Shown: positions 1 to 64,000 of the stretch, one piece after another | Layout: each line of letters starts with the position of its first letter | Position numbering within the stretch: the stretch's first letter is position 1 | Virus record (IMG/VR): IMGVR_UViG_3300033069_000976 | Span: 29,013-93,012 of that record | Source: a virus | Lineage: Duplodnaviria > Heunggongvirae > Uroviricota > Caudoviricetes > Crassvirales | Direction: 5' to 3' (one strand) | Length of the DNA stretch: 64,000 bases | Translations under genes and position numbers: made by a program | The notes under the pieces: model-generated | What the model saw: the letters and a program-made list of their open reading frames with translations, nothing else | What the model was told of the DNA's origin: nothing | The model's database searches: none

Positions 1-3000
1 AAAGCCATGTCATTCTGAGAATTACCTTTAGTACTTGGAACCTCATTCACAAAAGATTGTGCAGCTTCTTGAGCACTAATCTTAGCTGCTGCCAATCTTT
101 CTTTTAAAGATGGTCTTGCCTTTTTAACTTCTTTTTTTTCTGGTGTAACCTGTCCCTTTTCTTCTCCCTCTTCCTCTTCTTCTTCTTCCTTTGCAATTGG
201 TTGTTTACCTTTTTTAGCTGCTTCTATCCTTTCTTTTAAAGTTAGACTCTTTTTTGTAGAAGGCTTCTTTGCCACTTCACCATCTGTATCTTCGGCAGTA
301 AAAGTATTTTCTTCTGCTTCCTTTTTTGAAGCTGCTTTTTTCTTAGTAGTAGTCTCTACTACTTCATCCTCTCTAGGAACAATAGTAGAATACTTCTGTA
401 TAAATGGTTCTGAACCATCTATAGGTAATTGTAAATTATTTGTTAAAGGAACATCAGACCTCTTTTTACCATTCTCTTCTTTATCATCCAGAGTTTCATC
501 CAGAGCAAAAGTTGGGGATAATAAATAATGCTGATAAGATTGCCATACCCTTGTTTGTGGTACACCTTCTTTATCAAATCCAGTAATTTCTACAAATTTA
601 TCATTACTCTTTAGAGTAGCTGCATTTACATTTTGATAAGCTCCTTTTATGATTTTTATAAGTCCTGCCTTTACTTCTGGTAAAGCAAGGAATTCTGATG
701 TAAATGATGCTTTAAAACCAGTTGGTCCTATATTTAGATTACCTTTATTATCAATCCAGAACTGGTTTCTGGCAGCAGCTTTTGGTTTATCTCCTGTAGT
801 AGGGTCTCCAAATAACATTACATCTCTTAGGAATTTAACTACTGAAGTATTCCATTTTTCTCCTTTCTTAGTGGCAGCCAGAGTTTGGAATGATTTATAT
901 ATAATCTCTGCTTCCTGATCTGTAAAGTTTCTGTTATTCAGGAAAGCTGTAGAGTTTCCATTTACAAGTACAACTCTGCCAGGAGTATATTTCTTAGATA
1001 TACCATTAACATTTATTGTACCATCTATAGATACCTGAACAAGTCCTTTCTGCCCTATCTGTTCTTCACTGATTAAATTCTCAGTTACATTATAAGCTAT
1101 ATTAGTTTTGTTCCTTTGTGGTATACCGCCACTAACTGTAAATTCATATATCTCTGGTTCAGTAGCAGCTAACCACTTGGCTCTCATGCCTTTATACCAG
1201 TTATGCCAATCCTCTTCACTAACATCTTTAGGTACAGAATACCTGTCTCCTCTTGAAGAAGTTAGTTTATCTGAAGCCATTACAGATATAACATACTCAT
1301 CAGGATTTTCAGTAGCTTTACCATTTACATCTACAAATTTACCATCTGTATTGGAGTATATAGCTACAACTGTATTATCTACATCAGGAACATCATATCC
1401 TGCAAGAGCTTTATCCATTATACCAGCAGGAGCATTACTATTATTCACCAGAGTTACCCTTATTTCAGAGGCTTTTTCCGGAGGCATCCTTGATACATTA
1501 TTTAGGAAACTATTGTGTCTCCTTACATTTTCTAAAACAGTCTGGTTAGTTGATTTACTCTCATCTACTGTAGAGGCAATAGAAGTTATTCTCTTTTTAG
1601 GAGAATCTTTCTCATTCTCTATATCCCCTTTAGTATCAGTATTATCACTGGAAGGTTGGTTTACCTTTGTTCCAAAGATACCCTGTAAAAATTTAGCATC
1701 TGCTTCAGCTTGTTTTTTAGCAGCTTCAGCTCTTTTATGTTGTAAAGCTATATCGTTAAACTTATTAACAATAACTTCTTTAGCTACATATTGTTTTTCC
1801 AGTAATGGCAGTTCTTCCATTACATCCTTTATATTAGCTTTTAATTCAGCTATTAATTTTTCTAAAGGCTTTATCTCAAACTCTTCCATCTCTCCAATCA
1901 TACCCTCAAGGTCAGCCAAATCTTGTTTAAAATCTGGTCTTAACTTTAAGAAATTAGGATTAGCCTTTAAGAAGTCTATAAATTCCTGACTATATATATC
2001 AGTAGGGACATTAGGATAACCTTTTTGGAAAGCTTCAATATTTTCCTGTATCCATGCAATAGCAGTATCCAGAGCCTTCTCTGTTTTTTCCAATAACCTG
2101 GTAGCCTGGGTAATAGATTTAGCAGTCTCATCTATAAGAATACCTAGGTCAAGAGCTTGTTCATTTAATTCCTCCTGAAAATCAGCAGAGTCAGTAGGTA
2201 GCTCATCAATATTTTGAGCAAGGTCATAGAAATACTCCAAATTAAACTCTAACTCTTCCTTCTCACCTTCTAAAGCTTCAATTTCTTGAGTAAGAGTATC
2301 TCTTAATCTTACTAATTTCTTAGCAGCATTTAAAGCCCTTTGAGTGAAAGCATTGAAATTATTTCTCTTAGTTAACTCTCCAGCTTTTATTTTGCCTTCA
2401 AGTTTATCTAACTCAATTACAGTATTATCTAATTGCCTATACTTTTCTTCTAAGGATTTCTTTACCTTTTCAATTCTGTCACCTGTTTCATCTACAATAG
2501 ACTCAATGATTTGAAGTCTTGCAGCTCTTTTCTCCTGTATCCTATCATCTTTCTCCTTAGCAAAATCCTGTAAAGTTTTTTCTTCAGCAACAGTAAGTGT
2601 TCCTACTTTAGTAATAAGGGCTTGTTTGTAACCATTTTTAGGAACAAACTGATCACCAGTAACCTCTATGGTTTTTGTTTTATTACCATCTACATAAACA
2701 AACTCCAGTATCCTGTCTTTAGGGGAATATCTTAATCTACCTTTTCTTTTTTTACCTTTACCAAAATTAAATTCAAATATATTATTAATATTATCGAAAT
2801 AATATTTTGCTTTTTTATTGTTAAGTGTATCAGATACCTTACCTGGCTTATACTTTATAAACTCTTCTTTAGATACATTTCTTATACCATCCTTATCTTT
2901 TACTTGTATAGTACCATCTGGATTTTCTCCAAGTACAGTAAATTTAGGAAATAAATATACATCTCTTCCCTTAGCATCTTTCTTAACATAGTCACCTAGA

Positions 3001-5330
3001 TAGTACTCTGTACCTATCTCAATATCTTCTTCACCATCTTTAGTGGTTATCTTAATAGTTTTGGGTTTAACTATTCCATTCTCATCCACAATAGTAGTAT
3101 CGGATGGCGTAAGTATTTTTTCATCAGGTTCATCATATTTCTCAGGTGATGTAGCTATATCATTATATTCTTTTAAAAATGACTGCCTCTTATTAGTCAT
3201 TATATAAATATCATTCAAATCCCTTTTTAGATCAGAAATCTCATCTACAGTGCCATTTATATTATTGACAAAAGTTTCAATATCCTTTTTTGATATTTCA
3301 AAAGCTTCTTTGTCATTTTTAACAATACTGTCAATCATAGACTGTACAGGAATACCTTTCGACAAGGGTATTTGAGAAAGCTCAGATATTCTGGTATCAT
3401 AGTCTGCTATTTTAGAAACAGCATAAGCCATTTTATCTATAACACTTTCACTATATAGCTTCTTTTTAGAACCATCAGGTAATTCTAAATACTGACCCCC
3501 ATATTTTAAATATAAAGCTTCATAAGTTGTCTTAGCTAAATCTGCATGTTTTTCAAAGTTACTAAGGCGTTTCCCAAAAGATAGAACAGTGTCATTTTCA
3601 TTAGCATATCCTTCTTTTTTTAATCTATCAAGCCCTTCTTTAGTAGCTCCTTGATTTCTTAACCCGGCTATATCTTCTTTTACAAGGTCATATCTACCAT
3701 GCTTTATTCTAACAGCAAGATAATTATTCATTAAATCTGCTTCATTATCTTTAGTAGATAAAATATCCCCTTGTCTTATAAAACTTTCTCCTTCATACAT
3801 TAAATTAACCCCTCTAGCAGCAGCATCTTTCATATCTGAAAACCACTTTAAACTAGATGTATTATTAATTTCCTGTACTTGTTTATCAGTTGCTGCACCC
3901 TGTAATCCGCCTTCTCCTAAAAATCCTCTTTGTTTTATATTACCCCTGATTTGCTGCATTCCTCCAGATAAACCACCCAGAAGTATACTTTCCATACCCT
4001 CTTTAGTCTGTACTTTTTTAACCCCCTCCACTAAAGAATCTATAAAAGATGCACCTTCCCCACCATATCTCTTATTATAATAATCCTTTGTACCTTCCTG
4101 AAAAACAAATTGAGCACCTTCTTCAAAGGCTTCACTACCAGAAAAGAATAATCCACCGCCTTTATAAATATTTTTAGCTACTTTTTCTAATCCTTTAGGT
4201 GCAACCCTTTCTAGAGTACCATCTAATAGTCTTCTAGTAGCACCTACCTCTCCCATAGCCGCAGCTTCTGTATTAGCAAGTGCTTTGGAAGTAGAATATC
4301 TACTACCTAATATCTTTGGTAATTGAATATAGTTAGTAGCAGATAATAATCCCAAATTCATAATAAATCTAGCATTTCCTAATGAAGTACTTTCTTCATT
4401 AATCTTAGCCATCTCATCAGCATTTGGCATCCGAAAATTCTTAGCTCTAAACTCTTCTACTTTACTTTCTCTAAATTCGTTTAGACCTTGTAAAGCCTCT
4501 ATTCCACCTTCTGTAGCAGCCCCAAAAAAAGAAGTTACTGCCCTATCTACCTGTGTAGCAGATAATTTAGGGAGAGCTTTTGTCAAAGTTTCTACAAATT
4601 TAGTTACTCTTGCAGCAACTGGGGTTTGTGGCAGTACTTGTTCCAAAGTTTCTGTTAAAGCTGCTAATTGTCTGGCATCAGATAGTAATCCAACACCTTT
4701 CATAGCTGTAGATAAAGCCTTGGATACTACTCCACCTGAGTATATAGCACCTATTGAAAAGCCTATATTCTTTATTACTTTATCCCATAAAAAATTAGCA
4801 GTAAAAAAATTATCTGGAGAATACCAAGCTGCATTTGTTTCTTGTGCTGTATAATAATTAGGTAAAACATTTTCAGCTTCCTTATTAATTTTCTCTAAAT
4901 AATTAGAAAAATCATTATTGTAGAAACTGTTTAAACCATTTCCACCAACTACATTTGCCAAGCCATTTACTAAACCTACTGTGCCCTGAAGAAAAGTTGT
5001 ACCAGCTAATGTCAAACCTTTTAAAACACCATTAGCTGCTTTGTCCCAGTTACTTTGCATCTGACCATATAAATCCTCATTATCCCACCCAACTAATTGT
5101 TTATCATATCTACCTGTTTGGTCTACAAGCTTTGGAGATATTAATTGTGGTTTAAAAGGATTTTGAAAAGAATTCAATATTAAATTTCCCTGATTTTGCA
5201 GGGAACTATTTATCTGATCTAAAGACATATCAGCAATAGGCACAGAGGGACCAGGACCAAAGGAAGGAAGACTTCCCATTTTCCCAAAATTAGACTCATT
5301 TAATTTATTCTCGAACTCTGTATTAGGCAT
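1..5330 (-). CDS. Giant virion protein, partial (>1776 aa; the 3' end runs off the window start). It has a Gly-rich N-terminal part, a central coiled-coil-like region and an acidic E-rich tail near position 1.
   Basis: ATG at 5330-5328 overlaps the upstream stop (TAATG). The frame (codon first positions = 2 mod 3) stays open to nt 1. The plus-strand ORFs 649..918 and 1108..1989 are antisense shadows. It is the last gene of the minus-strand virion operon. Confidence 0.55.
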   Translation of the reverse strand, partial: MPNTEFENKLNESNFGKMGSLPSFGPGPSVPIADMSLDQINSSLQNQGNLILNSFQNPFKPQLISPKLVDQTGRYDKQLVGWDNEDLYGQMQSNWDKAANGVLKGLTLAGTTFLQGTVGLVNGLANVVGGNGLNSFYNNDFSNYLEKINKEAENVLPNYYTAQETNAAWYSPDNFFTANFLWDKVIKNIGFSIGAIYSGGVVSKALSTAMKGVGLLSDARQLAALTETLEQVLPQTPVAARVTKFVETLTKALPKLSATQVDRAVTSFFGAATEGGIEALQGLNEFRESKVEEFRAKNFRMPNADEMAKINEESTSLGNARFIMNLGLLSATNYIQLPKILGSRYSTSKALANTEAAAMGEVGATRRLLDGTLERVAPKGLEKVAKNIYKGGGLFFSGSEAFEEGAQFVFQEGTKDYYNKRYGGEGASFIDSLVEGVKKVQTKEGMESILLGGLSGGMQQIRGNIKQRGFLGEGGLQGAATDKQVQEINNTSSLKWFSDMKDAAARGVNLMYEGESFIRQGDILSTKDNEADLMNNYLAVRIKHGRYDLVKEDIAGLRNQGATKEGLDRLKKEGYANENDTVLSFGKRLSNFEKHADLAKTTYEALYLKYGGQYLELPDGSKKKLYSESVIDKMAYAVSKIADYDTRISELSQIPLSKGIPVQSMIDSIVKNDKEAFEISKKDIETFVNNINGTVDEISDLKRDLNDIYIMTNKRQSFLKEYNDIATSPEKYDEPDEKILTPSDTTIVDENGIVKPKTIKITTKDGEEDIEIGTEYYLGDYVKKDAKGRDVYLFPKFTVLGENPDGTIQVKDKDGIRNVSKEEFIKYKPGKVSDTLNNKKAKYYFDNINNIFEFNFGKGKKRKGRLRYSPKDRILEFVYVDGNKTKTIEVTGDQFVPKNGYKQALITKVGTLTVAEEKTLQDFAKEKDDRIQEKRAARLQIIESIVDETGDRIEKVKKSLEEKYRQLDNTVIELDKLEGKIKAGELTKRNNFNAFTQRALNAAKKLVRLRDTLTQEIEALEGEKEELEFNLEYFYDLAQNIDELPTDSADFQEELNEQALDLGILIDETAKSITQATRLLEKTEKALDTAIAWIQENIEAFQKGYPNVPTDIYSQEFIDFLKANPNFLKLRPDFKQDLADLEGMIGEMEEFEIKPLEKLIAELKANIKDVMEELPLLEKQYVAKEVIVNKFNDIALQHKRAEAAKKQAEADAKFLQGIFGTKVNQPSSDNTDTKGDIENEKDSPKKRITSIASTVDESKSTNQTVLENVRRHNSFLNNVSRMPPEKASEIRVTLVNNSNAPAGIMDKALAGYDVPDVDNTVVAIYSNTDGKFVDVNGKATENPDEYVISVMASDKLTSSRGDRYSVPKDVSEEDWHNWYKGMRAKWLAATEPEIYEFTVSGGIPQRNKTNIAYNVTENLISEEQIGQKGLVQVSIDGTINVNGISKKYTPGRVVLVNGNSTAFLNNRNFTDQEAEIIYKSFQTLAATKKGEKWNTSVVKFLRDVMLFGDPTTGDKPKAAARNQFWIDNKGNLNIGPTGFKASFTSEFLALPEVKAGLIKIIKGAYQNVNAATLKSNDKFVEITGFDKEGVPQTRVWQSYQHYLLSPTFALDETLDDKEENGKKRSDVPLTNNLQLPIDGSEPFIQKYSTIVPREDEVVETTTKKKAASKKEAEENTFTAEDTDGEVAKKPSTKKSLTLKERIEAAKKGKQPIAKEEEEEEEGEEKGQVTPEKKEVKKARPSLKERLAAAKISAQEAAQSFVNEVPSTKGNSQNDMA

Positions 5331-7882
5331 TATCTTCCTGATTTAATTTTTTGTGCAATATTTAACTCTACCCAATTCTTATCCTGTAACTTATTAACAG
5401 CAGCCATAATAGCCTCTTCTGACATGTCTTGGTTTAAACCATTATGTTCCCCAATAATCTCACCATCAATAATCATATCTGTTTTAGTAGCTGTTCTATC
5501 TTGTTTTGCTACCCACCATCTTAATTTATGAGCACCTTCTCCATTAGATATAACATTATATTTTACAATATATGGAGATCCTGGTCCCTGATATGCTTGG
5601 TAAGCATCTGTAAAACTATTACCAGTATACATACCTCTGTTCAAATTTAGCTTAGTTTGGAACTTTTGTCTAAAGGCTGAATATTGATTTTCTTCTGGGA
5701 ACATCCTTAGATATTCTGAACCAGGTATTTTAATAGTTGCTTTCTCCTCTCCATTTTGTACTGAAAGGAATCCTTCTTGTGTAGTAGGATTTAAGTATCT
5801 GCTATAAATATTTTGTTTAAGCACATCGGGTTTACCAAAAAGAAGAGACTCGAACTTTTTATAATCCCCTTTATCAGAACCAGGATTTAGGTCAGTTACT
5901 TGTGTAACTGCTGATGCATAATTAGTTCTTGTAATATCATTTAAATTAGATGGAACAGTAACTGTATATCCAACAGGGGACTTTTGCCTTTCCATATAGG
6001 CATTCTCTTTTTCTTTTACCACATTTAATAATGTGGGATTTTTAGCAAGTACTTTAGAAGCTTTATCAAAAGCTTCTTTTAAAGCTTGTGGAACTGCCTG
6101 TACATATTCTCCATATCCAACATTATTAGTTCCGATATTCATACCAACTTCCCAATCATTACCATATTTTTGTTTCAACCCAAGTTCAGTTGATTGCCAA
6201 CCACTTAACTTATTTTTTACTATATAAGCTTTTGTAAAATCGGAAGCAGCTTCTTTAGACACTTTAACTTCTTGGCTTATGGTATTTACTAAAGCATCCA
6301 TTTGTGGAGCAAAAGCTGTTTCTACATCGTTAACTATCTTTTTAGATAACTCTAAGTTAGCATAGTTATCTTGTGATTTTGTATATAAATCATATAATTT
6401 CTTATCATTCTGTATAAGAGTACCAACACCATTAGATGAAGCTGCTTCATCAAAAAATTTCTTAGCTACAGCATTTGCATCATTTTCTGTTTTATAATCC
6501 TTTCCTGTACCAACATTTGGAACCCATGTACCAGTAGCATCATCTTTATAATAAGGTACTGGAACTCCCTGTTTAACAGCAAGGTTATATGCCAACTCTC
6601 TCATACTTTGAGTATATACATATTGATTTTTACTAATATCCTCTCTTGCTGTATTTTCATTTTTTATTACTTCAGTAGGATTTAAGGCTGTAGGACTTTT
6701 TACACCTTCAGCTTCTTCCTTAGCCTTCTTTGCCTCCCTTGCTTCTTTAGTAGCTGCTAAATTGTAATTAGCTACATCCATTTCTTTATCCCAAGCAAAT
6801 TTATCCGTTGCAAGTTTATGCTGCATAGACCACTGCTGCATCTGAATATTCCATTTACTCATTTCAAAAGAGGTCTCCCATAAAGGATTTTTCTCCATTA
6901 CTTTTGAAGTGTATGCACCTATTAAACTTGATAGAGTTTGTTGAGAAACTATATTAGCTTTTACAGCATCTGGATTAATTGTTAATCCTTCTTTGTAAGT
7001 AGATAGAGACTCTATCTGCCCTTTGTTTAATTCTTTTAAACTTTGTATACTTGCTTGGGCATCTTTGTCTCCAACAGCAGCTTTAGCAGATAAGCTTAAT
7101 ATAAGCTCTTCATTTTTCTTTATTATCTGGTTAGCCCTTTCCTCTATTCCCTGATATATTTCAGAGGGCTTTTTTCCTCTGAACATAAATTTACCATCTA
7201 TTTGTAATTGTTGTTGAACATTGGCATCACCTTTCACCAGATTCCAAACAGCTTGTACTTGTTCAGCAGTCTTTCCTTTAAATATAACTGGGTTAATTTC
7301 CCTTTCTCCTTTAGAGTTAATCCTTGTCATATCTTCATCTGGATTCTCTGTTGGGTTTGTCTCTTTCCAATATTTTAAAAATATGTCAATTTTATCTGTA
7401 TAAGGAGTAAAGCTATCTTTAAAAGAAGTGGAAACATTCTTGTCACTTAACCATTCATTTGCTGAATCAGTAAATACTGTCTCATTAGCTATATTTGATT
7501 TACCAGCTTTTCTGGCTGCTTCTATATCAGCTATACCTTTCCTGTAATTACCAGTTGATATTACAGCATTTTGTACTATAGGGTCTTTATAAATATGTAC
7601 AGCAGCTCCACCAATCTGGTTGGTTATTCTACTATCAGAGAAATCCCCAGACAGATTCTTGGCAATACCCTGCTTAACCTCATTGAGTTTAGTAGATACA
7701 TATTGTTTATGCTCTTCCTTAGCTATATCCAACCCAGCTATAGTATCCACATAGGCTTGTACCTTAGCAATTCCTTGCTTAAAGTCTTGTTCCTTCTGCA
7801 TACCTACAGCTACCATTGCTTGAACAGGGGTAGTCTCGATGTAAGGATTGAACTGAATTGGTTGATCGGTAAAATTCGACAT
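5330..7882 (-). CDS. Large virion/internal protein (850 aa), function unknown
   Basis: Long ORF in the structural operon, with a start/stop overlap with the downstream gene. Confidence 0.5.
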   Translation of the reverse strand: MSNFTDQPIQFNPYIETTPVQAMVAVGMQKEQDFKQGIAKVQAYVDTIAGLDIAKEEHKQYVSTKLNEVKQGIAKNLSGDFSDSRITNQIGGAAVHIYKDPIVQNAVISTGNYRKGIADIEAARKAGKSNIANETVFTDSANEWLSDKNVSTSFKDSFTPYTDKIDIFLKYWKETNPTENPDEDMTRINSKGEREINPVIFKGKTAEQVQAVWNLVKGDANVQQQLQIDGKFMFRGKKPSEIYQGIEERANQIIKKNEELILSLSAKAAVGDKDAQASIQSLKELNKGQIESLSTYKEGLTINPDAVKANIVSQQTLSSLIGAYTSKVMEKNPLWETSFEMSKWNIQMQQWSMQHKLATDKFAWDKEMDVANYNLAATKEAREAKKAKEEAEGVKSPTALNPTEVIKNENTAREDISKNQYVYTQSMRELAYNLAVKQGVPVPYYKDDATGTWVPNVGTGKDYKTENDANAVAKKFFDEAASSNGVGTLIQNDKKLYDLYTKSQDNYANLELSKKIVNDVETAFAPQMDALVNTISQEVKVSKEAASDFTKAYIVKNKLSGWQSTELGLKQKYGNDWEVGMNIGTNNVGYGEYVQAVPQALKEAFDKASKVLAKNPTLLNVVKEKENAYMERQKSPVGYTVTVPSNLNDITRTNYASAVTQVTDLNPGSDKGDYKKFESLLFGKPDVLKQNIYSRYLNPTTQEGFLSVQNGEEKATIKIPGSEYLRMFPEENQYSAFRQKFQTKLNLNRGMYTGNSFTDAYQAYQGPGSPYIVKYNVISNGEGAHKLRWWVAKQDRTATKTDMIIDGEIIGEHNGLNQDMSEEAIMAAVNKLQDKNWVELNIAQKIKSGR

Positions 7883-7968
7883 TAGTAATAATTGACAAAG
7901 ATAGAAAGGAAATATGACATTTCCAAATTTTTCTACCTAATTAGTGAAAAAAGTGTAACTTTTATAGT

Positions 7969-10900
7969 TTAATTTGAACCTTTATATTTTTTAATAATAC
8001 TTCCATTGAATTTCAAATCACCAAGTTGCTTCTGCAATTCCAGGTATTTTTTATCCCTTACATAAGTGGGTTCAATAGTTTCTTTCTTTGATTTTTCAAC
8101 ACCATTCTCATAAGTAGTTTGAGTCTTCTTATCAGTAGCAGCGAAAGGATTAGTACCTATTTGAGTAGGAAAAGTAACATATTGTTCACCACCTGGACCT
8201 TGTTTAACTACTTGATAGTTATTATCAAAGTCATAGTGAGGGAACAGGTTCTTATATGTGTTTAACAAATTATTAGAGGCTTTCTTCTGCAATATCTTGG
8301 AAGATATAGAGTTAAGAGCATTTGTCCTATTCTGTTTAGTTATACTCTTAGCTTGGTTTTGTCTAACATACTGTTGATCAATTAGGGATATATTCTTTAG
8401 TTTTGCATCATTTAATAATGCCACATTCTTATTAGTTATATCATTAGATATAGCCTGATTAGTCCTGAACTCTTCAGCTAATACAGCATCATTAGCAGAA
8501 TACTGTTGTCCAGCCATAGTAGCTAGAGCTTCTGGATTACCAGCCATAGTACTCTGTAAAGCATTGAATGTCTTAGAGTTCTGATTAATCCTGTCCTGGA
8601 AAGATACCTGATAAGGTGTATATAGGTCTGGATTATACCTTTGTCCTTCTACAAAATCTGGTCTATCAAATAATGCAGCAGTTTCTCCCATCACTTGAGA
8701 AAGTTCAAGTTTATCTTTTGTAGGATTTATCTTCCAAGGTTCTACTTTCTGCCATTGAAAAGGGTCCGAACCTTTAGCTGGTTGATTAGGTGTATTAGGT
8801 TTCTTACCATCCATAGCAGCTATTTCTTCAGGTGTTAAACCCTTTAGCTGTGGAGTAGGTAAACTAAAATCAGGAATACTATAAAAGTCAGTGTTAAAAG
8901 CCTTAGCCTTTGTTGGGAACTCCTTATTATCAGTTGCAGTTATATTTTTAACATACTCCCTTGTCTGAGTTCTCCATAAAGAAGGGTCTTTTGAAGGTCT
9001 TTTTTTAAAATCCTCTTCTTGAAAAGCTAACCATTCATCCCCTGTAATATTATCTTTTCCAAGTTTCTTTTTAGCGTGGTTAATAGTTCCTTCCCCACCG
9101 TTATAGGCAGCAAGAGCTAGTTTTATATCACCATTGTACTTATATAATAAATTTTCTAATTCAGTAGCACCAGCAGCTAAAACAGCTCTAACATCATTGA
9201 CATCAGTAGATGTTAATTGTTTTTGAGATATTCCATACTTTTTAGCTACTTTAGGAGTAAGCATAACTATCCCTTTAGCATTTACACCAGTACGAGGATT
9301 TTTTCTTGATTCCCGAGTAGGGTCATAACCACTTTCTTGAGTTACCAGTCTATGAAATATTTCAGGATCATAATCTAAATTTTGTCTAGCAGCTTCCCTT
9401 ACAAGTCCTTCATAAGGATTACTATATAAATCTGGAAGTTCTATAGGATCATGAGCTGGGGCAGCAGTCACACCACTTTGAGCTTTGATTATCTTACCAT
9501 GTTTGGCAAAAGCTTGTTCTCCTTCTATTTCAAGTTGTGCCTCCTGTAATTCAGCAAGGTGAGCTTTAGAATCGGCTATTTGCTTTAGCTTAGTGGCAGC
9601 TCCTTCCATCATAGCTCTACCAGAATTGAAAGCTAATCTTTCAAACTTATCTGTAGGGTCTTTTTCATTAACTAACTTAGTACCTTTATCCAGATACTTG
9701 GTTAATTTTTGTTCTTTTTTCATTATTTCTTTAGCGTCTTTCTTATAAGTTCTTCCAGTTACTGGATTTATCAGGTCTCCAAAAACAACACCTTTACCTT
9801 CTATTTTAGCAAAAGGTTCTCCACCCTCAGCTTCAAATGGTTGACCATTAAAAGAAGAAGTAATTCCACCCTTTTCATGAGAGTCCCCAGTAAATAAGTG
9901 TGTACCACCATCAAACATATTCTCAGATACTTTAGGAGCATTACCTCCTTCATAGGTCATAAGCCCTTGTCCTTGATGAGAAGCTTTAATAGATTTTCCT
10001 TTCTTTGCAATAGCTTGTGAACCAGTACCATAAGCATATGGATTATAAGCTAAGGTATTATCTATCTTTCTTCTTTCTCCTTCTGGACCCATTAACATCT
10101 GAGCCATTCCTATACCAGAGGTTATAGCCTCTCCAACACCAAATGAAGGGTGGTTATTTTTACTCTGTTGATGGTCAACAGTTGCTTTTCCATTTGTTTT
10201 TTGAAACTTAGTTTTAACACTGGATGTAGGAATCGGTGTACCAAAACCCTGGTCTACAAATTGTGGTTGTTGATTTGGATCATAATTTGGATTAGCTTGA
10301 ACAGGTTGAGCATCTGGATTTACTGGTATAGTATTATCATACTGATCTCCCCATAACATTTCATCCTTTTGCTCTTGAGTAATTAACCCCTTTTTCTTTC
10401 CAGTAAAGAACCCTCCCTGTGCTTTAGGTATTTTACCCTTCATGGACTTACCATGTTTAGCTACGGGTGCAATAGGCATCTCATTTATACTATGATGCAT
10501 AAACTCTGGTCTATACACATTACTATCAGGAGTGTTGTTGTTAAAATAGTCTATATTACCTTTAATACTCTCCAGTAGGGTTGGAGAATCATTACCTTGT
10601 AAACCACTATATCTACCTTCTACAGTGTGTATAGCTTTTTTCTTAAGGTCTATAGATGTCCCCTTCTGGGCTTTAATTCTTTTTTCTTTAACAGTTCCTT
10701 TCATAATAGTAGTATCTTGTGGTCCAGTAAGTATTTTTTGTTTACCAGTAGCATCTTTCAGTAATACAGGTTGTCCATTATCTAAACCACGAAATATATT
10801 ATTACCCTGCATAGGAAATTCCATTTCCGTATACATAGGGTTGTTTAATCCCACAAACTGCTGTTCAGGAGTAACTGCTAAACCTTTTTTGGCTTTTGGG

Positions 10901-10992
10901 AAAGCCTTGAAGAAAGATGCTTCATCAGGATACTTCTCATAAAATTCTTTCTCTGTTTTTACCCCTGCTAATTTTAGAAATTTGTGTTTCAT
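7969..10992 (-). CDS. Virion protein with a lytic transglycosylase (SLT) domain (1007 aa), a likely injection or cell-wall-penetration protein
   Basis: SLT motifs: catalytic TQESGYDP, GIVMLTP (GLMQ-like) and AAYNGGEG (AYNAG-like). A Q/N-rich N-terminal half is present. Confidence 0.65.
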   Translation of the reverse strand: MKHKFLKLAGVKTEKEFYEKYPDEASFFKAFPKAKKGLAVTPEQQFVGLNNPMYTEMEFPMQGNNIFRGLDNGQPVLLKDATGKQKILTGPQDTTIMKGTVKEKRIKAQKGTSIDLKKKAIHTVEGRYSGLQGNDSPTLLESIKGNIDYFNNNTPDSNVYRPEFMHHSINEMPIAPVAKHGKSMKGKIPKAQGGFFTGKKKGLITQEQKDEMLWGDQYDNTIPVNPDAQPVQANPNYDPNQQPQFVDQGFGTPIPTSSVKTKFQKTNGKATVDHQQSKNNHPSFGVGEAITSGIGMAQMLMGPEGERRKIDNTLAYNPYAYGTGSQAIAKKGKSIKASHQGQGLMTYEGGNAPKVSENMFDGGTHLFTGDSHEKGGITSSFNGQPFEAEGGEPFAKIEGKGVVFGDLINPVTGRTYKKDAKEIMKKEQKLTKYLDKGTKLVNEKDPTDKFERLAFNSGRAMMEGAATKLKQIADSKAHLAELQEAQLEIEGEQAFAKHGKIIKAQSGVTAAPAHDPIELPDLYSNPYEGLVREAARQNLDYDPEIFHRLVTQESGYDPTRESRKNPRTGVNAKGIVMLTPKVAKKYGISQKQLTSTDVNDVRAVLAAGATELENLLYKYNGDIKLALAAYNGGEGTINHAKKKLGKDNITGDEWLAFQEEDFKKRPSKDPSLWRTQTREYVKNITATDNKEFPTKAKAFNTDFYSIPDFSLPTPQLKGLTPEEIAAMDGKKPNTPNQPAKGSDPFQWQKVEPWKINPTKDKLELSQVMGETAALFDRPDFVEGQRYNPDLYTPYQVSFQDRINQNSKTFNALQSTMAGNPEALATMAGQQYSANDAVLAEEFRTNQAISNDITNKNVALLNDAKLKNISLIDQQYVRQNQAKSITKQNRTNALNSISSKILQKKASNNLLNTYKNLFPHYDFDNNYQVVKQGPGGEQYVTFPTQIGTNPFAATDKKTQTTYENGVEKSKKETIEPTYVRDKKYLELQKQLGDLKFNGSIIKKYKGSN

Positions 10993-10994
10993 AT

Positions 10995-13904
10995 TTAATA
11001 TTTATTAAGCCAATTATTTTTTATTGTACCACCTTGTTCTTTAGGAGAAATTAATGTTTTTTCTTTAAACCCTGGAAAAATTTTTAATAAATTATCCCTT
11101 ATATTTTTAGTATTAACATCTTCTGGCTCGGCTTTTCTTATAGCATCCATTAACTGCCTAGTAAATTCATTATTTGCTAATACAGCCGGTGACATAGCTG
11201 TCCCCACTAATTTACTAATTAAGGATTTTTTAGGTTTTAATACTTCAGAATAATCAATATCAGTATTATATGAAGGATATGAATTCTCAACATTATCTAT
11301 AGAAGACACACTCTTTGATTTATTTATAATACCTTGCTCAATGTTCTTTAAAGAATTAGGAATGTTTATTCCTGTATTAGATGTAGTGCCAGATACATTG
11401 CTGATAGTGCTATTGGGTTGTCCTGTATTAAATACACCGTTAGAATTACCTGTTGATGTATTTGTGAGTCCACTCTTTATATTTTTTGGTATTCTTCCAC
11501 TTGATGTTGGTGTAATTGTTTTAAAAGCTTCTGCTCCTGTGTATGGTTCTCCAACTACACTATTATACATTCTTTTATTATCAATTTGAGATATTTTAAT
11601 AAATTTAGCACGTTGTTCTGGTGGTAAATTATCTATCATATTATCTATGATATTCATTCTTTTTCTTTGAGCTTCACTCCATATTTGATTATCACCTAAT
11701 GGAACAATACTTTTAGTTGATCTATCTACTGATGATAATAAATTTTCTGATTCTCCAACTATTTTTCTAGCTCCACTTTCTGGAAATTTTGGATCTATAA
11801 TATGAAGATTATAAAAATCACCCAATTTTTTTGCTTTATTACCATGAATTTTCCTAAGGATAGTTAAACTACTTTGTAATAATTCGTCCATGGATATTCC
11901 ATTATCTTTAGCTAATTTAGATAGCTCATTAAAATATTCTGTATTATCTGCACCTGGTTTCCAATTAAACTTGCTTGAAGTTTTAGTATACAAATCAAAA
12001 ATTTCTTTCTCTCTTGGAGTCATAAAGTTTCTTGCACCTAATAATTCTTGTTTACTAAATTGTCCTTTTGCAATAGCTTTTTGTATACCTAATTCTTGTG
12101 AAGATGGATAACTACGTGTTGTTTTTGGTAAAGGTTGGATATCACCAAAACCTTCTCCTAACTGATATAATTTTTTATCCCCTTGTTGTGTATATACACC
12201 TAATTCATCAATACCTGTTGATGATAAAGATTTTGCACCTTTTACAGCACCTTTCATAATATTTTTATACGTTCCATATAATTCTCCAGCTCCTGTTACA
12301 TAACTTGCAGCTTCTAAAGCATTAGCAGCATGATCCATAAATTTATCATTAGCTTTAGCTCTTGAACCATAATCTGGTGTACCTGCTACACTTCTATTAT
12401 ATTGTTTTGGGACTAAGTCTCCTTGTTCATTTACTTTTGAATAAGGATTGCTAGCTGCATAGTTTCTATTCTTTATAATAGTTGCTGCTCTTTCAGCTGC
12501 TGTTGGAACTCTTCCTTGATTTAAATATGCTGCTTCAGCTTGTATTCTTTCTAATTGTTGTTGAGCTAATGTTTTTTGTTTGTTTATTGGTAGAGCTGTT
12601 GTACTGGCAACATTAGTTAAAGATTTAATAGGTTTTATTCCTGTTATTGCTTCAAAACTTCCACCACTTTGAGCAATAGGAAGTTGTTGATTATTATCTG
12701 TTTTTGATACACTATTTAATAAATCAACTATTTCAGCATCTGTATAAATCATTCTTAAATCACTTAAAGAATCGATATTTATTTTATTTAATTGTTCAGG
12801 ATTAATAAATTGCGTAAAAGGATTATAAATATTATTACGTTTAGAATGAGCTCTAATACTATTTAATCTAGCTCTTGTTTCAGATGGATCACCAACATAT
12901 TTCATTTGTTTATTAACAGTATCTCTTGTTGTAGAATCCCATACATCATTTACAATTTGTTTTTGTTGTAATTCATTAATATTTTTATTTTTAAAATTAT
13001 CTAAGATTGCTGGAGATGTATATATATCTTTAGCAGCATAGGAATTAATTTTATTTTGATCTATTGAAGGAATAAGTGTACCATTATAATCTGAAGCATG
13101 TGATAATTCATGAATTGCTGTATCAATATCTTTTTCTCCTGGTACTAATATACCAGATGAATTATACTTACTATCAACTCTTGCTGTAGTAATAACAGGA
13201 AACTTATTAGAACCTATTACTGACAACCCTGAAACTTTTTCACCAGGCACTAGTGTTGAATTTTCACTTCTCTTAACAGTTGTATTCTTTAAAGCTATTT
13301 TTCTTGCAGCATCATAAACAGAACTATTCATACCTGCACTTTTTTCTAACATTTCTTTATACTTTGGAGAATCTATCCATTGTGCATTAAAATTTTCAGC
13401 AGTAGTAATTCCTGATTGAGCTTTTGGTAAAATCCCACCTCTATTTTTTCCATTCCATAGTCTAATAGCATCATCAACTAATTCTAGTTCTCTTGAGGGG
13501 TTTTGTTTACCATGTCTTAAAATTGGTTCTATATTTGTTTTAAAGTATTTCTCTGCTTGAAGTCCATAATTATGTAATTTCAAACTATCATCATAAGCCA
13601 TTTTTAGTGGATCTTTAGGATCAGTTACATATATTGGTGTACGTCCACCTTTTTGAGCAGTTGGTAGTAAATTCTTTGAATCATTTTTTACAAAATTATT
13701 CAACATCCATTGAATAGTTTTATCATCATAATAACGATATAACGGATTATTAGAATTTTCTTTTTTTATTTGCTTCATTAGTGTAGCATCACTAGAATAA
13801 TTATTTAAAGAAGTAACAGTTTTTATCCTAGTAATATCTTCAAAGCTTTTTCCACCCTGAGCTTTTATAGTGCCTCCTTCTTGATATTTTTTTAACCATC
13901 CCAT
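10995..13904 (-). CDS. Large virion protein (969 aa) containing an HExxH (zincin-like) motif
   Basis: AIHELSHASD motif. The start ATG overlaps the ferritin stop. Confidence 0.45.
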   Translation of the reverse strand: MGWLKKYQEGGTIKAQGGKSFEDITRIKTVTSLNNYSSDATLMKQIKKENSNNPLYRYYDDKTIQWMLNNFVKNDSKNLLPTAQKGGRTPIYVTDPKDPLKMAYDDSLKLHNYGLQAEKYFKTNIEPILRHGKQNPSRELELVDDAIRLWNGKNRGGILPKAQSGITTAENFNAQWIDSPKYKEMLEKSAGMNSSVYDAARKIALKNTTVKRSENSTLVPGEKVSGLSVIGSNKFPVITTARVDSKYNSSGILVPGEKDIDTAIHELSHASDYNGTLIPSIDQNKINSYAAKDIYTSPAILDNFKNKNINELQQKQIVNDVWDSTTRDTVNKQMKYVGDPSETRARLNSIRAHSKRNNIYNPFTQFINPEQLNKINIDSLSDLRMIYTDAEIVDLLNSVSKTDNNQQLPIAQSGGSFEAITGIKPIKSLTNVASTTALPINKQKTLAQQQLERIQAEAAYLNQGRVPTAAERAATIIKNRNYAASNPYSKVNEQGDLVPKQYNRSVAGTPDYGSRAKANDKFMDHAANALEAASYVTGAGELYGTYKNIMKGAVKGAKSLSSTGIDELGVYTQQGDKKLYQLGEGFGDIQPLPKTTRSYPSSQELGIQKAIAKGQFSKQELLGARNFMTPREKEIFDLYTKTSSKFNWKPGADNTEYFNELSKLAKDNGISMDELLQSSLTILRKIHGNKAKKLGDFYNLHIIDPKFPESGARKIVGESENLLSSVDRSTKSIVPLGDNQIWSEAQRKRMNIIDNMIDNLPPEQRAKFIKISQIDNKRMYNSVVGEPYTGAEAFKTITPTSSGRIPKNIKSGLTNTSTGNSNGVFNTGQPNSTISNVSGTTSNTGINIPNSLKNIEQGIINKSKSVSSIDNVENSYPSYNTDIDYSEVLKPKKSLISKLVGTAMSPAVLANNEFTRQLMDAIRKAEPEDVNTKNIRDNLLKIFPGFKEKTLISPKEQGGTIKNNWLNKY

Positions 13905-14422
13905 TAGCTTCCTAATTCATTGTCAAGTAATCTAAGTGCAATTTTATCTTCACCAAAAGCTTCAAGCTTATCAAGTAAAGTTTGTAACTTACCAATTTCT
14001 TCTTGTTGCTCTTGCAGGAATTTATTAGCTAACTGATACAGGAGATTATCACCTGTCTTTAAAGCATTATTAGCTAGATCATTACATTGTTTTGTAACCA
14101 ATATTTCATGCTCAAAGGACATCTTTATTATCTCACACAATCCAGGGAATTCTTGTTGTGGCTTTGGTAAAGCAGGTAATGTAGGTTGTACACCCATATC
14201 CAATAGATATTCTTTAGCCCAATTAGCGTGAGTCATTTCATCTTCTGAATCCTTTTTCCAAGCTTTAGCTGCACCCATAAACCCATGATCATTTAACCAT
14301 AAAGACATGGCTTGGTATAATCTGGAAGATTGTTCTTCTTGTTCTATCCTATAATTCAGTATCTTAATTACAGATTCAGAAGCAAATGGGTTTTTTGGCT
14401 GGGTTGTTTTGAATAATTCCAT
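13904..14422 (-). CDS. Ferritin-like protein (non-heme ferritin fold; ferroxidase-site ExxH and ExxE motifs retained)
   Basis: LYQAMSLWL..GAAKAW..SEDEMTHANWAKEYL..FEHEILV..EQQEEIGK matches the bacterial Ftn pattern LYqqMSaW..GAA..EEmtH. Confidence 0.7.
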   Translation of the reverse strand: MELFKTTQPKNPFASESVIKILNYRIEQEEQSSRLYQAMSLWLNDHGFMGAAKAWKKDSEDEMTHANWAKEYLLDMGVQPTLPALPKPQQEFPGLCEIIKMSFEHEILVTKQCNDLANNALKTGDNLLYQLANKFLQEQQEEIGKLQTLLDKLEAFGEDKIALRLLDNELGS

Positions 14423-14428
14423 AGTATT

Positions 14429-17400
14429 TTATTTATAAGATTTTTGTGTTTGGGTAACAAAAAAGGAACTCACAAATTTAAGATTATCATATTTGTCGTT
14501 AATCAGTCTAATCTTTAAATCTTTAGACCTAATAGGAGCTTTGTTAAAAGATCTCTTATTATAAGACATATTACTCTGATTAAGCTCTTTGAATATAGAA
14601 ACAGACTCACAAGAAGGTAACCAAATAGGTTGTTTATTATTCTTCACCAAGTCCCAGAATGTATTAAACTGATAAAAACTACCTGATTTTGTATATAGAA
14701 TAGTCTTGGATTCAGGGTTATACTTGGGATACTCTTTCTGTGTAAACAAGTTATTCTTTGGTTTCTTATCTAACTCTAGTATACCAGAACATTGTTGATT
14801 GGAATAAACTATACATTTGTTAAAATAAAAATCATCCGTCTCAACGAAGGACTGCCAATTATCGTACTGTAGTATTTTTGAATAGTCCTGTACATTTTGT
14901 AATATCTCATCTAAGTATTTATATGAATAAGGATACTCTATAATATATGGAGCAATTTCTCCATAGAAGTTATTATAAAGAGTTAATGCTGTATCATGTT
15001 TCCAGATACCATTTTGTTTACCTGAGTAGAAAAAATTGTTATTTCCCACATAGTAGTTAGGTAAATAAGAATGGTATGAAGTCCATGAATTAGTAGTGAA
15101 TGAATAAGATATAGTAAAGGATGTATTACAGAAATACTTAGAATCGGTTAATTCTACTACTGTACCACCATCCTTAAACACTTCTCCATCATAAGTAATA
15201 GTGCTGAGTAATGGTTTATAGTCTAATTTAGTTATTATAAACCTGTCATATTTAGGGTCATAAACTCCATGTAATCCAGCACCATTGAAATGGTTATCAA
15301 TAGAATACTCTGGGAAAGCTTTCTTTATTGTAAATGGAAGATACTCTGTAAAGAATTTACTAGCACCTTCAGCACTTAGTTCTTTACTTTGTTGTCCTTT
15401 AATTAAGAATATCTGACCTCTTAAAGCATCTATAGTAATATCTCCATGCTCTGTTTTTAACAGGAACTTGTTCTGTGTACCTATATAACCTAAATCTGTA
15501 TCTGCATAATCCCAAGGTGGTACAGTAGTTGTAAATAGACTCTTACCAAGATATACATCTGCTACACTTGTAGGAGCTGTTAATAATGTGTTATATAACT
15601 GTGTTTTATTTTCAAATCTTACCAGTACTTGGGTATTCTCAATACCATCAACAGATACTAGTAATCCATAGTTCTTAGGAAAATCTATCCTGCTAATAGG
15701 TTTATATACTAACCAGTTATTCTTTGTTTCCTCAAGAGAAGACTTTTCTGACCAAATTGCTCTATTCTGAAATTCAGAATTACATAGTTTGTTAGGGTCA
15801 TAATCTTCTCTGAGGTGTGCAAAATAATTTTCTTTATTCTGTTTAGAATACGTCTTATTATAAGTGTACATATTATCCTGGATAATGGGAACAGATACTT
15901 CTTGTAACCAATCATCAGGTATATCTCCTCCTACATTAGGGTAGAAATTACCTTCTCTGGTATTAGTAGCTTGCCTATAATCCACATTAACCTCTGATTC
16001 ACAAAAGAAATAAGGAATGCCATAAGCAAATAAATAGAATAGACCTTGTTCAAATAACCTGGATGAAACAGCTCTGTCAAGATTAAGATTCTTTACACCT
16101 ATCTTATCTCCTATTTCTTCAAATAATTTAGCAACTAAAGCCATAGCTTTTTGAGAACCTCTAGCACCACCACCAACTATATTAGCTATAATATCAAAAA
16201 ATGAAGGAGCAAGAAATTCCTGTCTAACATCTTCAATCTCAGCATCTAAATCAACATCATAACTCTGGGCTTTGGTAGACATCCAGAACATAGGGTAATT
16301 TAAGTTTCCTATATCCTCATATGCTATATCAGTAGCATTAGGATTCCCAACTGTATTATCCCTAAAGAATGGAAGCTTTGATTTATAAGCAAACCTGTTT
16401 ATAAACACATCTCCACCGAATATAGTAGGATATTCTGATACAAAGTTACCCAGTGAATCCCTAAGACTCTGGTAATATCCTGTATCAATGGTTTCATAAG
16501 AGTACATATATCCCCATTGATTAGGTAAGTCTCTTTTTATAGAACCATAATAAGAACTTATGTCAGCTAGTCTATTTGTTTCTGGGGATAGAAAATCACC
16601 ATTTAGAGATGCTATATTGTATCTAGAAGTATCTGTAGGGATACTATTAGAATATTCATGTGGAAATTGAAAATCTCCACCAGTTGCTATATATACAGAA
16701 CTTTCTCTACGGAAATTATTTATAACCTTTCCATTTTCAACAGAGTTTAGTCCGTCTATAATATATTTATTAAAGTTTATTCCCCTTTGTTTAAACCCAT
16801 CATTAGGTATTCCAAATGACCTGTTATAGTTTCCAACAGAGTTAAAAGTATAACCAAAGTTTGTAAATGGTGCTAACCTTTCAAATAGTTCTACAGCAGC
16901 TACATAAGTAGGAACTACATTAGCCATTGTATACTCAGGCCACCCCATCATACCAGCTCCAATAACTACACCACCAGAAATACCTAGTCCAGCAGCAGCC
17001 TGAATAGCTCTTGGTGTAAGAAATTTATATTCTGCATTATCAGTTACTTTAACAAAATGCCCAACAGATTGTCCATACTCAATAGTTTCCATCTTAAGAA
17101 ACTGTCCTGTATTACCTAAAGAAGGTTGATAAAAATGAGTATCAGGAGAATGGAAAGTAAAATGACTTTTAGAATCCAGATTGTCAAATCCTTTTAAAGC
17201 ATCATTAGTTATAAATCCAGCATGACTATCCAATTTTGTATTTACGAAATAAGGATCTTCCCTTAAATCATTAAATGGATAATTAGGATAAAAATAATTC
17301 TTATCATCATATCTTGTAACACCTACATTGTGTATAAGTCCTTTAGCTATGATACTCTTATTATTTACCCTGTTTCCTCTTGTTATCTTAAATCCTGCTA

Positions 17401-19060
17401 TTTGTGAAATTTCTTCAGCAGTAAGTGTTTCCTTAAGAGCCTGTATAAAAGATATAGGATTTATCTTAACCCCTAATGGAAATATAGAATGTTCAAAGGA
17501 AGGGTCATTTAAGTCATTATTATCATGTATAGGACTAACCAATACATCAGGCATTTTATGATGTCTGATTCTTTGATTGGCTAATGTTCCCCATATCTCT
17601 GTATTATTAGGATACCTTTCTTCACTTTCCCAGTAAGCCATTTCTCCATATTGATATGGTCCGATATAACAATCTCCAGGAGTAGTAGGATATGGTGTAG
17701 CAGTTACACTACCTGTATTATAAACTTGCCAATAGAATTTTGGCTTAGGAGGGTTACAGGGATCAACAGTGGAAAACCCATTATCTGGATTATCTGGCTG
17801 AACAATCTGTACATCCTGCATATTAGCTTGTCTACCAGGGATATGGTAAGACCTGGATTGTTTACCATTCTTGAATATAAAACAACCTTCATAAGGATAT
17901 ACTTCATCCCTCATATACCCCTTAAACTTCTCTACATTAATACCATTATTATAACCCTGAAATTGATTATAAGGTATTTTATATGATTCCCAAAGTAAAC
18001 TTACTTTACTCCAGAATGGTTGATAATTCTTTTCTTCAGTCTCTTTAAGTATATCCCAACCAAGTACATTATCCACCACAAATAAATCTTCTGCCACATC
18101 ATAATATGGGTACTTCTGAAATACATCTTCTATATTAAGAGCCTTATCTGTTTTATTAACACCAGTGTATGTATATGTATAAGTAGGATTCGCAGTGGGG
18201 AAAGTACCTACTTGTTCTACAGATACTATATTATTAATTGTTTTTATTACTATTAGATTGAAATACTCATATAGTCCACTCTGATCCAGGTTTGTTATCT
18301 CAAATGTAATTGCTTTAGCAGTCGGAAGGTTAAAATCTGGTGATTCTTTCTGTTCAAAAATACCAATAGGATTTGTAGCATTATACATCCCTGTAAGACC
18401 TTCTCCTAAAGAATTTGCATATTGTACAACCCCCTGATAAACACCAGTTAATAAGTTTCCACCAATGGTAACTTCGGTTCCCTTTATTTCAGGTATACTA
18501 AAATCAGGTTGAACCCTTAACTTATTACAATCCAGTTCCCCTACTTTCTTTATTCTTTTGAAGGAATTATTTGGATCAATTTCCTCAACCCAGGGTAAAT
18601 CATCCAAATCAATATACATCCTGTGACCCGGTTGACCATCAGTAAAGTAAACCTGTGTAGAACAATTGGTTGTTTTTACAACCATTTTGTGAATGGGAAA
18701 ATTGATATTAAACCCAAATTTACAACCATTTCCTACATCAGATATAAGGGTTTTATATTCACAAGTATCATTAGTCCCAAGCCCTACTTCACTATCTCCA
18801 GTTTCTGGATTTGTAAGTATAAAAAATATCTTACCTAATTGAGAGATATTTTTAGCTCCTATAACTTTATATCCTACAGGAAAATCAAAACAAAAAAGAT
18901 TGCCTTGTTCATTCTGAATAGTTAATATGTTACCATCCCATCCCTCTACTACGGCATTCAGTGCATAAGGATATTGCCCTGGCTTTAACTGTGAAGTTAT
19001 AGAGTCAGGATTTAAACCAAAATAAAGTTGTTTAGGATTCAGTGAAATTTCTTCAGCCAT
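14429..19060 (-). CDS. Giant structural protein (1543 aa), candidate baseplate or receptor-binding/tail protein
   Basis: Long ORF between the tail-fiber module and the ferritin gene; no recognisable catalytic motif. Confidence 0.45.
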   Translation of the reverse strand: MAEEISLNPKQLYFGLNPDSITSQLKPGQYPYALNAVVEGWDGNILTIQNEQGNLFCFDFPVGYKVIGAKNISQLGKIFFILTNPETGDSEVGLGTNDTCEYKTLISDVGNGCKFGFNINFPIHKMVVKTTNCSTQVYFTDGQPGHRMYIDLDDLPWVEEIDPNNSFKRIKKVGELDCNKLRVQPDFSIPEIKGTEVTIGGNLLTGVYQGVVQYANSLGEGLTGMYNATNPIGIFEQKESPDFNLPTAKAITFEITNLDQSGLYEYFNLIVIKTINNIVSVEQVGTFPTANPTYTYTYTGVNKTDKALNIEDVFQKYPYYDVAEDLFVVDNVLGWDILKETEEKNYQPFWSKVSLLWESYKIPYNQFQGYNNGINVEKFKGYMRDEVYPYEGCFIFKNGKQSRSYHIPGRQANMQDVQIVQPDNPDNGFSTVDPCNPPKPKFYWQVYNTGSVTATPYPTTPGDCYIGPYQYGEMAYWESEERYPNNTEIWGTLANQRIRHHKMPDVLVSPIHDNNDLNDPSFEHSIFPLGVKINPISFIQALKETLTAEEISQIAGFKITRGNRVNNKSIIAKGLIHNVGVTRYDDKNYFYPNYPFNDLREDPYFVNTKLDSHAGFITNDALKGFDNLDSKSHFTFHSPDTHFYQPSLGNTGQFLKMETIEYGQSVGHFVKVTDNAEYKFLTPRAIQAAAGLGISGGVVIGAGMMGWPEYTMANVVPTYVAAVELFERLAPFTNFGYTFNSVGNYNRSFGIPNDGFKQRGINFNKYIIDGLNSVENGKVINNFRRESSVYIATGGDFQFPHEYSNSIPTDTSRYNIASLNGDFLSPETNRLADISSYYGSIKRDLPNQWGYMYSYETIDTGYYQSLRDSLGNFVSEYPTIFGGDVFINRFAYKSKLPFFRDNTVGNPNATDIAYEDIGNLNYPMFWMSTKAQSYDVDLDAEIEDVRQEFLAPSFFDIIANIVGGGARGSQKAMALVAKLFEEIGDKIGVKNLNLDRAVSSRLFEQGLFYLFAYGIPYFFCESEVNVDYRQATNTREGNFYPNVGGDIPDDWLQEVSVPIIQDNMYTYNKTYSKQNKENYFAHLREDYDPNKLCNSEFQNRAIWSEKSSLEETKNNWLVYKPISRIDFPKNYGLLVSVDGIENTQVLVRFENKTQLYNTLLTAPTSVADVYLGKSLFTTTVPPWDYADTDLGYIGTQNKFLLKTEHGDITIDALRGQIFLIKGQQSKELSAEGASKFFTEYLPFTIKKAFPEYSIDNHFNGAGLHGVYDPKYDRFIITKLDYKPLLSTITYDGEVFKDGGTVVELTDSKYFCNTSFTISYSFTTNSWTSYHSYLPNYYVGNNNFFYSGKQNGIWKHDTALTLYNNFYGEIAPYIIEYPYSYKYLDEILQNVQDYSKILQYDNWQSFVETDDFYFNKCIVYSNQQCSGILELDKKPKNNLFTQKEYPKYNPESKTILYTKSGSFYQFNTFWDLVKNNKQPIWLPSCESVSIFKELNQSNMSYNKRSFNKAPIRSKDLKIRLINDKYDNLKFVSSFFVTQTQKSYK

Positions 19061-19061
19061 A

Positions 19062-19919
19062 TTATCTTATCTCATATTTTTGAAAACGGTTCATATCCTT
19101 TATTATCTTCCTGTTTATATCATATACAGTTTCTTTTTTCTTCTCTATATCTGCGATAATATAAGCTTCATCAGCCATTCTTGTATACCTATCTAACTGA
19201 TTAAGATAATATTTTGTTAATCCTTCATCAGTATTATTATTCACAACCTGTTCCCAAACCTTCATTTTTAAGAAGGCTTCAATGAATTCTTTTAATCTGT
19301 AATTATCAGGAATCATTTCATACCCATTACAATCAAAGCTTTTTGAATAATACACTAAGTATACTTTTCCTTCTCTAAAGGTTACAGTAAATTTATTATC
19401 ATGTATATCAAAAGAATCTGGACCATTAGAATGGAAATTTGCACAGTCTTCAGCACACTCACCTTTACTCCATATAGTACCAGGTTTTAGCAGGTATTGC
19501 TTCTTATAGTGTGCAAAGGCTGTATGAGTAGTTTTATATACCGCTTTAATAATATCAGGCATACCACACTCATTACATTTATCACAATATACATCTGGGG
19601 TATCTAATCTTGTAGAAGTGGATTCAACTTGTTGATAATCAGCCCCAGGTAATACATAAGCAGATGATACATCAGTGCATAACCAAGCTTCTCTTACAGC
19701 ATAAAAATCATCAGGGAGTCTTCCTTGAAAATCACTCATTGTAAGAATAGCTGAATTTATTCTATATGAACCTCTTCCTAACCTATCTAAACATTTAGAC
19801 AGATAAATGGGAAACATAGTGTCATCAATAGCCCCTGTATCAAAAAATGATTTAAACTCTTCTTTAACAATAGCTATTAATCTTTCTGGGCTTTCAAAGG
19901 TATATTTGTAGTAATTCAT
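19062..19919 (-). CDS. Structural-module protein (285 aa), unknown
   Basis: ORF tightly packed in the operon. Confidence 0.45.
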   Translation of the reverse strand: MNYYKYTFESPERLIAIVKEEFKSFFDTGAIDDTMFPIYLSKCLDRLGRGSYRINSAILTMSDFQGRLPDDFYAVREAWLCTDVSSAYVLPGADYQQVESTSTRLDTPDVYCDKCNECGMPDIIKAVYKTTHTAFAHYKKQYLLKPGTIWSKGECAEDCANFHSNGPDSFDIHDNKFTVTFREGKVYLVYYSKSFDCNGYEMIPDNYRLKEFIEAFLKMKVWEQVVNNNTDEGLTKYYLNQLDRYTRMADEAYIIADIEKKKETVYDINRKIIKDMNRFQKYEIR

Positions 19920-19920
19920 A

Positions 19921-20394
19921 TTAACTCCACTCTTGGTATTTATAATGTTGTTCTGGTTGAGAAAGATAATGATTTAATAATCTAGAAGTAACCCTGGATG
20001 GTTTAAAACACCATAAAGCAGAGTATTGAAATCTAGCATTTTTCTTATCCCACTGCCATTTAAATTTAAATCCCTCGGTATTAAAATTCATATGGTAAAT
20101 TAATTTACCATGCTCTTTAGTTTTAGCCCAGTTAACTGGTAAGCCTATTATTTTTGTACCATCAGGAAGTTCTTTTTCTTTTTTGGGTTTATATTTTGTT
20201 ATTGTAAAGTCTCCAAAACCATATGGAAACTTGATTTTTCTCCCTGTTTCCAGTATATAATCCCTGAAGGCATAATTGAAATTATAGACTATATTACACC
20301 AGGTATTATAGTCTATTTTTAATTCTGGATGTTTCTGTTTAAACCTTTTAAAAACATCCTTCTCTGTAGTTCTATATTCTACGGCTACTCTCAT
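19921..20394 (-). CDS. Hypothetical protein (157 aa)
   Basis: ORF; ATGA-type overlap with its neighbour. Confidence 0.45.
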   Translation of the reverse strand: MRVAVEYRTTEKDVFKRFKQKHPELKIDYNTWCNIVYNFNYAFRDYILETGRKIKFPYGFGDFTITKYKPKKEKELPDGTKIIGLPVNWAKTKEHGKLIYHMNFNTEGFKFKWQWDKKNARFQYSALWCFKPSRVTSRLLNHYLSQPEQHYKYQEWS

Positions 20395-21095
20395 TTACTT
20401 GTATCATCTTTATTATCTGAAGTCTTATCAACTGCTAAATTGAAATAAGTCTTCATTAATGTGGAATAAACTATGTTTTTTATATCTGTAATTCTATCTG
20501 CTGGAGCATAGAATGGCTGATCCAAAGGATTAGCACATAAATCACTTATATGTGGCTTAACCATGCAATCACAATCCTTTCCTGGAAATAGTAAGTCATT
20601 ACTAACTATCTCAGCAGGATATAGGAATACATTAGCAGCTTTTGTATCTGGATTAGATATATAAAGGTGATCATTTAAGATCCAGTAATATACGTCATTA
20701 ACATTTAGTTTAAGTTTTAAGATATTTGCATACCTGTTTGGGTTAACTTCTTTTAATTTCTTAGTCATATCCAGACCATATACACCTTGTATAGCTAACC
20801 CCCAAGTTCCTTCTCCAATCTTTGGAAGTTTCTTTTTGGATTTAGCAACCATAGTCTCTGAGATATATTCACAACATTCAGAGATAGGGACTTTCTCCAT
20901 TTCAAGGCATGGAAAAAAGGCAAACACGTTAGGTGATTGCCATAATTTCCTTTTATCTTGACTTTGTTTTATTAATAAATTACAAGCATCCTTAGCCTCT
21001 CTAAGGATTGCCCTATCTGTAATAAAATTATCACTACTAAGTAGCTTACTCATACTCCTGATTTGGCTGACAACATCTCTATTGGTATAACTCAT
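20391..21095 (-). CDS. Hypothetical structural-module protein (234 aa)
   Basis: ORF with a 4-nt overlap. Confidence 0.45.
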   Translation of the reverse strand: MSYTNRDVVSQIRSMSKLLSSDNFITDRAILREAKDACNLLIKQSQDKRKLWQSPNVFAFFPCLEMEKVPISECCEYISETMVAKSKKKLPKIGEGTWGLAIQGVYGLDMTKKLKEVNPNRYANILKLKLNVNDVYYWILNDHLYISNPDTKAANVFLYPAEIVSNDLLFPGKDCDCMVKPHISDLCANPLDQPFYAPADRITDIKNIVYSTLMKTYFNLAVDKTSDNKDDTSK

Positions 21096-21304
21096 GGTTT
21101 ATAATATTCTAAATATGATATTGGTAATATATCTTTATAAGATTTTTCATATATCTCTTTTGCTATAGTATATCTATTATCTTTACTAAAATCTATTCCA
21201 TACAATATACTATATTCAAAGTTTTTATCGGCTATATCTTTAATAAAGGTAAAAGCTGTTTGCATTTCTAAAGACATCCAAACTGCGTTATATTCTTGCT
21301 TCAA
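21092..21304 (-). CDS. Small hypothetical protein (70 aa)
   Basis: ORF overlapping both neighbours. Confidence 0.35.
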   Translation of the reverse strand: MKQEYNAVWMSLEMQTAFTFIKDIADKNFEYSILYGIDFSKDNRYTIAKEIYEKSYKDILPISYLEYYKP

Positions 21305-22472
21305 ATTCGCCTATTTTACCCTTTGTAGGGTGGTAAACAAATAGTAATCCAGCTCTTACACCATGTACAAAATTATTATCCTGATGCCATCTATCTGTAC
21401 CAGATAGTGAGGGTACTTGACAAATTCTAACTCCTTTATACTCTTTAGCCATATACACATGTTTGTCTCCCGTGTGAACCTCCCTATAAACCGCATTACC
21501 AAAATCTACAGAGTCTTTACCAGTCGCAAAGAGTAATGGTAAATCATCCAATTTGCAGTTTCCATGATGATACCCTATAAATGTACAACCAAGTACTACT
21601 GATTTAGTAGTAGAATGTTCCCTTTGGAAAGTTATATAAGGATCATTACTGTAGAACACATCTAAAGCATGTGCAAGATAAAAAGATTTAGTTCTGTCAT
21701 GGTTACCTTGAACAAGTACAACTTCTACTTCTTTACATAGAGTTCTTAGGAATCCTATAGTATGTACTAGTAAATCAAACCCTTCTTCATATTCTGTGTG
21801 GTATTCTACAAGTACATCTTGTGGTGTACCAGCAGTTGTGGAATTTTGTATATTATCTGTATGAAAGAAATCATTAGATATAGGGAATACTATCTTTCTA
21901 ACATTATAGTTTGTAAGATTACTTGTTAATTCTGTAACAATATCTACATAATGTCCCTTTTTATGTTCTAAAGTTTCTCCTTCTAAATTCTTCTTAGCCA
22001 GATGGAAATCTGCTATATTCAGTTCTATATCTACTTCTTGTCCATCATTATCCCCTACTCGATATTTGTATAATTCATTCTTTGGCTCATATGTCTCTAA
22101 AAACTTAGCAAAGTCTTTAGCTGAGTAATCTTCTGGTTTCTTTAAAGAGGCTAATACAGAGGATGTAAAATGACCATTTGGTTTTAATTTAGACCAGTAA
22201 GTTGAAATCTTATACTTACCTAGGTCTATCTTATGTAATTTAGCTAGTTCAACATCATCTTTTGGTTCAAATGTTGTCTCAACAGAGGACTCTAAAGTAC
22301 CTTTTTCAACATTAACTTTTCTCACAAAATCCTCTATAACTTCTTGTTTATCAACCACTTTCTTAATCTGTTTCTTAAGTTTTTTAATCTCTTCCTCAGT
22401 AACTCCTAATTTTTCAGCATAATAAGAATTTGACTTTTTATGCTTTAATAACCCTTTTAACTCTTCTAACAT
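21288..22472 (-). CDS. Calcineurin-like metallophosphoesterase domain protein (394 aa)
   Basis: C-terminal half carries DFH (D-x-H), VQGNHDR (GNHD/E), GYHHGN and HTGDKH motifs. Confidence 0.5.
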   Translation of the reverse strand: MLEELKGLLKHKKSNSYYAEKLGVTEEEIKKLKKQIKKVVDKQEVIEDFVRKVNVEKGTLESSVETTFEPKDDVELAKLHKIDLGKYKISTYWSKLKPNGHFTSSVLASLKKPEDYSAKDFAKFLETYEPKNELYKYRVGDNDGQEVDIELNIADFHLAKKNLEGETLEHKKGHYVDIVTELTSNLTNYNVRKIVFPISNDFFHTDNIQNSTTAGTPQDVLVEYHTEYEEGFDLLVHTIGFLRTLCKEVEVVLVQGNHDRTKSFYLAHALDVFYSNDPYITFQREHSTTKSVVLGCTFIGYHHGNCKLDDLPLLFATGKDSVDFGNAVYREVHTGDKHVYMAKEYKGVRICQVPSLSGTDRWHQDNNFVHGVRAGLLFVYHPTKGKIGEFEARI

Positions 22473-22595
22473 ATAAGTTTTTTAGATGAAAAATATTCAC
22501 ACAAAGGTAAAACTCTTTTTTGACATAACCAAATAAAAAGTATACTTTTTTTGTTTATTAACAAAATAATGTAACTATTATAGTTTAAAAACAAA

Positions 22596-22640
22596 AAACC
22601 TCCAATCCAATGGAGAGGAGGTTTTTGTCTAATTTGATTA
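22596..22640. terminator. Bidirectional intrinsic terminator after the tail-fiber gene
   Basis: AACCTCC…GGAGGTT hairpin flanked by an A-run and a T-run. Confidence 0.55.
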
Positions 22641-22641
22641 T

Positions 22642-24198
22642 TTAAGGTGCTAAAGTTGTAGTAGTTGTAGTAGAAGTAGTCATTTCTCCAGATATACAAT
22701 CTCCACTTTCTGTAACATTTACACCCACAGGTGCTTCTACACTATCCTGTACAGCACATACATTGATTGTATCTCCTGCGGGTAGTATCACAGCAATAGT
22801 AGTTGAATTACCACATTGTAGCCAAGTAACTACTTGATCAGCCCCTGAGTCATTAAATATATCATATATAAATGTGGCACAAGTTGCCCCACAAGAACCT
22901 ACTAAAGCACAGAATTGGGCAAGTAGTACTGGACTACCAGCTATATAACTCATAGCAGTAGATAGTAATGTTGTGAAATCAATAGCTAAATCTAAATCTA
23001 CCTGTTCAGTAAAAGCGTTATAAGTAGGAGTTAAAGATATTCCTGATTCAGAATCTCCATTTAACTTCTCTATCAAAGAATCTGGATTAACATCACCTGG
23101 TCCAGCTATTAATAAATAGTCTTCAGTAGCATTTATAATAACTTGTCCAGGAGTTGTAGTATCATCCAGAGTTATATTAGTACCTGCTGTAAGCTTATCA
23201 ATCAGAGTACCTGGGGATAAATCAGAGCCATTACTAGCCACTAACCTATCATTATTTACTAATGGTACAGCTAACTCTAATGTTAAACCCCCGCAAGTAT
23301 CCATTGGATCTGTGGCTGTCAAAACAAAATCCGCAGAAACTGCTGTAATAAGGTCTTTTTTAATTACATTTATCTCTGTAACAATCACTTCTACAGCTTC
23401 TTGTAAATCAGTAGCTGATTCATCTAAGCAATCCCAGGTAATAAGGGTTGGGTCAAAAGGAAATGGTTCACAAACTTTGTCAGTTAGTAAACCTATCGTT
23501 TCAACTAGTGTATCTGCCACACCTCCTGCTAAACAGTTTAGACTGTTATTAAAAGTTGGTAATACAGCAGCAGCACTAGCTATTACTTTAACAGCACATA
23601 TTTGTGTGATAAGCTCTTCAAAACCTTCTGCTATAGTTGTTGGAGGACTAACTACTGTAAAGCAGCTATTCCAAGTTACAGAAGAAATATCTATAGCATC
23701 GTCAATATCTCCAAATTTAGCACAATATTTTGTAAGGACAGTTACTAAATTATCTACATTAGTTACACCAGCACTTACACAAGTTATACCTGGATTTGTA
23801 ATAGCATCCAGGGCATCTTGGACATCTGACTGGTAAGCAGGAAAAGTAACTGTTATAAAGGTATCTAAATCATCTGCTATTTCACAGGCATACCCTGTAA
23901 TAGCATCTACAAATTCAGCCTCAGTTGTTATAGCTTGACCAAACCAAGTTGGTAAACAATTGAATTGATAAGTAGAATAATCACCTGTAGCAGAACATAT
24001 CTGTTCATCTATTTTCTGTAAAGCAACTTCTAATGTATCTCCAGTTTCTATTCCAGAGCATGGAAGAGCTGGTCCTGTATAACATAGATATTTTACAGGT
24101 AAGCAGTTTTGTTGTTGACAATCCAGGCATTGGTTATTCACAAATGCTTGTATATCAAATGTTATAGGGAGTGTAGAAGAGCAATCTGGACAAGGCAT
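22642..24198 (-). CDS. Tail fiber/spike-like protein (518 aa) with a Cys-rich N-terminal anchor module and a poly-Thr C-terminal linker (…TTTTTTLAP)
   Basis: Its N-terminal C..C..YTG motif is shared with 24215..25270. Its C-terminal module (LQCGN..TINVCAVQD) is shared with 25282..25869. Strong bidirectional terminator directly downstream. Confidence 0.5.
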   Translation of the reverse strand: MPCPDCSSTLPITFDIQAFVNNQCLDCQQQNCLPVKYLCYTGPALPCSGIETGDTLEVALQKIDEQICSATGDYSTYQFNCLPTWFGQAITTEAEFVDAITGYACEIADDLDTFITVTFPAYQSDVQDALDAITNPGITCVSAGVTNVDNLVTVLTKYCAKFGDIDDAIDISSVTWNSCFTVVSPPTTIAEGFEELITQICAVKVIASAAAVLPTFNNSLNCLAGGVADTLVETIGLLTDKVCEPFPFDPTLITWDCLDESATDLQEAVEVIVTEINVIKKDLITAVSADFVLTATDPMDTCGGLTLELAVPLVNNDRLVASNGSDLSPGTLIDKLTAGTNITLDDTTTPGQVIINATEDYLLIAGPGDVNPDSLIEKLNGDSESGISLTPTYNAFTEQVDLDLAIDFTTLLSTAMSYIAGSPVLLAQFCALVGSCGATCATFIYDIFNDSGADQVVTWLQCGNSTTIAVILPAGDTINVCAVQDSVEAPVGVNVTESGDCISGEMTTSTTTTTTLAP

Positions 24199-24214
24199 AT
24201 TTTAAAATTATTTT

Positions 24215-25270
24215 TTACGGAATGTAAACAATATAGTAACAAGCTGCGGATGGTTGTAAATTAGTATGAGCTAATCCAGAACCTGAATAACCTATACTAA
24301 TACCAGTAGTTGATTTACTGGTCTTTGGATTCTTATACCAATAATTACCAATTGCTGCTGCGAAACTTTCTGTTCCACCACCTACATAACCATTAATAGT
24401 ATGGTCATGCCCAGGATCTGAAATAGCATGAGTATGTGGTGGCATTTGATTAATAAGTAATGCCACAGAGGAAACACCTACTTTTTGGTTTAATACATAA
24501 TTAGTTCCTGAATTTTGTGGTAATGAAGGATCAACAGCACTGTCTAATACTCCACCAGGAACATTTTGTATAGCTCCTATAGGACTTCTACCTCTCCAGT
24601 CTTGAGTTCCATTAAGACCATTCATTAGGTATACTTTCTCAAATCCAGCAGCAGTTAAGCCTTTTCCTGTATTATCAAAGTTTGATAAAGAGCCTATATA
24701 AGGTATAGGAGCATATGGAACCATTCTAGTATTATATTGGGTAGTTGTAGAACCACCTCCCCCACCTCCAGGATTAATACAGGCATCTACTAAATCACAT
24801 AATTCAGAAGCTTTAACATAATCCCCCTCTATGGCAGTTATCCTTGTAGCATTGTCACAGGCTTTATTTATAAGAGCCTGAGTAATCTGGTCTCTACTTG
24901 ATGTAGATGTAATTCCTGATAGACAATTAGTATTAAAAGAATACCCAGCAGTTACTATAGCTGTTAAGTTTGTAATCTGATTCTGTAAACTACAAGAAGC
25001 AGTTATAAGAGTCTGGAATAAATTTGGTACAGTAGTGGCTTGGGTACTTAATATATTAGATATTAAAGTACAAGTAGTATTTAAACCTGTTATTGTAATG
25101 GATGTACCATCCATCAAGGTGAGTAATTTATCTAAAATTATCTCATTTATCTCAAATTGAGATTCATCCCCACATATTCCAAGTAATACATAAGCATCTC
25201 CAGTATAAGAAATACACCTATCTGGAGTGATTATACCATTACAACTTTTTAAGCAATCAACGCAAGCCAT
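24215..25270 (-). CDS. Tail fiber protein with a C-terminal phage tail-collar domain (351 aa)
   Basis: LINQMPPHTHAISDPGHDH matches the tail-collar NQMPxHxH signature. The Cys-rich N-terminus (CVDCLKSC..YTGDAY) is paralogous to the neighbouring fibers. A G6 and Thr linker is present. Confidence 0.65.
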   Translation of the reverse strand: MACVDCLKSCNGIITPDRCISYTGDAYVLLGICGDESQFEINEIILDKLLTLMDGTSITITGLNTTCTLISNILSTQATTVPNLFQTLITASCSLQNQITNLTAIVTAGYSFNTNCLSGITSTSSRDQITQALINKACDNATRITAIEGDYVKASELCDLVDACINPGGGGGGSTTTQYNTRMVPYAPIPYIGSLSNFDNTGKGLTAAGFEKVYLMNGLNGTQDWRGRSPIGAIQNVPGGVLDSAVDPSLPQNSGTNYVLNQKVGVSSVALLINQMPPHTHAISDPGHDHTINGYVGGGTESFAAAIGNYWYKNPKTSKSTTGISIGYSGSGLAHTNLQPSAACYYIVYIP

Positions 25271-25281
25271 ATATTAATATT

Positions 25282-25869
25282 TTAAGGAATACAAATTTCA
25301 TTTAATAATGTTACAGTGAAGTAATTATCCACACTGATAGTATCTGGTACACAACACAGGTCTATAGTCTCCTGACTATTTATTACTATAGTAACTGGAT
25401 TAGGTCTATCTCCACCACAAGGTAGATAAGTTAGATTATAATCCGCATCAAAAGGAGCTTCAGGATTTCCTGTTACTCTATATCTTGAACAATACACCGG
25501 ATAAGATGTTGTAGTGGTACTAGTAGTTGTTGATGTTGTAGTAGTAGTCGTAGTTGATGTAGTACTTGATATTACTTCAATGTCACAATCTTTACAACGG
25601 CTGCAATCTTCCTCCCTTACTATAAAGGAAGCTTGGGTAATAATTTTATCTACAGATATAGATGAACATGGGTATGTAGCATCATATAATCTATTATTTA
25701 ATATTCTTTTATACCTTAAAAGATCTCTTAGTAATCTACTATTTAGACATACTCCAAGATTATAAGCTATTGAATTATATTTCTTTGTGGCATTATATAT
25801 AATAGTACAGTCAATATCTGACAGTAACTCTTCTAATGTCCCACAAGTAGTACAATTTGTTAATCTCAT
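25282..25869 (-). CDS. Fiber-associated protein (195 aa) with a poly-Thr linker and a shared C-terminal Cys module
   Basis: STTSTTTTTTTSTTTSTTTT tract; LPCGGD..TIDLCCVPD is homologous to the C-terminus of 22642..24198. Confidence 0.45.
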   Translation of the reverse strand: MRLTNCTTCGTLEELLSDIDCTIIYNATKKYNSIAYNLGVCLNSRLLRDLLRYKRILNNRLYDATYPCSSISVDKIITQASFIVREEDCSRCKDCDIEVISSTTSTTTTTTTSTTTSTTTTSYPVYCSRYRVTGNPEAPFDADYNLTYLPCGGDRPNPVTIVINSQETIDLCCVPDTISVDNYFTVTLLNEICIP

Positions 25870-25944
25870 TTCTTTTTCTTTGCATTACAAGAAGGGCATA
25901 ACCCATCTATTAATCTACAAGCCTTCATTTTTACAGGACATTCT

Positions 25945-26487
25945 CTACATTTTGCAACCTGGCATCCCATTTTTATTCAATTTATCCAGCATACTATTAG
26001 CTGTGTTATACAATTCCATTGCTTTAGCATCCATACATTTATCAGCAGCAGCTATAGCCCCTTCTATAAAGAACTCTATAGTATCTAGTACTTTCTTTTG
26101 AGATTCTTTTATAACTAAATCACATTGCATAAAATCAAGTTTCAGAAAGTAACTATCTAATTTAGAATAGATCATGTTAGTTCTTATAAAACTTCTTTCA
26201 ACATGATACTGATAAGCAGGATTAAGTGTGTATTTTACTTTATATATACCATCTGGTAAATTACTATTTTCACAATCATCACAGGTAATTCCTAATATAT
26301 TACTATTATACACTTGTATAGAAGAAGGTGTAAAAGCAATACTTTTAGGTGCAAATCCAGGAACTGTTATTTCCAGTGTAGGATTCACTTTTATAAAACC
26401 AGTAGGATATGTAGATACATCACCTATAGCAAAGCTATCTGCTCTGTGTGTATCCATATAAACTAAGTCTAATTTTAAAGTTGGCAT
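25945..26487 (-). CDS. Hypothetical structural protein (180 aa)
   Basis: ORF in the structural block. Confidence 0.4.
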   Translation of the reverse strand: MPTLKLDLVYMDTHRADSFAIGDVSTYPTGFIKVNPTLEITVPGFAPKSIAFTPSSIQVYNSNILGITCDDCENSNLPDGIYKVKYTLNPAYQYHVERSFIRTNMIYSKLDSYFLKLDFMQCDLVIKESQKKVLDTIEFFIEGAIAAADKCMDAKAMELYNTANSMLDKLNKNGMPGCKM

Positions 26488-26497
26488 ATATTTGAAC

Positions 26498-26541
26498 TAA
26501 AAAGGGGAACAAGAGAGCTTTGGACTGCTCTTTTGCTCCCC
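26498..26541 (-). terminator. Intrinsic terminator on the minus strand after 26571..27710
   Basis: GGGGAGCAAAAGAGC…GCTCTCTTGTTCCCC followed by TTTTT on the minus strand. Confidence 0.5.
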
Positions 26542-26570
26542 TTGTGGTTTTTATAATTTACTTCTATCCC

Positions 26571-27710
26571 TTAAGGAATAAGAGTAGTAGTTGTAGTAGT
26601 TGATGTACTGGTTGTACTAGTAGTTGTAGTAGTAGTTGGACCAGTCATAGAAGCATCTGTAATAGCTCCAAGGTAGGTTACTAACATAGTTTCTATGGTA
26701 GATGTTTCTCCTTGAGGGATGTACAAGATCACTTTCTCATCTTCTGCCAAGTTAGCCGTAAAGGCATCATTTTGGTTATACTCACCAAATTGAATAACAT
26801 ATTGGTCATAAATCTCACCATCAGTTACATAACTCTGGAAGTATGGATTGTAACCATTCATCCTGTAGAGATGTTTGTAAGGAGATTGATAAGAGTAGTA
26901 ATCAATTTCCATCTGGGCAACCTCCTTAGAAGTCAACTGAGGGAAAGAACTACGCTGAAGCAGAGTAGTTGTAGCTGTAATATCACAACCATCATACACT
27001 TCAAAATCAACAGTTGTTGCTGGACCATTACTTACCCATACCCTGAACCAAACACGGTCAAAGATATATGGATCAGCAGCCACATCACATGGTTGACCAT
27101 ATACTGTAAGTGGTTTAGACTCTACCAGTAATACTGCATCAGCACCTGTTCCTGATTTTGAGAAGTTAAAGAAAGAACTCAAAGTCAGAGAGGCAGTTCC
27201 ATTCTGTACAGCAGCAGTTGTTGAGATTTTTGCTATGATCAAATCAATCAAAGCTTCGTTATCTACATCTGTACATGGGTCTTCTCCACACTCACAACAA
27301 GGGGCTTTTACAGTTACTGACCGTGTTAAGCCATTATATGAAATGGTATCCATATAAGCAGAGTGTCCACGAAGAGTAAAAGTTACATCCTCACCACACT
27401 TTGCTCGGAAATCAGAAACCTGCCAGATTTCATTTACAGCAGTAGCTGAACCAGTTACTTTATACCACCTCTTCACTTTAGAGGCTTTAATCCTATCTGA
27501 TGGTTTGGAACCAAGATTAAGATTAGAAGCCCTTCCCTGGAAGAACTGTATAAACTCTGCTGTAGCTATATTACCGTTGGTTGCTATAGTCCTAGCTTCG
27601 TTTTTCCTTACACTGAAAACTCCATCGGCTTGAGCCTCTGTACCACCAGAAGATGGTAATGTGTTTCCAACTGGGACTACAAATACGGTTGTTAAAGAAT
27701 ATTCACTCAT
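26571..27710 (-). CDS. Virion structural protein (379 aa) with a poly-Thr C-terminus (…TTTTTTLIP)
   Basis: ORF. Thr-rich tail like the fiber genes. Followed on its strand by a hairpin plus T-run. Confidence 0.45.
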   Translation of the reverse strand: MSEYSLTTVFVVPVGNTLPSSGGTEAQADGVFSVRKNEARTIATNGNIATAEFIQFFQGRASNLNLGSKPSDRIKASKVKRWYKVTGSATAVNEIWQVSDFRAKCGEDVTFTLRGHSAYMDTISYNGLTRSVTVKAPCCECGEDPCTDVDNEALIDLIIAKISTTAAVQNGTASLTLSSFFNFSKSGTGADAVLLVESKPLTVYGQPCDVAADPYIFDRVWFRVWVSNGPATTVDFEVYDGCDITATTTLLQRSSFPQLTSKEVAQMEIDYYSYQSPYKHLYRMNGYNPYFQSYVTDGEIYDQYVIQFGEYNQNDAFTANLAEDEKVILYIPQGETSTIETMLVTYLGAITDASMTGPTTTTTTSTTSTSTTTTTTLIP

Positions 27711-27725
27711 TTTTATTTATTTTAT

Positions 27726-28460
27726 TTATTCTGTTGTTTGAATTCTGTTCTGTGCAGACTGGGCTGCGGAAATATTTTCTGTATACATTGCCAGTTTTTC
27801 AACTGTTATGTCTAAAAGCTCATCTTTAAGGTAATCTTCAAGTTCACAATCTTGGTCTATACTATTTGAACCATCAAACTTTATATAACCAGCTTTGTCA
27901 ATTTGTTTTGGATACCTAATATAGGATAGATAAAGTTTTTTAGGAGTAAATGTTCCATCTGTGTAAACATGTAATTCATCAGATGATATATCTACTATTG
28001 TTTCTTGAAACTCAAAAGAAGGTTTAAAGTTGTTATTCTTTAGAATAAGCTGAATATCAGCATGTTTAATCAAATCAGGATTACAACTTATTACTCTGTT
28101 TAAGCATTCATCTTTATCTGCTAGTAAGTAACTATCCAAGTAAAACATAAAGTGAGGAGTTAAACTTACTTCATCTACTTTAACTATGTATTTATTCAGA
28201 TATGGGTCTCCTAGTGTTAAGTCTAAAGGATGGTCTTCAAAATTCTCTACAAGAAATTGTAGATCTTGATACCTTTTCTTAAATGCATCTAAACCAAGTT
28301 TATACACATTGTTAGGGCTTACCTTTATTTTTATCAGTTTTAGTTGTCCCTCATTTAAAGCCAGTAGTTTATCTTCCACTGGGATTTCCTGGTGAGCATT
28401 AGTAGATAGCTTATTAAGCCTTTGGTCTATCCCATAAAGTAAACTATCTACACTTATCAC
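27726..28460 (-). CDS. Hypothetical head/tail-joining region protein (244 aa)
   Basis: ORF with a 4-nt overlap with the upstream gene. Confidence 0.4.
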   Translation of the reverse strand: MISVDSLLYGIDQRLNKLSTNAHQEIPVEDKLLALNEGQLKLIKIKVSPNNVYKLGLDAFKKRYQDLQFLVENFEDHPLDLTLGDPYLNKYIVKVDEVSLTPHFMFYLDSYLLADKDECLNRVISCNPDLIKHADIQLILKNNNFKPSFEFQETIVDISSDELHVYTDGTFTPKKLYLSYIRYPKQIDKAGYIKFDGSNSIDQDCELEDYLKDELLDITVEKLAMYTENISAAQSAQNRIQTTE

Positions 28461-29437
28461 TGTTTCTCTAGTTTCTTACTTGTTAATTTTTTCTCAAGGG
28501 CAATCAGATCAACTTGGTTTTTCTCATCCAGTAATATTTCTACTAGTTCTTCTTTTGAAGTAGCTATAGTTATACCACCTTCCAGTACTTTACCACCTTG
28601 TCCAGGTCTGTATATAGAGTGTGTAAAGGCTTGTTCTACAAGATCTTTCACTTTAATCCTATCATCAGTTGTGTTTATCAACTCATTGAATAGTTTTACA
28701 GGTGCTAAACCTTTATTCTTACCTTCACGGAATTCTGTTTCTTTAAGTTGTGTATCAATTAAATTGTACACCATTTCTTCTTTAGTACTTTCTGTAACAG
28801 GTAATCCCATTAAACGAGCTATTTGTTTCTTTTTTGTAGGAGATAAAGATTCAAAAGCTACAATAGCTTTGTTAATCTCTTTCTTTCTACTATAAGTATC
28901 ACGTTGCTCTGCTTCATCATCTACTATATAATACTTAACCTCAGCAGGTACTTCGCCTCTCCTCCAAGAATCTAATGAAGGAGCAATCCTAGGATGTACT
29001 TTAATCCAGTTCCATGCAATTTCTTTCATTGGATCTGTAGTATCAAAATACTCTTCGTCATTACCTATTTTAACTGGAGAAACTCTTAATTCTGCTCCAA
29101 ACTTTGCAACAAGCTGCTCTTTAGCAGCAGCAAAATTCCAAAACAATGAAGTAGGTTCTAAGATACCAGGAACTCCAAGTGCATTTTCTAATCTGTCCTT
29201 AGTTTCTTTAATCCTTTCTATCTCTGCTTTCTTATCTTCGGCTGATAGCCTATCTAGATAAGGAGCTTTAATATCAAGTCCTGTTCTGTATTTACCAGAT
29301 ATTTCTTTAAATGGTAAAAACATTTCACTTGTTCCAGGAAACCTTGTAAATCCGTGTTTGTCCAATTGTTGATCTATAGTGTTTAATGTTCCACTATATG
29401 ACTTTTTAATAGGTGCTATTTTACCTGCTCTGCCCAT
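28457..29437 (-). CDS. Hypothetical structural protein (326 aa)
   Basis: ORF immediately after the capsid-gene terminator/attenuator. Confidence 0.4.
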   Translation of the reverse strand: MGRAGKIAPIKKSYSGTLNTIDQQLDKHGFTRFPGTSEMFLPFKEISGKYRTGLDIKAPYLDRLSAEDKKAEIERIKETKDRLENALGVPGILEPTSLFWNFAAAKEQLVAKFGAELRVSPVKIGNDEEYFDTTDPMKEIAWNWIKVHPRIAPSLDSWRRGEVPAEVKYYIVDDEAEQRDTYSRKKEINKAIVAFESLSPTKKKQIARLMGLPVTESTKEEMVYNLIDTQLKETEFREGKNKGLAPVKLFNELINTTDDRIKVKDLVEQAFTHSIYRPGQGGKVLEGGITIATSKEELVEILLDEKNQVDLIALEKKLTSKKLEKQ

Positions 29438-29455
29438 GATGTAGTTATTTTTTAT

Positions 29456-29512
29456 CCTTCCTTAAAGAATTTGAAGAGAGTTTGCAAAGGAAGGATATAA
29501 AGCAAACTCTCT
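29456..29512 (-). terminator. Nested hairpins (attenuator/terminator-like) immediately after the capsid candidate
   Basis: TCCTTCCTT…AAGGAAGGA enclosing AAGAGAGTTTGC…GCAAACTCTCTT; U-rich tract weak on the minus strand. Confidence 0.4.
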
Positions 29513-29531
29513 TCGGTTGGTTATTTAACCA

Positions 29532-31082
29532 CTAGAATTGTGGAATCTCCTCTATAAGTACGCAGCGACTAAGATCTTCAATGAATACATCTGAACGGTC
29601 TTCCATCCAAATCTCATATCCAGGGAATTTATTAGCGGCATTAAAACCTTGTGATTTAAAAGCTCCTAAGTGACTCCTACGACCATCAATGTAACCCCAT
29701 TGCATGTTAGGAGTACCAGCTCTACGAACTTCCCTGATATTGTTTACCAGTGAACCATCTGAAGTTGGAGAAACATCAAACACCATAAAGATAGGAGTTG
29801 ATTTTTTGTTCTGACCAAATTCCAGATTTGTTTGTGGTAAATCCAATTCTTTAAGGTGAACAAGTTCTACTTTACCAGTTTCCCTTGTTACAAAAGAATC
29901 AAATGCGAAGTTAAGCTGTAAGTGCTGACCATTACCATTAACAAACTTATCGTTATCACCAACATTAAAGGTCAATCCACTATTGAATGCATCTTCTTTA
30001 ATTGCTTGCTGGAATACGTCAAAACCTGCTTCATTGGTGTACATTTTAACCCTACGGTCTTTAACATCCACCCTACGGTAAAATAAGTCACCAAATACAT
30101 TACGAATCAAATTAGCTGAGAACTCACCCCTGTTGTAAGGAACATAGTTACCAGAGTTACGCATCCTGTAGTAAACGCCAGCAGATACTTTCTTAAGCTC
30201 TTGTTTAGCACCATTGGTCCTAACAATACCTGGTTTAGACCAGATCATACGCTTAACTTTAGTTTCCAGCATTTGCTTCCTCATCATGAACTCAATAAAT
30301 GGTTCCCATTTAATGTCATTACGAGTAACAGCATTTTCTCCCCTTCTATTTTGCATGTAAACCATAATATCTTTTGGTTTACCATTTTCGTCTTTTAACA
30401 TTTTATCATCTGCCCAAGCAGTGATTTTGTGCTCAAAACCATAACCAGCACCCAGTGTCTCAAACATGGTGATTTTATCAGCCAATTTTTGAAGACCACC
30501 TAAGTCTTGGTCAAATTCACCAATAGATACGTCAATTGGATCTACATCAATACCAGGTTGTAACAAGGTACGATTAACGTAATCTACTTGTGGATTACCA
30601 GTTACCAGAGTACATTGATGTAACCAGCCCCTTCCATACTGAGTAGGGTCAGAAGTGATGTAAAAGTTTTGACCATACATCTTATGACCTACTGATATAA
30701 TCATATTCTTGGATACAATAGTATCAAGAACTATTTCAAAGGTTTTACCATCAATACCAATAGTAGCTTGATCCAAGGTACTTTGTGGTACATCAATGAT
30801 TTTAGGGAATCGGAAAGGCATTTCCACATTCCACTTCCAGGTATCACTTAAACCATCAAGGTAGTAAGGGGTACTCTTGTTAATCATATCCAGAAAATCA
30901 TTACTATACAAAGTAGACTGTGTATAGATAGATATAATTTTCTTATCATAATCTGACGGAGCCAAATCATGGAAAGATTCTAAGTGGTTTGAATCAGTTA
31001 ATTTACCAATAGCCCTACCATCCATAGATGATACCCTTGCATAGTTAAGTCCGGTAAATCCAGGTATTGTTTGTAATCCCAT
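29532..31082 (-). CDS. Candidate major capsid protein (516 aa)
   Basis: Position directly after the acidic scaffold-like gene in a terL-portal-x-scaffold-capsid order. Followed by a complex hairpin structure. No sequence-level signature recognised. Confidence 0.45.
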   Translation of the reverse strand: MGLQTIPGFTGLNYARVSSMDGRAIGKLTDSNHLESFHDLAPSDYDKKIISIYTQSTLYSNDFLDMINKSTPYYLDGLSDTWKWNVEMPFRFPKIIDVPQSTLDQATIGIDGKTFEIVLDTIVSKNMIISVGHKMYGQNFYITSDPTQYGRGWLHQCTLVTGNPQVDYVNRTLLQPGIDVDPIDVSIGEFDQDLGGLQKLADKITMFETLGAGYGFEHKITAWADDKMLKDENGKPKDIMVYMQNRRGENAVTRNDIKWEPFIEFMMRKQMLETKVKRMIWSKPGIVRTNGAKQELKKVSAGVYYRMRNSGNYVPYNRGEFSANLIRNVFGDLFYRRVDVKDRRVKMYTNEAGFDVFQQAIKEDAFNSGLTFNVGDNDKFVNGNGQHLQLNFAFDSFVTRETGKVELVHLKELDLPQTNLEFGQNKKSTPIFMVFDVSPTSDGSLVNNIREVRRAGTPNMQWGYIDGRRSHLGAFKSQGFNAANKFPGYEIWMEDRSDVFIEDLSRCVLIEEIPQF

Positions 31083-31095
31083 TTTATTTTATTTT

Positions 31096-32283
31096 TTATT
31101 TTATATTAGCCCAAGCAGAATTATCTACTTGTTTTTTAGTATTGGATTGTTTTGCGTCTTTAATTGCCAGCTTTGAAAATAACTCTGAAGATTTTCCTGT
31201 TATGGCTGTTTTCTTTATAGAACTAAAATCAAAATCATTTAAGGCAAGTAGTGCCATTTTAACTCTTTTGGAAAGATTCTCAGGATTCTTAGTTTCCAGA
31301 ACAAATTTATCCCAATCTGTTAAAAGCTCACCAGAAGGTAATTTCCATTTTTTAGTATAAAGATAATCAAAAGCTTGAGTGGCTTTTTTATTATCTAATG
31401 GAATACCATCAAAATCTTTAGTTTTTAACTTATCTTGTAAAAGAGTTGTTAGATGCTGTTTGTATTCCTGATCAGCTTGAGCTACAGCAAGCTGCTTGTT
31501 CTTAGCAGTTTCATTAAGTTCCTCAAGCTTTTTCTGCTCTTGTAAAACTAATTTAGGATGAACTCTTTTTGCTTCATCTTCTAAATCAGCATATTGTTTT
31601 AGTTTTTCAACTTTAGAATCTACTTCATCTTTCTCCCATCCCATTTTTGTATAATAGGATCTTACGACTGACTCCTGATTGTCTTCTGTATCTAAATCAA
31701 GATTTTGAAAATTCTCTACCTCATTATATACAGGTAGATATTCTTGTGGGTTTGCACCATTGATAAAGATAGCATCAAATAATTCTCTCCTATCATCGCC
31801 ATGTTTAGATAAGAAATTCTCTAACCACTCTGTTGCTCCCTTTTGTTTCTGAGCATTGAATAACTCAAGAAACTCTTCAGGTGTTTTTGCTATAACAGGT
31901 TCTTCTCCATCATCAGTAGTGAATGAACCAAGTTTGTAAAGTTCTTCAGAGAATACCTCAAAGTGATTTAATTCTCCTTTTGGTTCTTCCCCGTCTTCTT
32001 TAATTATCTTTTCTTCTTCCTCTTCTTCTTCTTTTTCTTCAGATAGTAAAGTATTAATAAGTTCTTCCTTATCAACTTCTTTCTCTTCTTCCTTCTTTTT
32101 AGGAACTTCCTTCTTTACTTCTTTTTTAGGAGCTGTAATTACCCCTTCCTCTTCTTCTTCAATTTTTTCTATTTCTTTAGGGTCACCTGATAAAAATGCT
32201 TCAGCAGCATCCAGATTACCATAGTTACCTGAAGATTCAATCCCTAAATCAAAGGATGGAACTGGTATAGTTTCGTCAGCCAT
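31096..32283 (-). CDS. Candidate scaffolding protein (395 aa; highly acidic, E/K-rich, coiled-coil-like)
   Basis: EEEEEEEK runs and overall composition; position between the portal-proximal gene and the capsid candidate. Confidence 0.45.
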   Translation of the reverse strand: MADETIPVPSFDLGIESSGNYGNLDAAEAFLSGDPKEIEKIEEEEEGVITAPKKEVKKEVPKKKEEEKEVDKEELINTLLSEEKEEEEEEEKIIKEDGEEPKGELNHFEVFSEELYKLGSFTTDDGEEPVIAKTPEEFLELFNAQKQKGATEWLENFLSKHGDDRRELFDAIFINGANPQEYLPVYNEVENFQNLDLDTEDNQESVVRSYYTKMGWEKDEVDSKVEKLKQYADLEDEAKRVHPKLVLQEQKKLEELNETAKNKQLAVAQADQEYKQHLTTLLQDKLKTKDFDGIPLDNKKATQAFDYLYTKKWKLPSGELLTDWDKFVLETKNPENLSKRVKMALLALNDFDFSSIKKTAITGKSSELFSKLAIKDAKQSNTKKQVDNSAWANIK

Positions 32284-32381
32284 ATGTAGTTTTTTGTTAA
32301 ATCTGATGTAAAAGTAAAACGTATATTTGGAAAAACCAAGAGACTTTTATATATTTCAAAAGTTTTTCGACTTATATAGCA

Positions 32382-32921
32382 TTAAAATATTTTCTCCCTC
32401 TCTGTGAACAATTTATAAGGTCTAACCTCTACTTTATCTTTAAATTTAAGGTCTAAAATCCTGACACCCATATCTTCAAAGTAAGGGGCTATTTTTCTCT
32501 GTACAGCATTCTTAGTAGTCTTCTTTTTTATATCTGTCCATATAATATCTTCAAGATGGTCTGATAATTCTGCTGCACCGAGTTGTAACATATTAGACCT
32601 GCTATCATTATTTTCCACAAGGAATTTTCTAATATCCTCAATCTCATAATGGATTATCATTCCTATTGATACTGGTTTACCATCTGCTGTAGTAATTGTA
32701 ATAGGTGGTATTTCCATAGTATCTGGTTTAACATGGTCTGTCATGGCATAATCTGCTACCATCCATTTCCAATATGTACCAGGTTTCAATGTTCTATGGT
32801 ATTTTCCCCATCTTAGTATTATAGCTTCCTCATAACCATTAACTACAACCCAAGGTTTTATGTAGTCTGCAAATCTATCTATTGTACTGGCAAGCCATTG
32901 TCCAAATTCAGAGATTCCCAT
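32382..32921 (-). CDS. Hypothetical head-morphogenesis protein (179 aa)
   Basis: ORF between the portal and the scaffold candidate; no protease motif recognised. Confidence 0.35.
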   Translation of the reverse strand: MGISEFGQWLASTIDRFADYIKPWVVVNGYEEAIILRWGKYHRTLKPGTYWKWMVADYAMTDHVKPDTMEIPPITITTADGKPVSIGMIIHYEIEDIRKFLVENNDSRSNMLQLGAAELSDHLEDIIWTDIKKKTTKNAVQRKIAPYFEDMGVRILDLKFKDKVEVRPYKLFTEREKIF

Positions 32922-32923
32922 AA

Positions 32924-35524
32924 TTATTTCTTTTTAGCAGCAGGTTTCTTGGCTTTAGCAGCTTTTAGTTGATTGTTTGAAATAGCAAGGTCATTTTTCA
33001 TATTCTCCCTCTCCACTTTTCTATCTTCAGCTTTTTGCTTATTGTCATTCATCATCTTCTGCATCTCCAGAGAAACCTTCTTATTTTCAATATCCCTCTT
33101 TGTAAGTATCTCCTGATTCTTTGCAGCTAAATTAGCAATCTCCATAATATCTGGAGAACCATCACCATCTGTATCAGTAGAAGGAGCTTGGAAATAAGTT
33201 TTTATCTGTGCCTCTGTTATCTTCGTATTAGCATTAAGGTCTGCTACATATTTCTTCATTTCCATATCTTGTTGGAAATGGGCTTCTTCTTGCTCCAGAG
33301 TAACTGCAACTCTATTATTCTCAGACTCTATCTTAGATTGTTCAAGCTGCATTTCCTGCTTCTTCATTTCCTCTTGCTTATCTCTGAGGTCTTTGAATAT
33401 CTTCTGCATCTGCCTAAGTGAGTTAGTACTGTATAGTACACTTACATCATAGATAGAAGCACCATTCTGCATCATAGCCTGAGATAACTGCCTGAACTCA
33501 TTCAGTAATTGTTGGTCTTCAGATCTGGAAGTAGCAAATATCTTTAAGTCCTTGAGTTTCAAGTCTTTACCTAAAACTTTAATAAAGGCTTGCTCACCAA
33601 GATTGGTGATGTAAGATATAGTACTTTCTTCTTTATTACTTTCTATATATTGAGCAGCATCAAGTACAGCCTGATATAACTGGTCTACTACATAATTATG
33701 TGCTGCAAAATATGGTTCTGTTTGGGCAAAGGATTGAACAAGAGCATTCTGGTTAGCTGTAGCTGTTTCTGTAGCTAAAGCTCCACCAAGTCTTTGTCTG
33801 TTCATACCAATAAGTTCCCAGCACTCACTTTTTAGTTGAGCAGCCAATCTATATCTTGATTCTATCTCTGAAGTCCTTGTTAAATCCAGTCTACCATATT
33901 GACTACCAAAAGATGTTCCACCTTTAGTATTCTCAGGAGAATCATCTACAAAGATAACCCCTCTTTTTCTCGCAGCTTCTTCCCATATTTCCAAGGCATC
34001 TTGACCATCCCCATCTTTAGGAGTTGGAATATGTCTGATAGACATAGCTTGTACAACACCTTTTTCTTTCTCTAGTAATTCATAGAGTTGGTTCATACAA
34101 ACATTGTACAATACCTGGAATGGTTTCATTAAGTCAACCAGGGATTTAGCAGTTGTATTCTTTAGTTCATGAGTTACCCCTATAATTGGGGAGTAATCCA
34201 ACAGTTTAAAAGGTTTCATAAAGAATATATCTGGACCAATCTTTGTACCCTTATACCATTGATTTATCCATCCCCATTGAATATCTATTTCATTAGGGCT
34301 ACCCTCTTTATAGTTCTCATCAACAAGCATTTGTTGAGGTTCTCCTTCTTCATCAATATAGGTAAGTAAACCTGTTTTCTTTTTAGATAAATGATAAGAC
34401 TGTACTACAGTATATTTATAACCAAAGGAAGCGGTAGTATTTGTTAAACCTAACCAGTCCCTTAATTCATCATTATTCTCTTTCATCTCAGACTCAATCA
34501 TCATTCTTTCCTGAAGAACAAGTCTGTTATATGTATCATATATGATACTATCTGGACCAACTTTACCAGAGTAAAGATTTGATTCCCTAACATTTATAAG
34601 ACCATAATCCTGATGGGCTTTTCTAAGATGCTCTATTTCTTCTAAGGATAATTCAGGGAATTTTTCTATAATCTCAGAAATTTCCATTACCTGAACAGTT
34701 CCATTAGCATATGGAACATTCTGCTCACCAGATACTCCTGAAGTATATTTAGCATCAGGTGTTCCTAATTGCCAATAATTCTTAGGATTAACTACCTCTA
34801 TATTAAATCCAGTTTTTGAGTTATCCTCAAATATATGAAAGTACTCTCTGGAAGATATGAGTAAATCCCTGAAAGCATCTTCTGATTTTTCTTTACAATT
34901 AAACTGTACCTTTAAAGCAGTTAAGACATGGTTACCCCATTTCTCCCCTTCAGTAGTAAAGGTATTCATATATTCCTGTACCTTCTCAATAGAAAGCTGT
35001 ACAAACTCTTCTTGGGGAATACTACTAACATCTTCCCCTCTCATCGCTAACTCATTCATTAACAGTTTCTTACCCTCCTGGATAATAAGCTGTTGCATAA
35101 TACCAGTCTTGAATTGTAGCTCTTCATCCTTAGAATCATCATCAAAAGCTCTTACTTTATGCAAGTCAGGTCTTTTAGATAATTCCCCTATCATTGTATT
35201 AACAGGAGGATTCAGTATTGGATAATGCTTTACATATTGTGGAAGCTCTGTATTAGCCATTAGTACTTCTGTAAAAGATTGTACTTCAGGCTGTTGCTGA
35301 TAAAAGTCTGTATAATCAATTATACCTTTCATCAGGTCATAGTTCTTCACAAATGTCCTCCTATGCTTTTTATATTGGGCATAGGCTACATTAGCAAAGT
35401 AATCCATTGTGTTCTTTATCCAAGATGGATCTTCTTTCTCCTTATCAGTTTTAAACTGGTCAGGGAATATATTTAAATAGGCGAACCTTACATTTTCTTC
35501 TTTGGTTACACGGGTAATAATCAT
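32924..35524 (-). CDS. Portal protein candidate (866 aa)
   Basis: Size and position immediately downstream of, and overlapping, the large terminase. The basic C-terminal tail is KAKKPAAKKK. Confidence 0.55.
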   Translation of the reverse strand: MIITRVTKEENVRFAYLNIFPDQFKTDKEKEDPSWIKNTMDYFANVAYAQYKKHRRTFVKNYDLMKGIIDYTDFYQQQPEVQSFTEVLMANTELPQYVKHYPILNPPVNTMIGELSKRPDLHKVRAFDDDSKDEELQFKTGIMQQLIIQEGKKLLMNELAMRGEDVSSIPQEEFVQLSIEKVQEYMNTFTTEGEKWGNHVLTALKVQFNCKEKSEDAFRDLLISSREYFHIFEDNSKTGFNIEVVNPKNYWQLGTPDAKYTSGVSGEQNVPYANGTVQVMEISEIIEKFPELSLEEIEHLRKAHQDYGLINVRESNLYSGKVGPDSIIYDTYNRLVLQERMMIESEMKENNDELRDWLGLTNTTASFGYKYTVVQSYHLSKKKTGLLTYIDEEGEPQQMLVDENYKEGSPNEIDIQWGWINQWYKGTKIGPDIFFMKPFKLLDYSPIIGVTHELKNTTAKSLVDLMKPFQVLYNVCMNQLYELLEKEKGVVQAMSIRHIPTPKDGDGQDALEIWEEAARKRGVIFVDDSPENTKGGTSFGSQYGRLDLTRTSEIESRYRLAAQLKSECWELIGMNRQRLGGALATETATANQNALVQSFAQTEPYFAAHNYVVDQLYQAVLDAAQYIESNKEESTISYITNLGEQAFIKVLGKDLKLKDLKIFATSRSEDQQLLNEFRQLSQAMMQNGASIYDVSVLYSTNSLRQMQKIFKDLRDKQEEMKKQEMQLEQSKIESENNRVAVTLEQEEAHFQQDMEMKKYVADLNANTKITEAQIKTYFQAPSTDTDGDGSPDIMEIANLAAKNQEILTKRDIENKKVSLEMQKMMNDNKQKAEDRKVERENMKNDLAISNNQLKAAKAKKPAAKKK

Positions 35525-38500
35525 CCGAATATTTTTAATTGTTTCTTTCCTGTAAAATTTGTTGATCCAGTAAAGATTTTTGAATTTCCTTTAATTGGGT
35601 TTTTAGCATAATAAGATTGCATTCTTGGGTCAGTTTTGTCACTCCCTACTGCACCTATAACAGGGTCTAATTTATAAGCCAAAGCAACTGCTAATTCAGC
35701 AGCAATTACCCTATCTGTATTTACTTTATGCTTAGGGTCTTTAGAGAATTTAGTAATTTCTTCCAGAAGCATTGGGTCAGGTATTCTTGATACACCTGTA
35801 GTTTCTTTTATAATACTTCCATTTTCATCTTTCTCTATATCTATTATTTCATCCAGGTAGGATTTGAATGTACCATCCAGAAAATTTCTAATTGCGGTAG
35901 CAGACCTATGTATTCCTTTCTTTCTCTTTACAGTAGTATTTGGTACATATTCTTTTAACCATTCTGGCTGGTCTTCTAAATAATGCCCATCATTTCTGGC
36001 AATCATAAAGTCAATAAAAGACATCTCATCATTCTCACACAGGGTTCTGGCATTATAATACTTAATCAGATTCCTGGCATTCTCATTCCATTTCTCTTTA
36101 CTCTGTGGTCTTGCAGCATAGCAAGCTACAAACATATTCTGATATTTCTCTGAAGAAATACCATGCATTCTTTTATAAATATAAACTACTCCAAGTGAAT
36201 CTGAGTATTCTGCTTCACCCTGTCTGTAAGGGTCAACCCCAGCTACATACAATCCAAAAGGAGGGTGTTCCACGGGAAACTCCCATATCTGAATAGGAGC
36301 ATCAGTATCTTGAGTCTTAACAGGAAACTCAGTTATAAATGGTTTATCAGAGAATTCATGTACTATTTTTTCTCCGTTATGGAATATCTTAACAGGTGTC
36401 CCTGTTACACCTAAATCTCTTAACCTTGTTTGTTGAGCTTTAGCAGCCTCTACATTAAAATCATTATGTGTTAAAACCAAGAAGCTATCTGAAGGTTTCA
36501 GGGGCCAGTAGGCTTTAAACTTCAGAATTGTTTTTGAGTTACCTGATTTAACAGCTTTATCATACTCTGGTTCCCACCACTCTCTTAAGGCTCTTTCTTC
36601 ATTAGAAACCAGTATAGTTATATTTTGTAAATCTGGATGGTCTATACCAAGATATTCAGCCAGAGTCTTTGGTTCCTTATAAGCCATTTTAGCTCTGGTA
36701 GCAGCTATAAATCTTCCTATCTTTCCACCACCTTCCCATTCATTCTCAAACTCAAGCATGTTATAGGAATACGGATGGTAGAAAACTTCCGCTGCTTCAG
36801 CACCAACTTCCATATCACCACCAGTTCCACATAACATAACCAAACAAGATGGTTTATTACCTCCACCAGACCACCAGCAACCATCACTATCTTTTATACA
36901 ACCAATAAGATTAGGTAGAGTACCAATCTCATCAATAAGGTGAAAAGAAGGTCTAGTACCATTAGCAGCCATAGTATCAGTACCAGCCTGATAGTTCCTG
37001 ACAAGTATTTTTGAATTGGAAGATTTTGGATTTGGTAAGTTAGATGATTTATCTTTCCAACCAGCTTTAATCTCTTTCTTCCAGTCCGATACAAGTCTTT
37101 GCTTTTTAAATATTGGGTGAATATTAAGCAACCCATCTTCTATCTTATCCGTAGCTAGTTTGATATAATTAGCTGCTCCACCAGATATTACACACTCACT
37201 ATTACTATAAAATGTATATTGATGTCCAGCACAAGATCCTGCAATAACTGAATTATGTGTTACTGTATATCCATCAGTTAAAAAACATTTTGACTTATTA
37301 TCTACTGTAATACAAGTTGCCTGTTCTTTACCAAAATACTCTATATTTACTATAGATGTCTTATCCCCTCTATACTTACCTATATTATTTAACTTTCTTG
37401 GCAGTTTGAATATTGGCTTATCTGTCATAAGATTAAACCTATATTTATCTTTAGCTAAAGTTACTACACCTTTATTTTTATAACTATTTTTTGTCTTTTT
37501 GATAGTTACCTGAATACCTAAACTTCTTACTAATCTATAAAAACCATTTGCAATATTTACATCTGTTGTACAAAATTCTATTACTCCATTTTTCCCACAA
37601 CAACCATCTGTATCCATTATTCCTCTTAATAATTCCATTCTTTGCTCTACAGAGGAATAAAAATAACAATTAGGTATATGTTTATTATTTATTAAATCTA
37701 GCTCTTGAAATTTAGATAAGAGAGAATTTCTTAGTCCACCTTTCATTCCATTACTTATATTATAAGAAATACCATGTTTCCTTACTTGTAAATTATTTTC
37801 TTCTGCATATGTATATACAAAATCTGAAATTTCTTTATCTATTGTAGTTATTCCTAAAGTTCTTTTATTACCATCTCCTAACCATAATCCTAAAAAATAA
37901 GGATTTATTGGTAAATAATTCTCAGAATATTCAACAGGTTTATTATTTGGTATAAAATACCTATATGCCAAACCTTTACTATTTTTATAAGATTTTTTCC
38001 TATTTATCAGGTAGTCAGTTTTTATAGAAGAAAGATTTTTATCCTCATATTTACGGGATGAACTATTCCAAACTCTCCATATATGATTATCACAAGAATA
38101 TAAAACCCTTCCATCTCTTAGGGTAATTTTATATAAGTCTATTAATCCTTGTGGGTAAACCCCAGTAATAGTTGTTAATTTACCATCATCCCCAAATATC
38201 TTATCACCTATTTTAGCATTACCAATTAATATTTCTCCATTATTTGTATATAGAGTGGCTGTATTTATAAGTGCTTTACCAAAGTCCCTGCTACCTACTA
38301 ATGGATAGAATTTACCTTCTTCATTACATCTTTCCAGGTCATTAAATATGTCCCAATCTATATCCCTTAATAAAGGTGTTTCAATTTTCCTTACCTTTTT
38401 CTTATTAGGTAATTCTACATACATTGCAATCTTCCAATAGACCGTATGAAAATACAGTCTGCCGGGAACATGAACTGCCCCATCAGCCAAGTAAAACCCA

Positions 38501-38619
38501 TTCATACACCTGTCTTTCTCTTTTTTCCAGTATTCTATATAAGTCTCCTTATCTGCTGGATTATCAGTTAGTATAGGTTCTACCTGGTCTTTAAACCAGA
38601 TATTTGTAGTTGTTTGCAT
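35521..38619 (-). CDS. terL: Terminase large subunit interrupted by an in-frame intein (1032 aa precursor)
   Basis: Walker A, VGSRDFGK|…|SVIAG, is split by the intein. The C-terminal nuclease-like region has acidic motifs. Gene order terL-portal follows. Confidence 0.7.
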   Translation of the reverse strand: MQTTTNIWFKDQVEPILTDNPADKETYIEYWKKEKDRCMNGFYLADGAVHVPGRLYFHTVYWKIAMYVELPNKKKVRKIETPLLRDIDWDIFNDLERCNEEGKFYPLVGSRDFGKALINTATLYTNNGEILIGNAKIGDKIFGDDGKLTTITGVYPQGLIDLYKITLRDGRVLYSCDNHIWRVWNSSSRKYEDKNLSSIKTDYLINRKKSYKNSKGLAYRYFIPNNKPVEYSENYLPINPYFLGLWLGDGNKRTLGITTIDKEISDFVYTYAEENNLQVRKHGISYNISNGMKGGLRNSLLSKFQELDLINNKHIPNCYFYSSVEQRMELLRGIMDTDGCCGKNGVIEFCTTDVNIANGFYRLVRSLGIQVTIKKTKNSYKNKGVVTLAKDKYRFNLMTDKPIFKLPRKLNNIGKYRGDKTSIVNIEYFGKEQATCITVDNKSKCFLTDGYTVTHNSVIAGSCAGHQYTFYSNSECVISGGAANYIKLATDKIEDGLLNIHPIFKKQRLVSDWKKEIKAGWKDKSSNLPNPKSSNSKILVRNYQAGTDTMAANGTRPSFHLIDEIGTLPNLIGCIKDSDGCWWSGGGNKPSCLVMLCGTGGDMEVGAEAAEVFYHPYSYNMLEFENEWEGGGKIGRFIAATRAKMAYKEPKTLAEYLGIDHPDLQNITILVSNEERALREWWEPEYDKAVKSGNSKTILKFKAYWPLKPSDSFLVLTHNDFNVEAAKAQQTRLRDLGVTGTPVKIFHNGEKIVHEFSDKPFITEFPVKTQDTDAPIQIWEFPVEHPPFGLYVAGVDPYRQGEAEYSDSLGVVYIYKRMHGISSEKYQNMFVACYAARPQSKEKWNENARNLIKYYNARTLCENDEMSFIDFMIARNDGHYLEDQPEWLKEYVPNTTVKRKKGIHRSATAIRNFLDGTFKSYLDEIIDIEKDENGSIIKETTGVSRIPDPMLLEEITKFSKDPKHKVNTDRVIAAELAVALAYKLDPVIGAVGSDKTDPRMQSYYAKNPIKGNSKIFTGSTNFTGKKQLKIFG
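37252..38274 (-). mobile_element. Intein (about 341 aa) with a LAGLIDADG homing-endonuclease domain, inserted in the terminase P-loop between GK and S
   Basis: Block A after Ala1 (ALINTATLYTNNGEILIGNAKIGDKIFGDDG); block B SCDNHIW; LAGLIDADG motifs YFLGLWLGDGN and LLRGIMDTDGC; blocks F/G …CFLTDGYTVTHN followed by Ser+1. Confidence 0.7.
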
Positions 38620-38940
38620 TTATATAAGTCCCTCTTCAAATGGGGATACATCTTTATCTCCCCTTGATGCAATTTTTTTAGCCTCTTCTTTCTCCCTCAT
38701 TATCTCAACCTCTTTCAACAGGGCAAGATAGTTCTTCATGGTTTCCTGGATAAACTTACCCTGAGCTTCTATTGAAGCTATTACCATTGGTAACATACCC
38801 CCTTTAGAAGTGGGTTTCCATTCTATTCTATCTTTTAACTCGTGTAATGGGTTATTATCTACATAAGCTTTCCAACTAAGTAATTGACCTTCAGCCCATT
38901 CTAATTCTGCCTCTGTAAATACACTCTTTTTAGTAGCCAT
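38620..38940 (-). CDS. Hypothetical protein (106 aa), possibly a small terminase-associated protein
   Basis: ORF immediately upstream of terL on the same strand. Confidence 0.35.
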   Translation of the reverse strand: MATKKSVFTEAELEWAEGQLLSWKAYVDNNPLHELKDRIEWKPTSKGGMLPMVIASIEAQGKFIQETMKNYLALLKEVEIMREKEEAKKIASRGDKDVSPFEEGLI

Positions 38941-39215
38941 TAATCTTCCTCCTCTTCATTTAAATACCCATCTTCAAATACATGTTTACCATCTTCCTCT
39001 ATCTCATTGACAAATTTATCAAAAGCTTCTTTAGGCTCAGGTGGTAATATAGACTTATAAGATTTTAACAAGATAAAAAGTTCTTTATCTGATAAAGTCC
39101 ATATATCACCATAATCCATAGTAGCTGTTGCTATATGTTTAGCAATAGAATAGCCAGGATACTCCTTATGTAGTTGTTCTAAAAGAGTTAGAACTTTTTT
39201 AAAATCTGTTCTCAT
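38940..39215 (-). CDS. Hypothetical protein (91 aa)
   Basis: ORF. Confidence 0.4.
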   Translation of the reverse strand: MRTDFKKVLTLLEQLHKEYPGYSIAKHIATATMDYGDIWTLSDKELFILLKSYKSILPPEPKEAFDKFVNEIEEDGKHVFEDGYLNEEEED

Positions 39216-39216
39216 C

Positions 39217-39402
39217 CTATTTAGTTATAATCTTCCCAGTCAACTCAACGACTTTTGGTTGGATTTTATTCAGTAATTTCATTATGTTGGTATTACATAA
39301 AGTTTTTATCTCTTCAGACACACCTTCTGTACCAACTATAGTCCCATAAAATCTTATCATTTCTGCAACTTCAAAATCTACTATTGCTTCTATTTGTCCC
39401 AT
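39217..39402 (-). CDS. Hypothetical protein (61 aa)
   Basis: ORF. Confidence 0.3.
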   Translation of the reverse strand: MGQIEAIVDFEVAEMIRFYGTIVGTEGVSEEIKTLCNTNIMKLLNKIQPKVVELTGKIITK

Positions 39403-39543
39403 TATACTACTATTTCGTTTATATTAAATTCATTATCAAAATCTATTTTTTCTTCTTCTTCAATAGGATTAAACCTTATCTTATTCTCTTTCTCATTAAT
39501 CTCTATATTTACAAACTTAGTTTTTACTTTATCAAGTGCTTTC

Positions 39544-39912
39544 TTAAGTTCCATCAGGTTTACTTTCTTTAACATAGGATGTCCATTTTATCTCCTGTTT
39601 ATTATCAGGATGTGATCTGTTATAAATATCAGCTCCGCAGGAACTACTTAATGAAGCTGTCTTTGTCTTTATGGGACAGGAACAAAGTGTACAAAATTCC
39701 TCTATCCTGGAGAATTTTTTACCAGACAACAATTCTGCATTCTTAGACATAAACGGGCAACCAGCACAAATAGTTCTTCTCTGCATGATTATCTCTTTCT
39801 CATCTTCAGGAAGATTCTCATGATTTAGTTCATTCCAGATACCCTCCATTACCTGCTTTGGATTTTTTAATCCCCTCTTAGCCATTTCAAAATACTCAGA
39901 TAGTAAACTCAT
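39544..39912 (-). CDS. Cys-rich (putative zinc-binding) protein (122 aa)
   Basis: CAGCPF…CTLCSCP cysteine clusters. Confidence 0.4.
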   Translation of the reverse strand: MSLLSEYFEMAKRGLKNPKQVMEGIWNELNHENLPEDEKEIIMQRRTICAGCPFMSKNAELLSGKKFSRIEEFCTLCSCPIKTKTASLSSSCGADIYNRSHPDNKQEIKWTSYVKESKPDGT

Positions 39913-40190
39913 TTTACTCTTTTATTTAAATTATCAACTAAAGTAGTTAATGTTTCTAATTTCTCTGGATTATCTTTAACCCTTTCAATACCTTTTGAAA
40001 TACCATTTATGTACTTCTTTAGTTTATTTTGAGAAAGATAAATTTTTCCAAATCCAGAGAATTCCAACTCATCATGTATCTTGACAGCTTTTAAAGCATC
40101 CTCTCCTTGAAAAGCTACCACTTTAAAAACAGTATCTTCAGAAAGTTCCATAGCTGTAGCTACTTGTTTAATAAGTACTTCCTTATTCAT
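39909..40190 (-). CDS. Hypothetical protein (93 aa)
   Basis: ORF with 4-nt overlaps. Confidence 0.4.
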   Translation of the reverse strand: MNKEVLIKQVATAMELSEDTVFKVVAFQGEDALKAVKIHDELEFSGFGKIYLSQNKLKKYINGISKGIERVKDNPEKLETLTTLVDNLNKRVK

Positions 40191-40530
40191 GTCCCATATT
40201 TAGTTGTAACAATATACCGTCTTTAATATTAAACAGTAGCTGTGGACTGACCACTATTCTTCTGTTGTCCTTTGTTAAATAACCTTGTTTAACTAACTTA
40301 GTTACGGTTTTCCTCACTGACTTATAAGTACTTTTATATACATCTATAAAATCATTCCTTTGGTCTCCCCTAGCTATATTTCCTTTTATAGCTGTATAGG
40401 CTAGTATTCTTATCTCTAATGGACTTAACTTAAAGTTGTTCAGTACATCTAGTATACTATAGAACTTTACAGCCAGTTCAAACTCATCTTTAAACTTTTT
40501 CCTTATCTTTATAGCTACAAAATTAGTCAT
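40183..40530 (-). CDS. Hypothetical protein (115 aa)
   Basis: ORF preceded on its strand by the CTTAAATAGCATTA box. Confidence 0.4.
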   Translation of the reverse strand: MTNFVAIKIRKKFKDEFELAVKFYSILDVLNNFKLSPLEIRILAYTAIKGNIARGDQRNDFIDVYKSTYKSVRKTVTKLVKQGYLTKDNRRIVVSPQLLFNIKDGILLQLNMGHE

Positions 40531-40561
40531 ATTTAGTTAATAACAAAGTGGTTTTTTAAAA

Positions 40562-40924
40562 TTAATTTGATTTAATGCTATTTAAGTTAGAATTTTTTAC
40601 AAACTCAGCTAATTTGGCTTCAAAAGCATCCAATCTTTCCTCAAATTTCTTAAAGTCCCATGAACATAGTATATCTCCATGACTCTTGGTAAAGACTAAA
40701 GTACACTGAAAGCCTTTAGAGAATACATCTTCAAAAGCAGTCTCTGGCGGATACATTTCCTGCCACCCCTCTATTTCACTATATGGTAGCTTTATCCAAC
40801 TGTCTATAGTTGGAATATCCAAACTCCTACTATCTGATAACTGTGCTTCTTTTTCTTTTAGGTCAGCAAGATAAGCATCTGTAACCCTTACTGGAAATTT
40901 AAAAAACCTTTCTGAATATTTCAT
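40562..40924 (-). CDS. Hypothetical protein (120 aa)
   Basis: ORF. Confidence 0.4.
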   Translation of the reverse strand: MKYSERFFKFPVRVTDAYLADLKEKEAQLSDSRSLDIPTIDSWIKLPYSEIEGWQEMYPPETAFEDVFSKGFQCTLVFTKSHGDILCSWDFKKFEERLDAFEAKLAEFVKNSNLNSIKSN

Positions 40925-40925
40925 A

Positions 40926-41459
40926 TTATTGTTTTATACCATAGAAATACAAGTCCTTTGTATTCTGGTTTGTTGAAAATTTAAATTCTGTGAATGAGTT
41001 GTCAAAGCCTGGAATCTGCCTTACATCATATTCAGTCAGGTTCATATAATAGTCACTGAACTGGATATGAGTAAAGGGGGAGTCCTGTGGTGTGGTTCTG
41101 GTTGTACCATGTTCCTGTCTACCAGTTGTAGCACAAGTAAACATAAACAATCCCCCTGACTTAGTTAAATCTATACAGTTCTGTATAGTTTCTTTCCAGT
41201 ACATATCATGTTCAAAACACTCTGTTGAGATTACAATATCATACTGTTTACCAGGTTTAAACTCATGTCCCTTAGATACCACATCCACATTCTTTCCTGC
41301 CCCTATATCAACTCCTGTATAAGTACAGTTTGAGAACAAGTATCTATTATTACCATTTATATCCAAAGAGCCAATATCCAATACATCTGCATTAACAAAT
41401 TTCTGTGGAAATTTATTCTTAACTGAATTACAAAAAACTGCTTGTTCTGGGTGTGCCAT
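40926..41459 (-). CDS. Class I SAM-dependent methyltransferase (177 aa)
   Basis: VLDIGSLDINGN (motif I), GVDIGAG, DIVISTECFEH, GGLFMFTCA. Confidence 0.55.
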   Translation of the reverse strand: MAHPEQAVFCNSVKNKFPQKFVNADVLDIGSLDINGNNRYLFSNCTYTGVDIGAGKNVDVVSKGHEFKPGKQYDIVISTECFEHDMYWKETIQNCIDLTKSGGLFMFTCATTGRQEHGTTRTTPQDSPFTHIQFSDYYMNLTEYDVRQIPGFDNSFTEFKFSTNQNTKDLYFYGIKQ

Positions 41460-41800
41460 TATATAATCTGCTTTAAGTGTGCGTGAATCTCTGCCAAAGC
41501 CTTATTATTTTTATACAACCTAAAAAGCTGCCAATTAAACTCATCAACAGCACAATTAACTACTAACTCAGGTATTTTTTCTGGATCTCCCACTTCTTCC
41601 TGTGATACATAAATAGTATTTAACCTACTCTTTATGGAAGCAATAACATCTTCTGTATAGTTATTCTCTTCTTTTAATCTTTCTAGTACTGATAAAAGTT
41701 TTACCTCCTGTGGATCTTTAGTAGTTATTCCAGAAGTACCTGGAGGTAATTGACCAGGACTTCCTAATTTACAGTCGGTTCTAATTACATCATTATGCAT
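41459..41800 (-). CDS. Hypothetical protein (113 aa)
   Basis: ORF. Confidence 0.4.
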   Translation of the reverse strand: MHNDVIRTDCKLGSPGQLPPGTSGITTKDPQEVKLLSVLERLKEENNYTEDVIASIKSRLNTIYVSQEEVGDPEKIPELVVNCAVDEFNWQLFRLYKNNKALAEIHAHLKQII

Positions 41801-41812
41801 ATATTTTGTTTT

Positions 41813-42598
41813 TTATTTTAATAATAATATTGTTGCAGCTACTGCTCCAGCAGCTATGAGTACTCTTTCTAACCATCTAGGTTTAGGTGGTGGATCATAA
41901 AAGCTTGAGGATAAACCAGTTGTCTTTATATAATCATTGGTATGGGTTATAATAACCTCAAGCTTGGGTTTCTTGTATATCCTGCGTTTACCATTTATAT
42001 CTTTCTTGAACCACCCACCTGTAGTGGCAAATACTATATTCTGTGTATCAGGAAGGCTTAGGGAATCTATCCTGAACTTCTCCTTTGTAACTGTGCCTTT
42101 AAAGTATAGGTCTGTAGTATCCAGTACAGCTACTTTAGGGACACGAATTACGTTTGAATCACAACTGTCATACTGGATAGGCGGTAGATAGAAATCTGTT
42201 TCTTCTTCCTCATATGGAACATCTACATTTACTACGCTAGTATTAGTTTGAATCTTAGCATAGGCTTTTACCTTCTTTATACTGTTAGCAAGGGATTTCT
42301 TTAGATTCATATTATCCAGTGCTAATTCTTTTATATCTCCTTGATTATCAGTTATAATCACATTCTGTCTCACAACCTCATCTCCTAATTTATTCTTCTC
42401 AATAACCATAGTCTGTAGAGCCAAGGAAGTAGAGTCCAACTTAATCTGTTTAGCATTAAGTTCTCCCCTCCTACACTGGTCCAGCGAAATTAACCCTATT
42501 ATCAACCCTACTATAATAGTATATGTAATAAATCTTTCTTTTGTAAACCAAGTTTTTTTCATAATTTTCTTTTCTAAGTCTGTATATATTTCATTCAT
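41813..42598 (-). CDS. Membrane protein with N- and C-terminal transmembrane helices (261 aa)
   Basis: TIIVGLIIGLISL near the N-terminus and VLIAAGAVAATILLL at the C-terminus. Confidence 0.4.
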   Translation of the reverse strand: MNEIYTDLEKKIMKKTWFTKERFITYTIIVGLIIGLISLDQCRRGELNAKQIKLDSTSLALQTMVIEKNKLGDEVVRQNVIITDNQGDIKELALDNMNLKKSLANSIKKVKAYAKIQTNTSVVNVDVPYEEEETDFYLPPIQYDSCDSNVIRVPKVAVLDTTDLYFKGTVTKEKFRIDSLSLPDTQNIVFATTGGWFKKDINGKRRIYKKPKLEVIITHTNDYIKTTGLSSSFYDPPPKPRWLERVLIAAGAVAATILLLK

Positions 42599-42640
42599 AT
42601 ACCTAATAGTTTTGTTATATATCTAAATGTGTTTATGTCT

Positions 42641-43078
42641 TTACATTCCATATTGATTTCCTTTATAATTCTTTTTACCATTTATTTTAGCATGATTCTC
42701 ATTTTCTAGTTTAGAAACCCATTCTAAATTATCTACATGATTGTTATTTTTATCACAATCTTTATGATTTATTTCTATCTTATTTTCTGGGTTTAATAGG
42801 AAATATTCTCCTACCAATCTGTGAACTAAGAACTTTTTAGATTTTCCATTCTTTTTTAATTCCACTATTAAATAGCCAGTATTATTTTTAAATGGTAATT
42901 TCTCCTTTGCTTTAGAAATTCTCTCTGATTTTGTTCCAAATCTATTACCACATTTAATAACTCTTGATAATGAGATTATTTTTCCAATATTTGAAATTTG
43001 ATAGAAACCCTCATAACCTTTAATATCTTTCCAAAATGTAGATGATATAACTTCTTCCATACTAAGTTTATTCTCCAT
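42641..43078 (-). CDS. HNH homing endonuclease (NUMOD4 + HNH_3 type, 145 aa)
   Basis: WKDIKGYEGFYQISNIGKI (NUMOD4) and INHKDCDKNNNHVDNLEWVSKLEN (HNH). Confidence 0.65.
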   Translation of the reverse strand: MENKLSMEEVISSTFWKDIKGYEGFYQISNIGKIISLSRVIKCGNRFGTKSERISKAKEKLPFKNNTGYLIVELKKNGKSKKFLVHRLVGEYFLLNPENKIEINHKDCDKNNNHVDNLEWVSKLENENHAKINGKKNYKGNQYGM

Positions 43079-43544
43079 AAAATGGTGTTATATGTATTTG
43101 TTTTAATATCTGTCTTAGTTCATTGATACATTTACATTCTCCTTCAAATAATGTTTCAGCTTTGTCAAATTTTTCTCCACCAGTAAAGTCTCCCTTTATT
43201 TTTAACTTATGGTCGCGAAAACCATAATTCAAAAAAACATTATAACACTTATATCCTCCAAAATTCTGTAAACCTGTACCAAATCTTTTATCTTCATTTA
43301 TCTCAAACCAATGGTCTATAGATTTAGCTTTTAAAATAAATCCACAACTTTCAATTTGTTCTTTAGTTAGATAAGGAACTCTTATTTCATTTCTATCTAC
43401 CCATTTAGACAAATCTTCTAATCTGTGAAATTTACAGATGATTTCTTTTTTCCACTCTACAGGCATTATATCCTGTATCTCACATTCATACCCAACTCTT
43501 ATATCTGAAATTTCAGGCTGAAAATATTTTAAATTGTCTTCCAT
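43068..43544 (-). CDS. Hypothetical protein (158 aa)
   Basis: ORF between the two HNH genes. Confidence 0.4.
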   Translation of the reverse strand: MEDNLKYFQPEISDIRVGYECEIQDIMPVEWKKEIICKFHRLEDLSKWVDRNEIRVPYLTKEQIESCGFILKAKSIDHWFEINEDKRFGTGLQNFGGYKCYNVFLNYGFRDHKLKIKGDFTGGEKFDKAETLFEGECKCINELRQILKQIHITPFYGE

Positions 43545-44068
43545 AGTCTTTTTGTTTTAATTCCATAAATAGTATTGTAATTCATATTTGGATAAAAGTT
43601 TTTATGAACTTCAGAAATTTTCATAGTTTTACACTTTTCTCTTATATCTAAAACTTGTTCTTTTGTTAATTTAGAGTTTATATTTTTCTCCCCATCCTGC
43701 CAAGTTTTGTCTTTTAATCCCAAATTCAATGCATGATTTATATTCTCAGAAGGTGTTACCCATTCTAAATTTGAAACCATAGCATTTGCTTTTATTCCAT
43801 CTTTATGATTTACCTGTGCTTTATTCTCAGGATTCTTTAAAAATACTTCTGCAACTATTCTATGTATAGTCTTAGATAATTGCTTTCCTCCTCCACATAA
43901 AGTAATTGCTGGATAACCATCATTAGTTAATCTACATTTCATTATGTAAGCTTTTCTTCTTATAAGTCCAGTATTAGATACTTCATAATATTCTTCATAA
44001 CCAGGAATATCTTTCCATATTTCATCTTCTATAGATGATGTAAAGTATTTATTTTCCATATTCCTCAA
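43529..44068 (-). CDS. HNH homing endonuclease (NUMOD4 + HNH_3 type, 179 aa)
   Basis: WKDIPGYEEYYEVSNTGLI and VNHKDGIKANAMVSNLEWVTPSEN. Confidence 0.65.
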   Translation of the reverse strand: MRNMENKYFTSSIEDEIWKDIPGYEEYYEVSNTGLIRRKAYIMKCRLTNDGYPAITLCGGGKQLSKTIHRIVAEVFLKNPENKAQVNHKDGIKANAMVSNLEWVTPSENINHALNLGLKDKTWQDGEKNINSKLTKEQVLDIREKCKTMKISEVHKNFYPNMNYNTIYGIKTKRLWKTI

Positions 44069-44399
44069 TTTTTTTCACTATTATATCATACATAATTTGT
44101 TCTTCTTTACTCAATTCTCTTGTAAATATCTGAGAATCAGTATGTTCTGCATTATATCTTTCCATACATTGCTTTGGAGTTAAGGGGTATAATACTTCGG
44201 TTTTATAACCATGTCTCTCTTTTACTATACCAAAGAACTCATCATACTCCTTTAAGAACTCTTCATTGTATTTGTAAGGCATTTCCATCCATTCCTCTTT
44301 AATCTTCATCCTGAAGGAAAGGATTAATCCTTCTAATTTTCTAATCTCTCTTTTTAAATTTTCATTTTCCTGAAGAGGTTCTACAATTAATTCACTCAT
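44049..44399 (-). CDS. Hypothetical protein (116 aa)
   Basis: ORF. Confidence 0.4.
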   Translation of the reverse strand: MSELIVEPLQENENLKREIRKLEGLILSFRMKIKEEWMEMPYKYNEEFLKEYDEFFGIVKERHGYKTEVLYPLTPKQCMERYNAEHTDSQIFTRELSKEEQIMYDIIVKKIEEYGK

Positions 44400-44466
44400 A
44401 TAAGTTTCCAGTTTAAATTATACACAAAGTTAGGACTTTTTTGCCAAACCATTTGTTAATGAATTG

Positions 44467-44841
44467 TTAATCCTTATTACAATATTTATCTTCTAAGGTT
44501 TTTAATACATTAAGAACTTCTATAATATCATCCATCTCAGGATAATAGAAGTAACCGAGATTATCAGAAGCCTCATCTCCAAAGTGTAAATGCCTTATAC
44601 CATCAAAATAAGCTGTTCCATGTAAGAGTACCTCATACTCTGTATTCTCGTCAAGGAAGTCTGAATTCATCGGGTAAGATACCCTATTAACCTGTATAAA
44701 GGTAAAACCACACTTATCTCCTAATAGATCATCTCCCTCTTCTTTCCAGTATAATCTGGAACCATCAGATAATTGTTCCCAGTGAGATTTTGTTTTAATC
44801 CTATTAAGAACATTCTCTAAAGTTGCATGTTTAATTTCCAT
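44467..44841 (-). CDS. Hypothetical protein (124 aa), first gene of the minus-strand block
   Basis: ORF adjacent to the divergent intergenic region. Confidence 0.4.
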   Translation of the reverse strand: MEIKHATLENVLNRIKTKSHWEQLSDGSRLYWKEEGDDLLGDKCGFTFIQVNRVSYPMNSDFLDENTEYEVLLHGTAYFDGIRHLHFGDEASDNLGYFYYPEMDDIIEVLNVLKTLEDKYCNKD

Positions 44842-45053
44842 ATAACAAAGATACTACTTTAAAATGGTTTAGAAAATTTTTTTTAAAATTTTTTTTGAAA
44901 AATATCTATGGGAATTTTTTTTTTAAAATATTGAAAACCAAAGATATACATCGGAAAGAGGGTGAATCCTCCCTCACCACCCCCTCTATAGTTTGTGGAT
45001 GGGTGTATTCCCCCGTCATTAACTTATTATTTAATTAACTAAATTTAATCAAA

Positions 45054-45515
45054 ATGGGAAATTTTGAAAGGTTTAAACTGGCTAACCGTAAAGCTGGTAA
45101 TGTTTCATTCTATGAGAAGGATGAATTGTTGGAAGACCTCAACCCAAGCACAGTGAGCTTGTTCTACAGTGCCAAAGCTGGATTATGGTACATGAGGCTG
45201 TCCAATGGTACTGATACTATCCAGATAGGCATCATGGATGAGTGTAAGCCAGAAAAGAATGTGCAGGACGCTGCTGATGAAATCAATGCTGCTGCTGGTG
45301 TTCTGAAGGTTGACCATAAGAACAAGAAGGCTTTGGCTACTATTGCCAAGCTTGAAGGGCTTGTTACAGGCTTCATAACAGAAACTTTCGACAGTGAAGA
45401 GAACTTCCTGTATGGTGGAGAGTCTGAGAAAGGATACTGGTTGAGAATCAGCCCTAATGCCCCAGGAACAAATACTCCTGTTGCAGAGCTTCAGTATGAG
45501 GCTGTTGTAGTGTAA
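45054..45515 (+). CDS. Hypothetical protein (153 aa) with markedly higher GC and a different codon usage from its neighbours
   Basis: ORF followed directly by a hairpin plus T-run terminator; frequent ctg/gtg/gac/aag codons. Confidence 0.55.
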   Translation: MGNFERFKLANRKAGNVSFYEKDELLEDLNPSTVSLFYSAKAGLWYMRLSNGTDTIQIGIMDECKPEKNVQDAADEINAAAGVLKVDHKNKKALATIAKLEGLVTGFITETFDSEENFLYGGESEKGYWLRISPNAPGTNTPVAELQYEAVVV

Positions 45516-45521
45516 TTAATT

Positions 45522-45554
45522 GAGAGAGAGTGACTCTATCACTCTCTTTCTTTT
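45522..45554 (+). terminator. Rho-independent terminator
   Basis: GAGAGAGAGTGA/TCACTCTCTTTC stem followed by TTTT. Confidence 0.6.
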
Positions 45555-45730
45555 ATATATATGGGTGGGATATTATATATCTTAGGGTGGGCTATATAAA
45601 ATTGTTGGTATCTCACGGCTTATAAAACACACTATTGATTTTGTAAGTCATTATTAATCAATTAGTTACAATATATTATAAATAATCACTATAAATAGCC
45701 TTGTATTACATAGTACTAGGTATTTATTTA

Positions 45731-45783
45731 TTGATAATCAATAAATATTTAGTGATTATCAATTATAATTCGTTGATTATCAA
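45731..45783. promoter_or_regulatory. Three phased palindromic sites TTGATAATCAA / GTGATTATCAA / TTGATTATCAA, centres about 20-22 bp apart (operator-like array)
   Basis: The perfect 19-bp palindrome TTTATTGATAATCAATAAA plus two further half-palindromic copies. A 4th copy at 46268..46278 shares the 15-mer GTTGATTATCAATGA with site C. Confidence 0.45.
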
Positions 45784-45857
45784 TGAAAATAGTGGAGTAA
45801 ACACATCTACTGCTTAATAACAATTAAATCAAATAATGTAAATCAATCAACTTTAGT

Positions 45858-45872
45858 CCTTAAATAGCATTA
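45858..45872 (+). promoter_or_regulatory. Conserved box CCTTAAATAGCATTA, copy 1. Further copies lie at 46333..46347, 47986..47999 and on the minus strand at 40573..40585.
   Basis: A 13-14-mer identical in 4 places, each 2-40 nt upstream of a start codon or an RNA region. Confidence 0.4.
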
Positions 45873-46261
45873 AAAACAAGTGTGGGTTGTATCTGTATTA
45901 CTTAGTCATGAATAAGTAGTATAAGCTCTAATAAATAAGCTCTGGTAATCTGTCATGGATTATTAACTTATCATTGTAAAGAGTGTATTATAACATATAG
46001 TTCTAATTAGTATGTTATAGCAGTAATGGATATATTACAGGGAATATACCTGCGAATACTCATTCTGTCCTAGATACTAAGGATATAGGTTATGATGACA
46101 AAATTTAGTGGAATAACTAGGTCATAACTTTCCTGAAGCAGATAGTGCTTAACAAATCAAGACTATCCTAAGGTTCTGACATATAGACTGGTGTTACCTG
46201 GAATATGTTAATAATATAACTAGGTTTATTGTAGATGTGTACCTAGTTATATTATTTTTAT
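45873..46261 (+). ncRNA. Candidate non-coding RNA (about 390 nt) between the conserved box and an intrinsic terminator
   Basis: No ORF of 20 or more codons. It ends in the hairpin ATAACTAGGT…ACCTAGTTAT plus ATTATTTTTA at 46215..46261. Confidence 0.35.
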
Positions 46262-46349
46262 AACTAGTTGATTATCAATGAGTTCAACACCTCTTCAGCT
46301 TATAAGGCATTAATAAAAACACCTAAAAACTAATAAATCAAACCTTAAA

Positions 46350-46511
46350 TAGCATTACAATGAAAAAGCTAGCTTATCAACAGTTTATCTCTGATCTTAA
46401 ACAAGATAAAGACTTTATATCTTTTAAGACTAAAGCTCATGATATTAAGAGTGGTTTTAGTTATGGTGTTGTAGTTGTTAATACTAATAGATTTCTTATT
46501 GAAAAACCTTT
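46350..46511 (+). CDS. Small hypothetical protein (53 aa)
   Basis: ATG 2 nt after the CCTTAAATAGCATTA box. Confidence 0.35.
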
Positions 46512-46525
46512 AAAATCATAATATT

Positions 46526-46738
46526 ATGGAAACAGGTACAATACATCATACTAAATGTCCTAACTGTGGTAATAATACAGTTGATGAATCAGGTGAGTGT
46601 CATTATGCTTATTGTGATGAAGAATCAGTTGATGATATGGTTGGTGAGAGAGAATTTATGCGTCATCAGGATAATCTTTCCGAAGATGAGCAGATGATAT
46701 ATATATATATAGACTTAAGCTTTAAAACTATTATATGA
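46526..46738 (+). CDS. Small Zn-ribbon-like protein (70 aa)
   Basis: CPNCG…CHYAYC motif. Confidence 0.4.
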   Translation: METGTIHHTKCPNCGNNTVDESGECHYAYCDEESVDDMVGEREFMRHQDNLSEDEQMIYIYIDLSFKTII

Positions 46739-46756
46739 TTACAAAAACAACCTTAT

Positions 46757-46960
46757 TTGATAACTTTTAAATTAAAGACCATGCAAGAAAAATGGTTATT
46801 AGTATGTGATGGGCGTATAATCGCTACATGTCTGGCTTCTTCACATAGGGGGGCTGTAGAGAAAATTGAAAGGTATGTCAGTTATATTGATTGGGCAGAA
46901 GGAGATATTCTCTCTGAAGCTGATTATATGGTTGAATTGAAAACTTCTTCTATTGTTTGA
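46757..46960 (+). CDS. Small hypothetical protein (67 aa)
   Basis: ORF. Confidence 0.35.
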   Translation: MITFKLKTMQEKWLLVCDGRIIATCLASSHRGAVEKIERYVSYIDWAEGDILSEADYMVELKTSSIV

Positions 46961-47125
46961 GGCTGTCTATCAAGACAGATACTTTGGAGAGCAATAGATT
47001 TCCGGTTAGAACTCATAGGGCGGAACCCTTGAAACCTATTAGTAGGGAGTTCTATTTTATACTGGCTTGCAACAGTATGTGTTAAGTGCAAGGCGTTAAT
47101 AATCTATGAGTCCCTGCTTATATGA

Positions 47126-47566
47126 GTGGGGATTCATTCTCTAAATACATTAAAAAGTATAACTATGAGAACAAACATAATAAGAATTGAACACCCTTCT
47201 GATGGTATAGGTTTATGGAGATCGGGTTATGATGAGAAACAATATAATACAATAGAAGACCATTCCTGTTATCTAGAAATATCTAAAAGACATATGGATC
47301 AAACAAGATTTCCTGCTTTTGCTTTTGATATAGAATTACAAAGACAAATAAGTTGGGAAGATGTTCAAGAATACAATTTTGCATTTAAAGATCTTGCTCA
47401 ACTTGAAACGGCTTTAACCAGAGAAGAATTGAAGGAATGTATAGAAGCCCTTGGTTTTAAAGTATTTATGTTAGACGTAACAGATTATTATGAATCATCA
47501 TATCAAATTGTTTTTATAAAAGAATCTATTGTTAACAAAAAGGATATATCATCCATGTTCTTATAA
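47126..47566 (+). CDS. Hypothetical protein (146 aa)
   Basis: ORF. Confidence 0.45.
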   Translation: MGIHSLNTLKSITMRTNIIRIEHPSDGIGLWRSGYDEKQYNTIEDHSCYLEISKRHMDQTRFPAFAFDIELQRQISWEDVQEYNFAFKDLAQLETALTREELKECIEALGFKVFMLDVTDYYESSYQIVFIKESIVNKKDISSMFL

Positions 47567-47990
47567 TATGAAAAATTTTAAAGAGTTAAGAAAATACTTG
47601 GCTGGTATACCAGCCATAAACTATGGGGGTTGTGGATATGCCGCCTTATTTATGTATCAATGGTTAAAGATACATAAACCAAAGTTGGAAGTAGAAATTG
47701 TATTTGGATATTGTTATGATACACCTTCTTATCATGACAATGATGCATATTTTAAGGGTGTGCATAGTATTACAAACTCTTGCAGTCATGCTTTTCTGAA
47801 AATTAAAAAGAAACATATTGACTGTAAAACAAATATAGATGTAAGACATTATCCATTTAATCACAATATTTCTGATCCTAAATTTGTATTAAAAGCTTTG
47901 GAGGATACAGATAATTGGAATTCAAGCTTTGACAGGAGTTGGGTGAGAATAATGGAGAACAACATTGGCATCAAATTATCGGACATTTAA
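47529..47990 (+). CDS. Hypothetical protein (153 aa)
   Basis: ORF; its stop overlaps copy 3 of the conserved box. Confidence 0.45.
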   Translation: MLTKRIYHPCSYNMKNFKELRKYLAGIPAINYGGCGYAALFMYQWLKIHKPKLEVEIVFGYCYDTPSYHDNDAYFKGVHSITNSCSHAFLKIKKKHIDCKTNIDVRHYPFNHNISDPKFVLKALEDTDNWNSSFDRSWVRIMENNIGIKLSDI

Positions 47991-48016
47991 ATAGCATTAA
48001 CACTAAAAACTAAAAA

Positions 48017-48394
48017 ATGACAACAATAATTATAATTCTAGCTTTAATTCTTTCTGGTTCTTTATGTTATTATTTATTTATATATAAATTATCCAGAAAA
48101 GAAAAAGAAATAATCAAAGGATGTATTAAACACTATGAAGCTGTAATCCAAATAGCTGAAGTGTCTGATAATTGGGAATACCTAATGACAGTAAATTGTG
48201 TGAATGAAGGTCTCTGTAATTATTTATGGTTTAAAAATATACCCAAAAAATTAAGAAAATGGGTTAAAAGAGTTCCATGTAGTTATAGAAAATTTTGGTA
48301 CATAATACCTTATTATTGTTATTCAAGAGATGAAGCTATTGAGGCTTTACAATACAGGGTAGATAGGATGAAAGAATTACTTCAAAAATACTAA
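48017..48394 (+). CDS. Hypothetical protein (125 aa) with an N-terminal transmembrane helix; paralog of 58691..59002
   Basis: The shared C-terminal motif is EAIEALQYRVDRMKELL versus IIDCLQFRVDKMKKIL. Confidence 0.45.
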   Translation: MTTIIIILALILSGSLCYYLFIYKLSRKEKEIIKGCIKHYEAVIQIAEVSDNWEYLMTVNCVNEGLCNYLWFKNIPKKLRKWVKRVPCSYRKFWYIIPYYCYSRDEAIEALQYRVDRMKELLQKY

Positions 48395-48816
48395 ATATAT
48401 TCCCAAAGTTGTCAGAGTGAGGGAAAAACTACAGTTAAAGACTCTATATTAGAGAACCAGAAACTTCTTAGTTATTAGTCTTAGGGGACAATCAGCTCGA
48501 GATGCCTAAGACGTGCTTAGTGTGAGAATCACTAACAAGGAGAATAAATAGAAATAAACTGAATCAGCTAACATGTAGATGGAAACATCATTAGGGTGAA
48601 GGGACATAGTAATATGTACAGACCAGCTAGACTCTGGAATAGCTAACCAGACAAAAAGGAATTCTTTTCATTAATGAGCCTTTTTTTGACACTAGGACTT
48701 GGAGTTACGAGAAAATATTAAAATGTTGTGGAAAGCTCCAAGCCTTCCCTATCAATTCTCATTAACATTTTAATACTTATTCATATGGTAGACATCAACG
48801 CTCTCATGAGCATAGA
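48395..48816 (+). ncRNA. ORF-free, relatively GC-rich region of about 420 nt with multiple stem-loops; candidate structured RNA
   Basis: GTCTTAGG…CCTAAGAC and TTAGTG…CACTAA hairpins. GC clearly above that of the flanking coding DNA. Confidence 0.3.
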
Positions 48817-49018
48817 CATGGTGTTGTATAAACAATGCCCAAAAAAACAATTTTACAAAGGGATTTTAGTATTAGATATTACAGATGGTACATACGGAGT
48901 AATTGACAGTGTACATGGCAAAATCGCCTATGTACAGTATAAAGATGGAATCCATACCATATCTGTAAATAATCTTCGTCGTCTTGTTGCTACGGATGAT
49001 AGAAGGCGATGGAATTAG
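48817..49018 (+). CDS. Small hypothetical protein (67 aa; the track ORF extends to 48728 but its N-terminal part looks non-coding)
   Basis: Internal ATG with a plausible sequence (MVLYKQCPKKQF). Confidence 0.35.
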
Positions 49019-49037
49019 TCGAAACAAATTGACAATT

Positions 49038-49072
49038 AAAGAGCGTTGGTAGAATAATCAACGCTCTTTTTC
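49038..49072 (+). terminator. Rho-independent terminator
   Basis: AGAGCGTTG…CAACGCTCT followed by TTTTT. Confidence 0.6.
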
Positions 49073-49359
49073 CATCTATTATTGTATTACTGTGTAAATC
49101 AGTAACAAAGAGAAAGGGTACAAAATTAACTGGGCATAGTTGGTATTAACCCAACATACTAAGCTGGTAGTATAAGTGACTATAAACAGTTTACCTTTTT
49201 CTTGGGGCTTATATCTTTGATTATTAGTGAGTTAGCTTACGAGACTAACTTTAAATGAGTCATTCACTGTTAATTCCAGCTTTAGATATAATGGAAACCT
49301 AGGCAATGAAGCAGCTTGATAATCAAAGTATTAGTGCGACACAAATAAAAACTAAACAT

Positions 49360-49671
49360 ATGAAAAAGGTAAAACTTACCAAAGAGAATGAATTTAATCT
49401 CAGAATGCTCTTAATAGGAATAGCTATGGCTTTGCTATTATTACAAAGCTGCAATAAACCAAAATTAAATAATGAGACTATTTATGTCGAATATTTCAAA
49501 AAAGGATATATTATATATCCTGATTATGTATGTTCTGACACTATGATTGTAAGAGATCATATAGGTCTTAATAAAGCTTTGGCTTATTTGGAACAGACAA
49601 ACTCATCATTAGTAGAAACTGATGATGAAATTGACAGTTTATTTCATCAATATTGTATAATTAAACCATAA
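49360..49671 (+). CDS. Putative lipoprotein (104 aa from the internal start; the track ORF starts at 49306)
   Basis: MKKVKLT…LLIGIAMALLLLQSCNKPK signal-peptide/lipobox-like. Confidence 0.45.
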   Translation: MKKVKLTKENEFNLRMLLIGIAMALLLLQSCNKPKLNNETIYVEYFKKGYIIYPDYVCSDTMIVRDHIGLNKALAYLEQTNSSLVETDDEIDSLFHQYCIIKP

Positions 49672-49844
49672 AAACAATGATAAAGTTAATAATAATGATT
49701 TTTGCATATTTTCTTATTTGGTGTGCAATAAATCTAAAACGTAGTGGAACAAGTAAGATTTATTTATTTGATAAACACTGGTGGATACAATTAATATTAG
49801 TATCTATAGGTGGTTTAATTCTACACAATATTAAATAACAATAT

Positions 49845-50090
49845 ATGAGAAATTTTATAATAACCCACGAAAATGTAGATACTGGAGAGTTCTTTTTCAG
49901 TACAGATCATTGTCAAAAGCATAATCTTGGGGATCGCTGGGTTCCATGTACATATGGACCATTACCAGGACATGTAGCTCCAAGACCTTCTCTATCTACT
50001 GGTATTATCAATAATAAAGAAGATTATCTTAAGGTATTTGGTGTAAATAAAAAACAAATTCTTAATCCACAACCTGAATATCAGGCTTAA
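49845..50090 (+). CDS. Hypothetical protein (81 aa)
   Basis: ORF. Confidence 0.4.
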   Translation: MRNFIITHENVDTGEFFFSTDHCQKHNLGDRWVPCTYGPLPGHVAPRPSLSTGIINNKEDYLKVFGVNKKQILNPQPEYQA

Positions 50091-50112
50091 ATAACAATTA
50101 AAATTCAAGCTT

Positions 50113-50808
50113 ATGAAGCAAAGTTATACCCAGATAGAGGGTAAATTCTATCAAGAATGTGATATTATTATGCTATCTACTAATACAGATAGTGTTGTAA
50201 AAAAACAAATATCAACAGGTATATTAGATTATAGTCCTGCTATGATGAAAATGAAAGAAAAAGATTGGGAAAATCAGCATCTCTACTTTATCTCTGATGA
50301 AGAGATTAAAAAAGGTGATAAAGTATATCATTTACCATCTAAAGAAATAGGTGAAGTATTAGAAGTAAAAGATAAAACATTATTTATACAATATCCTTCT
50401 GAACAAGTAATCTGTGTAAAATATAACTGTAAAAAGATAATAGCTACTACAGATAAACTACTAACTTGTAATGGTGTTAAAAGAGAAGGAGAAAGCTGTA
50501 CTTACAATAATAATTGTAAATTTCCTAAATGTCAATTACCAAGACCTTCTAATGAGTTTCTCAAGAAATTCTGTGAACTGGGTGGTATTAATAAAGTGTT
50601 AATTGAATACACAAAATATCAAGAGTATAATATGCCTTATAAAATGTCTTTAAAAATAGCTCCAGATAATACCATCACTTGTAAGCCTATAAGTAAATCT
50701 CATTCAGAATTATGGGATGATGCTTTTAGAGTGCTTTGGAACAGAGATGTTTCTGAAGGTACAAAAGAAGCCATGATTCGTGAAAAGTATAAAATTTCTT
50801 TGAAATAA
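50113..50808 (+). CDS. Hypothetical protein (231 aa)
   Basis: ORF. Confidence 0.5.
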   Translation: MKQSYTQIEGKFYQECDIIMLSTNTDSVVKKQISTGILDYSPAMMKMKEKDWENQHLYFISDEEIKKGDKVYHLPSKEIGEVLEVKDKTLFIQYPSEQVICVKYNCKKIIATTDKLLTCNGVKREGESCTYNNNCKFPKCQLPRPSNEFLKKFCELGGINKVLIEYTKYQEYNMPYKMSLKIAPDNTITCKPISKSHSELWDDAFRVLWNRDVSEGTKEAMIREKYKISLK

Positions 50809-50981
50809 ACTTCTTAAAGACTATTAGTAAAAAGCTCCTATCATGGAATTAATTACTCTTCAGAAAATATAAGTAGGATTATATAGAATTCGTTGATGCG
50901 TGTCGCACAAACTCATGTTTCATATATAATTCACTAATAGTCTTTATTTTCTTTCTTAATCAATTAAAACTAAATTATAAT

Positions 50982-51314
50982 ATGAAATATTTATTCCATT
51001 TACTTGGATTTTTAGTAGCAATTTTTATTTGCCAATGGTCATTTAACCACATTCATGCGTGGGTTGGAGTTGGCTTAATGGTAGTCACTGCATTAATTTT
51101 TATCAATTACTTAATCAATCAAATCAAAAAAACAATGAAAAAAACAAACATGATTTTGATAGTTGCGATACTATCGTTAGTTGCCATATCTTGTGGAACA
51201 AGAGTTGAACCAAATTATCAGGGTGTATTGATGGAAAACTATGGTAAGAATGGTAAAATTGATTTTTTACAAAAATATCGTAACTATGCCGTAGTTACGG
51301 TAAGAAAATTTTAG
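50982..51314 (+). CDS. Small membrane protein/lipoprotein (110 aa; possibly two fused small genes)
   Basis: Two hydrophobic segments; the second resembles a lipoprotein signal (MKKTNMILIVAILSLVAISCG). Confidence 0.4.
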   Translation: MKYLFHLLGFLVAIFICQWSFNHIHAWVGVGLMVVTALIFINYLINQIKKTMKKTNMILIVAILSLVAISCGTRVEPNYQGVLMENYGKNGKIDFLQKYRNYAVVTVRKF

Positions 51315-51367
51315 TGTATGGTGGACTCTCATCCTGTCAAAGGGGTGGGAGTCACTTTACTTAACCG

Positions 51368-51438
51368 GGCTAATTAATCAAGTGGTAAGATAACAGTCTG
51401 CAAAACTGTGTTCACTGGTTCAATCCCAGTATTAGCCT
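51368..51438 (+). tRNA. tRNA-Cys (anticodon GCA)
   Basis: Acceptor GGCTAAT/ATTAGCC with discriminator U73. U8, A14, GG18-19, anticodon loop CU-GCA-AA. T-arm ACTGG-TTCAATC-CCAGT. No encoded CCA. Confidence 0.7.
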
Positions 51439-51454
51439 CTAAAAATATAAAATT

Positions 51455-51769
51455 ATGCAACAGAAAATTGATAAATTACTTAAGATTTTAAGAGAAAGAT
51501 ACATAGAAGAAGAAAAAGTTAATTGTTTAGAAGGAGGGTTTGCAAGTTTTGATAAAGGAAGAGATCGTAGTGATCCTCATTTTAAAATGTGTATTCCTAG
51601 TAACAATGAGAATGGAAGTCTTTTTCAATATGATGAGAAAGAAGATACTCTTTGTGTATGGGGAAGAGGAATAGGACTTGTTTATAAACAAGGGTATTGG
51701 GCTGCTAAAACAGGAGAATCTGGTCCACAGTATATACCAATAGAAATTTTATCACCTGAAATTTATTAA
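51455..51769 (+). CDS. Small protein (104 aa), -EIY family member (…SPEIY)
   Basis: ORF starting 16 nt after the tRNA. Confidence 0.5.
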   Translation: MQQKIDKLLKILRERYIEEEKVNCLEGGFASFDKGRDRSDPHFKMCIPSNNENGSLFQYDEKEDTLCVWGRGIGLVYKQGYWAAKTGESGPQYIPIEILSPEIY

Positions 51770-51786
51770 AACAAAAACAAACTATT

Positions 51787-52050
51787 ATGTTAAAAAAATT
51801 TGATGATGAAACATATCAGTTTTCAACTGGTAGATTCATAACACCCAATTGTGATGTTATTGGTATTGATGAAAATGGTGATTTACATGAAGGGTATGAT
51901 AATATGATGGAACCTAAATTAGAAGATGAAGATGGTACAATAGAGGTTGATCATGATAATACGGATTTTACACCTATTGAAAAACATGAACTTGCTCAAT
52001 ATATGATAAGTTTATGGAGTAAATTATTATTACAAGAACCTCAATATTAA
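51787..52050 (+). CDS. Small acidic protein (87 aa)
   Basis: ORF. Confidence 0.45.
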   Translation: MLKKFDDETYQFSTGRFITPNCDVIGIDENGDLHEGYDNMMEPKLEDEDGTIEVDHDNTDFTPIEKHELAQYMISLWSKLLLQEPQY

Positions 52051-52055
52051 ATACT

Positions 52056-52283
52056 ATGGCAATACTAACTAAAATAGAAGCTCACCGATATGGTGAAAAT
52101 CATCCTAATGGTATTAATATAGGATATAAAAGAGAGTCGAAAATATATGATCCTGAGCCTATTATAGGTGAAAGTTATTTTATTGGCTCATTTGGTTCAT
52201 CTCCTGTAACTGAAATAATATCTAAAGATGATAAGGGATTTGTATTTAAAACAAAAAATTCAACTTATAAAATAGAGTTATGA
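52056..52283 (+). CDS. Small protein (75 aa)
   Basis: ORF. Confidence 0.45.
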   Translation: MAILTKIEAHRYGENHPNGINIGYKRESKIYDPEPIIGESYFIGSFGSSPVTEIISKDDKGFVFKTKNSTYKIEL

Positions 52284-52549
52284 TAACACAATTAACCCCA
52301 GATATAAATGGTAAGAGTATAAACTGTATTATAGGAGGTGAACCTATAAATAACGCAGTGATTGTATATGAGGATTTAAGATATTATATCTTACAAGATG
52401 TTCATAGTGGTTCTTTCCCCCCTACTATAAAAGCAAGTAAATTTGGTAAAAAACTATCTTGGTGTGTAGGAAGAGGTAATAAAGGGGATTTATTCAGAAA
52501 TCAAACAAGTAACATTCAAATTATAAATCAAGAATATGAGCTATATTAA
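52280..52549 (+). CDS. Small protein (89 aa), -E(L/I)Y family (…QEYELY); paralog of 52536..52799
   Basis: Shared DGK.I.C.I…A.IV.E…YYI.Q…SW.V…NIQ..N..YE.Y. Confidence 0.5.
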   Translation: MITQLTPDINGKSINCIIGGEPINNAVIVYEDLRYYILQDVHSGSFPPTIKASKFGKKLSWCVGRGNKGDLFRNQTSNIQIINQEYELY

Positions 52550-52799
52550 AAGTTTAACAACAGAAATGGATGGCAAACACATAACTTGTAAAATAGAAAA
52601 TACAGTAATAAGTGATGCCAGGATAGTATTTGAAGAAGATAATTACTATATAGTACAAAACCTTAAAAATGGTTCTGATTGTAATGAGAAACTTGGATAC
52701 AAATACAGTTGGGTTGTTAGTGATGGGACTCCATATGCTATAGAAACCAATAGTGTAACTAATATTCAATTGTTAAATTCTGATTACGAAATTTATTAA
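52536..52799 (+). CDS. Small protein (87 aa), -EIY family (…SDYEIY)
   Basis: Paralog of the preceding gene; overlaps it by 14 nt. Confidence 0.5.
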   Translation: MSYIKSLTTEMDGKHITCKIENTVISDARIVFEEDNYYIVQNLKNGSDCNEKLGYKYSWVVSDGTPYAIETNSVTNIQLLNSDYEIY

Positions 52800-53082
52800 T
52801 TATGATAACAGATCTTATTTACTGTCCTGAATGTGATGTTTGGGAAGTAGAGTCACATATACATAAACCAATTTTAATTAACTAAAAACTAGGAAGCTAT
52901 GTCATTAAGAACATCAGGTGGAGTTTTTTCAAGAAGAAAAACAGCTCTACATTATCTGCAAAACCAGTTAAAAACAGGTCAAAAACCTTCTAAAGAAGGT
53001 CCAGTTCCTTTAACTGATAAAGATACAGAAAGGATTAAAAAAGAAATAACAACTTTACAATCACGAATCTAAAACATTTACC

Positions 53083-53289
53083 ATGCCAAAAAATCGTTTG
53101 ATAATCAGCTTTTGGGATACTACTCCCTCAAAACACAAAATTTACAATGAATCCATGAGATGTACATCTGAAGCAGGGGCTGATAAAATCATAGCCCGTA
53201 GACCAGATAAAAGTATGTCTCATGCCAGATATTTCGATAACACTGGACAGGAGATTGTATATAATTTTAATCACTTAGATCCTCAATAA
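53083..53289 (+). CDS. Small protein (68 aa)
   Basis: ORF followed by a hairpin plus T-run at about 53326..53355. Confidence 0.4.
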   Translation: MPKNRLIISFWDTTPSKHKIYNESMRCTSEAGADKIIARRPDKSMSHARYFDNTGQEIVYNFNHLDPQ

Positions 53290-53325
53290 ACAAATATATA
53301 TAAAATAATATAGGTTCAGGTGGTA

Positions 53326-53355
53326 GGGGAGGGAAGAAATTCTCTCTCCTTTTTA
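53326..53355 (+). terminator. Rho-independent terminator
   Basis: GGAGGGAAG…TTCTCTCTCC followed by TTTTT. Confidence 0.5.
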
Positions 53356-53744
53356 AAATATAAATTATGAGAAACTTACAACTTTGGTACATCAGACATT
53401 TTAAAATTATTAACATCAAGAAAGCTAATCAATTACATTTAAAACATTTTCGTAATATATATGGAAATGGTATAAATCATTTGAATTGCAGATCTTTATG
53501 GGTAGATAAACAAAATAGAGTGTACAGAGTTCAACAATTATTAATAACTAAATCTATTTGATATGGAACATTTTTTCAAAATAGTAGATAAAAGAGATGG
53601 GGAAAGTATTTATGATTCAAGAACTCCTTATCATACTGAAGCAATAGCTCTTGAACAAGGGGAAGAATTGCGTAGAGAATTAAGAGTATCTTCTGTAAAT
53701 TATAAAGTAATAGCTGAACCTGCTATGCAGGAAGCTTAAAATAA

Positions 53745-54045
53745 ATGGTAATCGCAGACACTTCTAGAGAGGTGATTAGAAGAAAGGGGTTCGACTCCCC
53801 TGTCCTCCACAATAGCTATGGCTAGTATTGCCAAGTCCTATATCCTTGAGTAAGATATAGGCAAATTAATTGGGGGACATTTGGCACTTGATTCTAATAT
53901 TACGACTAGGAGAGATTATCAGTAAACCTAAAAGGCAGAGTAATCTCCTTCAAAAGGTCAGCTATGAGAATAGCTGCCTAATTTGCGAAGTAATTCCTAC
54001 GAAACTGGGATTAAACCCCTCATCATTTGGTGAGGGGATTTTTAT
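53745..54045 (+). ncRNA. Candidate structured non-coding RNA (about 300 nt) beginning with the tRNA-like element and ending at a strong intrinsic terminator (54014..54045)
   Basis: ORF-free and GC-richer than coding. Several stem-loops (CCTATATC…GATATAGG; GGAGAGATTA…TAATCTCC). Terminator CCCCTCA…TGAGGGG followed by TTTTT. Confidence 0.35.
53785..53809 (+). other. tRNA 3'-fragment-like element: T-arm AGGGG-TTCGACT-CCCCT, acceptor 3' strand GTCCTCC and discriminator A. No matching 5' half is present.
   Basis: Canonical G53, TTCGA, C61 and an acceptor-like 7-mer. No GGRGGRY partner within 80 nt upstream. Confidence 0.4.
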
Positions 54046-54071
54046 CATTTCACCAATAAATTAACATAAAA

Positions 54072-54398
54072 ATGAAAACAATGTTTTTCAACTTTACAGA
54101 AGGTAAAGAAGTAAATCCTTTAGAAGGGATTAAGAAGTTCTTTATTAACCCTATTAATCCCAAATTATATCTCAAACTAAAAATTGAGAAAATTTGTGAG
54201 AGTATTAAACCTCATTACGGTTTTGATAGGGGATTACCTGTATTTATATATCCTTTAGCAGCATTAGGTTTGGAAACATGTACTGTTTCTTTTGCCACAC
54301 CTACTAATGGAATGATAATTACTAAAAGAGGTGCTATCTTGTTTCATATACAAGGTGAATTTTTGGTTGTAGATTCGGTTTTGGATAAGGTTTGTTAG
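54072..54398 (+). CDS. Hypothetical protein (108 aa)
   Basis: ORF followed by a terminator at 54409..54448. Confidence 0.45.
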   Translation: MKTMFFNFTEGKEVNPLEGIKKFFINPINPKLYLKLKIEKICESIKPHYGFDRGLPVFIYPLAALGLETCTVSFATPTNGMIITKRGAILFHIQGEFLVVDSVLDKVC

Positions 54399-54408
54399 TT
54401 TTCAGTGT

Positions 54409-54448
54409 ACCCTCTCCTTCTTTTAATTAGGAAGGGGAGGGTTTTTAA
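54409..54448 (+). terminator. Rho-independent terminator
   Basis: ACCCTCTCCTTC…GAAGGGGAGGGT followed by TTTTT. Confidence 0.6.
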
Positions 54449-54459
54449 ATTTTAAAATT

Positions 54460-54744
54460 ATGCAAATAAATGATATAGTTGTATGTTTACCTGGGTTTAA
54501 TAACTCAGATACAGATAAAGGAAAGCTTTTAAAAGGAGGTACAGGTTATAAAGAAGGTCTTATTGTTAAAATAAGAACAGTTGAGGAAATAATAATAAAC
54601 GAAACTTCTCCTATTATTTGGACAGATTGTGGAAGAGGTATATGGGGACAAGCTGTAAGACCTGCTACAGCTTATGAGATACAAGGTTTTAAAAAAGGTA
54701 TTACATACATAAAAAATATAAAATATGAGCCAGAATATTATTAA
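54460..54744 (+). CDS. -EIY family small protein (94 aa; …YEPEYY)
   Basis: ORF; first gene of the tandem array. Confidence 0.5.
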   Translation: MQINDIVVCLPGFNNSDTDKGKLLKGGTGYKEGLIVKIRTVEEIIINETSPIIWTDCGRGIWGQAVRPATAYEIQGFKKGITYIKNIKYEPEYY

Positions 54745-54973
54745 TATACCAATAGATACATTTTTACCTTATAGATGTGTTACCTGGGATATTAGAACAG
54801 ATAATGCTTACAGGCATTGGCGTAAAGAAAAATATAAGATATATGGTGAAGCAACATATGGTGATGAAGAGTATTACTGTATAGAAGAACCAGATTATCC
54901 TGGTGAGAATTATTACATGGTAAGAAAACAAGATTTGTTACCTTTTAGAGAGTATGCATATGAAATATACTGA
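54725..54973 (+). CDS. -EIY family small protein (82 aa; …YAYEIY)
   Basis: ORF; its stop is embedded in the junction module. Confidence 0.5.
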   Translation: MSQNIINIPIDTFLPYRCVTWDIRTDNAYRHWRKEKYKIYGEATYGDEEYYCIEEPDYPGENYYMVRKQDLLPFREYAYEIY

Positions 54974-55196
54974 TTTAATTCCTGGAAAGTATTATTATAC
55001 TGATTGGGTAGATGGTGAAGGTTATAAATATATATTACAATATACTCCAAATAAGTCTGATAATATAGATTTAACACATAACAAATTTTATAAGGCAAGT
55101 GGTTGTTTTGAAAGAACTGATGTAGTATTTAGAATTGCTACACCTTTTGAAATACAATGGTTACAAATGTGCCAGAAAAAAAAACAAATATATTGA
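54954..55196 (+). CDS. Small protein (80 aa; MHMKYTDLIPGKYYYTDW…QIY), tandem paralog of 55213..55471
   Basis: Start inside the upstream …YAYEIY-stop; shared N-terminal YTDLIP..YYYT motif. Confidence 0.5.
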   Translation: MHMKYTDLIPGKYYYTDWVDGEGYKYILQYTPNKSDNIDLTHNKFYKASGCFERTDVVFRIATPFEIQWLQMCQKKKQIY

Positions 55197-55212
55197 ATTT
55201 AAAGAGCCTATT

Positions 55213-55471
55213 TATGAACTATACTGATTTAATACCAGACCAATATTATTATACAGAGCATTGGACACATTACCCTTATATATTTAAAGCTGATAATTTA
55301 GAACATTGTATGCATTTAGGTGTTAGAGATAAATTATTAGGCTCTTCTGCAAATTTTTCAAAAGTCACTAAATACAGACTTGCTACTTATCAGGAGATAG
55401 TTTGGTTTGAATTGTGTAAGAAAGCAGGTAAATATATTGAGAAACCCATTTTTGAAGAAGAAATTTATTAA
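55213..55471 (+). CDS. -EIY family small protein (86 aa from MNYTDLIP; …FEEEIY)
   Basis: Internal ATG chosen by the paralogous N-terminus; the track ORF starts at 55157. Confidence 0.45.
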
Positions 55472-55473
55472 TT

Positions 55474-55659
55474 ATGTATTATATAAAATGTAATTATGCT
55501 TGGAATAATCGAGCAATAATAGGGAAAATATATGAAGTTGAGGATTTAAATACGAATAGTGGGTTTTCTTGTTATACATGGGCTAAGCTTTTAGAAAAAC
55601 AATATCCTGTAAATAAAAATGCTTTTGAAATAGTATTATTAGAAGAAGAAATATATTAA
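55474..55659 (+). CDS. -EIY family small protein (61 aa; …LEEEIY)
   Basis: ORF. Confidence 0.45.
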   Translation: MYYIKCNYAWNNRAIIGKIYEVEDLNTNSGFSCYTWAKLLEKQYPVNKNAFEIVLLEEEIY

Positions 55660-55783
55660 CTTATGGGAGAGAGACAGAATATAAAGAAGCTAATCTATGC
55701 GGAACAAGCTAAATTTCCTGCTGATAAAGAGAAAATAGCAGAATTAAACAGGTTATTAAGAAAACATCCACCTCTTATAGAGG

Positions 55784-56056
55784 ATGAAAAAAGGTATAAC
55801 TTTACAAACAGATTATATGAAAGAAAATCAATTTAAAATAGGTGATACTATAACTATACATAAAGAACCAAGTATGTGGTCTTCTGAATTATCCGATAAA
55901 AATCCAAAAAAAGGTATAATATATCCTTGGAAAGGCATCATAGAAGGATTAAAAACAACTGAAATAGGACTAAATGGGTTAATCAGTGGTTATGGTTTTT
56001 CTATGGATCATATAAAAGATTACACAATAAATTCAAATACATATGAAATCTACTAA
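55784..56056 (+). CDS. -EIY family small protein (up to 90 aa; …NTYEIY). The true start may be internal (MKENQF…).
   Basis: ORF. Confidence 0.45.
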   Translation: MKKGITLQTDYMKENQFKIGDTITIHKEPSMWSSELSDKNPKKGIIYPWKGIIEGLKTTEIGLNGLISGYGFSMDHIKDYTINSNTYEIY

Positions 56057-56219
56057 ATTTCACTATCTTTGTTCAGAAGAAGTAAGATTGGATAAAGATG
56101 TAAGGCTATTAATATTAAACCCTATAATGGGAAGAAACTATGTAGTCCCATATTATAGTAATAGTCCACCTAAATCAGGTAAGATTCTATATGGTTTTAA
56201 AACAAAAAGACTAAAATGA
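56043..56219 (+). CDS. Small protein (58 aa; MKSTKFHY…), start embedded in the upstream YEIY-stop
   Basis: ATG inside tATGaaatctactaa; ATGA overlap with the next gene. Confidence 0.35.
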   Translation: MKSTKFHYLCSEEVRLDKDVRLLILNPIMGRNYVVPYYSNSPPKSGKILYGFKTKRLK

Positions 56220-56404
56220 AATATTATAAAGTATTAAAAAGCTGGGATTACTATTCGGAAGATTCTGAAGAAATTCTTTTCAGCTATATAAAAGGAAGTT
56301 ATATAACAGAAGATACTTTTCCCGAAAGGAATTTTGGTAGTTATGGAAGTTTTGAGGATTACTATGAAGAAGTTAAAGAAATTCCTTACGAAGAAATATA
56401 TTAA
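56216..56404 (+). CDS. -EIY family small acidic protein (62 aa; …PYEEIY)
   Basis: ORF. Confidence 0.45.
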   Translation: MKYYKVLKSWDYYSEDSEEILFSYIKGSYITEDTFPERNFGSYGSFEDYYEEVKEIPYEEIY

Positions 56405-56419
56405 ACAAACAAACCATAT

Positions 56420-56671
56420 ATGAAAAAAGAAAATGAAATCCCAATTGGTACAAGAGTAATGTTAAACCCTACATCTAGATGGGTAAATAGTGGATCATTA
56501 AAACCAACCAGTAAAAATCCTTTAAATATAAAAGGGACTATAGATGGTTATAATAATAATGATGATACATATGAAGTTGAGTGGGATAATTGGGGACTGA
56601 ATTCTAATTACAAAATAGGAGAAGACCTAATTATATTAGGTGAAAATTTAAATCAAGAATTTTATTATTAA
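56420..56671 (+). CDS. -EIY-like small protein (83 aa; …NQEFYY)
   Basis: ORF. Confidence 0.45.
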   Translation: MKKENEIPIGTRVMLNPTSRWVNSGSLKPTSKNPLNIKGTIDGYNNNDDTYEVEWDNWGLNSNYKIGEDLIILGENLNQEFYY

Positions 56672-56689
56672 TAATTAAAAACAAACAAA

Positions 56690-57160
56690 ATGGCAACAAA
56701 AGCAAAAAACATGGAAGTAGCAACTGCAACACAATTTACATTGGAAGAAGTTCCAAATTTACTTCAGCAGGTAAATGATCAAATTAAAAAACTTAAAGGA
56801 GATAAAGAGAGGGCTGCTAAGATAACCACCCCTTTGGGAGCATTCGGGATAATTTCCGATATTAAGGATCCTGCTCGTTTAATGGATGCTTATGCATTCA
56901 TAACAAGGAAAGCGGCTGCTTATGCAGAATTTACCCCTGTATTTCAGGAAGTAGATAGCTTAACTCCTATTAAAGCTTTTACTGAAGGTGGTCATTCTTT
57001 AAAGCAATGGCAGGATGAAATCATGGCTCAGTACAGGGAAACTACTTTTGAATCTAAACTGGCTAAGTTGACCGAAGCTAAGAGGATTTTGGAAGAGAAC
57101 CTAAGCAGGGAGCAAAAGTTTGTTGCTTCTATGCAAAACATTAAAGATTTGTTTGCATAA
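56690..57160 (+). CDS. Hypothetical protein (156 aa), compositionally distinct, terminator-flanked insert within the array
   Basis: ORF plus a downstream hairpin/T-run at about 57177..57214. Confidence 0.5.
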   Translation: MATKAKNMEVATATQFTLEEVPNLLQQVNDQIKKLKGDKERAAKITTPLGAFGIISDIKDPARLMDAYAFITRKAAAYAEFTPVFQEVDSLTPIKAFTEGGHSLKQWQDEIMAQYRETTFESKLAKLTEAKRILEENLSREQKFVASMQNIKDLFA

Positions 57161-57176
57161 TCTTCCATTTTTAATA

Positions 57177-57214
57177 ATAGCCCTCACTTAATTGTGGGGG
57201 CTATTATTTTAAAT
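57177..57214 (+). terminator. Rho-independent terminator
   Basis: ATAGCCCTCAC…GTGGGGGCTAT followed by TATTTTAAATTTTTT. Confidence 0.55.
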
Positions 57215-57239
57215 TTTTTATCATTGAATTTGAATAATT

Positions 57240-57494
57240 ATGAAATATACTAAAGAGTATTATGGAAAAAATAAAATAGTTTTACAGATTGGTCTTGATG
57301 AGGAATTAAGACAATTGGCTTGTGAGTTATTAGGTATAAAATCTTTATCAAATTTATATGCTGGCATGTGTATTAATCTAGGGATTGGGCTACACTGTAA
57401 TGAGGAATGGTATAGGGAGCATGATTATATTATTATATCAAAAGAAGAATTTTATCAACATCAAAATATAAATAAAGCATATGAAATATATTAA
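57240..57494 (+). CDS. -EIY family small protein (84 aa; MKYTKEYY…KAYEIY)
   Basis: ORF; the junction module with the next gene lies at 57478..57494. Confidence 0.5.
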   Translation: MKYTKEYYGKNKIVLQIGLDEELRQLACELLGIKSLSNLYAGMCINLGIGLHCNEEWYREHDYIIISKEEFYQHQNINKAYEIY

Positions 57495-57753
57495 AGGTAC
57501 TTATTACCATATTATTTATAAGTATGTAGATCCATTTTTAGCTTTTTGTCTAGAGGATAATGACAAAAAGATATGGGCAAAAATTGTAAATTTTGACGGA
57601 TCTACTGGTCCAATTCAGGAATTGATTTCTTTTGTAGAAGCTAAATTGGCAACTCCTAAAGAAATAGCTTATTTTGAACATATACAAGCAGGGAATGAAA
57701 CATCTTTTGAGGGGTTTAATTATAAAAATGATGAATATGAAATACTGTATTAA
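57481..57753 (+). CDS. -EIY family small protein (90 aa; MKYIKGTYY…DEYEILY)
   Basis: ORF. Confidence 0.5.
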   Translation: MKYIKGTYYHIIYKYVDPFLAFCLEDNDKKIWAKIVNFDGSTGPIQELISFVEAKLATPKEIAYFEHIQAGNETSFEGFNYKNDEYEILY

Positions 57754-57982
57754 AAGAGTAGGAAATATTTCAGAAATGAATGAATTTTTTACAAAATTAA
57801 ATGATAGAAAGTACTTTTCTATTAATTCTTCTTTTGAAGATGAGTATTATTATTATCATTATCCTTTATGTAATAACAAATGTATATTCCTAGGAAAACA
57901 AAAAGGTTATAAAGAAATATCCTTTGAAGATTTTAAAAGAGTTTATAATCAAAAAGAAATCATAGAATATGAAATATATTAA
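57737..57982 (+). CDS. -EIY family small protein (81 aa from MKYCIKRV; …IEYEIY)
   Basis: Internal ATG embedded in the upstream YEILY-stop; the track ORF starts at 57674. Confidence 0.45.
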   Translation: MKYCIKRVGNISEMNEFFTKLNDRKYFSINSSFEDEYYYYHYPLCNNKCIFLGKQKGYKEISFEDFKRVYNQKEIIEYEIY

Positions 57983-58274
57983 AGGAGATTATATAGTCTT
58001 ATTAACTACTTGTGTTGGAGTAGAAGATATTTGGCGAAGTATACCAATAGGGTATGTTTACAAACTTACTAGAAACTTTGATTGGTTTGCTTTATGTATA
58101 GAAAAGAATATGAATGGAAATTTTGATGGTTGGTCTATAAGTAATTCAAAAGAGAATAAAATATCACATGGTAAAATGACAGTTAGGGCTGCTGCACTAT
58201 ATGAAATTGAGGACTATATAAGAGCTGGTAGACCAGTAAAAGCGAATCAAATAAGGGCATACGAAATTTATTAA
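57969..58274 (+). CDS. -EIY family small protein (101 aa; MKYIKGDY…RAYEIY)
   Basis: ORF. Confidence 0.5.
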   Translation: MKYIKGDYIVLLTTCVGVEDIWRSIPIGYVYKLTRNFDWFALCIEKNMNGNFDGWSISNSKENKISHGKMTVRAAALYEIEDYIRAGRPVKANQIRAYEIY

Positions 58275-58293
58275 ATAATTAAAACTTAATATC

Positions 58294-58542
58294 ATGAAAT
58301 ATCAACTTGTTTATCAATCTTCTAACTACAAAGATTTTCCTAAACCAAAAGTAGGCGAACCTGGGTTTTTTAGAAAACTTGCTAATAATCGTAATAATTG
58401 TGAATTACAAGATGCTAAAAAACGTATTAGAAAGAATTTACATGGTGGGTATAATTATACACCATCCAGAGCTTATTTTAACTTTATTCAAAAACATACT
58501 GTAAAAACCTTTTCTGGTATTTTATGGAATAAAAATATTTAA
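58294..58542 (+). CDS. Small basic protein (82 aa; MKYQLVYQ…)
   Basis: ORF. Confidence 0.45.
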   Translation: MKYQLVYQSSNYKDFPKPKVGEPGFFRKLANNRNNCELQDAKKRIRKNLHGGYNYTPSRAYFNFIQKHTVKTFSGILWNKNI

Positions 58543-58690
58543 CCATGTTAGTTTTAATTATATTAATAGCTATTATAGTTGCTACCATTATTGTATTTGA
58601 ACCAAATATAGACATTACTACTGAAAAAGAAGTACTCTTATGGTTCAATAATAGTGGTTATAAAAGGAAATTTATAAAATTGTTTAATTT

Positions 58691-59002
58691 ATGACAAAGA
58701 AAGAAATCTTAACAAAACTAATTAGAAAATATAACTTAGTTTTACGTGAAATAAAACCTGTTAAAGACTATAGAGAGATACTTAGAATTGTTGATAATCA
58801 TAATTGTGGAATGGGAATATGTACTGTGACTGATGCCAATTTTAATGTAAGCATATATAATAAAGCATGGGTAAATAGAGAAAAAACAGATAATTTCTAT
58901 TGGCATACTTATCCCAATGAGGTAACTAGTAAAGCTGAAATTATTGATTGCTTACAATTTAGAGTTGATAAAATGAAAAAAATACTAAAAACCTGTAAAT
59001 GA
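58691..59002 (+). CDS. Hypothetical protein (103 aa); paralog of 48017..48394
   Basis: Shared C-terminal motif LQFRVDKMKKIL. Confidence 0.45.
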   Translation: MTKKEILTKLIRKYNLVLREIKPVKDYREILRIVDNHNCGMGICTVTDANFNVSIYNKAWVNREKTDNFYWHTYPNEVTSKAEIIDCLQFRVDKMKKILKTCK

Positions 59003-59232
59003 AGAGTAAAGAACAGAAGTTAATAGATATATGTTTTTCATTATGTATATCTCAACTTATAGATATGAAGAAGTATCCCGAAATATGGAAAAATAAATCT
59101 ATACCAGAAGTAGCTGAATGGATTACTGATCAATTAAAACAATGTGGTTTTGAAACTTTTCCAATAGGTTCTTCATGGGGAGTATTAATAGAGGATAAAG
59201 ATTTACTAAAAAAATTAAAGGGGGGAATATGA
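58999..59232 (+). CDS. Small protein (77 aa)
   Basis: ORF with a 4-nt overlap. Confidence 0.4.
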   Translation: MKSKEQKLIDICFSLCISQLIDMKKYPEIWKNKSIPEVAEWITDQLKQCGFETFPIGSSWGVLIEDKDLLKKLKGGI

Positions 59233-59837
59233 ATATAACATTAGAAAAATACATAAAAGTACTTAATGCAGGATTTTCACTGGATATACTGTATTTGTTA
59301 AAACTTATTAAAGATAAAGTAGATATAACAGATGCTATCCTTCTTCCTAAAATAGGAGCTATTAACCAGATGTTATTAAGAAAACAATTAATAACTGAAG
59401 ACAATCAGGTTACTATGTCTGGAGAAGAGTTATTGTCTTATATGGAAGACGATGGAAACCCTAAAGAGTTAGTTAAGAGGTTGAAAACCAATGATTTTGA
59501 GAAGTGGTGGGTTACTTATCCTGCAACAAACATGTTTGTTTATAAGAATAAGACCTTTAAAGGTACTCAAAGTAAAAGAGTTAAGAAGCTGGATTGTAAA
59601 CAATTGTTTAACAAGTACATTAATGAAGGTTTTACTGCTGATGATATAATAAATGCTACTGAATATCATATTCAAATGGCAAAGGATTTATCTTTTAAAA
59701 AAGGAGAAAATCAGATAAGTTTTATAGGTAATTCCTATAGATATTTAAATGAGAAGATGTTTCAACCTTTTATTGAGATTTACAAACAAAATATTAACAA
59801 ACAACCTGAACAGGTTGGAAATGCTGTAGATATATGA
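59229..59837 (+). CDS. Hypothetical protein (202 aa)
   Basis: ORF. Confidence 0.5.
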   Translation: MNITLEKYIKVLNAGFSLDILYLLKLIKDKVDITDAILLPKIGAINQMLLRKQLITEDNQVTMSGEELLSYMEDDGNPKELVKRLKTNDFEKWWVTYPATNMFVYKNKTFKGTQSKRVKKLDCKQLFNKYINEGFTADDIINATEYHIQMAKDLSFKKGENQISFIGNSYRYLNEKMFQPFIEIYKQNINKQPEQVGNAVDI

Positions 59838-60127
59838 AATATACAATAGAATATCTAAAAAGACACCCAGTAGCTGTTAGTTGTGTAACTGAGGAACAAT
59901 TTTTAAAAGTTACTAAATTATTAGAATTATCTTTTGCTGGTAGAACAGATTATTGGGAATCTTACAAAGAAAGAACTAAGGTTAGTTACACTTTTAGGAC
60001 TGGTGGACCAATTCCTCATCCAATAGGAGATGATTGCTATGGTTCTAATTTTGATGGGTTTGATATTATATCAGCAGAAACACTTTTTTTAGATAATCAA
60101 ATTTTTGAAAATTATGAGATATACTAA
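59834..60127 (+). CDS. -EIY family small protein (97 aa; MKYTIEYL…ENYEIY)
   Basis: ORF. Confidence 0.5.
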   Translation: MKYTIEYLKRHPVAVSCVTEEQFLKVTKLLELSFAGRTDYWESYKERTKVSYTFRTGGPIPHPIGDDCYGSNFDGFDIISAETLFLDNQIFENYEIY

Positions 60128-60347
60128 AGATAATATAAACGGAGTTACTTTTAGAGTAGGAGAGCGAGGTACTGCCATATACATAATAGATCCTAATTAT
60201 AAAGATACCAGAAGCTTGTCAAGAGTAAGTGGACATTCTGTAGAAAGTATATTACGAGAATTAAATAGTAATAACTGGATTGAAGTTATACAAGTTGATG
60301 GGGAATGGGTAAAAGGACAAAAATTTTTAGAACCTGAAATATACTAA
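60105..60347 (+). CDS. -EIY family small protein (80 aa; MRYTKDNI…LEPEIY)
   Basis: Start embedded in the upstream NYEIY-stop. Confidence 0.5.
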   Translation: MKIMRYTKDNINGVTFRVGERGTAIYIIDPNYKDTRSLSRVSGHSVESILRELNSNNWIEVIQVDGEWVKGQKFLEPEIY

Positions 60348-60348
60348 T

Positions 60349-60576
60349 ATGTTAACAAAAAAAGATATAGGTAAGAAAATAGTTATGTTTAGAAAAATAG
60401 AAGACAAAGACTGGGGAATGATTAGTAAAATAAAAGTAAGATGTAAAGTAGGAGAGCCTGTTACACTCAAACATATAGCAATAAATAACCAATTTAGTAG
60501 TTTACACACAGATAAAGACGGTTATTACCCTGCTCATTGTTTTAAATTATTTGAAGAACCTTACGAAATTTATTAA
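60349..60576 (+). CDS. -EIY family small protein (75 aa; …EPYEIY)
   Basis: ORF. Confidence 0.5.
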   Translation: MLTKKDIGKKIVMFRKIEDKDWGMISKIKVRCKVGEPVTLKHIAINNQFSSLHTDKDGYYPAHCFKLFEEPYEIY

Positions 60577-60578
60577 TT

Positions 60579-60782
60579 ATGGAAAGATTTAAAAGAATAG
60601 ATAAGAGTATTTCTGCTCATTGTTGTTTTGCATATTCAATAGTAGATACCAAAGATGGTCTTGAAGATTTTGGAAAACCAGAAGATAATTACTGGAAAAC
60701 AACAGTATGTGAGTGTTTTGAAGAAGAACATGCTGATATGATTGTTAAAGCTTTAAATGAATTATATGAAAAAGAAATATGA
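60579..60782 (+). CDS. Small protein (67 aa), Cys-containing
   Basis: ORF. Confidence 0.4.
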   Translation: MERFKRIDKSISAHCCFAYSIVDTKDGLEDFGKPEDNYWKTTVCECFEEEHADMIVKALNELYEKEI

Positions 60783-60960
60783 TCTTTTACTTAAAAAGCT
60801 AAAAGAAGATAAAAAAATGTGGATGTCCAGATTAACTACTACTTGTGATGTACATCTAGTAATGGATAAAGAATTTAAAGCTTATACAGAAGAGCTTATT
60901 AGTAACATTATAAGAGTTAATAATCAAATCTATACTCTTGAAAAACTTACAGAAAAATGA
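60757..60960 (+). CDS. Small protein (67 aa)
   Basis: ORF. Confidence 0.4.
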   Translation: MNYMKKKYDLLLKKLKEDKKMWMSRLTTTCDVHLVMDKEFKAYTEELISNIIRVNNQIYTLEKLTEK

Positions 60961-61379
60961 AAAAATTAGAACCTAGGATAATTTGTAATAGAATACAAAC
61001 TCCAGATGGTACAATATTAATATCTCACCATAGACATGATTATCAGACTTATACAGATAAGAATGGATTAGAGTATATGGTAGATGGGGGACAAGATTAT
61101 TTAAGAAGAAATGTTCATTATGAAGCTCCTCATACTGAATTATCAGTATATGATACAGCTCTTTTTGAAGAAATAAGGAAAGTATTTCATAGAGGAGGAA
61201 GAGGAAAAGATGGTAGACAACCTTTAACTTGGATTCCTTTAGATCAGATGTCTGATGAATGGGTAAAAGCTTGTATTGTATATAATAAAGAAAGAGGGTT
61301 AAATAAATCCTTTGCAAGTAAAATGTATAGAAAAGAACTTAAATATCGTAAAGAAAACAATATAAAAATTCAAGAATGA
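60957..61379 (+). CDS. Hypothetical protein (140 aa)
   Basis: ORF. Confidence 0.5.
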   Translation: MKKLEPRIICNRIQTPDGTILISHHRHDYQTYTDKNGLEYMVDGGQDYLRRNVHYEAPHTELSVYDTALFEEIRKVFHRGGRGKDGRQPLTWIPLDQMSDEWVKACIVYNKERGLNKSFASKMYRKELKYRKENNIKIQE

Positions 61380-61517
61380 ACATTCTACAATACATAGAAG
61401 AAGAAAAATACTATCTTAAAGACACTAAAGAAGGAAAAAGATGGTATTCTACTAAAAACAGAGGTTTATATGATAAACCAGCTCCTGTATTTACTCATGA
61501 AGAATTAATTAAAAAAT

Positions 61518-61736
61518 ATGAAAAAGAGTCAAATAAAGAATAAAATCCTAAATTTATCAGAAGATGAGGCTAAAGATATGTTACAGAGAGTAATAGAAGA
61601 TAGTTATACAATTGTTCAGTGGCCTGAAAGTCAGGATTTAATGGAAAAATCCTGGTTTAAAAAGGAAGCTGTTCTTGATATAAGTCAGATTCATGGCTCA
61701 AGTGCCTATTTTGTCCCAACTTTTAAAATTCTTTAA
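61518..61736 (+). CDS. Small protein (72 aa)
   Basis: ORF. Confidence 0.4.
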   Translation: MKKSQIKNKILNLSEDEAKDMLQRVIEDSYTIVQWPESQDLMEKSWFKKEAVLDISQIHGSSAYFVPTFKIL

Positions 61737-61737
61737 T

Positions 61738-62403
61738 ATGAAATTAACAATAATACAAACACCCGATTATATATTGGGTGTAGATAAAGAAGCTATCTTA
61801 CGTGATGAAGATATTCACATATCTCCAATAAGAGAAGGGATAATGAATACCTTTATTATAGATAATAAGATAGGAAACGATAATTATAAATCAAAACCAT
61901 TAGATAGAAAAGATTGCTGGAAAGTAATAGCACATACTCCTCTTAATGGTAATAAAGGATTAGAAGGAGTTTGGTCGTTACCTGAGTTTGAATCTCTTGA
62001 TTACGAGTTTGATAGGAAATTTATGTTCCCTAAAATATCTCCTATAATTGAAAGATTGAGAAAAACAGACTATGAGGCTTTTTTAGATATAGGTGGCAAA
62101 TTATATGATGCTTGTTTTGATTTTTACAAATCTTCAGGTAGTTATACTGAGGAAGATATGAGGAAAGCTATTGTAATGGCTGTTACAAGTAAAACAGATT
62201 TTATCCCTGATATGTGTAATGAAATTATACAATCACTAAAACCATTTCCAATAGAGTTTGAAGTGGAGATGGAGGAATATGGTTATGAACCTGTTATTGG
62301 AAAATTTCCTAATTATGAAGTTAATCCAAATCCAAAATTATTTAGACCAAAAATACTTAACAATATTATTCAAGGTAAATATATTTGGAAGCAATTAAAC
62401 TAA
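61738..62403 (+). CDS. Hypothetical protein (about 221 aa from MKLTIIQT; the track ORF starts at 61693)
   Basis: ORF. Confidence 0.45.
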   Translation: MKLTIIQTPDYILGVDKEAILRDEDIHISPIREGIMNTFIIDNKIGNDNYKSKPLDRKDCWKVIAHTPLNGNKGLEGVWSLPEFESLDYEFDRKFMFPKISPIIERLRKTDYEAFLDIGGKLYDACFDFYKSSGSYTEEDMRKAIVMAVTSKTDFIPDMCNEIIQSLKPFPIEFEVEMEEYGYEPVIGKFPNYEVNPNPKLFRPKILNNIIQGKYIWKQLN

Positions 62404-62409
62404 TTTAAT

Positions 62410-62754
62410 ATGACAATAATTGAAAAAAATATTGAGATAGCTGAAATGATTGGATGGAAAAAGGGCATGTTAGGAGAATTTGTAAAATCTGATACTAAAG
62501 CTGATAAAGAAGGAATGGTTAATATTATACCACCTTTTGGATTAAAATTCGATACAGATGCTAACTGGCAGTTTGAAGCGATTGATTGGGTGGAAAAACA
62601 AGGTTATCCAGTAACTGTATGTCAAGAATATTGTCAGATTGATACTAACTATCAACCCTATAATGAAATTATAGGTTGTGAAGGAAAAAACAAGAAAGAA
62701 GCAATATTTAAAGCACTATTTCAGTTCTCTCAATACTTAAAACAAAAGAAATGA
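62410..62754 (+). CDS. Hypothetical protein (114 aa)
   Basis: ORF. Confidence 0.45.
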   Translation: MTIIEKNIEIAEMIGWKKGMLGEFVKSDTKADKEGMVNIIPPFGLKFDTDANWQFEAIDWVEKQGYPVTVCQEYCQIDTNYQPYNEIIGCEGKNKKEAIFKALFQFSQYLKQKK

Positions 62755-62948
62755 AAAAAAAAGAAAAATAAACAAAGGTCTTTTACATGAAGCAATGGAT
62801 AGAATTTCAATTATTAATGCAAATCTAAATGATTATGTAATTAATAATAAAGAAGTTAAGAAATTAGTAAAGAAAAAGATTGAGAAAGCTATGGATAAAC
62901 TAAGTGAAGCGTATCAAGAATTAGGACAGCATATGTAAAATAAAAGAA

Positions 62949-63218
62949 ATGAACATAAAAGAAATAGCTTTACAGAAGAAAGCAGAGTATGAAAATGACT
63001 ATACAGCATGGTGTGTAAGTAATCCAGGAAAAATAATGAATGGATTATCTAGCATGGCTATAGGAGCTGAACTTGCTTCTTATTGTGATACAAAAGAAGA
63101 TTTGGGTACTCTTATTAAGGTATATAGTGGAAAGGCTGCTAATGCCACTGGTCCACATGGTCATAAGTTTTTAGTTGATGCATTTAAGGAAATATTAGAA
63201 ATATACAATAATGAATAA
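62949..63218 (+). CDS. Small protein (89 aa)
   Basis: ORF. Confidence 0.45.
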   Translation: MNIKEIALQKKAEYENDYTAWCVSNPGKIMNGLSSMAIGAELASYCDTKEDLGTLIKVYSGKAANATGPHGHKFLVDAFKEILEIYNNE

Positions 63219-63921
63219 GTTAAACACTCTCAGAGATGAGAAAGCAGACGAACTTTATGAACAATTATCCAATGGAGAAAAAGACTCCCATCCATCAATG
63301 AGTGTGGAACGAAATAAATATAAATACTTAATTGAAAGGAAGGATACAAATGAATGGTATTGTATAAATATTACTGGGTATTATGGTACTACTTACGAAG
63401 GAGAAACATTTGGGGAAATCCCCGATAAAAAAAATGATTGGACAAACAATGCGAACGATGCACTTCAATTCAATAGCAGACAAGAAGCGGAGCTGTTTAT
63501 TAAAGGACAGGAATATTTACACGATGTATTACATTTCGACTGTGAAATAACAGAACATGAGTTTATTTCGGAAAATGCAAATCCCTCTCCATCGCCAATA
63601 ACCCAAACTACTACTTCAATGAGTGCGGAGCAGGGATTGTGCAGATGGATTAAGGCAAGTGAAAGGTTGCCTGGTATAGGTAAGGTTGTTTTAGTGAAAT
63701 ATTTTGACATCTATCAGGAATTGTACTATAAAAATAAAGTATGGTTTGTAAAAGGAACTAACCTTGTAGCTTATTCAGAGTGCTTTAGCTTACAACTTGA
63801 ATGGCTTGAAACACTTTCCACCGCCCCAACGGTAAAGGCAGATGGTAGAAAGCCATATAATGAAGATGGCACATGTAAAAAGTGCGGTGGCAATCAATGT
63901 GATTCAGATAGCCATAAATAA
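63211..63921 (+). CDS. Hypothetical protein (236 aa) with a C-terminal Cys cluster (CKKCGGNQCDSDSH)
   Basis: ORF. Confidence 0.5.
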   Translation: MNKLNTLRDEKADELYEQLSNGEKDSHPSMSVERNKYKYLIERKDTNEWYCINITGYYGTTYEGETFGEIPDKKNDWTNNANDALQFNSRQEAELFIKGQEYLHDVLHFDCEITEHEFISENANPSPSPITQTTTSMSAEQGLCRWIKASERLPGIGKVVLVKYFDIYQELYYKNKVWFVKGTNLVAYSECFSLQLEWLETLSTAPTVKADGRKPYNEDGTCKKCGGNQCDSDSHK

Positions 63922-64000
63922 TAATCCCCACCGATAACAGAATAAGATAAACAAGTAAGTATTATATAACCAAATTAAACAATAAATGGTATGAAAGCAA

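Follow-up and report, generated by a model that had tools for sequence, protein, structure and literature searches.

An Ftn-type ferritin gene within the virion module of crAss-like phages

The window analysed here is a 64,000-nt stretch of DNA from a crAss-like phage (positions 29,013 to 93,012 of IMG/VR record IMGVR_UViG_3300033069_000976). On its minus strand, it carries an operon that comprises, in this order, the genes for tail ring protein 2 (20391..21095; domain match CrAss_Ring_2), tail ring protein 1 (19062..19919; domain match CrAss_Ring_1), a 1543-aa homologue of the crassvirus muzzle protein (14429..19060), a 172-aa Ftn-type ferritin (13904..14422), a 969-aa protein (10995..13904), a 1007-aa protein (7969..10992), an 850-aa protein (5330..7882), and a giant ORF (3..5330; at least 1776 aa) that continues beyond the start of the window. 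The same-strand block has spacings of 1 to 6 nt or overlaps, apart from one gap of 86 nt, and the gene order bears out the position in a late virion operon that a preliminary description had given to the ferritin. Stop/start overlaps had been proposed on both of its sides. The downstream one was found as a 1-nt overlap (TAATG), with base 13904 common to the ferritin and 969-aa ORFs, whereas upstream a 6-nt spacer separates the muzzle stop codon (14431-14429) from the ferritin ATG (14422-14420). The ferritin ATG and the stop codon before it overlap in 20 of 36 distinct relatives.

Both flanking genes had been described as encoding virion proteins. This holds for the 1543-aa product, which aligns from end to end, at 35% identity, with a 1620-aa protein containing the PF25731 (crAss_MUZ) domain and matches PHROG virion structural families, with Pfam returning nothing at E<0.01 for the protein itself. 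For the 969-aa protein, which has no assigned function and had no match in PHROGs, the Pfam scan or the PDB sequence search, the designation derives from gene position; by analogy with the gene order of PhicrAss001 (PMC10172136), it may be cargo-like. The 1007-aa protein contains an SLT lytic transglycosylase domain, which is typical of ejected internal virion proteins, and the 850-aa protein, part of the same operon, has no assigned function. The ATG of the giant ORF overlaps the stop codon of the 850-aa gene, and its product matches one PHROG family of unassigned function; in relative L001, a gene for 3422 aa occupies its place. PDB sequence searches and the Pfam scan likewise gave no match for the 1543-aa and giant proteins. 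A hairpin at 5186-5205 was considered as operon terminator and discarded, given that the giant ORF, linked to the 850-aa gene by the stop/start overlap, reads through it; the operon therefore extends beyond that terminator-like site. A Kyte-Doolittle scan of the four large downstream proteins revealed no transmembrane-like segment, and an analogy to the transmembrane helix of PhicrAss001 gp45 was consequently dropped. The gene at 32382-32921, which follows the window's own portal gene, was examined as a second ferritin and rejected, as it encodes an SPFH/Band-7 protein.

The ferritin ORF, running from ATG to TAA, was assigned from Pfam, PDB and NCBIfam matches, an AF2 model, and a family alignment. 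It contains all the peptides quoted in the preliminary description (LYQAMSLW, GAAKAW, EDEMTHANW, FEHEILV and EQQEEIGK), and the claimed match to ferritin over the whole length was substantiated by Pfam PF00210 (score 88.4 bits, threshold 24.5, E=5.4e-25, alignment to positions 1-140 of the 142-position profile) and by a PDB sequence search, in which the best solved structures were bacterial non-heme ferritins (E=4e-25, residues 18-171 aligned). This profile search, which had been put forward as a check, returned ferritin and not another four-helix family lacking di-iron ligands. Against NCBIfam NF007638, the equivalog of enterobacterial FtnA non-heme ferritin, the protein scored 91.7 bits, below the equivalog cut-off of 178; judged from its sequence, it is a ferritin but no FtnA orthologue. 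Structure modelling, also put forward as a check, gave an AF2 model (pLDDT 94.5) with five helices at residues 16-45, 49-75, 95-123, 126-156 and 160-171, that is, both the four-helix bundle and the C-terminal E helix expected of Ftn. Foldseek superposed this model with a TM of 0.90 and an rmsd of 0.8-1.1 Å onto the ferritins of V. cholerae (3QZ3) and E. coli (1EUM).

Along the chain, a disordered basic N-terminal tail (residues 1-10) is followed by the conserved N11-P12-F13-A14, helices A-D, and the short E helix (160-171). In the alignment register, the ferroxidase ligands are E29, Y36, E62, H65, E106, Q139 and E142, which correspond to the reference set E17, Y24, E50, H53, E94, Q127 and E130 in FtnA numbering. 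All di-iron ligands are thus kept, as had been claimed, and the A- and B-site ligands together with Y24 and Q127 are invariant across 180 unique family sequences, E94 being present in 179 of the 180, with one E-to-D replacement. The candidate residues of site C are D61, E138, E141 and E142 (FtnA E49, E126, E129 and E130); across the family, D, G, E and S all occur at position 49, and positions 126 and 129 vary in divergent group C. With FtnA, the phage protein has in common the fold, the length, the E helix, the A- and B-site ligands, Tyr24 and Gln127, and putatively most of site C. It differs in being only 31-35% identical, in having the extra basic N-terminal tail and an NPF[AV][ST] motif, and in occurring on phage-sized contigs only. 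Taken together, identity, modelled fold and full ligand set indicate that this is a genuine and apparently active iron-storage ferritin. Of 112 N-terminal tails, 107 carry a net positive charge, and the body is acidic, with a net charge of -10. The basic tail and the NPF motif are features to which no part of the role favoured below assigns a place.

The family comprises 321 clusters in metagenomic data, found only on contigs of up to about 166 kb, and the ten clusters examined at 36-47% identity were all on contigs of at most 133 kb. In 185,579 species genomes, no ferritin had the two family signature motifs, according to a motif-based scan that would miss divergent cellular ferritins. The family so far appears to be phage-only, a view drawn from contig sizes and this motif scan rather than from a full phylogeny including cellular ferritins. 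The gene had been called uncommon, which is correct for deposited phage genomes, where tblastn gave five weak matches among 50,697 records, no cultured phage with this ferritin was present, and a megablast of the 10 kb around the gene returned no match; in metagenomes, the family is large. The survey of relatives that had been suggested showed the gene in many of them, which is at odds with a one-off insertion.

The ferritins of different phages are 60-74% identical where the corresponding TerL, portal, MCP and muzzle proteins share 22-31% identity, and the gene context mostly follows the ferritin tree. The GC content of the gene (0.32-0.33) matches that of its surroundings (0.29-0.34), giving no compositional indication that it was transferred recently. 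Because ferritin identity far exceeds that of the four other proteins, context tracks the tree, and no GC anomaly is seen, we conclude that the ferritin is an accessory gene long resident in apparently environmental crAss-like phages and under strong selection. It always lies within the virion module, in a slot that varies: beside the portal gene, the muzzle gene, or genes for giant polyvalent proteins. In group B, the portal gene is followed by the ferritin gene, a 382-aa gene and the capsid gene, and in some lineages the ferritin gene stands between giant polyvalent proteins with ART-PolyVal or cpYpsA domains. This constant placement would also suit a packaged protein, while an AMG acting purely in the cytoplasm would be free to lie at any genomic position.

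Accessory status was assessed among phages whose portals are related (85-95% identical), for which 53 loci were informative. The ferritin gene directly follows the portal gene in 28 of them, a DUF5856 (PF19174) gene occupies exactly the same slot in 16, and neither is present in about 10; the 25 loci without ferritin include phages with portals 92-95% identical. In the ferritin scan, no match came from a 90.9-kb contig whose portal is 93% identical. Besides being empty or holding ferritin or DUF5856, the slot can take homing endonucleases (EndoVII, GIY-YIG/NUMOD3). Ferritin and DUF5856 are exchanged as a clean cassette, with DNA homology spanning the first seven codons, which the two genes have in common, and resuming directly after the stop codon. 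In L004, the DUF5856 gene follows the muzzle gene. From this absence or replacement in close relatives, it follows that the ferritin is dispensable and accessory, and no obligate virion part. Packaging as an obligate role, as the preliminary description had contemplated, thereby becomes less likely. Presence/absence variation in a variable slot was found together with a predicted cellular-type enzyme function, the combination that defines auxiliary or moron genes, and the ferritin is such a moron/AMG-type gene.

The 130-aa DUF5856 protein differs from the ferritin in its ligand set, H/H/D/E of the Dps type, and in being widespread in cultured phages (528 records). In a PDB profile search, its profile matched HP-NAP with E=0.003, and its invariant H31, H43, D58 and E62 align on H25, H37, D52 and E56 of HP-NAP, the Dps ferroxidase ligands. 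Its top Foldseek matches were almost all Dps proteins, at TM 0.6-0.7 and with weak E-values, and a profile-profile comparison with the ferritin family detected no similarity (probability 0.3%). Sequence alignment and modelled structure together show DUF5856 to be Dps-like. Dps proteins store little iron and are mainly protectants. Replacement of the ferritin by a Dps-like protein therefore hints at protection and not at iron supply.

The reading that we consider probable, with somewhat better than even confidence, is that the gene provides a catalytically competent Ftn ferritin, made late in infection, that sequesters Fe2+ and protects against oxidation. The protein would be expressed together with the late virion genes, in both transcription and translation, and would hence be made in quantity during DNA packaging and virion assembly. 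It would probably assemble as the usual 24-subunit cage, oxidise Fe2+ at its di-iron centre, and store the iron as mineral. The most likely benefit would be that the infected cell, as it dies, is cleared of free Fe2+ and hence of Fenton chemistry, which would protect phage DNA and proteins through a function common to ferritin and Dps.

A rather doubtful alternative is that the ferritin or its Dps-like slot-mate is packaged in the capsid or the tail cargo zone, where it would shield the packed genome against iron and peroxide damage outside the cell or enter the next host along with the DNA. The ferritin gene is placed in the block after the muzzle gene, as are crassvirus cargo and ejection proteins, and the PhicrAss001 genes downstream of the muzzle gene encode the virion proteins gp45, gp46, gp47, gp49 and gp50 (PMC10172136). 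Like the PhicrAss001 cargo proteins gp45 and gp46, it directly follows the muzzle gene and shares an operon with large proteins located where ejection genes would be; unlike them, it is small, globular, enzyme-like and dispensable, with no sequence relation to them and a putative presence in the virion. Its other locations, directly after the portal gene or between the giant polyvalent proteins, also agree with packaging, as does the presence of DUF5856 genes beside portal genes in unrelated podophages. Further, the net-positive tails on an acidic body resemble the Lys-rich tail through which Dps binds DNA. The retention by close relatives expected of a required cargo part was, however, not observed, near-identical phages dispensing with the gene. 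Moreover, no sign of a targeting peptide was seen, the common first seven codons being accounted for by the recombination junction, and a 12-nm 24-mer is too wide for a tail channel of less than 5 nm (PMC10172136) and would at most stay in the head. A variant that we regard as unlikely takes the Ftn or Dps-like cages to be interchangeable virion-borne antioxidants, loaded in the head or onto the packaged DNA, with the basic N-terminal tails conceivably binding DNA or the portal. It would span environmental crAss-like phages and others with portal-side DUF5856, and would parallel Dps-DNA co-crystals and encapsulin-ferritin compartments.

Hoarding of iron for iron-dependent replication enzymes under iron limitation appears distinctly unlikely. 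Ferritin is an iron store, the Tara collection contains one family member, and the GenBank gut crassviruses lack the gene. Against such a reservoir, the late-operon position implies expression after the replication demand, the Dps-like replacement fits protection and not supply, and no iron-dependent enzyme was noticed in the window, about half of whose ORFs are unannotated. It is very improbable that the ferritin feeds iron to HxH sites of tail fibres, whose virions would then mimic iron carriers (Ferrojan Horse). The preliminary description had mentioned ideas of iron loading of tails and an HTH...HDH motif in a neighbouring fibre. The motif is real, lying at residues 279 (HTH) and 288 (HDH) of a 351-aa protein (24215-25270) that matches tail fibre and tail collar PHROGs, but the gene is not adjacent, lying about 10 kb and several genes away. 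The idea draws on this one pair of HxH motifs, and a single pair of that kind is the ordinary metal site of trimeric fibre collar domains, as in T4 gp12 and gp37. In the four large proteins around the ferritin, HxH motifs are absent and histidines scarce (0.6-1.6%), and the ferritin position shifts between lineages, unlinked to fibre genes. Finally, that the gene is a passenger, a host ferritin acquired not long ago and without function in the phage, is scarcely credible. The slot after the portal gene is indeed a hotspot that also takes homing endonucleases, but the catalytic residues are invariant across the 180 relatives, no close cellular counterpart was found by motif scan and cluster look-up, GC matches the phage, and the high identity persists across very divergent phages.

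Ferritin-superfamily genes have previously been described in phages: Dps or ferritin-like proteins in Lactobacillus phages, Dps and Mn-catalase in 'Gratiaviridae', and a ferritin in a myxophage were read as protection against oxidative stress or iron (PMC8008677; bioRxiv 10.64898/2026.09.14.751636). The 'Gratiaviridae' and Lactobacillus-phage genes belong to the Dps or catalase families and not to Ftn, and the sources consulted on phage Dps or ferritin-like proteins describe no virion-module location, conserved phage clade or crAss-like phages. A literature search pairing ferritin with Crassvirales, crAss-like or polyvalent proteins, or for phage-encoded ferritin, found nothing relevant. New here are the size of the ferritin family and its occurrence so far on phage-sized contigs only, its conservation between divergent phages, the slot variation within the virion module, and the DUF5856 swap. 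Encapsulin systems likewise have an HK97-fold shell gene near a ferritin-superfamily gene, comparable with the gene order of group B. Their cargo is of the EncFtn/Flp type with C-terminal targeting peptides, whereas the phage protein is a classical Ftn without C-terminal extension.

Crassvirales are among the most abundant phages known, and most of their accessory genes are uncharacterised. The ferritin is the best conserved of the compared proteins common to very divergent environmental crassviruses and is interchangeable with a Dps-like protein; together, this suggests that late control of iron and oxidative damage is a recurrent selective need of these phages. For DUF5856, present in more than 500 deposited phage genomes, a testable function is offered. 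If host cells lyse full of phage ferritin, iron would be released mineralised and protein-caged; provided that such phages abound in iron-limited waters, this would be relevant to iron cycling.

The ferritin gene of the window (13904–14422, minus strand) runs from ATG to TAA and encodes 172 residues, whose score on Pfam PF00210 is 88.4 bits where 24.5 would suffice. Bacterial non-heme ferritins were the best sequence matches of solved structure (E = 4e-25, residues 18–171), and the top NCBIfam model was 'non-heme ferritin' (91.7 bits, under its equivalog cut-off of 178). An AlphaFold2 model (pLDDT 94.5) comprised the A–D bundle and a short E helix, and Foldseek superposed it on the V. cholerae and E. 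coli ferritins with a TM-score of 0.90 and an rmsd of 0.8–1.1 Å. The preliminary description had assigned the product to ferritin over its length, with the ferroxidase ligands kept, and the profile, PDB sequence, NCBIfam, AlphaFold2 and Foldseek results all agree with that assignment. The register was taken from the structure–sequence match, in which residue n of the E. coli non-heme ferritin FtnA corresponds to residue n + 12 of the window protein. It placed the di-iron ligands at E29, E62, H65, E106 and E142, with Q139 and Y36, and the site C residues at D61, E138 and E141. The protein is predicted, with near certainty, to be an active ferritin. The GC content of the gene equals that of its flanks.

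The window was assigned to a crAss-like phage on the basis of matches to CrAss_Ring_1 and CrAss_Ring_2, of families of portal, major head protein and large terminase that it shares with relatives matching Pfam Crass_capsid and Ring_3_4, and of a muzzle homologue, the 1543-aa protein, which has 35% full-length identity to a protein carrying PF25731 (crAss_MUZ). Along the minus strand, ring2 is followed by a 157-aa gene, ring1, muzzle and ferritin, and these by genes for proteins of 969 aa, 1007 aa (with an SLT transglycosylase domain) and 850 aa; last comes a giant ORF (3–5330, minus strand) that spans 1776 aa or more. This ORF, which was missed by automatic ORF calling, passes off the window start, has an ATG that overlaps the stop codon of the 850-aa gene, and has PHROG 32390 (unknown function) as its sole match; the plus-strand ORFs 649–918 and 1108–1989 fall within it and are probably spurious. 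A related locus, L001, has a 3422-aa gene in its place. Of the stop/start overlaps previously described on both sides of the ferritin gene, the downstream one stands, as a TAATG junction sharing 1 nt with the 969-aa ORF, but 6 nt separate the stop of the 1543-aa gene from the ferritin ATG. In the crassvirus PhicrAss001, the proteins encoded after the muzzle gene (gp45, gp46, gp47, gp49 and gp50) are found in virions (PMC10172136), and the window ferritin therefore sits at the junction of the muzzle gene with a block that matches the cargo genes of that phage in position.

A survey of related phages, as the preliminary description had proposed, found the ferritin recurring in virion modules, in several positions. 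Within group A, which includes the window, it lies 3' of the muzzle gene with zero to two genes between, followed by large SLT, ART-PolyVal or NADAR proteins; at locus L045, it is found upstream of the muzzle gene, at a distance of two genes. Group B (~34 loci) shows the order TerL, portal, ferritin, 382-aa gene and capsid gene, with the ferritin ATG usually overlapping the portal stop. In group C (L047–L053; 38–53% identity), the ferritin sits between giant proteins of 1,332–3,312 aa with ART-PolyVal or cpYpsA (SLOG), and the 20 kb fetched around these ferritins yielded no crassvirus marker. The one exception to this pattern was L026 (2904–3461), on a contig that had been binned into a giant-virus MAG, with neighbouring genes on mixed strands, unlike phage operons; its family ferritin (64% identity) has a long and very basic tail at the N terminus (MSSRTTSKRTTKKNQRT...). 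A 1-nt overlap between ferritin start and upstream stop was present in 20 of 36 distinct loci. The neighbour-joining tree of the ferritins largely tracks gene context, which fits mainly vertical descent with occasional relocation. Between the window and diverged phages, the ferritins are 60–74% identical, versus 26–32% for TerL, 23–27% for the portal, 21–24% for the capsid and 23–25% for the muzzle protein. One ferritin-carrying relative (L003) has a ClpP-family protease gene (PF00574; 4973–5458) between ring1 and muzzle.

Around the group B portal relatives, 58 loci were fetched, 53 of them with enough downstream sequence. The ferritin directly follows the portal gene in 28 of these 53 and is absent there in 25, which include phages with 92–95% identical portals. 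Loci lacking ferritin have an empty slot, or one occupied by homing endonucleases or by a 128–130-aa DUF5856 protein, the last in 16 of the 25 loci by HMM search; ferritin and DUF5856 were never found together in the post-portal slot of the 53 loci by the same search. Loci L004 and L005 carry DUF5856 directly after the muzzle gene, and also a ferritin. DUF5856 (examples: L056 4313–4705, L089 2706–3092 and L004 7841–8218; family P0316–P0435) has HP-NAP and other Dps proteins as the best PDB matches of its profile, and its invariant H31, H43, D58 and E62 coincide in the alignment with H25, H37, D52 and E56, the ferroxidase ligands of Dps. Its AlphaFold2 model (pLDDT 88.7) retrieved almost exclusively Dps proteins in Foldseek, and JGI names some members 'DNA-binding ferritin-like protein', so that by profile and model it looks like a compact Dps-like mini-ferritin. 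When a ferritin locus and a DUF5856 locus with 95% identical portals were aligned, homology spanned the portal 3' end and the first seven codons (MEVPKV/IK), broke, and resumed right after the stop codon: this is a clean cassette replacement between ferritin-superfamily genes.

DUF5856 was found in 528 deposited phage records, including RB49/Phi1 rI.-1, annotated 'starvation-inducible transcriptional regulator', and many Salmonella, Klebsiella and Dickeya phages; it adjoins the portal gene in some environmental P22-like phages (MW202483.1, OR003940.1). In the window, the variable slot after the portal gene is filled by an SPFH/Band-7 protein gene (32382–32921, minus strand; PF01145, E = 2.6e-12). 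Homing-endonuclease-like genes, including GIY-YIG/NUMOD3 and Endonuclease VII/HNH types, occupy variable virion-module slots in relatives (L064 5559–6101, L101 5547–6080, L089 3093–3518, L097 2423–2866 and L001 992–1768); one of them, a NUMOD1 gene absent from the window, separates ring2 from the 157-aa gene.

A search of 5.8 billion proteins returned 321 clusters of ferritin relatives, the best 120 of which are all 64–99% identical to the window protein and lie on contigs of up to ~166 kb; the Tara collection holds one member. A 50%-identity representative library gave 1,787 matches at E ≤ 1e-3 and 26 at E ≤ 1e-30, and for the ten clusters at 36–47% identity that were looked up, every contig was of phage-genome size (≤133 kb). 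A motif-based scan of 185,579 bacterial and archaeal species (one genome each) found the two family signature motifs in no ferritin, and deposited phage genomes gave only five weak matches (28–30% identity), none from a named crassvirus. Across 180 unique family sequences, the A- and B-site ligands, the Tyr and the Gln are invariant, barring one E-to-D change, and site C is variable in the most divergent group. In most members, a short and variable tail forms the N terminus and a conserved N-P-F-[AV]-[ST] comes next, a motif absent from FtnA; the net charge of the tail is positive for 107 of the 112 sequences, that of the body is −10, and the divergent group C ferritins have no N-terminal extension. 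Previously described phage genes of the ferritin superfamily include Dps and Mn-catalase in 'Gratiaviridae' and Lactobacillus phages (PMC8008677), and a ferritin auxiliary metabolic gene in a myxophage (bioRxiv 10.64898/2026.09.14.751636). The literature searched held no paper pairing ferritin with 'Crassvirales', and its few pairings with 'crAss-like' included none on a crassvirus ferritin. The window protein itself is of a known kind. Three things appear new: a branch of ferritins, with N-terminal features of its own, for which every contig observed was of phage size; the systematic way in which its genes are placed within the virion modules of crassviruses; and its cassette exchange with the Dps-like DUF5856 protein.

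Since the gene is optional in near-identical phages, replaceable by a Dps-like protein and variably placed in the module, we interpret it as an accessory gene of long residence and under strong selection, not an obligate structural or cargo component. Such a ferritin would depend on late, high-level expression. Two properties are common to Ftn and Dps: both oxidise Fe2+ and sequester it in a protein cage, and DNA is protected from Fenton chemistry as the result. We somewhat favour this as the function of the phage ferritin. That the protein is packaged or DNA-associated would accord with its consistent place in the virion module, with neighbours that look ejected by position or domain content, and with the basic N-terminal tails, and is nevertheless improbable; service as an iron reservoir is less likely still.

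Loading of tails with iron, for its part, finds almost no support in the sequences. The HTH and HDH motifs noted in a neighbouring fibre do exist, at residues 279 and 288 of a 351-aa tail fibre/collar-like protein with 12 cysteines (24215–25270, minus strand), but that gene lies ~10 kb away, and no HxH motif occurs in the four large proteins flanking the ferritin; the motifs are probably an ordinary fibre metal site. Tail proteins near this fibre are Cys-rich and lack His (518-aa protein, 24 Cys and 0 His; 195-aa protein, 13 Cys), recalling the disulfide-stabilised tail of PhicrAss001.

Elsewhere in the window, an SbcD-like DNA repair exonuclease gene (PHROG 704; 21288–22472, minus strand) is embedded among tail genes, and the single tRNA is a tRNA-Cys (GCA; 51368–51439, plus strand). 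The large terminase (35521–38619, minus strand) has 1032 aa, compared with ~696 aa in related phages. TerL profiles match it in two separate stretches, about 108–477 and 502–985, and its N-terminal part is also matched by DnaC-like and primase-like ATPase profiles; an intein, a fused domain or an insertion might account for the extra length.

Follow-up and report, generated by a model that had tools for sequence, protein, structure and literature searches.

The terL locus and its exteins

In the window, the 64,000-nucleotide stretch of crAss-like phage DNA analysed here, an open reading frame on the minus strand (35521..38619), taken from the ORF list and assigned through PHROG 6681, encodes a predicted precursor of the large terminase (TerL), 1032 aa long and composed of an N-extein, an intein and a C-extein. 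The reading frame is unbroken across all 1032 codons. The N-extein (38275..38619, minus strand; aa 1–115) ends with the first part of a Walker A motif, G109-S-R-D-F-G-K115 (codons 38275..38295, minus strand). It is followed by the putative intein (37252..38274, minus strand), 341 aa long and spanning aa 116–456 of the protein, in which a HINT domain is split by a LAGLIDADG endonuclease. The C-extein (35521..37251, minus strand; aa 457–1032 and the stop codon) opens with Ser+1 (Ser457; codon TCA at 37249..37251, minus strand), which completes Walker A as GK/S (the slash marking the junction, here and below), and contains a Walker B-like FHLIDE at 36928..36945 (minus strand). The junction peptides in the ORF read ...VGSRDFGK/ALINTATLY... 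and ...GYTVTHN/SVIAGSCAGH. The first-pass annotation had proposed a LAGLIDADG intein at these same positions, to which we add the strand: the plus strand of 37252..38274 is full of stops, and the feature lies on the minus strand. The peptides it quoted, YFLGLWLGDGN, LLRGIMDTDGC and both junctions, are all found in the ORF.

The host gene matches PHROG 6681, 'terminase large subunit', with E-values of 1.9e-67 and 4.6e-70, the latter match covering residues 21–644. Searches of the extein against Pfam gave no terminase match, and single-sequence and profile searches against PDB sequences gave no match, so that the assignment of Walker A and of TerL draws on the PHROG matches, on conserved residues and on the fold prediction. 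The AlphaFold2 model of the extein is of moderate confidence (pLDDT 75). For the spliced protein, the nearest fold found by Foldseek is that of T4 gp17 (E 2e-7), with the T7, HSV-1, Sf6 and D6E terminases also among the top matches; the TM-scores to these solved terminases are low (about 0.2–0.32), and the fold match is therefore qualitative only. In the same model, a strand (104–109) is followed by a loop and a helix (115–129). Across 40 intein-less homologues, G109, R111, G114, K115 and S116 are invariant, as are GSRDFGKS and the hhhhDE motif FHLIDE, including D222 and E223 in the numbering of the spliced protein. The insertion falls between the invariant Lys115 and the Ser of this motif, in agreement with the earlier placement in the Walker A P-loop. 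The claim that excision would give a T4 gp17-like SRDFGKS was likewise borne out, T4 gp17 reading SRQLGKT at residues 161–167 in the T4 genome record.

The gene neighbours are those expected of a large terminase gene. The portal gene (32924..35524, minus strand; PHROG 6547, E 9e-96) lies immediately downstream of terL, and a crAss-type capsid gene (Crass_capsid, PF23898; 29532..31082, minus strand) is found two genes beyond the portal. The order terL-portal-capsid recurs in two other contigs, L001 and L002, and the late-gene block around terL is intact. Together with the PHROG match and the gp17-like fold, this upholds the identification of the host gene as terL. The TerL sequence is at most 35% identical to that of any deposited phage; its relatives are from metagenomes (JGI, ENA and Logan), and the present phage is itself environmental.

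The insert and its absence from close relatives

The insert itself is recognised by two Pfam families, Hom_end (E 3.3e-9) and LAGLIDADG_3 (E 8.1e-9), both above the curated cut-offs; in NCBIfam, the only match is a sub-threshold one to the model of an archaeal RNA polymerase A'' that contains an intein (28–30 bits against a cut-off of 783), which tells no more than that an intein is present. The AlphaFold2 model has a pLDDT of 92.5 and a pTM of 0.90, with the endonuclease domain modelled at high confidence, and its best Foldseek match is PI-SceI (E 2e-18, TM 0.70), with TliVMA, PI-PfuI, I-DmoI, gp41-1, the class 3 MchDnaB1 and Npu/Ssp DnaB also among the matches. The insert matches 18,945 cluster representatives at E<=1e-3, of which 2,982 reach E<=1e-30, well outside what chance would give, and its homologues are hosted by helicases, dCTP deaminases, uracil-DNA glycosylases and further unrelated proteins. 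A profile of the intein family detected no second copy in the six-frame translation of the window.

The two LAGLIDADG motifs are YFLGLWLGDGN (37867..37899, minus strand) and LLRGIMDTDGC (37600..37632, minus strand), each holding a catalytic Asp. LGLWLGDG aligns with LLGLWIGDG of PI-SceI, including D218, and GIMDTDG with FLAGLIDSDG, including D326, whilst KHIPN, upstream of the second motif (37669..37683, minus strand), aligns with K301 and is invariant. In an alignment of 44 related inteins (A2), G134, G138 and D139 of motif 1 and D226, D228 and G229 of motif 2 are also invariant, and every catalytic position of the insert, in the splicing domain as in the endonuclease, is intact and matches an invariant column of this alignment. 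PI-SceI, the yeast VMA1 intein, has the same overall plan as the insert, with a double-motif LAGLIDADG endonuclease set into a HINT domain, and its D218, K301 and D326 all have conserved counterparts here, at an overall identity of about 16%. It differs in being eukaryotic, in being a class 1 intein with structures deposited with a Cys1 N-terminus, and in its extra DNA-recognition region and length of 454 aa. Given the agreement of Pfam, the alignment to PI-SceI and the structural comparison, we consider it confirmed, at the level of sequence and models, that the insert is a genuine, cleanly delimited intein with a two-motif LAGLIDADG endonuclease.

The limits of the insert are set by relatives that lack it. 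A metagenomic protein of 691 aa (P0001) is 99% identical to the predicted spliced product over 100% of its length and is without exactly these 341 residues. In an alignment of the terminase with 12 relatives (A1), 11 have a gap at exactly aa 116–456; the single intein bearer (P0021) carries ALINTATLY...TVTHN/S at the identical site. At the nucleotide level, excision leaves a gene of 2076 nt, as long as the intein-less one, with the junction at GGTAAA/TCAGTT. Since an allele of 99% identity does without it, the insert must be exact and dispensable. It had been asked from the outset whether the 341 residues might instead be a lineage-specific domain of the terminase, present as a normal part of its homologues. 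The uninterrupted reading frame would suit such a domain, and nothing further does; of the 120 TerL homologues nearest to it, some 115, with lengths of 682–713 aa, are without the segment, the 99% identical one among them, and the segment's own homologues occur in unrelated host proteins. The intein-less homologues (A1, P0001) refute this reading, and we give it a negligible probability.

A second alternative is that the insert is decayed or splicing-defective, so that terL would be non-functional and the genome either defective or mis-assembled. There is a precedent in the inactive class 3 intein of the Arthrobacter pseudogene Arth_1007 (PMC3196547). However, the ORF runs uninterrupted through its 1032 codons, the splicing and endonuclease catalytic positions are all in place, and TerL is essential and lies here within an intact late-gene block. 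The exteins are moreover 99% identical in protein sequence to those of the intein-less allele, and the 105 nucleotide differences between the extein genes of the two alleles are mostly synonymous, which indicates that the exteins are under purifying selection. A dead insert is thus very improbable.

Splicing class and predicted pathway

Class 3 inteins are defined by a non-nucleophilic residue 1, a Trp/Cys/Thr triplet and Ser or Thr (rarely Cys) at +1, and reside mostly in the P-loops of helicases and terminases (PMC2807308). In the insert, residue 1 is Ala (codon GCA, 38272..38274, minus strand), as the first-pass annotation had stated, rather than Cys or Ser. Block B, LYSCDNHIWRVW (38068..38103, minus strand), contains Cys61 (B:7), His64 (B:10; 38083..38085, minus strand) and, two residues past the His, Trp66 (B:12; 38077..38079, minus strand). 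Block F, EQATCITVDNKSKCFL (37279..37326, minus strand), includes ATCITVDN and within it Cys321 (F:4; codon 37312..37314, minus strand), the predicted class 3 nucleophile. Block G, GYTVTHN (37252..37272, minus strand), ends in Thr339 (G:5), His340 and the cyclising residue Asn341 (codon AAT, 37252..37254, minus strand). Ala1, Trp66, Cys321, Thr339, the terminal His-Asn and Ser+1 are thus all present, and His64, Trp66, Cys321, Thr339, His340 and Asn341 are invariant in A2. The Trp and Cys also align residue for residue with those of MchDnaB1 (PDB 6rix; block F VRCVEVDN).

The same signature runs through the wider family. The Trp/Cys/Thr triplet is present in 216 of 231 related intein domains, Trp B:12 together with the block F Cys in 218, and THN in 219. 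Amongst the 216 triplet-bearing domains, the +1 residue is Ser (103), Thr (96) or Cys (17), Gly-Lys directly precedes the intein in 113, and position 1 is more often Ala than any other residue (by back-extrapolation in 101 of 216, and in 27 of 75 when aligned explicitly). Position 1 is non-nucleophilic in 79 of the 85 relatives with both Trp and Cys, and only three relatives truly lack these two residues, all of them starting with Cys. The association between the triplet and an N-terminal nucleophile was not significant (Fisher p of 0.15), most of the 'non-triplet' rows being truncated local alignments. The doubt attached to the original proposal, that the junction residues might find no support in alignment, was not substantiated: the terminal HN and the +1 Ser/Thr are conserved across relatives.

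The choice between class 2 and class 3 had been left open, with a search for the Trp/Cys/Thr triad as the means of deciding it. A class 2 intein of the KlbA type, in which the +1 nucleophile would attack the N-terminal splice junction directly, without a block F branched intermediate, would also begin with Ala, since Ala1 is common to both classes (PMC2807308); Mja KlbA itself has Ala1 and hence no first acyl shift. Class 2 is, however, defined by having neither an N-terminal nucleophile nor the Trp/Cys/Thr triplet (PMC2807308), and Mja KlbA lacks the triplet, whereas Trp66, Cys321 and Thr339 are present here and invariant across relatives. Mja KlbA also has Cys at +1, as follows from C+1A being the KlbA analogue of T+1A (PMC2807308), where the insert has Ser. 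The known KlbA inteins are in addition archaeal orthologues in hosts that are not of the helicase or terminase type (PMC2807308). A class 2 assignment can hardly be entertained on this evidence; the presence of the triplet points to class 3, and the insert is, by its sequence, one that has every signature of that class.

A counterpart with biochemical proof is MP-Be DnaB, the prototype class 3 intein (PMC2807308, Tori et al. 2010). Like the insert, it starts with a residue that is not a nucleophile, carries the triplet (Trp B:12, Cys F:4, Thr G:5) and Ser or Thr at +1, and has a P-loop ATPase host of phage origin and a similar size, the catalytic Cys being residue 320 in MP-Be DnaB and 321 here. 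The differences are that its host is a helicase rather than a terminase, that residue 1 is Pro (scissile bond Gln-1/Pro1) rather than Ala, and that B:7 is Ser rather than Cys. MchDnaB1 and Msm DnaBi1 likewise belong to class 3, interrupt an ATPase P-loop and are Foldseek neighbours of the insert (6rix/6riy and 6bs8; PMC7664689, PMC6195587), at weak sequence similarity (E 0.006–0.4). Both are mini-inteins in which the endonuclease has been lost and a linker is left, whereas the LAGLIDADG domain is apparently intact here.

A splicing pathway can be predicted from the homologous inteins MP-Be DnaB, Msm DnaBi1 and MchDnaB1. TerL would be made as a precursor of 1032 aa with a divided P-loop, and as a consequence its ATPase is expected to be inactive. 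An N-S acyl shift is impossible at residue 1, as this is Ala. Instead, Cys321, with the block B residues His64 and Trp66 to activate it, would attack the carbonyl of Lys115 and give a branched thioester at block F, from which the N-extein would move to the side chain of Ser+1, giving a branched ester at block G. Cyclisation of Asn341, aided by His340, would then free the intein, and an O-N shift would remake the peptide bond to yield a TerL of 691 aa with GSRDFGKS whole.

A redox switch may be superimposed on this pathway. In M. smegmatis, the P-loop intein DnaBi1, also of class 3, can form a reversible Cys48-Cys118 disulfide which blocks splicing under oxidising conditions. In the insert, Cys61 occupies B:7, a position which should bring it next to the catalytic Cys321, and 87 of 216 relatives have a Cys there. 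By analogy, a reversible Cys61-Cys321 disulfide could conceivably stop splicing under oxidising conditions, an idea which we regard as quite improbable. If it were true, the activation of the terminase, and hence packaging, would be tied to the redox state of the Bacteroidota host, and the intein would be a conditional control on packaging and so more than a neutral parasite.

Mobility and relation to known terminase inteins

Taken together, sequence, models and analogy lead us to read the insert, with a probability of roughly 90%, as a full-size class 3 intein with a LAGLIDADG homing endonuclease, situated between the Walker A Lys and Ser of a crAss-like terL, which would splice and home as its relatives do. 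In a co-infection, the predicted endonuclease would cut an intein-less terL at its conserved P-loop codons, and repair of the cut allele would copy the intein into it. A candidate target is provided by L001, the contig with the intein-less allele, which is syntenic with the window and 99–100% identical over kilobases. Around GGTAAA/TCAGTT in its terL, the sequence reads ...TTTGGTAAA/TCAGTTATTGCAG..., also given for L001 nt ~800–1050 as ...GGGATTTTGGTAAA/TCAGTTATTGCAGGT....

Several observations bear on how mobile the element has been. In favour of mobility, the intein is sporadic among close TerL relatives and low in GC, and in distant pairs it is more conserved than the exteins, with intein and extein identities of 66 versus 56%, 53 versus 38% and 51 versus 31%. 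These sequences show it spread over very divergent terminases at one common site. In the comparison of the window with L001, the intein lies within a patch of DNA of 87–93% identity against a background of otherwise 99–100%. On one side the patch runs up to the L001 contig end (-900 nt), and on the other it stops at about +600 nt. It indicates recombination in the region and is consistent with a homing co-conversion tract; we go no further than this, given that it abuts the contig end and that the intein lies off-centre in it.

An unlikely, though not negligible, alternative is that the intein is a long-standing resident, still competent for splicing and inherited vertically, with an endonuclease that is no longer active and no current homing. 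In P0021, the closest intein-bearing relative, intein and extein are both 75% identical to those of the window, so that vertical descent fits this pair as well as transfer does. The off-centre position of the divergent patch is in keeping with residency, as is the outcome of the search for a donor: the searches with the intein, IMG/VR included, yielded no near-identical copy elsewhere, the relatives in IMG/VR being only 28% identical. The exact precursor protein is also absent from the gene-position collection for public assemblies. Against this, the endonuclease domain, which is modelled with high confidence, has conserved both of its catalytic Asp residues and the counterpart of PI-SceI K301, and the intein is polymorphic for presence and absence between genomes whose flanks are 99–100% identical. 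The greater conservation of intein than extein in distant pairs also speaks for mobility, as does the candidate target, of which the central 22 bp (-9 to +13) are unchanged in the intein-less allele.

Insertions of this kind are well documented in phage terminases: the type of element, its mechanism, its preferred site and its occurrence in crAss-like TerL have all been published. For class 3 inteins, the Lys/Ser or Lys/Thr junction of the P-loop is a known site in both terminases and helicases of phages (Tori et al. 2010; Kelley et al. 2016). Several independent sites make TerL a hotspot for inteins, of which some are class 3 and some have active LAGLIDADG endonucleases (PMC5050341), and the TerL1-a intein of mycobacteriophages lies between the Walker A Lys and the hydroxyl residue, a 'classic' P-loop insertion (PMC5050341, Kelley et al. 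2016). The site is alike here, but the host is a crAss-like phage rather than an actinobacteriophage, and its TerL belongs to another family, PHROG 6681, which is without a Pfam Terminase match. For the Delta group of crAss-like phages, it has been stated that 'TerL typically contains an intein', with two 'Hint-Hop' inteins in the TerL of one crAss-like genome (PMC7886860, Yutin et al. 2021). Phage group and gene are the same as here; in the parts of that paper that concern these inteins, splicing classes and insertion sites are not assigned.

With element and insertion site already documented, the case is an ordinary one, and the terL intein opens no new question. Its use is practical. The 1032-aa ORF is best annotated as the precursor of TerL, in which the intein takes up aa 116–456 and the mature terminase has 691 aa, and it is the spliced sequence that should enter phylogenies and family models of crAss-like terminases. 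The window and L001 form a natural intein-plus/intein-minus pair, with flanking genes 99–100% identical, which would be convenient for studying splicing of class 3 and homing by a LAGLIDADG endonuclease in a crAss-like setting. The terL intein also contributes an environmental crAss-like example to the picture of class 3 inteins circulating between the P-loop ATPases of phages. In composition, the intein has a GC content of 26.7%, compared with 35–36% for the exteins (z = -2.9 within the late-gene block); the phage genome is of Bacteroidota type, with 32% GC.

An exact insertion in the terminase gene

The insert is encoded on the minus strand, where it forms residues 116–456 (window positions 38274..37252 exactly) of a single 1032-codon ORF (35521..38619, minus strand); the plus-strand translation of 37252..38274 is riddled with stops. 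Its first codon is GCA (Ala) and its last AAT (Asn), and the junctions read ...PLVGSRDFGK/ALINTATLY...GYTVTHN/SVIAGSCAGH.... At 26.7% G+C, against 35–36% in both flanking parts of the gene, it is the minimum of the late-gene block (z = −2.9). The minimum-GC 1-kb stretches of the window, at about 42500..43700 and 57100..59400 (25–26%), lie below even the intein.

The ORF matches PHROG 6681 ('terminase large subunit', E 1.9e-67). The predicted spliced protein, used as a query, found 2,662 homologues, and among the best 120 about 115 are 682–713 aa long. The top match, P0001, an intein-less terminase of 691 aa, aligns across 100% of the query at 99% identity and matches the same PHROG in one piece (residues 21–644, E 4.6e-70). 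The alignment gap is exactly residues 116–456, and Lys115 directly joins Ser457 in all intein-less sequences; the segment is not a normal conserved domain of terminases. After excision the window gene has the same length, 2076 nt, as that of L001, the contig encoding P0001, which is syntenic with the window; the join is GGTAAA/TCAGTT. Thus, the comparison with insert-free relatives proposed in the first-pass annotation bore out its reading, the 341 aa being exactly absent from the 99%-identical P0001, and all the terminase and intein peptides it quoted were found in the ORF.

The portal gene (PHROG 6547, E 9e-96) is the next gene downstream of terL, and a major capsid protein gene with a Pfam Crass_capsid match lies two genes beyond it. 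Of the deposited phages, crAss-like phages and Cellulophaga phage phi14:2 come closest, with 25–35% identity in the best-ranked records, and none reaches 60% identity to the host protein; this is an environmental crAss-like phage without a close cultured or deposited relative. The extein gave neither a Pfam match nor a PDB sequence match. The spliced protein, modelled with AlphaFold2 (pLDDT 75), gave the T4 gp17, T7, HSV-1, Sf6 and D6E terminases as top Foldseek matches (3cpe, E 2e-7), with low TM-scores. In this model residues 104–109 form a strand, 110–114 a loop and 115–129 a helix, so that GSRDFGKS is predicted to sit in the canonical P-loop arrangement. None of 40 homologues departs from G109, R111, G114, K115 and S116, or from D222 and E223 of the Walker B-like motif. 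The earlier description of the P-loop as gp17-like is accurate, as T4 gp17 has SRQLGKT at 161–167.

Splicing class and endonuclease domain

Class 3 inteins are defined by a non-nucleophilic residue 1 which co-varies with Trp B:12, Cys F:4 and Thr G:5, and by Ser or Thr at +1; class 2 inteins lack this triplet (PMC2807308). Here residue 1 is Ala, block B reads C61-D-N-H64-I-W66, with the Trp two residues past the block B His, block F reads A-T-C321-I-T-V-D, and the C-terminus is T339-H-N, followed by Ser. Lys at −1, His B:10, Trp B:12, Cys F:4 and the terminal Thr-His-Asn are invariant across a 44-sequence intein alignment, and the full triplet is present in 216 of 231 complete related intein domains. 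Among these 216, the +1 residue is Ser in 103, Thr in 96 and Cys in 17, and Gly-Lys are the two residues before the intein in 113. In an explicit N-terminal alignment, residue 1 is a non-nucleophile (Ala, Gln, Met, Gly, Glu and others) in 79 of 85 relatives with Trp and Cys; the three relatives with neither all have Cys at residue 1. When the query is reduced to a mini-intein, its Trp and Cys line up with their counterparts in MchDnaB1, a class 3 intein of known crystal structure (PDB 6rix). Judged by its sequence, the insert has every class 3 feature and, since the triplet is present, is not of class 2.

The Pfam Hom_end and LAGLIDADG_3 matches in the insert exceed curated thresholds, and a phmmer search against the PDB found PI-SceI, with LGLWLGDG falling on D218, KHIP on K301 and GIMDTDG on D326. 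An AlphaFold2 model covering the insert and five residues of flank at either end has high confidence (pLDDT 92.5, pTM 0.90). In structure it is closest to the intein endonucleases PI-SceI (E 2e-18, TM 0.70), TliVMA, PhoVMA and PI-PfuI, then to the mini-inteins gp41-1, MchDnaB1 and Ssp/Npu DnaB and to I-DmoI, a free-standing LAGLIDADG enzyme. From these domains, alignments and neighbours, the predicted architecture is a HINT domain (about 1–100 and 300–341) split by a two-motif LAGLIDADG domain. Both the LAGLIDADG intein call of the first-pass annotation and the class 3 alternative, which it had left to a check for the triplet, are supported.

We put at roughly 90% the probability that the Walker A loop holds a class 3 LAGLIDADG intein whose splicing is required for an active terminase, the doubt concerning activity and not identity. 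Splicing would begin with attack of Cys321 on the Lys115 carbonyl, followed by transfer to Ser+1, cyclisation of Asn341 and an O–N shift. Block B position 7 is Cys61 (window 38092..38094, minus strand) instead of the usual Thr/Ser; Cys occupies this position in 87 of the 216 triplet-bearing relatives. By analogy with M. smegmatis DnaBi1, splicing might be redox-conditional via Cys61 and Cys321, which we consider very improbable. A second, non-conserved Cys, Cys330, lies within block F.

Relatives and mobility

The P-loop is the insertion site of most class 3 inteins (PMC2807308), and for class 3 inteins at this site both structures and mechanistic work have been published (PMC7664689, PMC6195587). 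In mycobacteriophages TerL is the commonest intein host, the 'classic' P-loop site having the invariant Lys on one side and the nucleophilic Thr on the other; TerL inteins there were shown to splice, two LAGLIDADG-bearing ones cleave intein-less partners, and all were reported in the ATPase domain only (Kelley et al., PMC5050341). An intein is reported to be typically present in TerL of Delta-group crAss-like phages (Yutin et al., PMC7886860). The element is therefore of an already known kind, and only its crAss-like environmental host, retained endonuclease and near-isogenic intein-less partner are modestly useful particulars.

In this very large intein family, 18,945 representatives match at E<=1e-3, of which 2,982 also do so at E<=1e-30; the host proteins include terminases, replicative helicases, dCTP deaminases, uracil-DNA glycosylases and methyltransferase-like proteins. 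Many representatives (P0241–P0387) are 1200–2250 aa long with 2–6 separate matching stretches, which suggests that several inteins of the same family can share one host protein. The same P-loop site is occupied in crAss-like terminases whose exteins are 30–56% identical to that of the window and whose inteins are 46–66% identical; in distant pairs the intein has diverged less than the gene that hosts it, which indicates lateral movement. For P0021, the closest intein-bearing relative, intein and extein are both 75% identical, which fits shared descent. Cys1-type inteins occupy two other sites in the same TerL family (alignment A1, which includes 12 relatives). In P0047 and P0101 the site is in the ATPase domain (MLCG/C...N/TGGDM, about window 36820, after ...VMLCG), and in P0008 in the C-terminal half (YVAG/CLLPG...THN/CDPYR, about window 36235, after ...LYVAG). 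The P0008 intein adjoins the invariant Asp of GVDPYR, where the usual Val is replaced by Cys, the +1 nucleophile.

Window and L001 are otherwise near-identical phages with mosaic identity, at 99–100% across most of 7.7 kb. The two terL genes differ at 105 nt, mostly synonymously (99% protein identity), and L001 shares all 22 bp at the centre of the target site (−9 to +13). Around the insertion point (window about 38275..39187 and 36650..37251) identity is 87–93%, in a patch extending 900 nt or more upstream, to the L001 contig start (−900 nt), and about 600 nt downstream; further patches lie at +1200 to +1500 nt and in the capsid region (91–97%). The intein may have been imported, together with flanking DNA, from a relative diverged by about 10%; the 87–93% patch is off-centre with respect to the intein, so we take this reading as no more than consistent with the data.

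The slot directly after the portal gene holds a 179-aa SPFH/Band 7 protein in the window (32382..32921, minus strand; PF01145, E 2.6e-12), and a 160-aa ClpP-like protease in L001 (5243..5725) and in L002 (6312..6797), a contig from a more distant relative. BLASTP found no similarity between the two proteins, and the whole 64-kb window yielded no ClpP-like ORF; the sequences point to a non-homologous gene replacement relative to the otherwise 99–100% identical L001. The sole Rfam match in the window is a single tRNA-Cys (anticodon GCA; 51368..51439, plus strand) in the early/middle region.

Follow-up and report, generated by a model that had tools for sequence, protein, structure and literature searches.

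The control region of the phage studied here contains a set of palindromic dyads that are genuine, phased and non-random, and their motif is a widespread element of Bacteroidota rather than a phage-specific one. We regard these palindromes as candidate targets of a dimeric architectural protein encoded by the host, most likely an HU/IHF-family (DNABII) homodimer, and judge the chances of this assignment to be about even. Both the identity of the binder and its output, in transcription or in replication, we infer from sequence. The palindromes lie in a window of 64,000 nucleotides, the whole stretch of DNA that was analyzed, which forms part of a tailed-phage genome.

Genes for the portal, major capsid, large terminase and large virion proteins occupy the minus strand at 5-39 kb of the window. 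The capsid protein reaches a best identity of only 24-25% against the phage collection, which makes this phage at best a distant relative of the crAss-like phages. No relative with a solved structure was found for the 1543-aa virion protein, and a megablast search of 44-48 kb against phage records returned no match. Leftward small genes run to 44841 and rightward small genes start at 46360, the latter preceded by a stand-alone gene for a 153-aa protein with its own terminator. The cumulative GC skew has its minimum at ~45 kb, at this point of gene divergence. A non-coding cassette of ~850 bp (45516-46360) comprises, in order, the terminator, two GGGTGGG boxes, a degenerate dyad at 45643, three phased palindromes, a promoter-like module (P1), an RNA of ~390 nt, a fourth palindrome copy and a second promoter-like module (P2) (Table 1). 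One relative has GGGCGGG as the second of the two boxes.

Table 1. Coordinates of the palindrome copies, the cassette modules and the phage HU/IHF-family gene (positions in the window)
Feature	Position	Strand	Description
HU/IHF-family (PF00216) gene	39909-40190	-	28.1 bits against a cut-off of 22.4
Terminator hairpin of the 153-aa gene	45522-45550	+	Left border of the cassette
GGGTGGG box pair	45563-45591	+	Boxes 22 bp apart; conserved in relatives covering the position
Degenerate full-length dyad	45643-45669	.	GTAAGTCATTATTAATCAATTAGTTAC; PWM score 19.4, second-best in the window; missed earlier
Copy 1	45725-45747	.	23-bp perfect palindrome TATTTATTGATAATCAATAAATA; core TTGATAATCAA at 45731-45741; without outer TTR/YAA; PWM score 12.2
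Copy 2	45752-45762	.	GTGATTATCAA; one mismatch, core only
Copy 3	45765-45783	.	ATAATTcgTTGATTATCAA; core TTGATTATCAA at 45773-45783; left arm intact; PWM score 13.3
P1 upstream element	45801-45810	+	ACACATCTAC; 58 bp before the box
P1 box	45859-45872	+	CTTAAATAGCATTA; structured ncRNA directly after
Structured ncRNA, ~390 nt	45873-46259	+	Between P1 and P2; RNAalifold
Copy 4	46260-46286	.	Full-length dyad ATAACTAGTTGATTATCAATGAGTTCA; core TTGATTATCAA at 46268-46278; PWM score 28.3, top in the window
P2 upstream element	46287-46296	+	ACACCTCTTC; from module alignment
P2 box	46344-46357	+	CTTAAATAGCATTA; 2 nt before the ATG of the first rightward ORF (46360)
Copy 5	49316-49326	.	Exact core; PWM score >12; missed earlier

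An earlier, sequence-only reading of this DNA had described an array of three palindromes with a fourth copy downstream, and most of this geometry holds with corrected figures. Copy 1, taken to be a perfect palindrome of 19 bp, is perfect but extends over 23 bp. Of the two further 11-bp dyads, copy 3 has the expected core, whereas copy 2 is palindromic over only 9 bp (TGATTATCA). The centers of the three copies, at 45736, 45757 and 45778, are indeed two helical turns apart, with a spacing of 21 + 21 bp instead of 22 and 20 bp. The fourth copy, reported at 46268, has an exact core there; its distance to the second CTTAAATAGCATTA box had been put at ~55 bp, which is too small, as its end lies 65 nt and its center 71 nt from the start of the box. 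Copy 3 ends 75 nt before the first box. Overall, the sites are found 70-130 bp upstream of the promoter-like box, with dyad centers 71-123 bp from its start, and there is no overlap between the two. Copy 5 forms an inverted repeat with TTTGATTATTAG at ~49216, in another long stretch without a convincing ORF and 35 nt before the start of a lipoprotein-like ORF, an arrangement that is likewise present in a related contig (L002).

The motif count across the window that the sequence-only reading had proposed reveals a real excess: the exact core TTGATWATCAA occurs four times (at 45731, 45773, 46268 and 49316) against 0.13-0.24 expected under Markov models of orders 1-4. Cores with at most one mismatch number 22, compared to 5.7 +/- 2.6 in shuffled sequences, and none of the 100 shuffles reaches 22. 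The free choice of palindrome was allowed for by counting any 5-1-5 palindrome in third-order Markov simulations. The same palindrome appears three times within 600 bp in 1 of 300 such simulations, and a pair of the same palindrome falls within 60 bp in 11 of 300. These Markov, shuffle and simulation counts rule out chance or low complexity as the origin of the palindromes. A 27-bp PWM built from genome sites was also scanned over the window, with a simulation maximum of 15.8. Copy 4 matches 21 of the 23 specified consensus positions. The outer arms ATAACT/AGTTAT are present in copy 4, in the 45643 dyad and in the left arm of copy 3, and absent from copy 1, copy 2 and the right arm of copy 3. 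All five control-region copies fall outside ORFs. The array sequence was assembled independently in other samples, where it is identical in one contig (L001) and ~98% identical in another (L154), and is therefore not an assembly artefact.

The P1 and P2 modules are paralogous and display a common layout of dyad, ACACNTCTWC, ~47 nt and CTTAAATAGCATTA. The upstream element is conserved with a spacing of 56-58 bp to the box in six modules from four phages, and the position of the dyad is homologous in all six of the aligned modules. Allowing two mismatches, the CTTAAATAGCATTA box has eight matches where 2.6 are expected. This conservation suggests that P1 and P2 are promoters, with boxes that we take to be unlike the Bacteroidota -33/-7 promoter consensus. 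A role of the palindromes in early-region control, also part of the sequence-only reading, gains some support from their position beside the divergence of leftward and rightward genes and at the same place upstream of both modules.

The RNA that follows P1 is predicted by RNAalifold to form 134 pairs, 11 of them with compensatory changes among the window, L154 and a further contig (L003). Its 3' end carries an intrinsic-terminator-like hairpin (46211-46255) followed by a T run, and copy 4 is placed after this terminator, upstream of P2. An Rfam search gave nothing significant in 45400-46500, a tRNA being the sole match in the whole window. Scanning metagenomes with the pattern of the ncRNA 5' end identified one locus; the viral contigs contained neither this pattern nor the composite of palindrome, gap and box.

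Homologs of the 153-aa protein fall into only five clusters in the protein database and lead to two contigs, L002 (84% identical) and L003 (61% identical); a search of the viral contigs yielded no relatives of it. The promoter-like modules and their 56-58 bp spacing are retained in both L002 and L003, which have three AAGTGGGAA repeats together with GGGAGAT repeats where the window has the triple palindrome. Their dyad position is degenerate and reads GTGATTGTG or TTGATTGTCAG; the position of copy 3 is homologous to the degenerate GTGATTGTG in both. The degenerate dyads and the AAGTGGGAA repeats imply that the dyad is dispensable or replaceable, which counts against the host-factor reading. 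In L154 the whole cassette is nearly unchanged but is flanked on either side by genes that differ or have diverged strongly, indicating that the cassette moves as a unit. Small ORFs that occur in the window only are absent from L154 and are thus not linked to the array. The comparison of control regions among related phages, suggested earlier as a check, shows the array kept in L001 and L154 and the dyads degenerate in L002 and L003.

Outside this group of phages, TTGATWATCAA is the core of a 27-bp dyad, ATAACTnnTTGATWATCAAnnAGTTAT. A scan of one genome per species for the exact 27-mer recovered 108 genome stretches, of which 105 belong to Bacteroidota of many orders. A single Microscillaceae MAG supplies 62 of the 108 stretches as well as 144 of the 164 extra cores described next, which counts against the host-factor reading. 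These 164 further TTGATnATCAA sites were found in 735 kb of fetched genome loci, against ~2.3 expected; 20 of them lie outside the copy-rich MAG, where ~1 is expected. The center base is A or T in every one of the 164 sites, and 147 (~90%) fall outside long open frames, although such frames make up 72% of the bases. Likewise, none of the 75 genomic dyads that are flanked by ORFs on both sides lies inside an ORF. The genes adjoining chromosomal dyads are unrelated to each other, and a conserved-regulon operator or a mobile-element end was rejected on this ground. Several chromosomal copies are located 13-21 nt after tRNA 3' ends, and no Rfam family covers the dyad in a search over 18 genome loci. 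With a spacer of 1 nt instead of 4, the core is not an FNR/CRP site.

Viral contigs were scanned for two neighboring cores, which returned 35 loci. About 25 of these share a unit with a 25-bp period, TTGATWATCAAtgAGTTATAAnnnn. The loci are otherwise unrelated, and their 111 neighboring ORFs contain no common regulator or Rep family; many of the arrays sit between co-directional small genes or upstream of terminase genes (the latter in L018). In p-crAssphage, one dyad lies in a divergent intergenic region ~125 bp before the gene for RepL (gp88), with two 29-bp direct repeats after it. The cr8_1 genome also has one dyad in a divergent intergenic region; in phi14:2, a search over the first 12 kb and the last 6.4 kb revealed none with 18 or more matches.

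Short-query BLAST against plasmids gave mostly noise, and its Bacteroidota matches alone were used. At plasmid-type origins the dyad precedes 4-8 iterons at regular spacing and a rep gene, which encodes RepL in a 3-kb circular contig (L124) and Rep_3 in L049, L084 and a Saprospira grandis plasmid (L157). Two separate DnaA boxes, a TGTGGATAA pair, are found beside the dyad in the S. grandis plasmid, ruling out that the dyad is itself a DnaA box. A Rep_3 plasmid of Prevotella veroralis (L155) carries a dyad-like copy ~110 bp past the rep stop codon. Since two initiator families share the dyad, and a plasmid of 3 kb has it without encoding any shared small regulator, a host protein other than DnaA is the simplest candidate for the binder. 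Searching the literature for the motif letter by letter turned up nothing relevant, and searches for Bacteroides plasmid origins with IHF, or for a crAssphage origin, found nothing.

The half-site of the dyad suggests what kind of host protein this may be. A profile of 160 sites, chosen on the 11-mer alone, has W at position 0, ATCAA at positions 1-5 and four weakly specified positions, after which positions 10-12 are T in 93%, T in 92% and A/G in 93% of half-sites. The 13-bp IHF consensus, WATCAA/R-N4-TTR, is the same in sequence and spacing (PMC9820253), and this identity points to an architectural host factor. Across the window WATCAAnnnnTTR is not enriched overall, with 13 matches against 10.2 expected. 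The 850-bp cassette has three full matches against an expectation of ~0.14, each of them forming one half of a dyad: the right half of the 45643 dyad (45656-45668, plus strand), copy 3 (45766-45778, minus strand) and copy 4 (46261-46273, minus strand).

Several observations qualify the DNABII assignment. The consensus was defined for the enterobacterial heterodimer, which counts against it. The phased copies mostly lack the TTR that is present in ~90% of chromosomal sites and so could bind something else. We take the half-sites of the dyad to be ~2 bp closer than in a symmetric reading of the E. coli IHF-H' complex. The IHF footprint covers ~30-35 bp per dimer, more than the 21-bp spacing in the window or the 25-bp spacing of the viral arrays, so neighboring sites would not all be classically wrapped at once. 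In favor of the assignment, Bacteroides possesses a chromosomal IHF/HU-family host factor, BHFa, that is needed for CTnDOT integration (PMC6606824, PMC3809561).

The phage itself encodes a protein of this family (Table 1), which aligns with the first 63 of the 90 profile positions. Its seven homologs do not conserve the arm proline, and in the AlphaFold model the C-terminal half is helical and has no beta-ribbon arms (pLDDT ~70, moderate confidence). A protein modeled without the beta-arm is unlikely to bind the dyads directly; one may speculate that it could modulate a host dimer.

In the mechanism that we propose, a host dimeric architectural protein, probably of the DNABII family, would occupy the dyads, with one site upstream of each promoter-like module. 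On the P1 side this site is triplicated, with 21-bp spacing that places the copies on one helical face, and a stronger full dyad lies 80 bp further upstream. Occupancy would bend or wrap the AT-rich DNA into a higher-order complex and thereby aid its opening. Such opening could serve early transcription, the start of replication at this very place, or the two together. P1 precedes the structured ncRNA, and P2 the first rightward, early-looking genes.

The element also bears a structural signature at its edges. Flanking bases extend the palindrome by at least 3 bp beyond the 27-mer in 37 of 109 copies, compared to ~7 expected from shuffled pairings. In genomes other than the copy-rich MAG the fraction is 15/32, against ~1/32 when shuffled, and the flank sequences are unrelated to one another. 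Full complementarity at the inner 'nn' is confined to 37 of the 109 copies. The element is thus constrained in sequence at its center and in structure at its edges. Cruciforms and four-way junctions are among the DNA forms that DNABII proteins bind (PMC9820253), and both constraints would fit a protein that recognizes the duplex consensus as well as cruciform or junction DNA. A bolder version of the host-factor reading, which we advance tentatively and consider well short of an even chance, is that the dyad represents an undescribed symmetric 'double IHF site' for a homodimeric DNABII protein, able to extrude as a cruciform. If true, the dyad would mark the replication origins and early control regions of plasmids and phages in Bacteroidota, including the RepL-proximal region of p-crAssphage, and would have been multiplied like a REP element in some genomes. 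In the present phage, three core-only copies and two full dyads would nucleate a melting complex for early transcription and replication.

The sequence-only reading had named origin iterons as an alternative, and this survives in part: the dyad accompanies iterons and rep genes in plasmids and precedes RepL in p-crAssphage, but in plasmids it is distinct from the iterons. On a replication-centered account, the region would be the phage origin, the dyads would act as IHF-type sites beside iterons or as iterons themselves, and the link to promoters would be secondary. We consider this possible, though rather unlikely. Such an origin would be in keeping with the proximity of the dyad to iterons and Rep_3 or RepL genes in plasmids, with the direct repeats after the RepL-proximal dyad of p-crAssphage, with the AT-rich surroundings in the window, and with the iteron-like AAGTGGGAA repeats that L002 and L003 have at the corresponding position. 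The GC-skew minimum and gene divergence at ~45 kb also favor it, but the skew switches where the direction of transcription switches and is therefore not independent evidence of an origin. Profile searches detected no Rep_3, RepL or other initiator gene beside this region of the window, whose repeats are palindromes common to other replicons and not specific to one element. Copy 4, moreover, sits ~490 bp away from the array and at the same position relative to the second promoter-like module, and many of the viral arrays occur between co-directional small genes or upstream of terminase, all of which argues against a replication element.

The likeness to lambda-type operators noted in the sequence-only reading, taken as an array for a phage-specific repressor, fares worse. 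Here a dimeric HTH protein of the phage, Cro-like or CI-like, would bind cooperatively to the three dyads and copy 4 and switch early transcription. Dyad symmetry, spacing by two helical turns and nearby promoter-like modules all agree with this idea, and the array region varies between close relatives, as lambdoid immunity regions do. We nevertheless judge it improbable, because the same dyad occurs in unrelated phages, tiny plasmids and host chromosomes across Bacteroidota and its extended half-site coincides with the IHF consensus. Between the sites and the promoter-like box, itself a predicted element, there is no overlap. A Pfam search of 20 flanking ORFs detected no HTH, Cro or CI family, and no cognate repressor gene of the phage turned up in linkage with the array. 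The ORFs specific to the window are missing from L154, which has the same control region. A 115-aa protein (40183-40530, minus strand) displays faint SarA/MarR-like similarity (E = 0.06), but it is 97% identical in L002, which is without the array. No lysogeny genes were seen.

A hairpin or cruciform could alternatively act in its own right, as an entry site for a polymerase or primase or as a REP- or terminator-like RNA hairpin; to this we assign a slim chance. The covariation of the 27-mer flanks, which extends the palindrome, is what such an element would predict. Several of the chromosomal copies shortly after tRNA 3' ends are accompanied by T runs and look terminator-like, and of the copies between tandem genes, about half are at most 50 bp from the upstream stop codon. 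The virion RNA polymerase of phi14:2 uses only single-stranded or denatured DNA in vitro (bioRxiv 10.1101/2020.03.07.982082). In the window, by contrast, the DFDxD polymerase motif is absent throughout, so a virion RNA polymerase is not assumed and a promoter for a crAss-type virion RNA polymerase was rejected. The infrequent complementarity of the inner 'nn' would weaken an AT-rich stem, and copies 2 and 3 could hardly form hairpins longer than 9-11 bp. Behind the element, T runs do not clearly outnumber A runs (50 vs 37), and the array itself, being upstream of P1, is probably untranscribed.

That the palindromes at 21-bp spacing are overlapping sigma-70-like promoters on both strands (TTGATA, 17 nt, GATAAT) is very improbable: such pairs do score 9-10/12 on both strands, and the middle promoters of phi14:2 resemble -35/-10 promoters (bioRxiv 10.1101/2020.03.07.982082), but promoter-like matches in the region show no excess (17 vs 14.2 +/- 4.3 in shuffles), the common 25-bp arrays elsewhere would give 21-nt spacers, and the single dyads of plasmids and chromosomes cannot form promoters of this kind.

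Replacing the label of a lambda-like operator with that of a host-factor site changes which proteins are candidates for binding assays. The host-factor reading would provide a testable handle on how phages and plasmids of Bacteroidota, including crAss-like phages, use a host architectural protein, and would offer a predicted consensus against which to test the binding specificity of HU/IHF proteins from this phylum. To our knowledge, the origins and early promoters of crAss-like phages are uncharacterized, the literature searched containing none. The dyad would indicate the likely origin and control region of p-crAssphage, and vector construction for Bacteroidota would gain a defined element.

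Among known systems, the closest parallels are classical IHF sites, which include those at the origins of iteron plasmids (pSC101, R6K gamma and P1), upstream of lambda pL and Mu Pe, and at I1 of lambda cosB. The half-site of the dyad, W-ATCAA-N4-TTR, has the sequence and spacing of the 13-bp IHF consensus (PMC9820253). Its settings are also alike, beside iterons or DnaA boxes and upstream of rep genes, promoter-like modules and, in L018, terminase genes. Unlike classical sites, which are asymmetric with an A-tract opposite, the dyad consists of two overlapping inverted halves that share the central W. Dyad arrays have a period of 21-25 bp, below the IHF footprint, and their host phylum is Bacteroidota, for which no such consensus was reported in the literature searched.

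The lambda OR/OL operators resemble the array in having clustered dyad-symmetric sites in a divergent control region, with same-face spacing that allows cooperativity. They differ in that the dyads here lie off the promoter-like cores and have no cognate repressor gene, and in that the motif is phylum-wide and present in plasmids instead of being confined to one immunity group. For the N4 virion RNA polymerase, too, the hairpin promoters are short palindromes that a lytic phage carries three times in its early region. In contrast to these, the window is without a virion-polymerase motif, and the dyad also occurs in plasmids and host chromosomes. The Fur box, which we take to be GATAATGATAATCATTATC, has a central 9-mer, TGATAATCA, that is common to the dyad. 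The dyad flank, ATAACTnnT, differs from the GATAA of Fur, and the TTR at +10 to +12 is not a Fur feature. A Fur box was rejected, as only the 9-mer core is shared and the genes neighboring dyads lack a common function.

Like the REP/BIME elements of E. coli, among them the IHF-binding RIP/RIB, the dyad is an extragenic palindrome that is almost never found within genes, often follows the 3' ends of genes or tRNAs and contains an IHF-type consensus; in the fetched DNA of one Microscillaceae MAG it reaches a density of ~1 per 2 kb. Unlike REP/BIME elements, it is conserved across many orders of a phylum instead of being species-specific, and phages and plasmids use it too. No relevant paper in the literature searched contains the literal motif, and set beside all of these systems, the palindromes described here are probably a cluster of architectural host-factor sites in the control region of a mobile element.

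The control cassette of the window encodes a predicted structured non-coding RNA flanked by two conserved promoter-like modules. RNAalifold analysis of the sequences from three phages (the window, its close relative L003, and L154, whose cassette is ~98% identical) predicts 134 base pairs in this RNA, 11 of which display compensatory changes. Its 3′ end consists of a terminator hairpin (46211-46255) followed by a T run, and a search of Rfam matched no family. Each promoter-like module has two parts, an ACAC[AC]TCT[AT]C element followed after ~47 nt by the box CTTAAATAGCATTA; six copies are present across four related phages, with an element-to-box spacing of 56-58 bp. The features discussed here are listed below.

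Features of the window and their counterparts in related phages
Feature	Position in window	Strand	Counterparts in relatives	Remarks
Large terminase gene	35521-38619	-		
HU/IHF-family phage protein gene	39909-40190	-		
Two HNH/NUMOD4-type homing-endonuclease-like genes	42641-43078, 43529-44068	-		
153-aa gene	45054-45515	+		solitary, own terminator, at gene-divergence point
Two GGGTGGG boxes	45563-45569, 45585-45591			22 bp apart, directly after 153-aa gene terminator
Promoter-like modules	45801-45872, 46287-46357			from conservation
Non-coding RNA	45873-46259	+	L003 11033-11415; L154 1674-2062	~390 nt, between the two modules; RNAalifold
Solitary box CTTAAATAGCATTA	47986-47999; 40573-40586 (-)			upstream of two further genes
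Second long stretch without convincing ORF	48400-49360		L002 13540-14700	partly conserved in L002

The GGGTGGG pair is kept in the relatives that cover the site (L002, L003, L004, L006, and L154), and in L008 the second box reads GGGCGGG. In L005, an HNH gene separates the terminator from the sole GGGTGGG box seen before the contig ends. Where the window has the triple palindrome, the two closest relatives (L002 10700-10800 and L003 10810-10960) instead have AAGTGGGAA as three direct repeats, together with two copies of a GGGAGAT repeat; the repeat type looks to have been swapped within one control cassette. A long inverted repeat also lies 3′ of the first early gene in both relatives (L002 11094-11270 and L003 11560-12240). 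Its arms resemble half dyads, TTAATAATCAATTAGTTAT ... ATAACTAATTGATTATTAG, and have been separated in L003 by the insertion of an HNH endonuclease gene.

The 153-aa gene next to the cassette has a G+C content visibly above that of its surroundings. Only five homolog clusters of its product were found among 5.8 billion proteins, with no match in Pfam. The L154 version is 40% identical and adjoins an almost identical control cassette.

The second ORF-poor stretch, possibly a further structured RNA, includes an inverted repeat with arms TTTGATTATTAG (~49216) and TTGATAATCAAAG (49316). The fifth exact copy of the palindrome core is located in this stretch, and a lipoprotein-like ORF starts 35 nt downstream of it.

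The large terminase comprises 1032 aa in the window versus 690-691 aa in L002 and L003. An intein is suggested because the window protein carries a LAGLIDADG homing-endonuclease insert at residues ~315-386 (Pfam PF05204 and PF14528). The two HNH/NUMOD4-type genes are present or absent depending on the relative. The HU/IHF-family protein, 58-99% identical in L002 and L003, retains the N-terminal body, and a predicted helical C-terminal half replaces the DNA-binding β-arm.

The 27-bp dyad also occurs in bacterial DNA. L124 (JBBRPX010000332.1, 3175 bp), a contig from a Chitinophagales metagenome-assembled genome (MAG), has identical ends and is apparently a circular plasmid of ~3 kb; its content (the dyad, four iterons, RepL, and ParA) makes it a candidate compact replicon. 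The Microscillaceae MAG Prado074 (JALONJ01, Cytophagales) contains 62 dyad stretches within the dyad-bearing loci L046-L153; the 414 kb retrieved from this MAG hold 64 exact 27-mers and another 144 cores, a very high density that resembles REP-type amplification. The conserved two-part module bears no likeness to the Bacteroidota -33/-7 promoter. The non-coding RNA is reminiscent of the early intergenic regions of phi14:2, which are highly transcribed in that phage (bioRxiv 10.1101/2020.03.07.982082).

Follow-up and report, generated by a model that had tools for sequence, protein, structure and literature searches.

The question raised by this locus is what a short word that recurs just upstream of gene starts on both strands of a phage genome does there, and what might read it. 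The locus lies near position 45,860 of the 64,000-nt stretch of viral DNA analysed here (the window). The initial annotation had listed four identical copies of a 14-mer, and had offered three readings: a promoter specific to the phage, an operator, or a site of RNA processing. The longest exact word common to the four sites was the 13-mer TTAAATAGCATTA, found at 45860, 46345 and 47987 on the plus strand and at 40585..40573 on the minus strand. At this length the count of four stands, but the exact 14-mer CTTAAATAGCATTA occurs only three times in the window (n = 3; copies 1, 2 and 4 in Table 1). The site of copy 3 reads TTTAAATAGCATTA, with one mismatch to the 14-mer, and is exact at the 13-mer level. 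A fifth copy, CTTATATAGCATTA, with one mismatch and antisense to the genes around it, had been missed. As for the positions first given, 47986 and 40573 were right, 45858 was off by one and 46333 should read 46344. The distances claimed from copies 2, 3 and 4 to the ATGs that follow them were confirmed (2, 17 and 42 nt).

Chance expectation for TTAAATAGCATTA was obtained from 100 dinucleotide-preserving shuffles of the window. The 13-mer was counted four times against 0.01 expected, and none of the 100 shuffles reached four. A chance origin of the motif is excluded, in agreement with the earlier argument that the word is too long and too specific for chance in 64 kb. Scanning the window with a weight matrix built from related copies returned exactly five sites, with scores of 19.6–23.3 and the next best at 12.5, and all five were located at gene boundaries. 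The family logo of the motif is T-W-A-W-ATAGCATTA. In the window and 17 relatives, whose DNA is ~85% coding, 30 of 39 exact ATAGCATTA 9-mers lay at gene boundaries. Reading of the sequence revealed no self-complementarity of the motif and no conserved flanking inverted repeat. No conserved -35-like partner accompanied it, and no conserved element was present within 40 nt upstream in 29 and 58 aligned copies. Among the matches listed for the exact 14-mer in IMG/VR, there were single chance matches alone.

Table 1. Motif copies and associated features of the window.
Feature	Position	Strand	Remarks
Motif copy 1, CTTAAATAGCATTA	45859..45872	+	Exact match; heads non-coding unit in early region
Motif copy 2, CTTAAATAGCATTA	46344..46357	+	Exact match; 2 nt before ATG 46360
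Motif copy 3, TTTAAATAGCATTA	47986..47999	+	Overlaps stop of ORF 47568-47990; 17 nt before ATG 48017
Motif copy 4, CTTAAATAGCATTA	40573..40586	-	Class A; 42 nt before ATG 40530; overlaps last codons of a gene
Motif copy 5, CTTATATAGCATTA	32371..32384	+	Class B; final TTA complements the stop codon of Band_7 gene 32382-32921
-7-like box, TACTTTTACAT	32306..32316	-	Host-type promoter of 395-aa/major-capsid operon
-33-like element, CTCTTGG	32336..32342	-	Same capsid-operon promoter as TACTTTTACAT
115-aa protein gene	40183..40530	-	First gene after copy 4; opens operon running into terminase
HU/IHF-like DNA-binding protein	39909..40190	-	Pfam Bac_DNA_binding, E = 2.5e-6; second gene of operon
Intrinsic terminator	45522..45550	+	Closes first rightward gene (45054-45515), upstream of motif-headed units
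Candidate non-coding RNA	45873..46262	+	Downstream of copy 1; ends in intrinsic terminator
Three operator-like palindromes, ATTGATWATCAAT	45730-45742, 45751-45763, 45772-45784		74-128 nt upstream of copy 1
Fourth palindrome, GTTGATTATCAAT	46267..46279		65 nt upstream of copy 2

The window comes from a divergent crAss-like phage with a Bacteroidota-type host. Matches to crAss families were obtained for its portal, major capsid and terminase genes; among cultured phages, the closest portals share only 23–28% identity with its own, and no near-identical DNA was found among GenBank phages. The gene layout is that of Cellulophaga phage phi14:2, with structural and packaging genes running leftward from ~44.8 kb and many small early-type ORFs running rightward from 45.05 kb. 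Several leftward operons carry canonical Bacteroidota promoters of the type TTTG-N19-TAnnTTTG (44842-44875, 44400-44466, 22473-22520 and 7883-7968), and these match the phi14:2 middle promoters that we extracted. The first 1,775 codons of a giant ORF occupy positions 1-5329 of the minus strand and run off the window. In the close relative L156 this ORF encodes 4,200 aa, and its GGDFDVDK segment aligns with the phi14:2 gp66 catalytic region (E = 1.5e-11). The 4,200-aa protein's C-terminal part, with its DFDVD motif, is the virion RNA polymerase homologue of the lineage. A 1,543-aa protein was also considered for this role and rejected, since neither similarity to gp66 nor any match in PDB or Pfam was found; PHROGs linked gp66 to no family. 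According to published work on phi14:2, its early genes are transcribed by the virion polymerase gp66 and its middle and late genes by the host polymerase, long early non-coding RNAs are abundant, and no common motif was found upstream of early transcripts (10.1101/2020.03.07.982082).

The early region of the window is headed by copies 1–3. The ~390 nt after copy 1 contain no ORF and close with a perfect 16-bp hairpin (stem 46210-46225/46241-46256) followed by a T-run, the whole terminator region spanning 46210-46261. This candidate non-coding RNA had a fold z-score of −3.3, better than 100 of 100 shuffles. In a search of the window against Rfam 15 at gathering score, tRNA-Cys was the sole match, and nothing credible appeared in 44800-46500 at E up to 5. 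The candidate is about 94–97% identical in relative L133, where the terminator stem carries a compensatory A-T to G-C change. The 75 nt upstream of copy 1 are ~97% conserved between the two genomes, and the 12 nt directly after the motif vary. The palindrome ATTGATWATCAAT was also found near the motif in L133, L134 and L143. Copy 2 is preceded by the terminator of the non-coding unit and by the fourth palindrome. At this copy, L133 keeps the motif and CAATG, and the gene downstream is swapped for another, with the junction of the replacement right after the motif and ATG. The first early protein, of 153 aa, was rejected as a reader of the motif because it is only 35–40% identical even in the closest relative. 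Searches for relatives of the 153-aa and 236-aa early proteins found none, and exact-protein look-ups returned mostly short contigs or no match.

Relatives were collected in three IMG/VR scans. The terminase scan gave 21 loci of 25–96% identity, 19 of which were analysed at 40–96%; the portal scan yielded no fewer than 563 relatives, of which 80 loci were kept, and the scan with the 115-aa protein encoded after copy 4 gave 349 (80 kept). Same-species contigs L123–L132 carry the motif and are too similar to inform. The suggestion to look for the word in related phages gave a positive answer, with conservation at syntenic positions and with a fixed orientation within each positional class. The motif core was invariant where terminases are only 40–60% identical and the flanks are saturated with change.

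Class C, which includes copies 1–3, comprises one to three copies heading the early region, all co-directional, and was sampled in 58 unique contexts from ~45 genomes. The core ATAGCATT was always followed by A in these 58 contexts. The first ORF-opening ATG followed at an offset of 0 (12 contexts), 2–3 (6), 13–15 (12) or 18–25 nt (11), and in 38 of the 58 a start codon lay 0–25 nt downstream. The offsets of 0, 2–3 and 13–15 nt recur in many separate lineages. These offsets reproduce the leaderless or short-leader geometry of host-type -7 boxes in the window phage and phi14:2. Terminators precede the motif-headed early units, and no TTTG/TAnnTTTG promoter was found for these units, whereas other operons of the window have canonical ones. 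The window, L134 and L308 share one overall order: GC-rich island, first early gene, terminator, motif, short or long non-coding stretch, second motif, genes. Close relatives differ in how many early copies they have. An upstream partner, GTGTRACCC, accompanies ~25 class C copies, ends 59–62 nt upstream of them and is not a sigma-A promoter.

Class A corresponds to copy 4, whose syntenic equivalent was found in 11 or more relatives of the first set and in 32 of 80 of the second. Its members are co-directional with the genes, often stand directly after an intrinsic terminator and lie 38–40 or 47–50 nt upstream of a TAnnTTTG box. In L142, L147, L135 and others, the forward copy is located between the terminator and a host-type promoter. 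The box is absent in the window and in L133. The sequence TAATTTTG, 48 nt after copy 4, was discarded as a -7 box, as it lies inside conserved N-terminal codons of the 115-aa gene, and no host-type -7 box was found in register with copies 1–4 of the window. The operon after copy 4 encodes the 115-aa protein, the HU-like protein, several small proteins, the terminase, the portal and the Band_7 protein. Homologues of the 115-aa protein (30–40% identity) occupy the same place in more than 60 loci. Winged-helix Pfam matches were obtained for 12 of 16 members of the family, all sub-threshold, and the homologue in cr10_1 is annotated as ‘transcriptional regulator’. The single-sequence AlphaFold model was poor (pLDDT 42), and a word-indexed homologue search returned the protein itself alone. 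Judged by sequence, this is a probable winged-helix DNA-binding protein, conserved family-wide, and a candidate reader of the motif; the HU/IHF-like protein may be an architectural partner.

Class B, represented by copy 5, is the most conserved copy across the family. It was present at 12/13, 77/80 and 77/80 loci, always antisense and at the end of the gene after the portal, and phi14:2 and Leptolyngbya phage Lbo-JY46 have it too. Its distance to the -7-like box was 59–61 nt in 12 of 13 lineages and exactly 60 nt in 74/77 and 73/77 further loci, with a spacer of variable sequence and a 5′ UTR of 25–43 nt. In the window, TACTTTTACAT is separated from the ATAGCATT core by 59 nt (58 nt to the 10-mer), inside the family range of 59–61 nt. 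The family consensus of the capsid-operon box is TAcTTTTACA, with a CTTTG element 19 nt upstream. This box departs from the -7 consensus by an A where G is expected.

More distant phages keep the antisense setting. In the complete genome of Lbo-JY46 (125,312 bp), the only clean copy, TAATATAGCATTA, overlies the stop codon of the portal gene in antisense orientation, 46–47 nt from a TAACTTTGTA box. In phi14:2, TTTTAATAGCGTTTA occurs twice, antisense on the terminase and portal stop codons, each copy exactly 63 nt from the TATATTTG -7 box of a late gene (g093 and g092). The core variant ATAGCGTT replaces ATAGCATT in phi14:2 and L152. The motif was absent from the upstream regions of phi14:2 g070, g075, g108 and g110, which have middle promoters, from the early regions of phi14:2 and Lbo-JY46, and from the vicinity of the portal gene in cr10_1, FpV4 and ProJPt-Bp1. 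Since phi14:2 and Lbo-JY46 carry antisense copies only, class B is taken to be the oldest setting, and the early copies an expansion in the clade of the window.

Sequence comparison points to a DNA-level phage signal that most likely steers phage transcription, and the motif is very probably a site read by a phage transcription protein. The initial annotation thus held up as to a phage-specific cis-regulatory signal; promoter and operator are both viable, and the RNA processing site is not. Tentatively, we rank first the reading of the motif as a phage-specific promoter core, with the transcription start predicted at its 3′ edge, and second its reading as the binding site of a regulator.

In the promoter reading, a conserved phage transcription protein would recognise T-W-A-W-ATAGCATTA on double-stranded DNA. 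The four near-identical copies of the window would be promoter cores, with transcription starting at the A after ATAGCATT. Three of them would head early units, namely the ~390-nt structured non-coding RNA and the gene blocks beginning at 46360 and 48017, and the fourth (copy 4) would head the operon that runs from the winged-helix protein into the terminase. We infer that transcription starts at the motif itself, and that the reader is either an injected virion RNA polymerase or a phage factor, such as the 115-aa protein, that directs the host polymerase. The antisense copy 5 would couple the early programme to the late promoter. This reading would fit the four copies of the window and all class C copies, since these are co-directional, head units that have no host-type promoter, are followed by leaderless or short-leader ATGs and an invariant A, and mark a point after which (motif plus ATG) genes have been exchanged. 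A candidate polymerase adds to this: the lineage has a virion polymerase homologue, phi14:2 relies on such an enzyme for its early genes, and that of P23-45 works from promoters with a conserved motif. Several findings speak against the promoter reading. The most conserved copy is antisense to its genes, and Lbo-JY46 and phi14:2 keep such promoter-linked copies only, their early regions being devoid of the motif. The authors of the phi14:2 study found no common early motif (10.1101/2020.03.07.982082). Copies beside structural operons stand at a strict distance from host-type promoters, which is more typical of an activator or architectural site, and the motif has no -35-like partner and fits the consensus of neither the sigma-70 -10 box nor the Bacteroidota -7 box.

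A narrower form of the promoter reading takes ATAGCATTA as the promoter of the crAss-type virion RNA polymerase, which would produce leaderless early mRNAs and the abundant early non-coding RNA. We consider this version unlikely. In it, the antisense copy, pointing toward the early region, would be the entry point of the polymerase; entry there would link the control of the late promoter, which the host polymerase uses, with early transcription or with genome entry driven by transcription.

Only slightly less favoured than the promoter core, and likewise tentative, is a site bound by a phage-encoded protein, for example the 115-aa winged-helix protein, perhaps together with the HU-like protein. 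From a distal upstream position such a protein could activate the sigma-A-type promoters of structural operons, read by the host RNA polymerase, and on early starts it could shut the units off, by analogy with the early-to-late switch of p4/p6 in phage phi29. Classes A and B would fit this reading. The distances to host-type promoters (~39, ~49 and 60 nt) are fixed and differ by steps of roughly one helical turn, and the 60-nt spacing is held while the spacer sequence and the 5′ UTR length vary. The weak -7 box of the capsid operon, with A for G, points the same way, as activator-dependent promoters often have a -7 box off consensus. In phi14:2 the copies are placed 63 nt from the boxes of late g092 and g093 and none at middle promoters, both phi14:2 and Lbo-JY46 carry promoter-linked copies alone, and the forward copy is followed by two genes, one for a conserved winged-helix protein and one for an HU-like protein. 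Against this, a host-type core promoter in register is missing from four of the five copies of the window. An additional early promoter would be required upstream of each early copy, where only the motif is conserved. The regulator site by itself explains neither the clusters of start codons at 0, 2–3 and 13–15 nt nor the invariant next A. Since the GTGTRACCC partner, which is not a sigma-A promoter, is found at 59–62 nt in ~25 early copies, the ~60-nt spacing is not specific to host-type promoters and may belong to a bipartite motif unit. In addition, cr10_1 and FpV4 have a homologue of the winged-helix protein but lack the motif.

The remaining explanations are far weaker. The exchange of the gene after copy 2 in L133, with its junction after the motif and ATG, and the variable number of early copies between close relatives would suit a passive repeat with no role in expression, such as a recombination linker, a module boundary or a recently spread selfish sequence. 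We consider this improbable: the core is invariant at 40–60% terminase identity amid saturated flanks, orientation and spacing are fixed, and there are neither transposon-like ends nor an associated nuclease target, the two HNH genes of the window not being adjacent to motif copies.

Marginally less credence is given to the view that TAWWATAG is a degenerate -7 box and the motif a variant promoter for host sigma-A. The G of TAG does lie 4–7 nt before several ATGs, as does the G of TAnnTTTG in the window phage and phi14:2. However, either two of the three T positions of TAnnTTTG are mismatched or the register is wrong, no TTTG element is found 17–21 nt upstream, and the invariant GCATTA falls outside the -7 box. 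Consistent with the earlier remark that the word does not match the Bacteroidota -7/-33 consensus, the best register agreed at four of six specified positions and had no -33 element; the failed -7 match and the missing -33 element together argue against a host sigma-A promoter. Sigma-54 and IHF consensus sequences, compared by eye, did not fit in spacing or bases.

Least probable is a signal acting in mRNA, as a processing site or an enhancer of translation initiation: the early motif does directly precede start codons (0–25 nt in 38/58 contexts), but we reject an RNA-level role because class A copies of several lineages lie in the untranscribed spacer between the terminator and the -33/-7 elements and the most conserved class lies on the non-coding strand, opposite to all surrounding genes, and copy 1, moreover, precedes a non-coding stretch.

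The motif appears not to have been described before: literature searches on its sequence, on crAss early promoters and on a late-specific upstream element in crAss-like phages found no description. CrAss-like phages are among the most abundant viruses known. To our knowledge, no promoter has been reported for the crAss-like virion RNA polymerase, and we know of no account of how crAss middle and late genes, both read by the host polymerase, are told apart. The motif bears on both questions. The first early units are marked by it, and in at least several hundred genomes, among them those of the cultured phages phi14:2 and Lbo-JY46, it has a locked position relative to the capsid-operon promoter. 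Being short, near-invariant and easily synthesised, it makes both questions directly testable, and it can serve as an annotation landmark for transcription-unit boundaries in the clade.

Comparison with known systems places the motif between several types of site. The window shares with phi14:2 the TTTG-N19-TAnnTTTGTA type of middle and late promoter, used by host sigma-A (10.1101/2020.03.07.982082), and at structural operons the motif is physically linked to such promoters. In contrast to the elements of the phi14:2 tripartite consensus (A-tract, TTTGnA, TAnnTTTGTA), the motif lies outside it, 40–65 nt further upstream, and its early-region copies are not accompanied by such a promoter.

Start-associated sequences of cluster K mycobacteriophages are 13-bp repeats just upstream of start codons, with a part resembling a ribosome-binding site, and are thought to act in translation. 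The early copies resemble them as a 13-bp word, present in few to many copies per genome, co-directional and immediately upstream of start codons. The motif differs in having one class outside transcripts and another on the opposite strand. In hosts of the Bacteroidota type, there is no reliance on Shine-Dalgarno pairing.

Distal activator sites include those of CRP at class I promoters, the orientation- and distance-dependent boxes of MarA/SoxS/Rob, and that of phi29 p4 at the A3/A2b switch. The motif resembles these in standing at roughly helical-phase distances (from the -7 box to the site centre, ~43, 53 and 64 nt) and in having a particular distance for each orientation. The core of the target promoter is weak, and neighbouring genes encode a small DNA-binding protein and a histone-like protein as candidate binders. 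Unlike them, most copies in the window have no core promoter in register, and a fixed, helically phased distance to one holds for only one of five. CRP and p4 sites are also dyads, whereas the motif is asymmetric.

Phage and virion polymerase promoters offer the other close comparison. The T4 late promoter TATAAATA, read by gp55, represents the type served by a minimal sigma factor. In phage P23-45, a conserved AT-rich motif characterises the pre-early promoters used by the virion polymerase (10.1101/2022.12.01.518664). The sequence of our motif is unrelated to those of T7-type, T4 late, P23-45 and N4 promoters, and it lacks the hairpin potential of the last. Unlike these promoters, one conserved copy runs antisense at a locked distance from a host-type promoter. 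No common early motif was seen in phi14:2, the one crAss-like phage studied, and an early-gene motif is not a feature of every phage that keeps the word, as Lbo-JY46 and phi14:2 have promoter-linked antisense copies only. With these promoters the motif nevertheless shares a short, highly conserved and asymmetric sequence with no -35 partner, a position immediately ahead of the presumed start, the direction of the genes, clustering where the early region begins, and a putative cognate virion polymerase encoded in the same lineage.

Upstream of the copies of the recurrent 13-14-base motif that lie at the head of the early region and are co-directional with the early genes, an element of approximate sequence ~GGTG.AGTGTRACCCAT is conserved in about 25 lineages (loci L266-L319 of relatives). 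Between its end and the first 'proper' early copy of the motif lie 59-62 nt. A related sequence is present in the window. The signal may be bipartite, with the conserved element as its other half. Repeats of the palindrome TTGATWATCAA were confined to the early region, where they usually precede motif copies by 13-130 nt; the palindrome resembles an operator site bound by a dimeric regulator.

The first rightward gene is immediately preceded by an island of high G+C content that contains inverted repeats; the genome as a whole has 31% G+C. The position of this island is kept across the family, and it could be either a replication origin or an early promoter of a different, perhaps hairpin, type. 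Additional long non-coding gaps were observed in the early region. The gap at 53740-54071 includes a T-arm and an acceptor end (GGTTCGACTCCCC...CCA) like those of a tRNA, for which ARAGORN made no call.

A degenerate and interrupted form of the motif, perhaps a variant copy or one that has decayed, was located directly behind an intrinsic terminator; the TACCTTTG box that belongs to the 22642-24198 operon follows ~57 nt downstream.

Coordinates of the additional features in the window and in loci of relatives (L-numbers)
Feature	Window	Strand	Relatives and remarks
Giant ORF	1-5329	-	Extends past window edge; close-relative counterpart L156 6599-19201
TATAATAGTTACATTA	22570-22590	-	Motif-like form
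Terminase large subunit	35521-38619	-	
Two NUMOD4/HNH_3 homing-endonuclease genes	42641-43078, 43529-44068	-	Within leftward middle block
G+C-rich island (e.g. GAGGGTGAATCCTCCCTCACCACCCCCTC)	~44950-45000		L134 ~7130-7200; L308 ~7730-7920
Palindrome	45730-45784, 46267-46279, 49316-49326		Also in L133, L134, L143
GGAGTAAACACATC	45795-45812		
Non-coding gaps	48395-48727, 49019-49305, 53740-54071		

The terminase large subunit comprises 1,032 aa in the window versus 689-698 aa in relatives. An insert of ~340 aa lies directly after the Walker-A sequence GSRDFGK and contains a LAGLIDADG motif; it resembles an intein that carries a homing endonuclease. The leftward middle block, which holds the two NUMOD4/HNH_3 genes, is shorter in relatives such as L125.

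Among the more distant phages, 'Leptolyngbya phage Lbo-JY46' (PP438436.1, L157-L159) has 31.6% G+C and crAss-like structural genes. Bacteroidota-type TAnnTTTGTA boxes precede its terminase and capsid-operon genes. The cyanobacterial host annotation of this phage may need checking.

The counterpart of the giant ORF in the close relative encodes 4,200 aa. The C-terminal part of this protein aligns to the virion RNA polymerase of the Cellulophaga crAss-like phage phi14:2, including the catalytic DFDVD. The polymerase appears to be joined to an N-terminal region resembling gp67.
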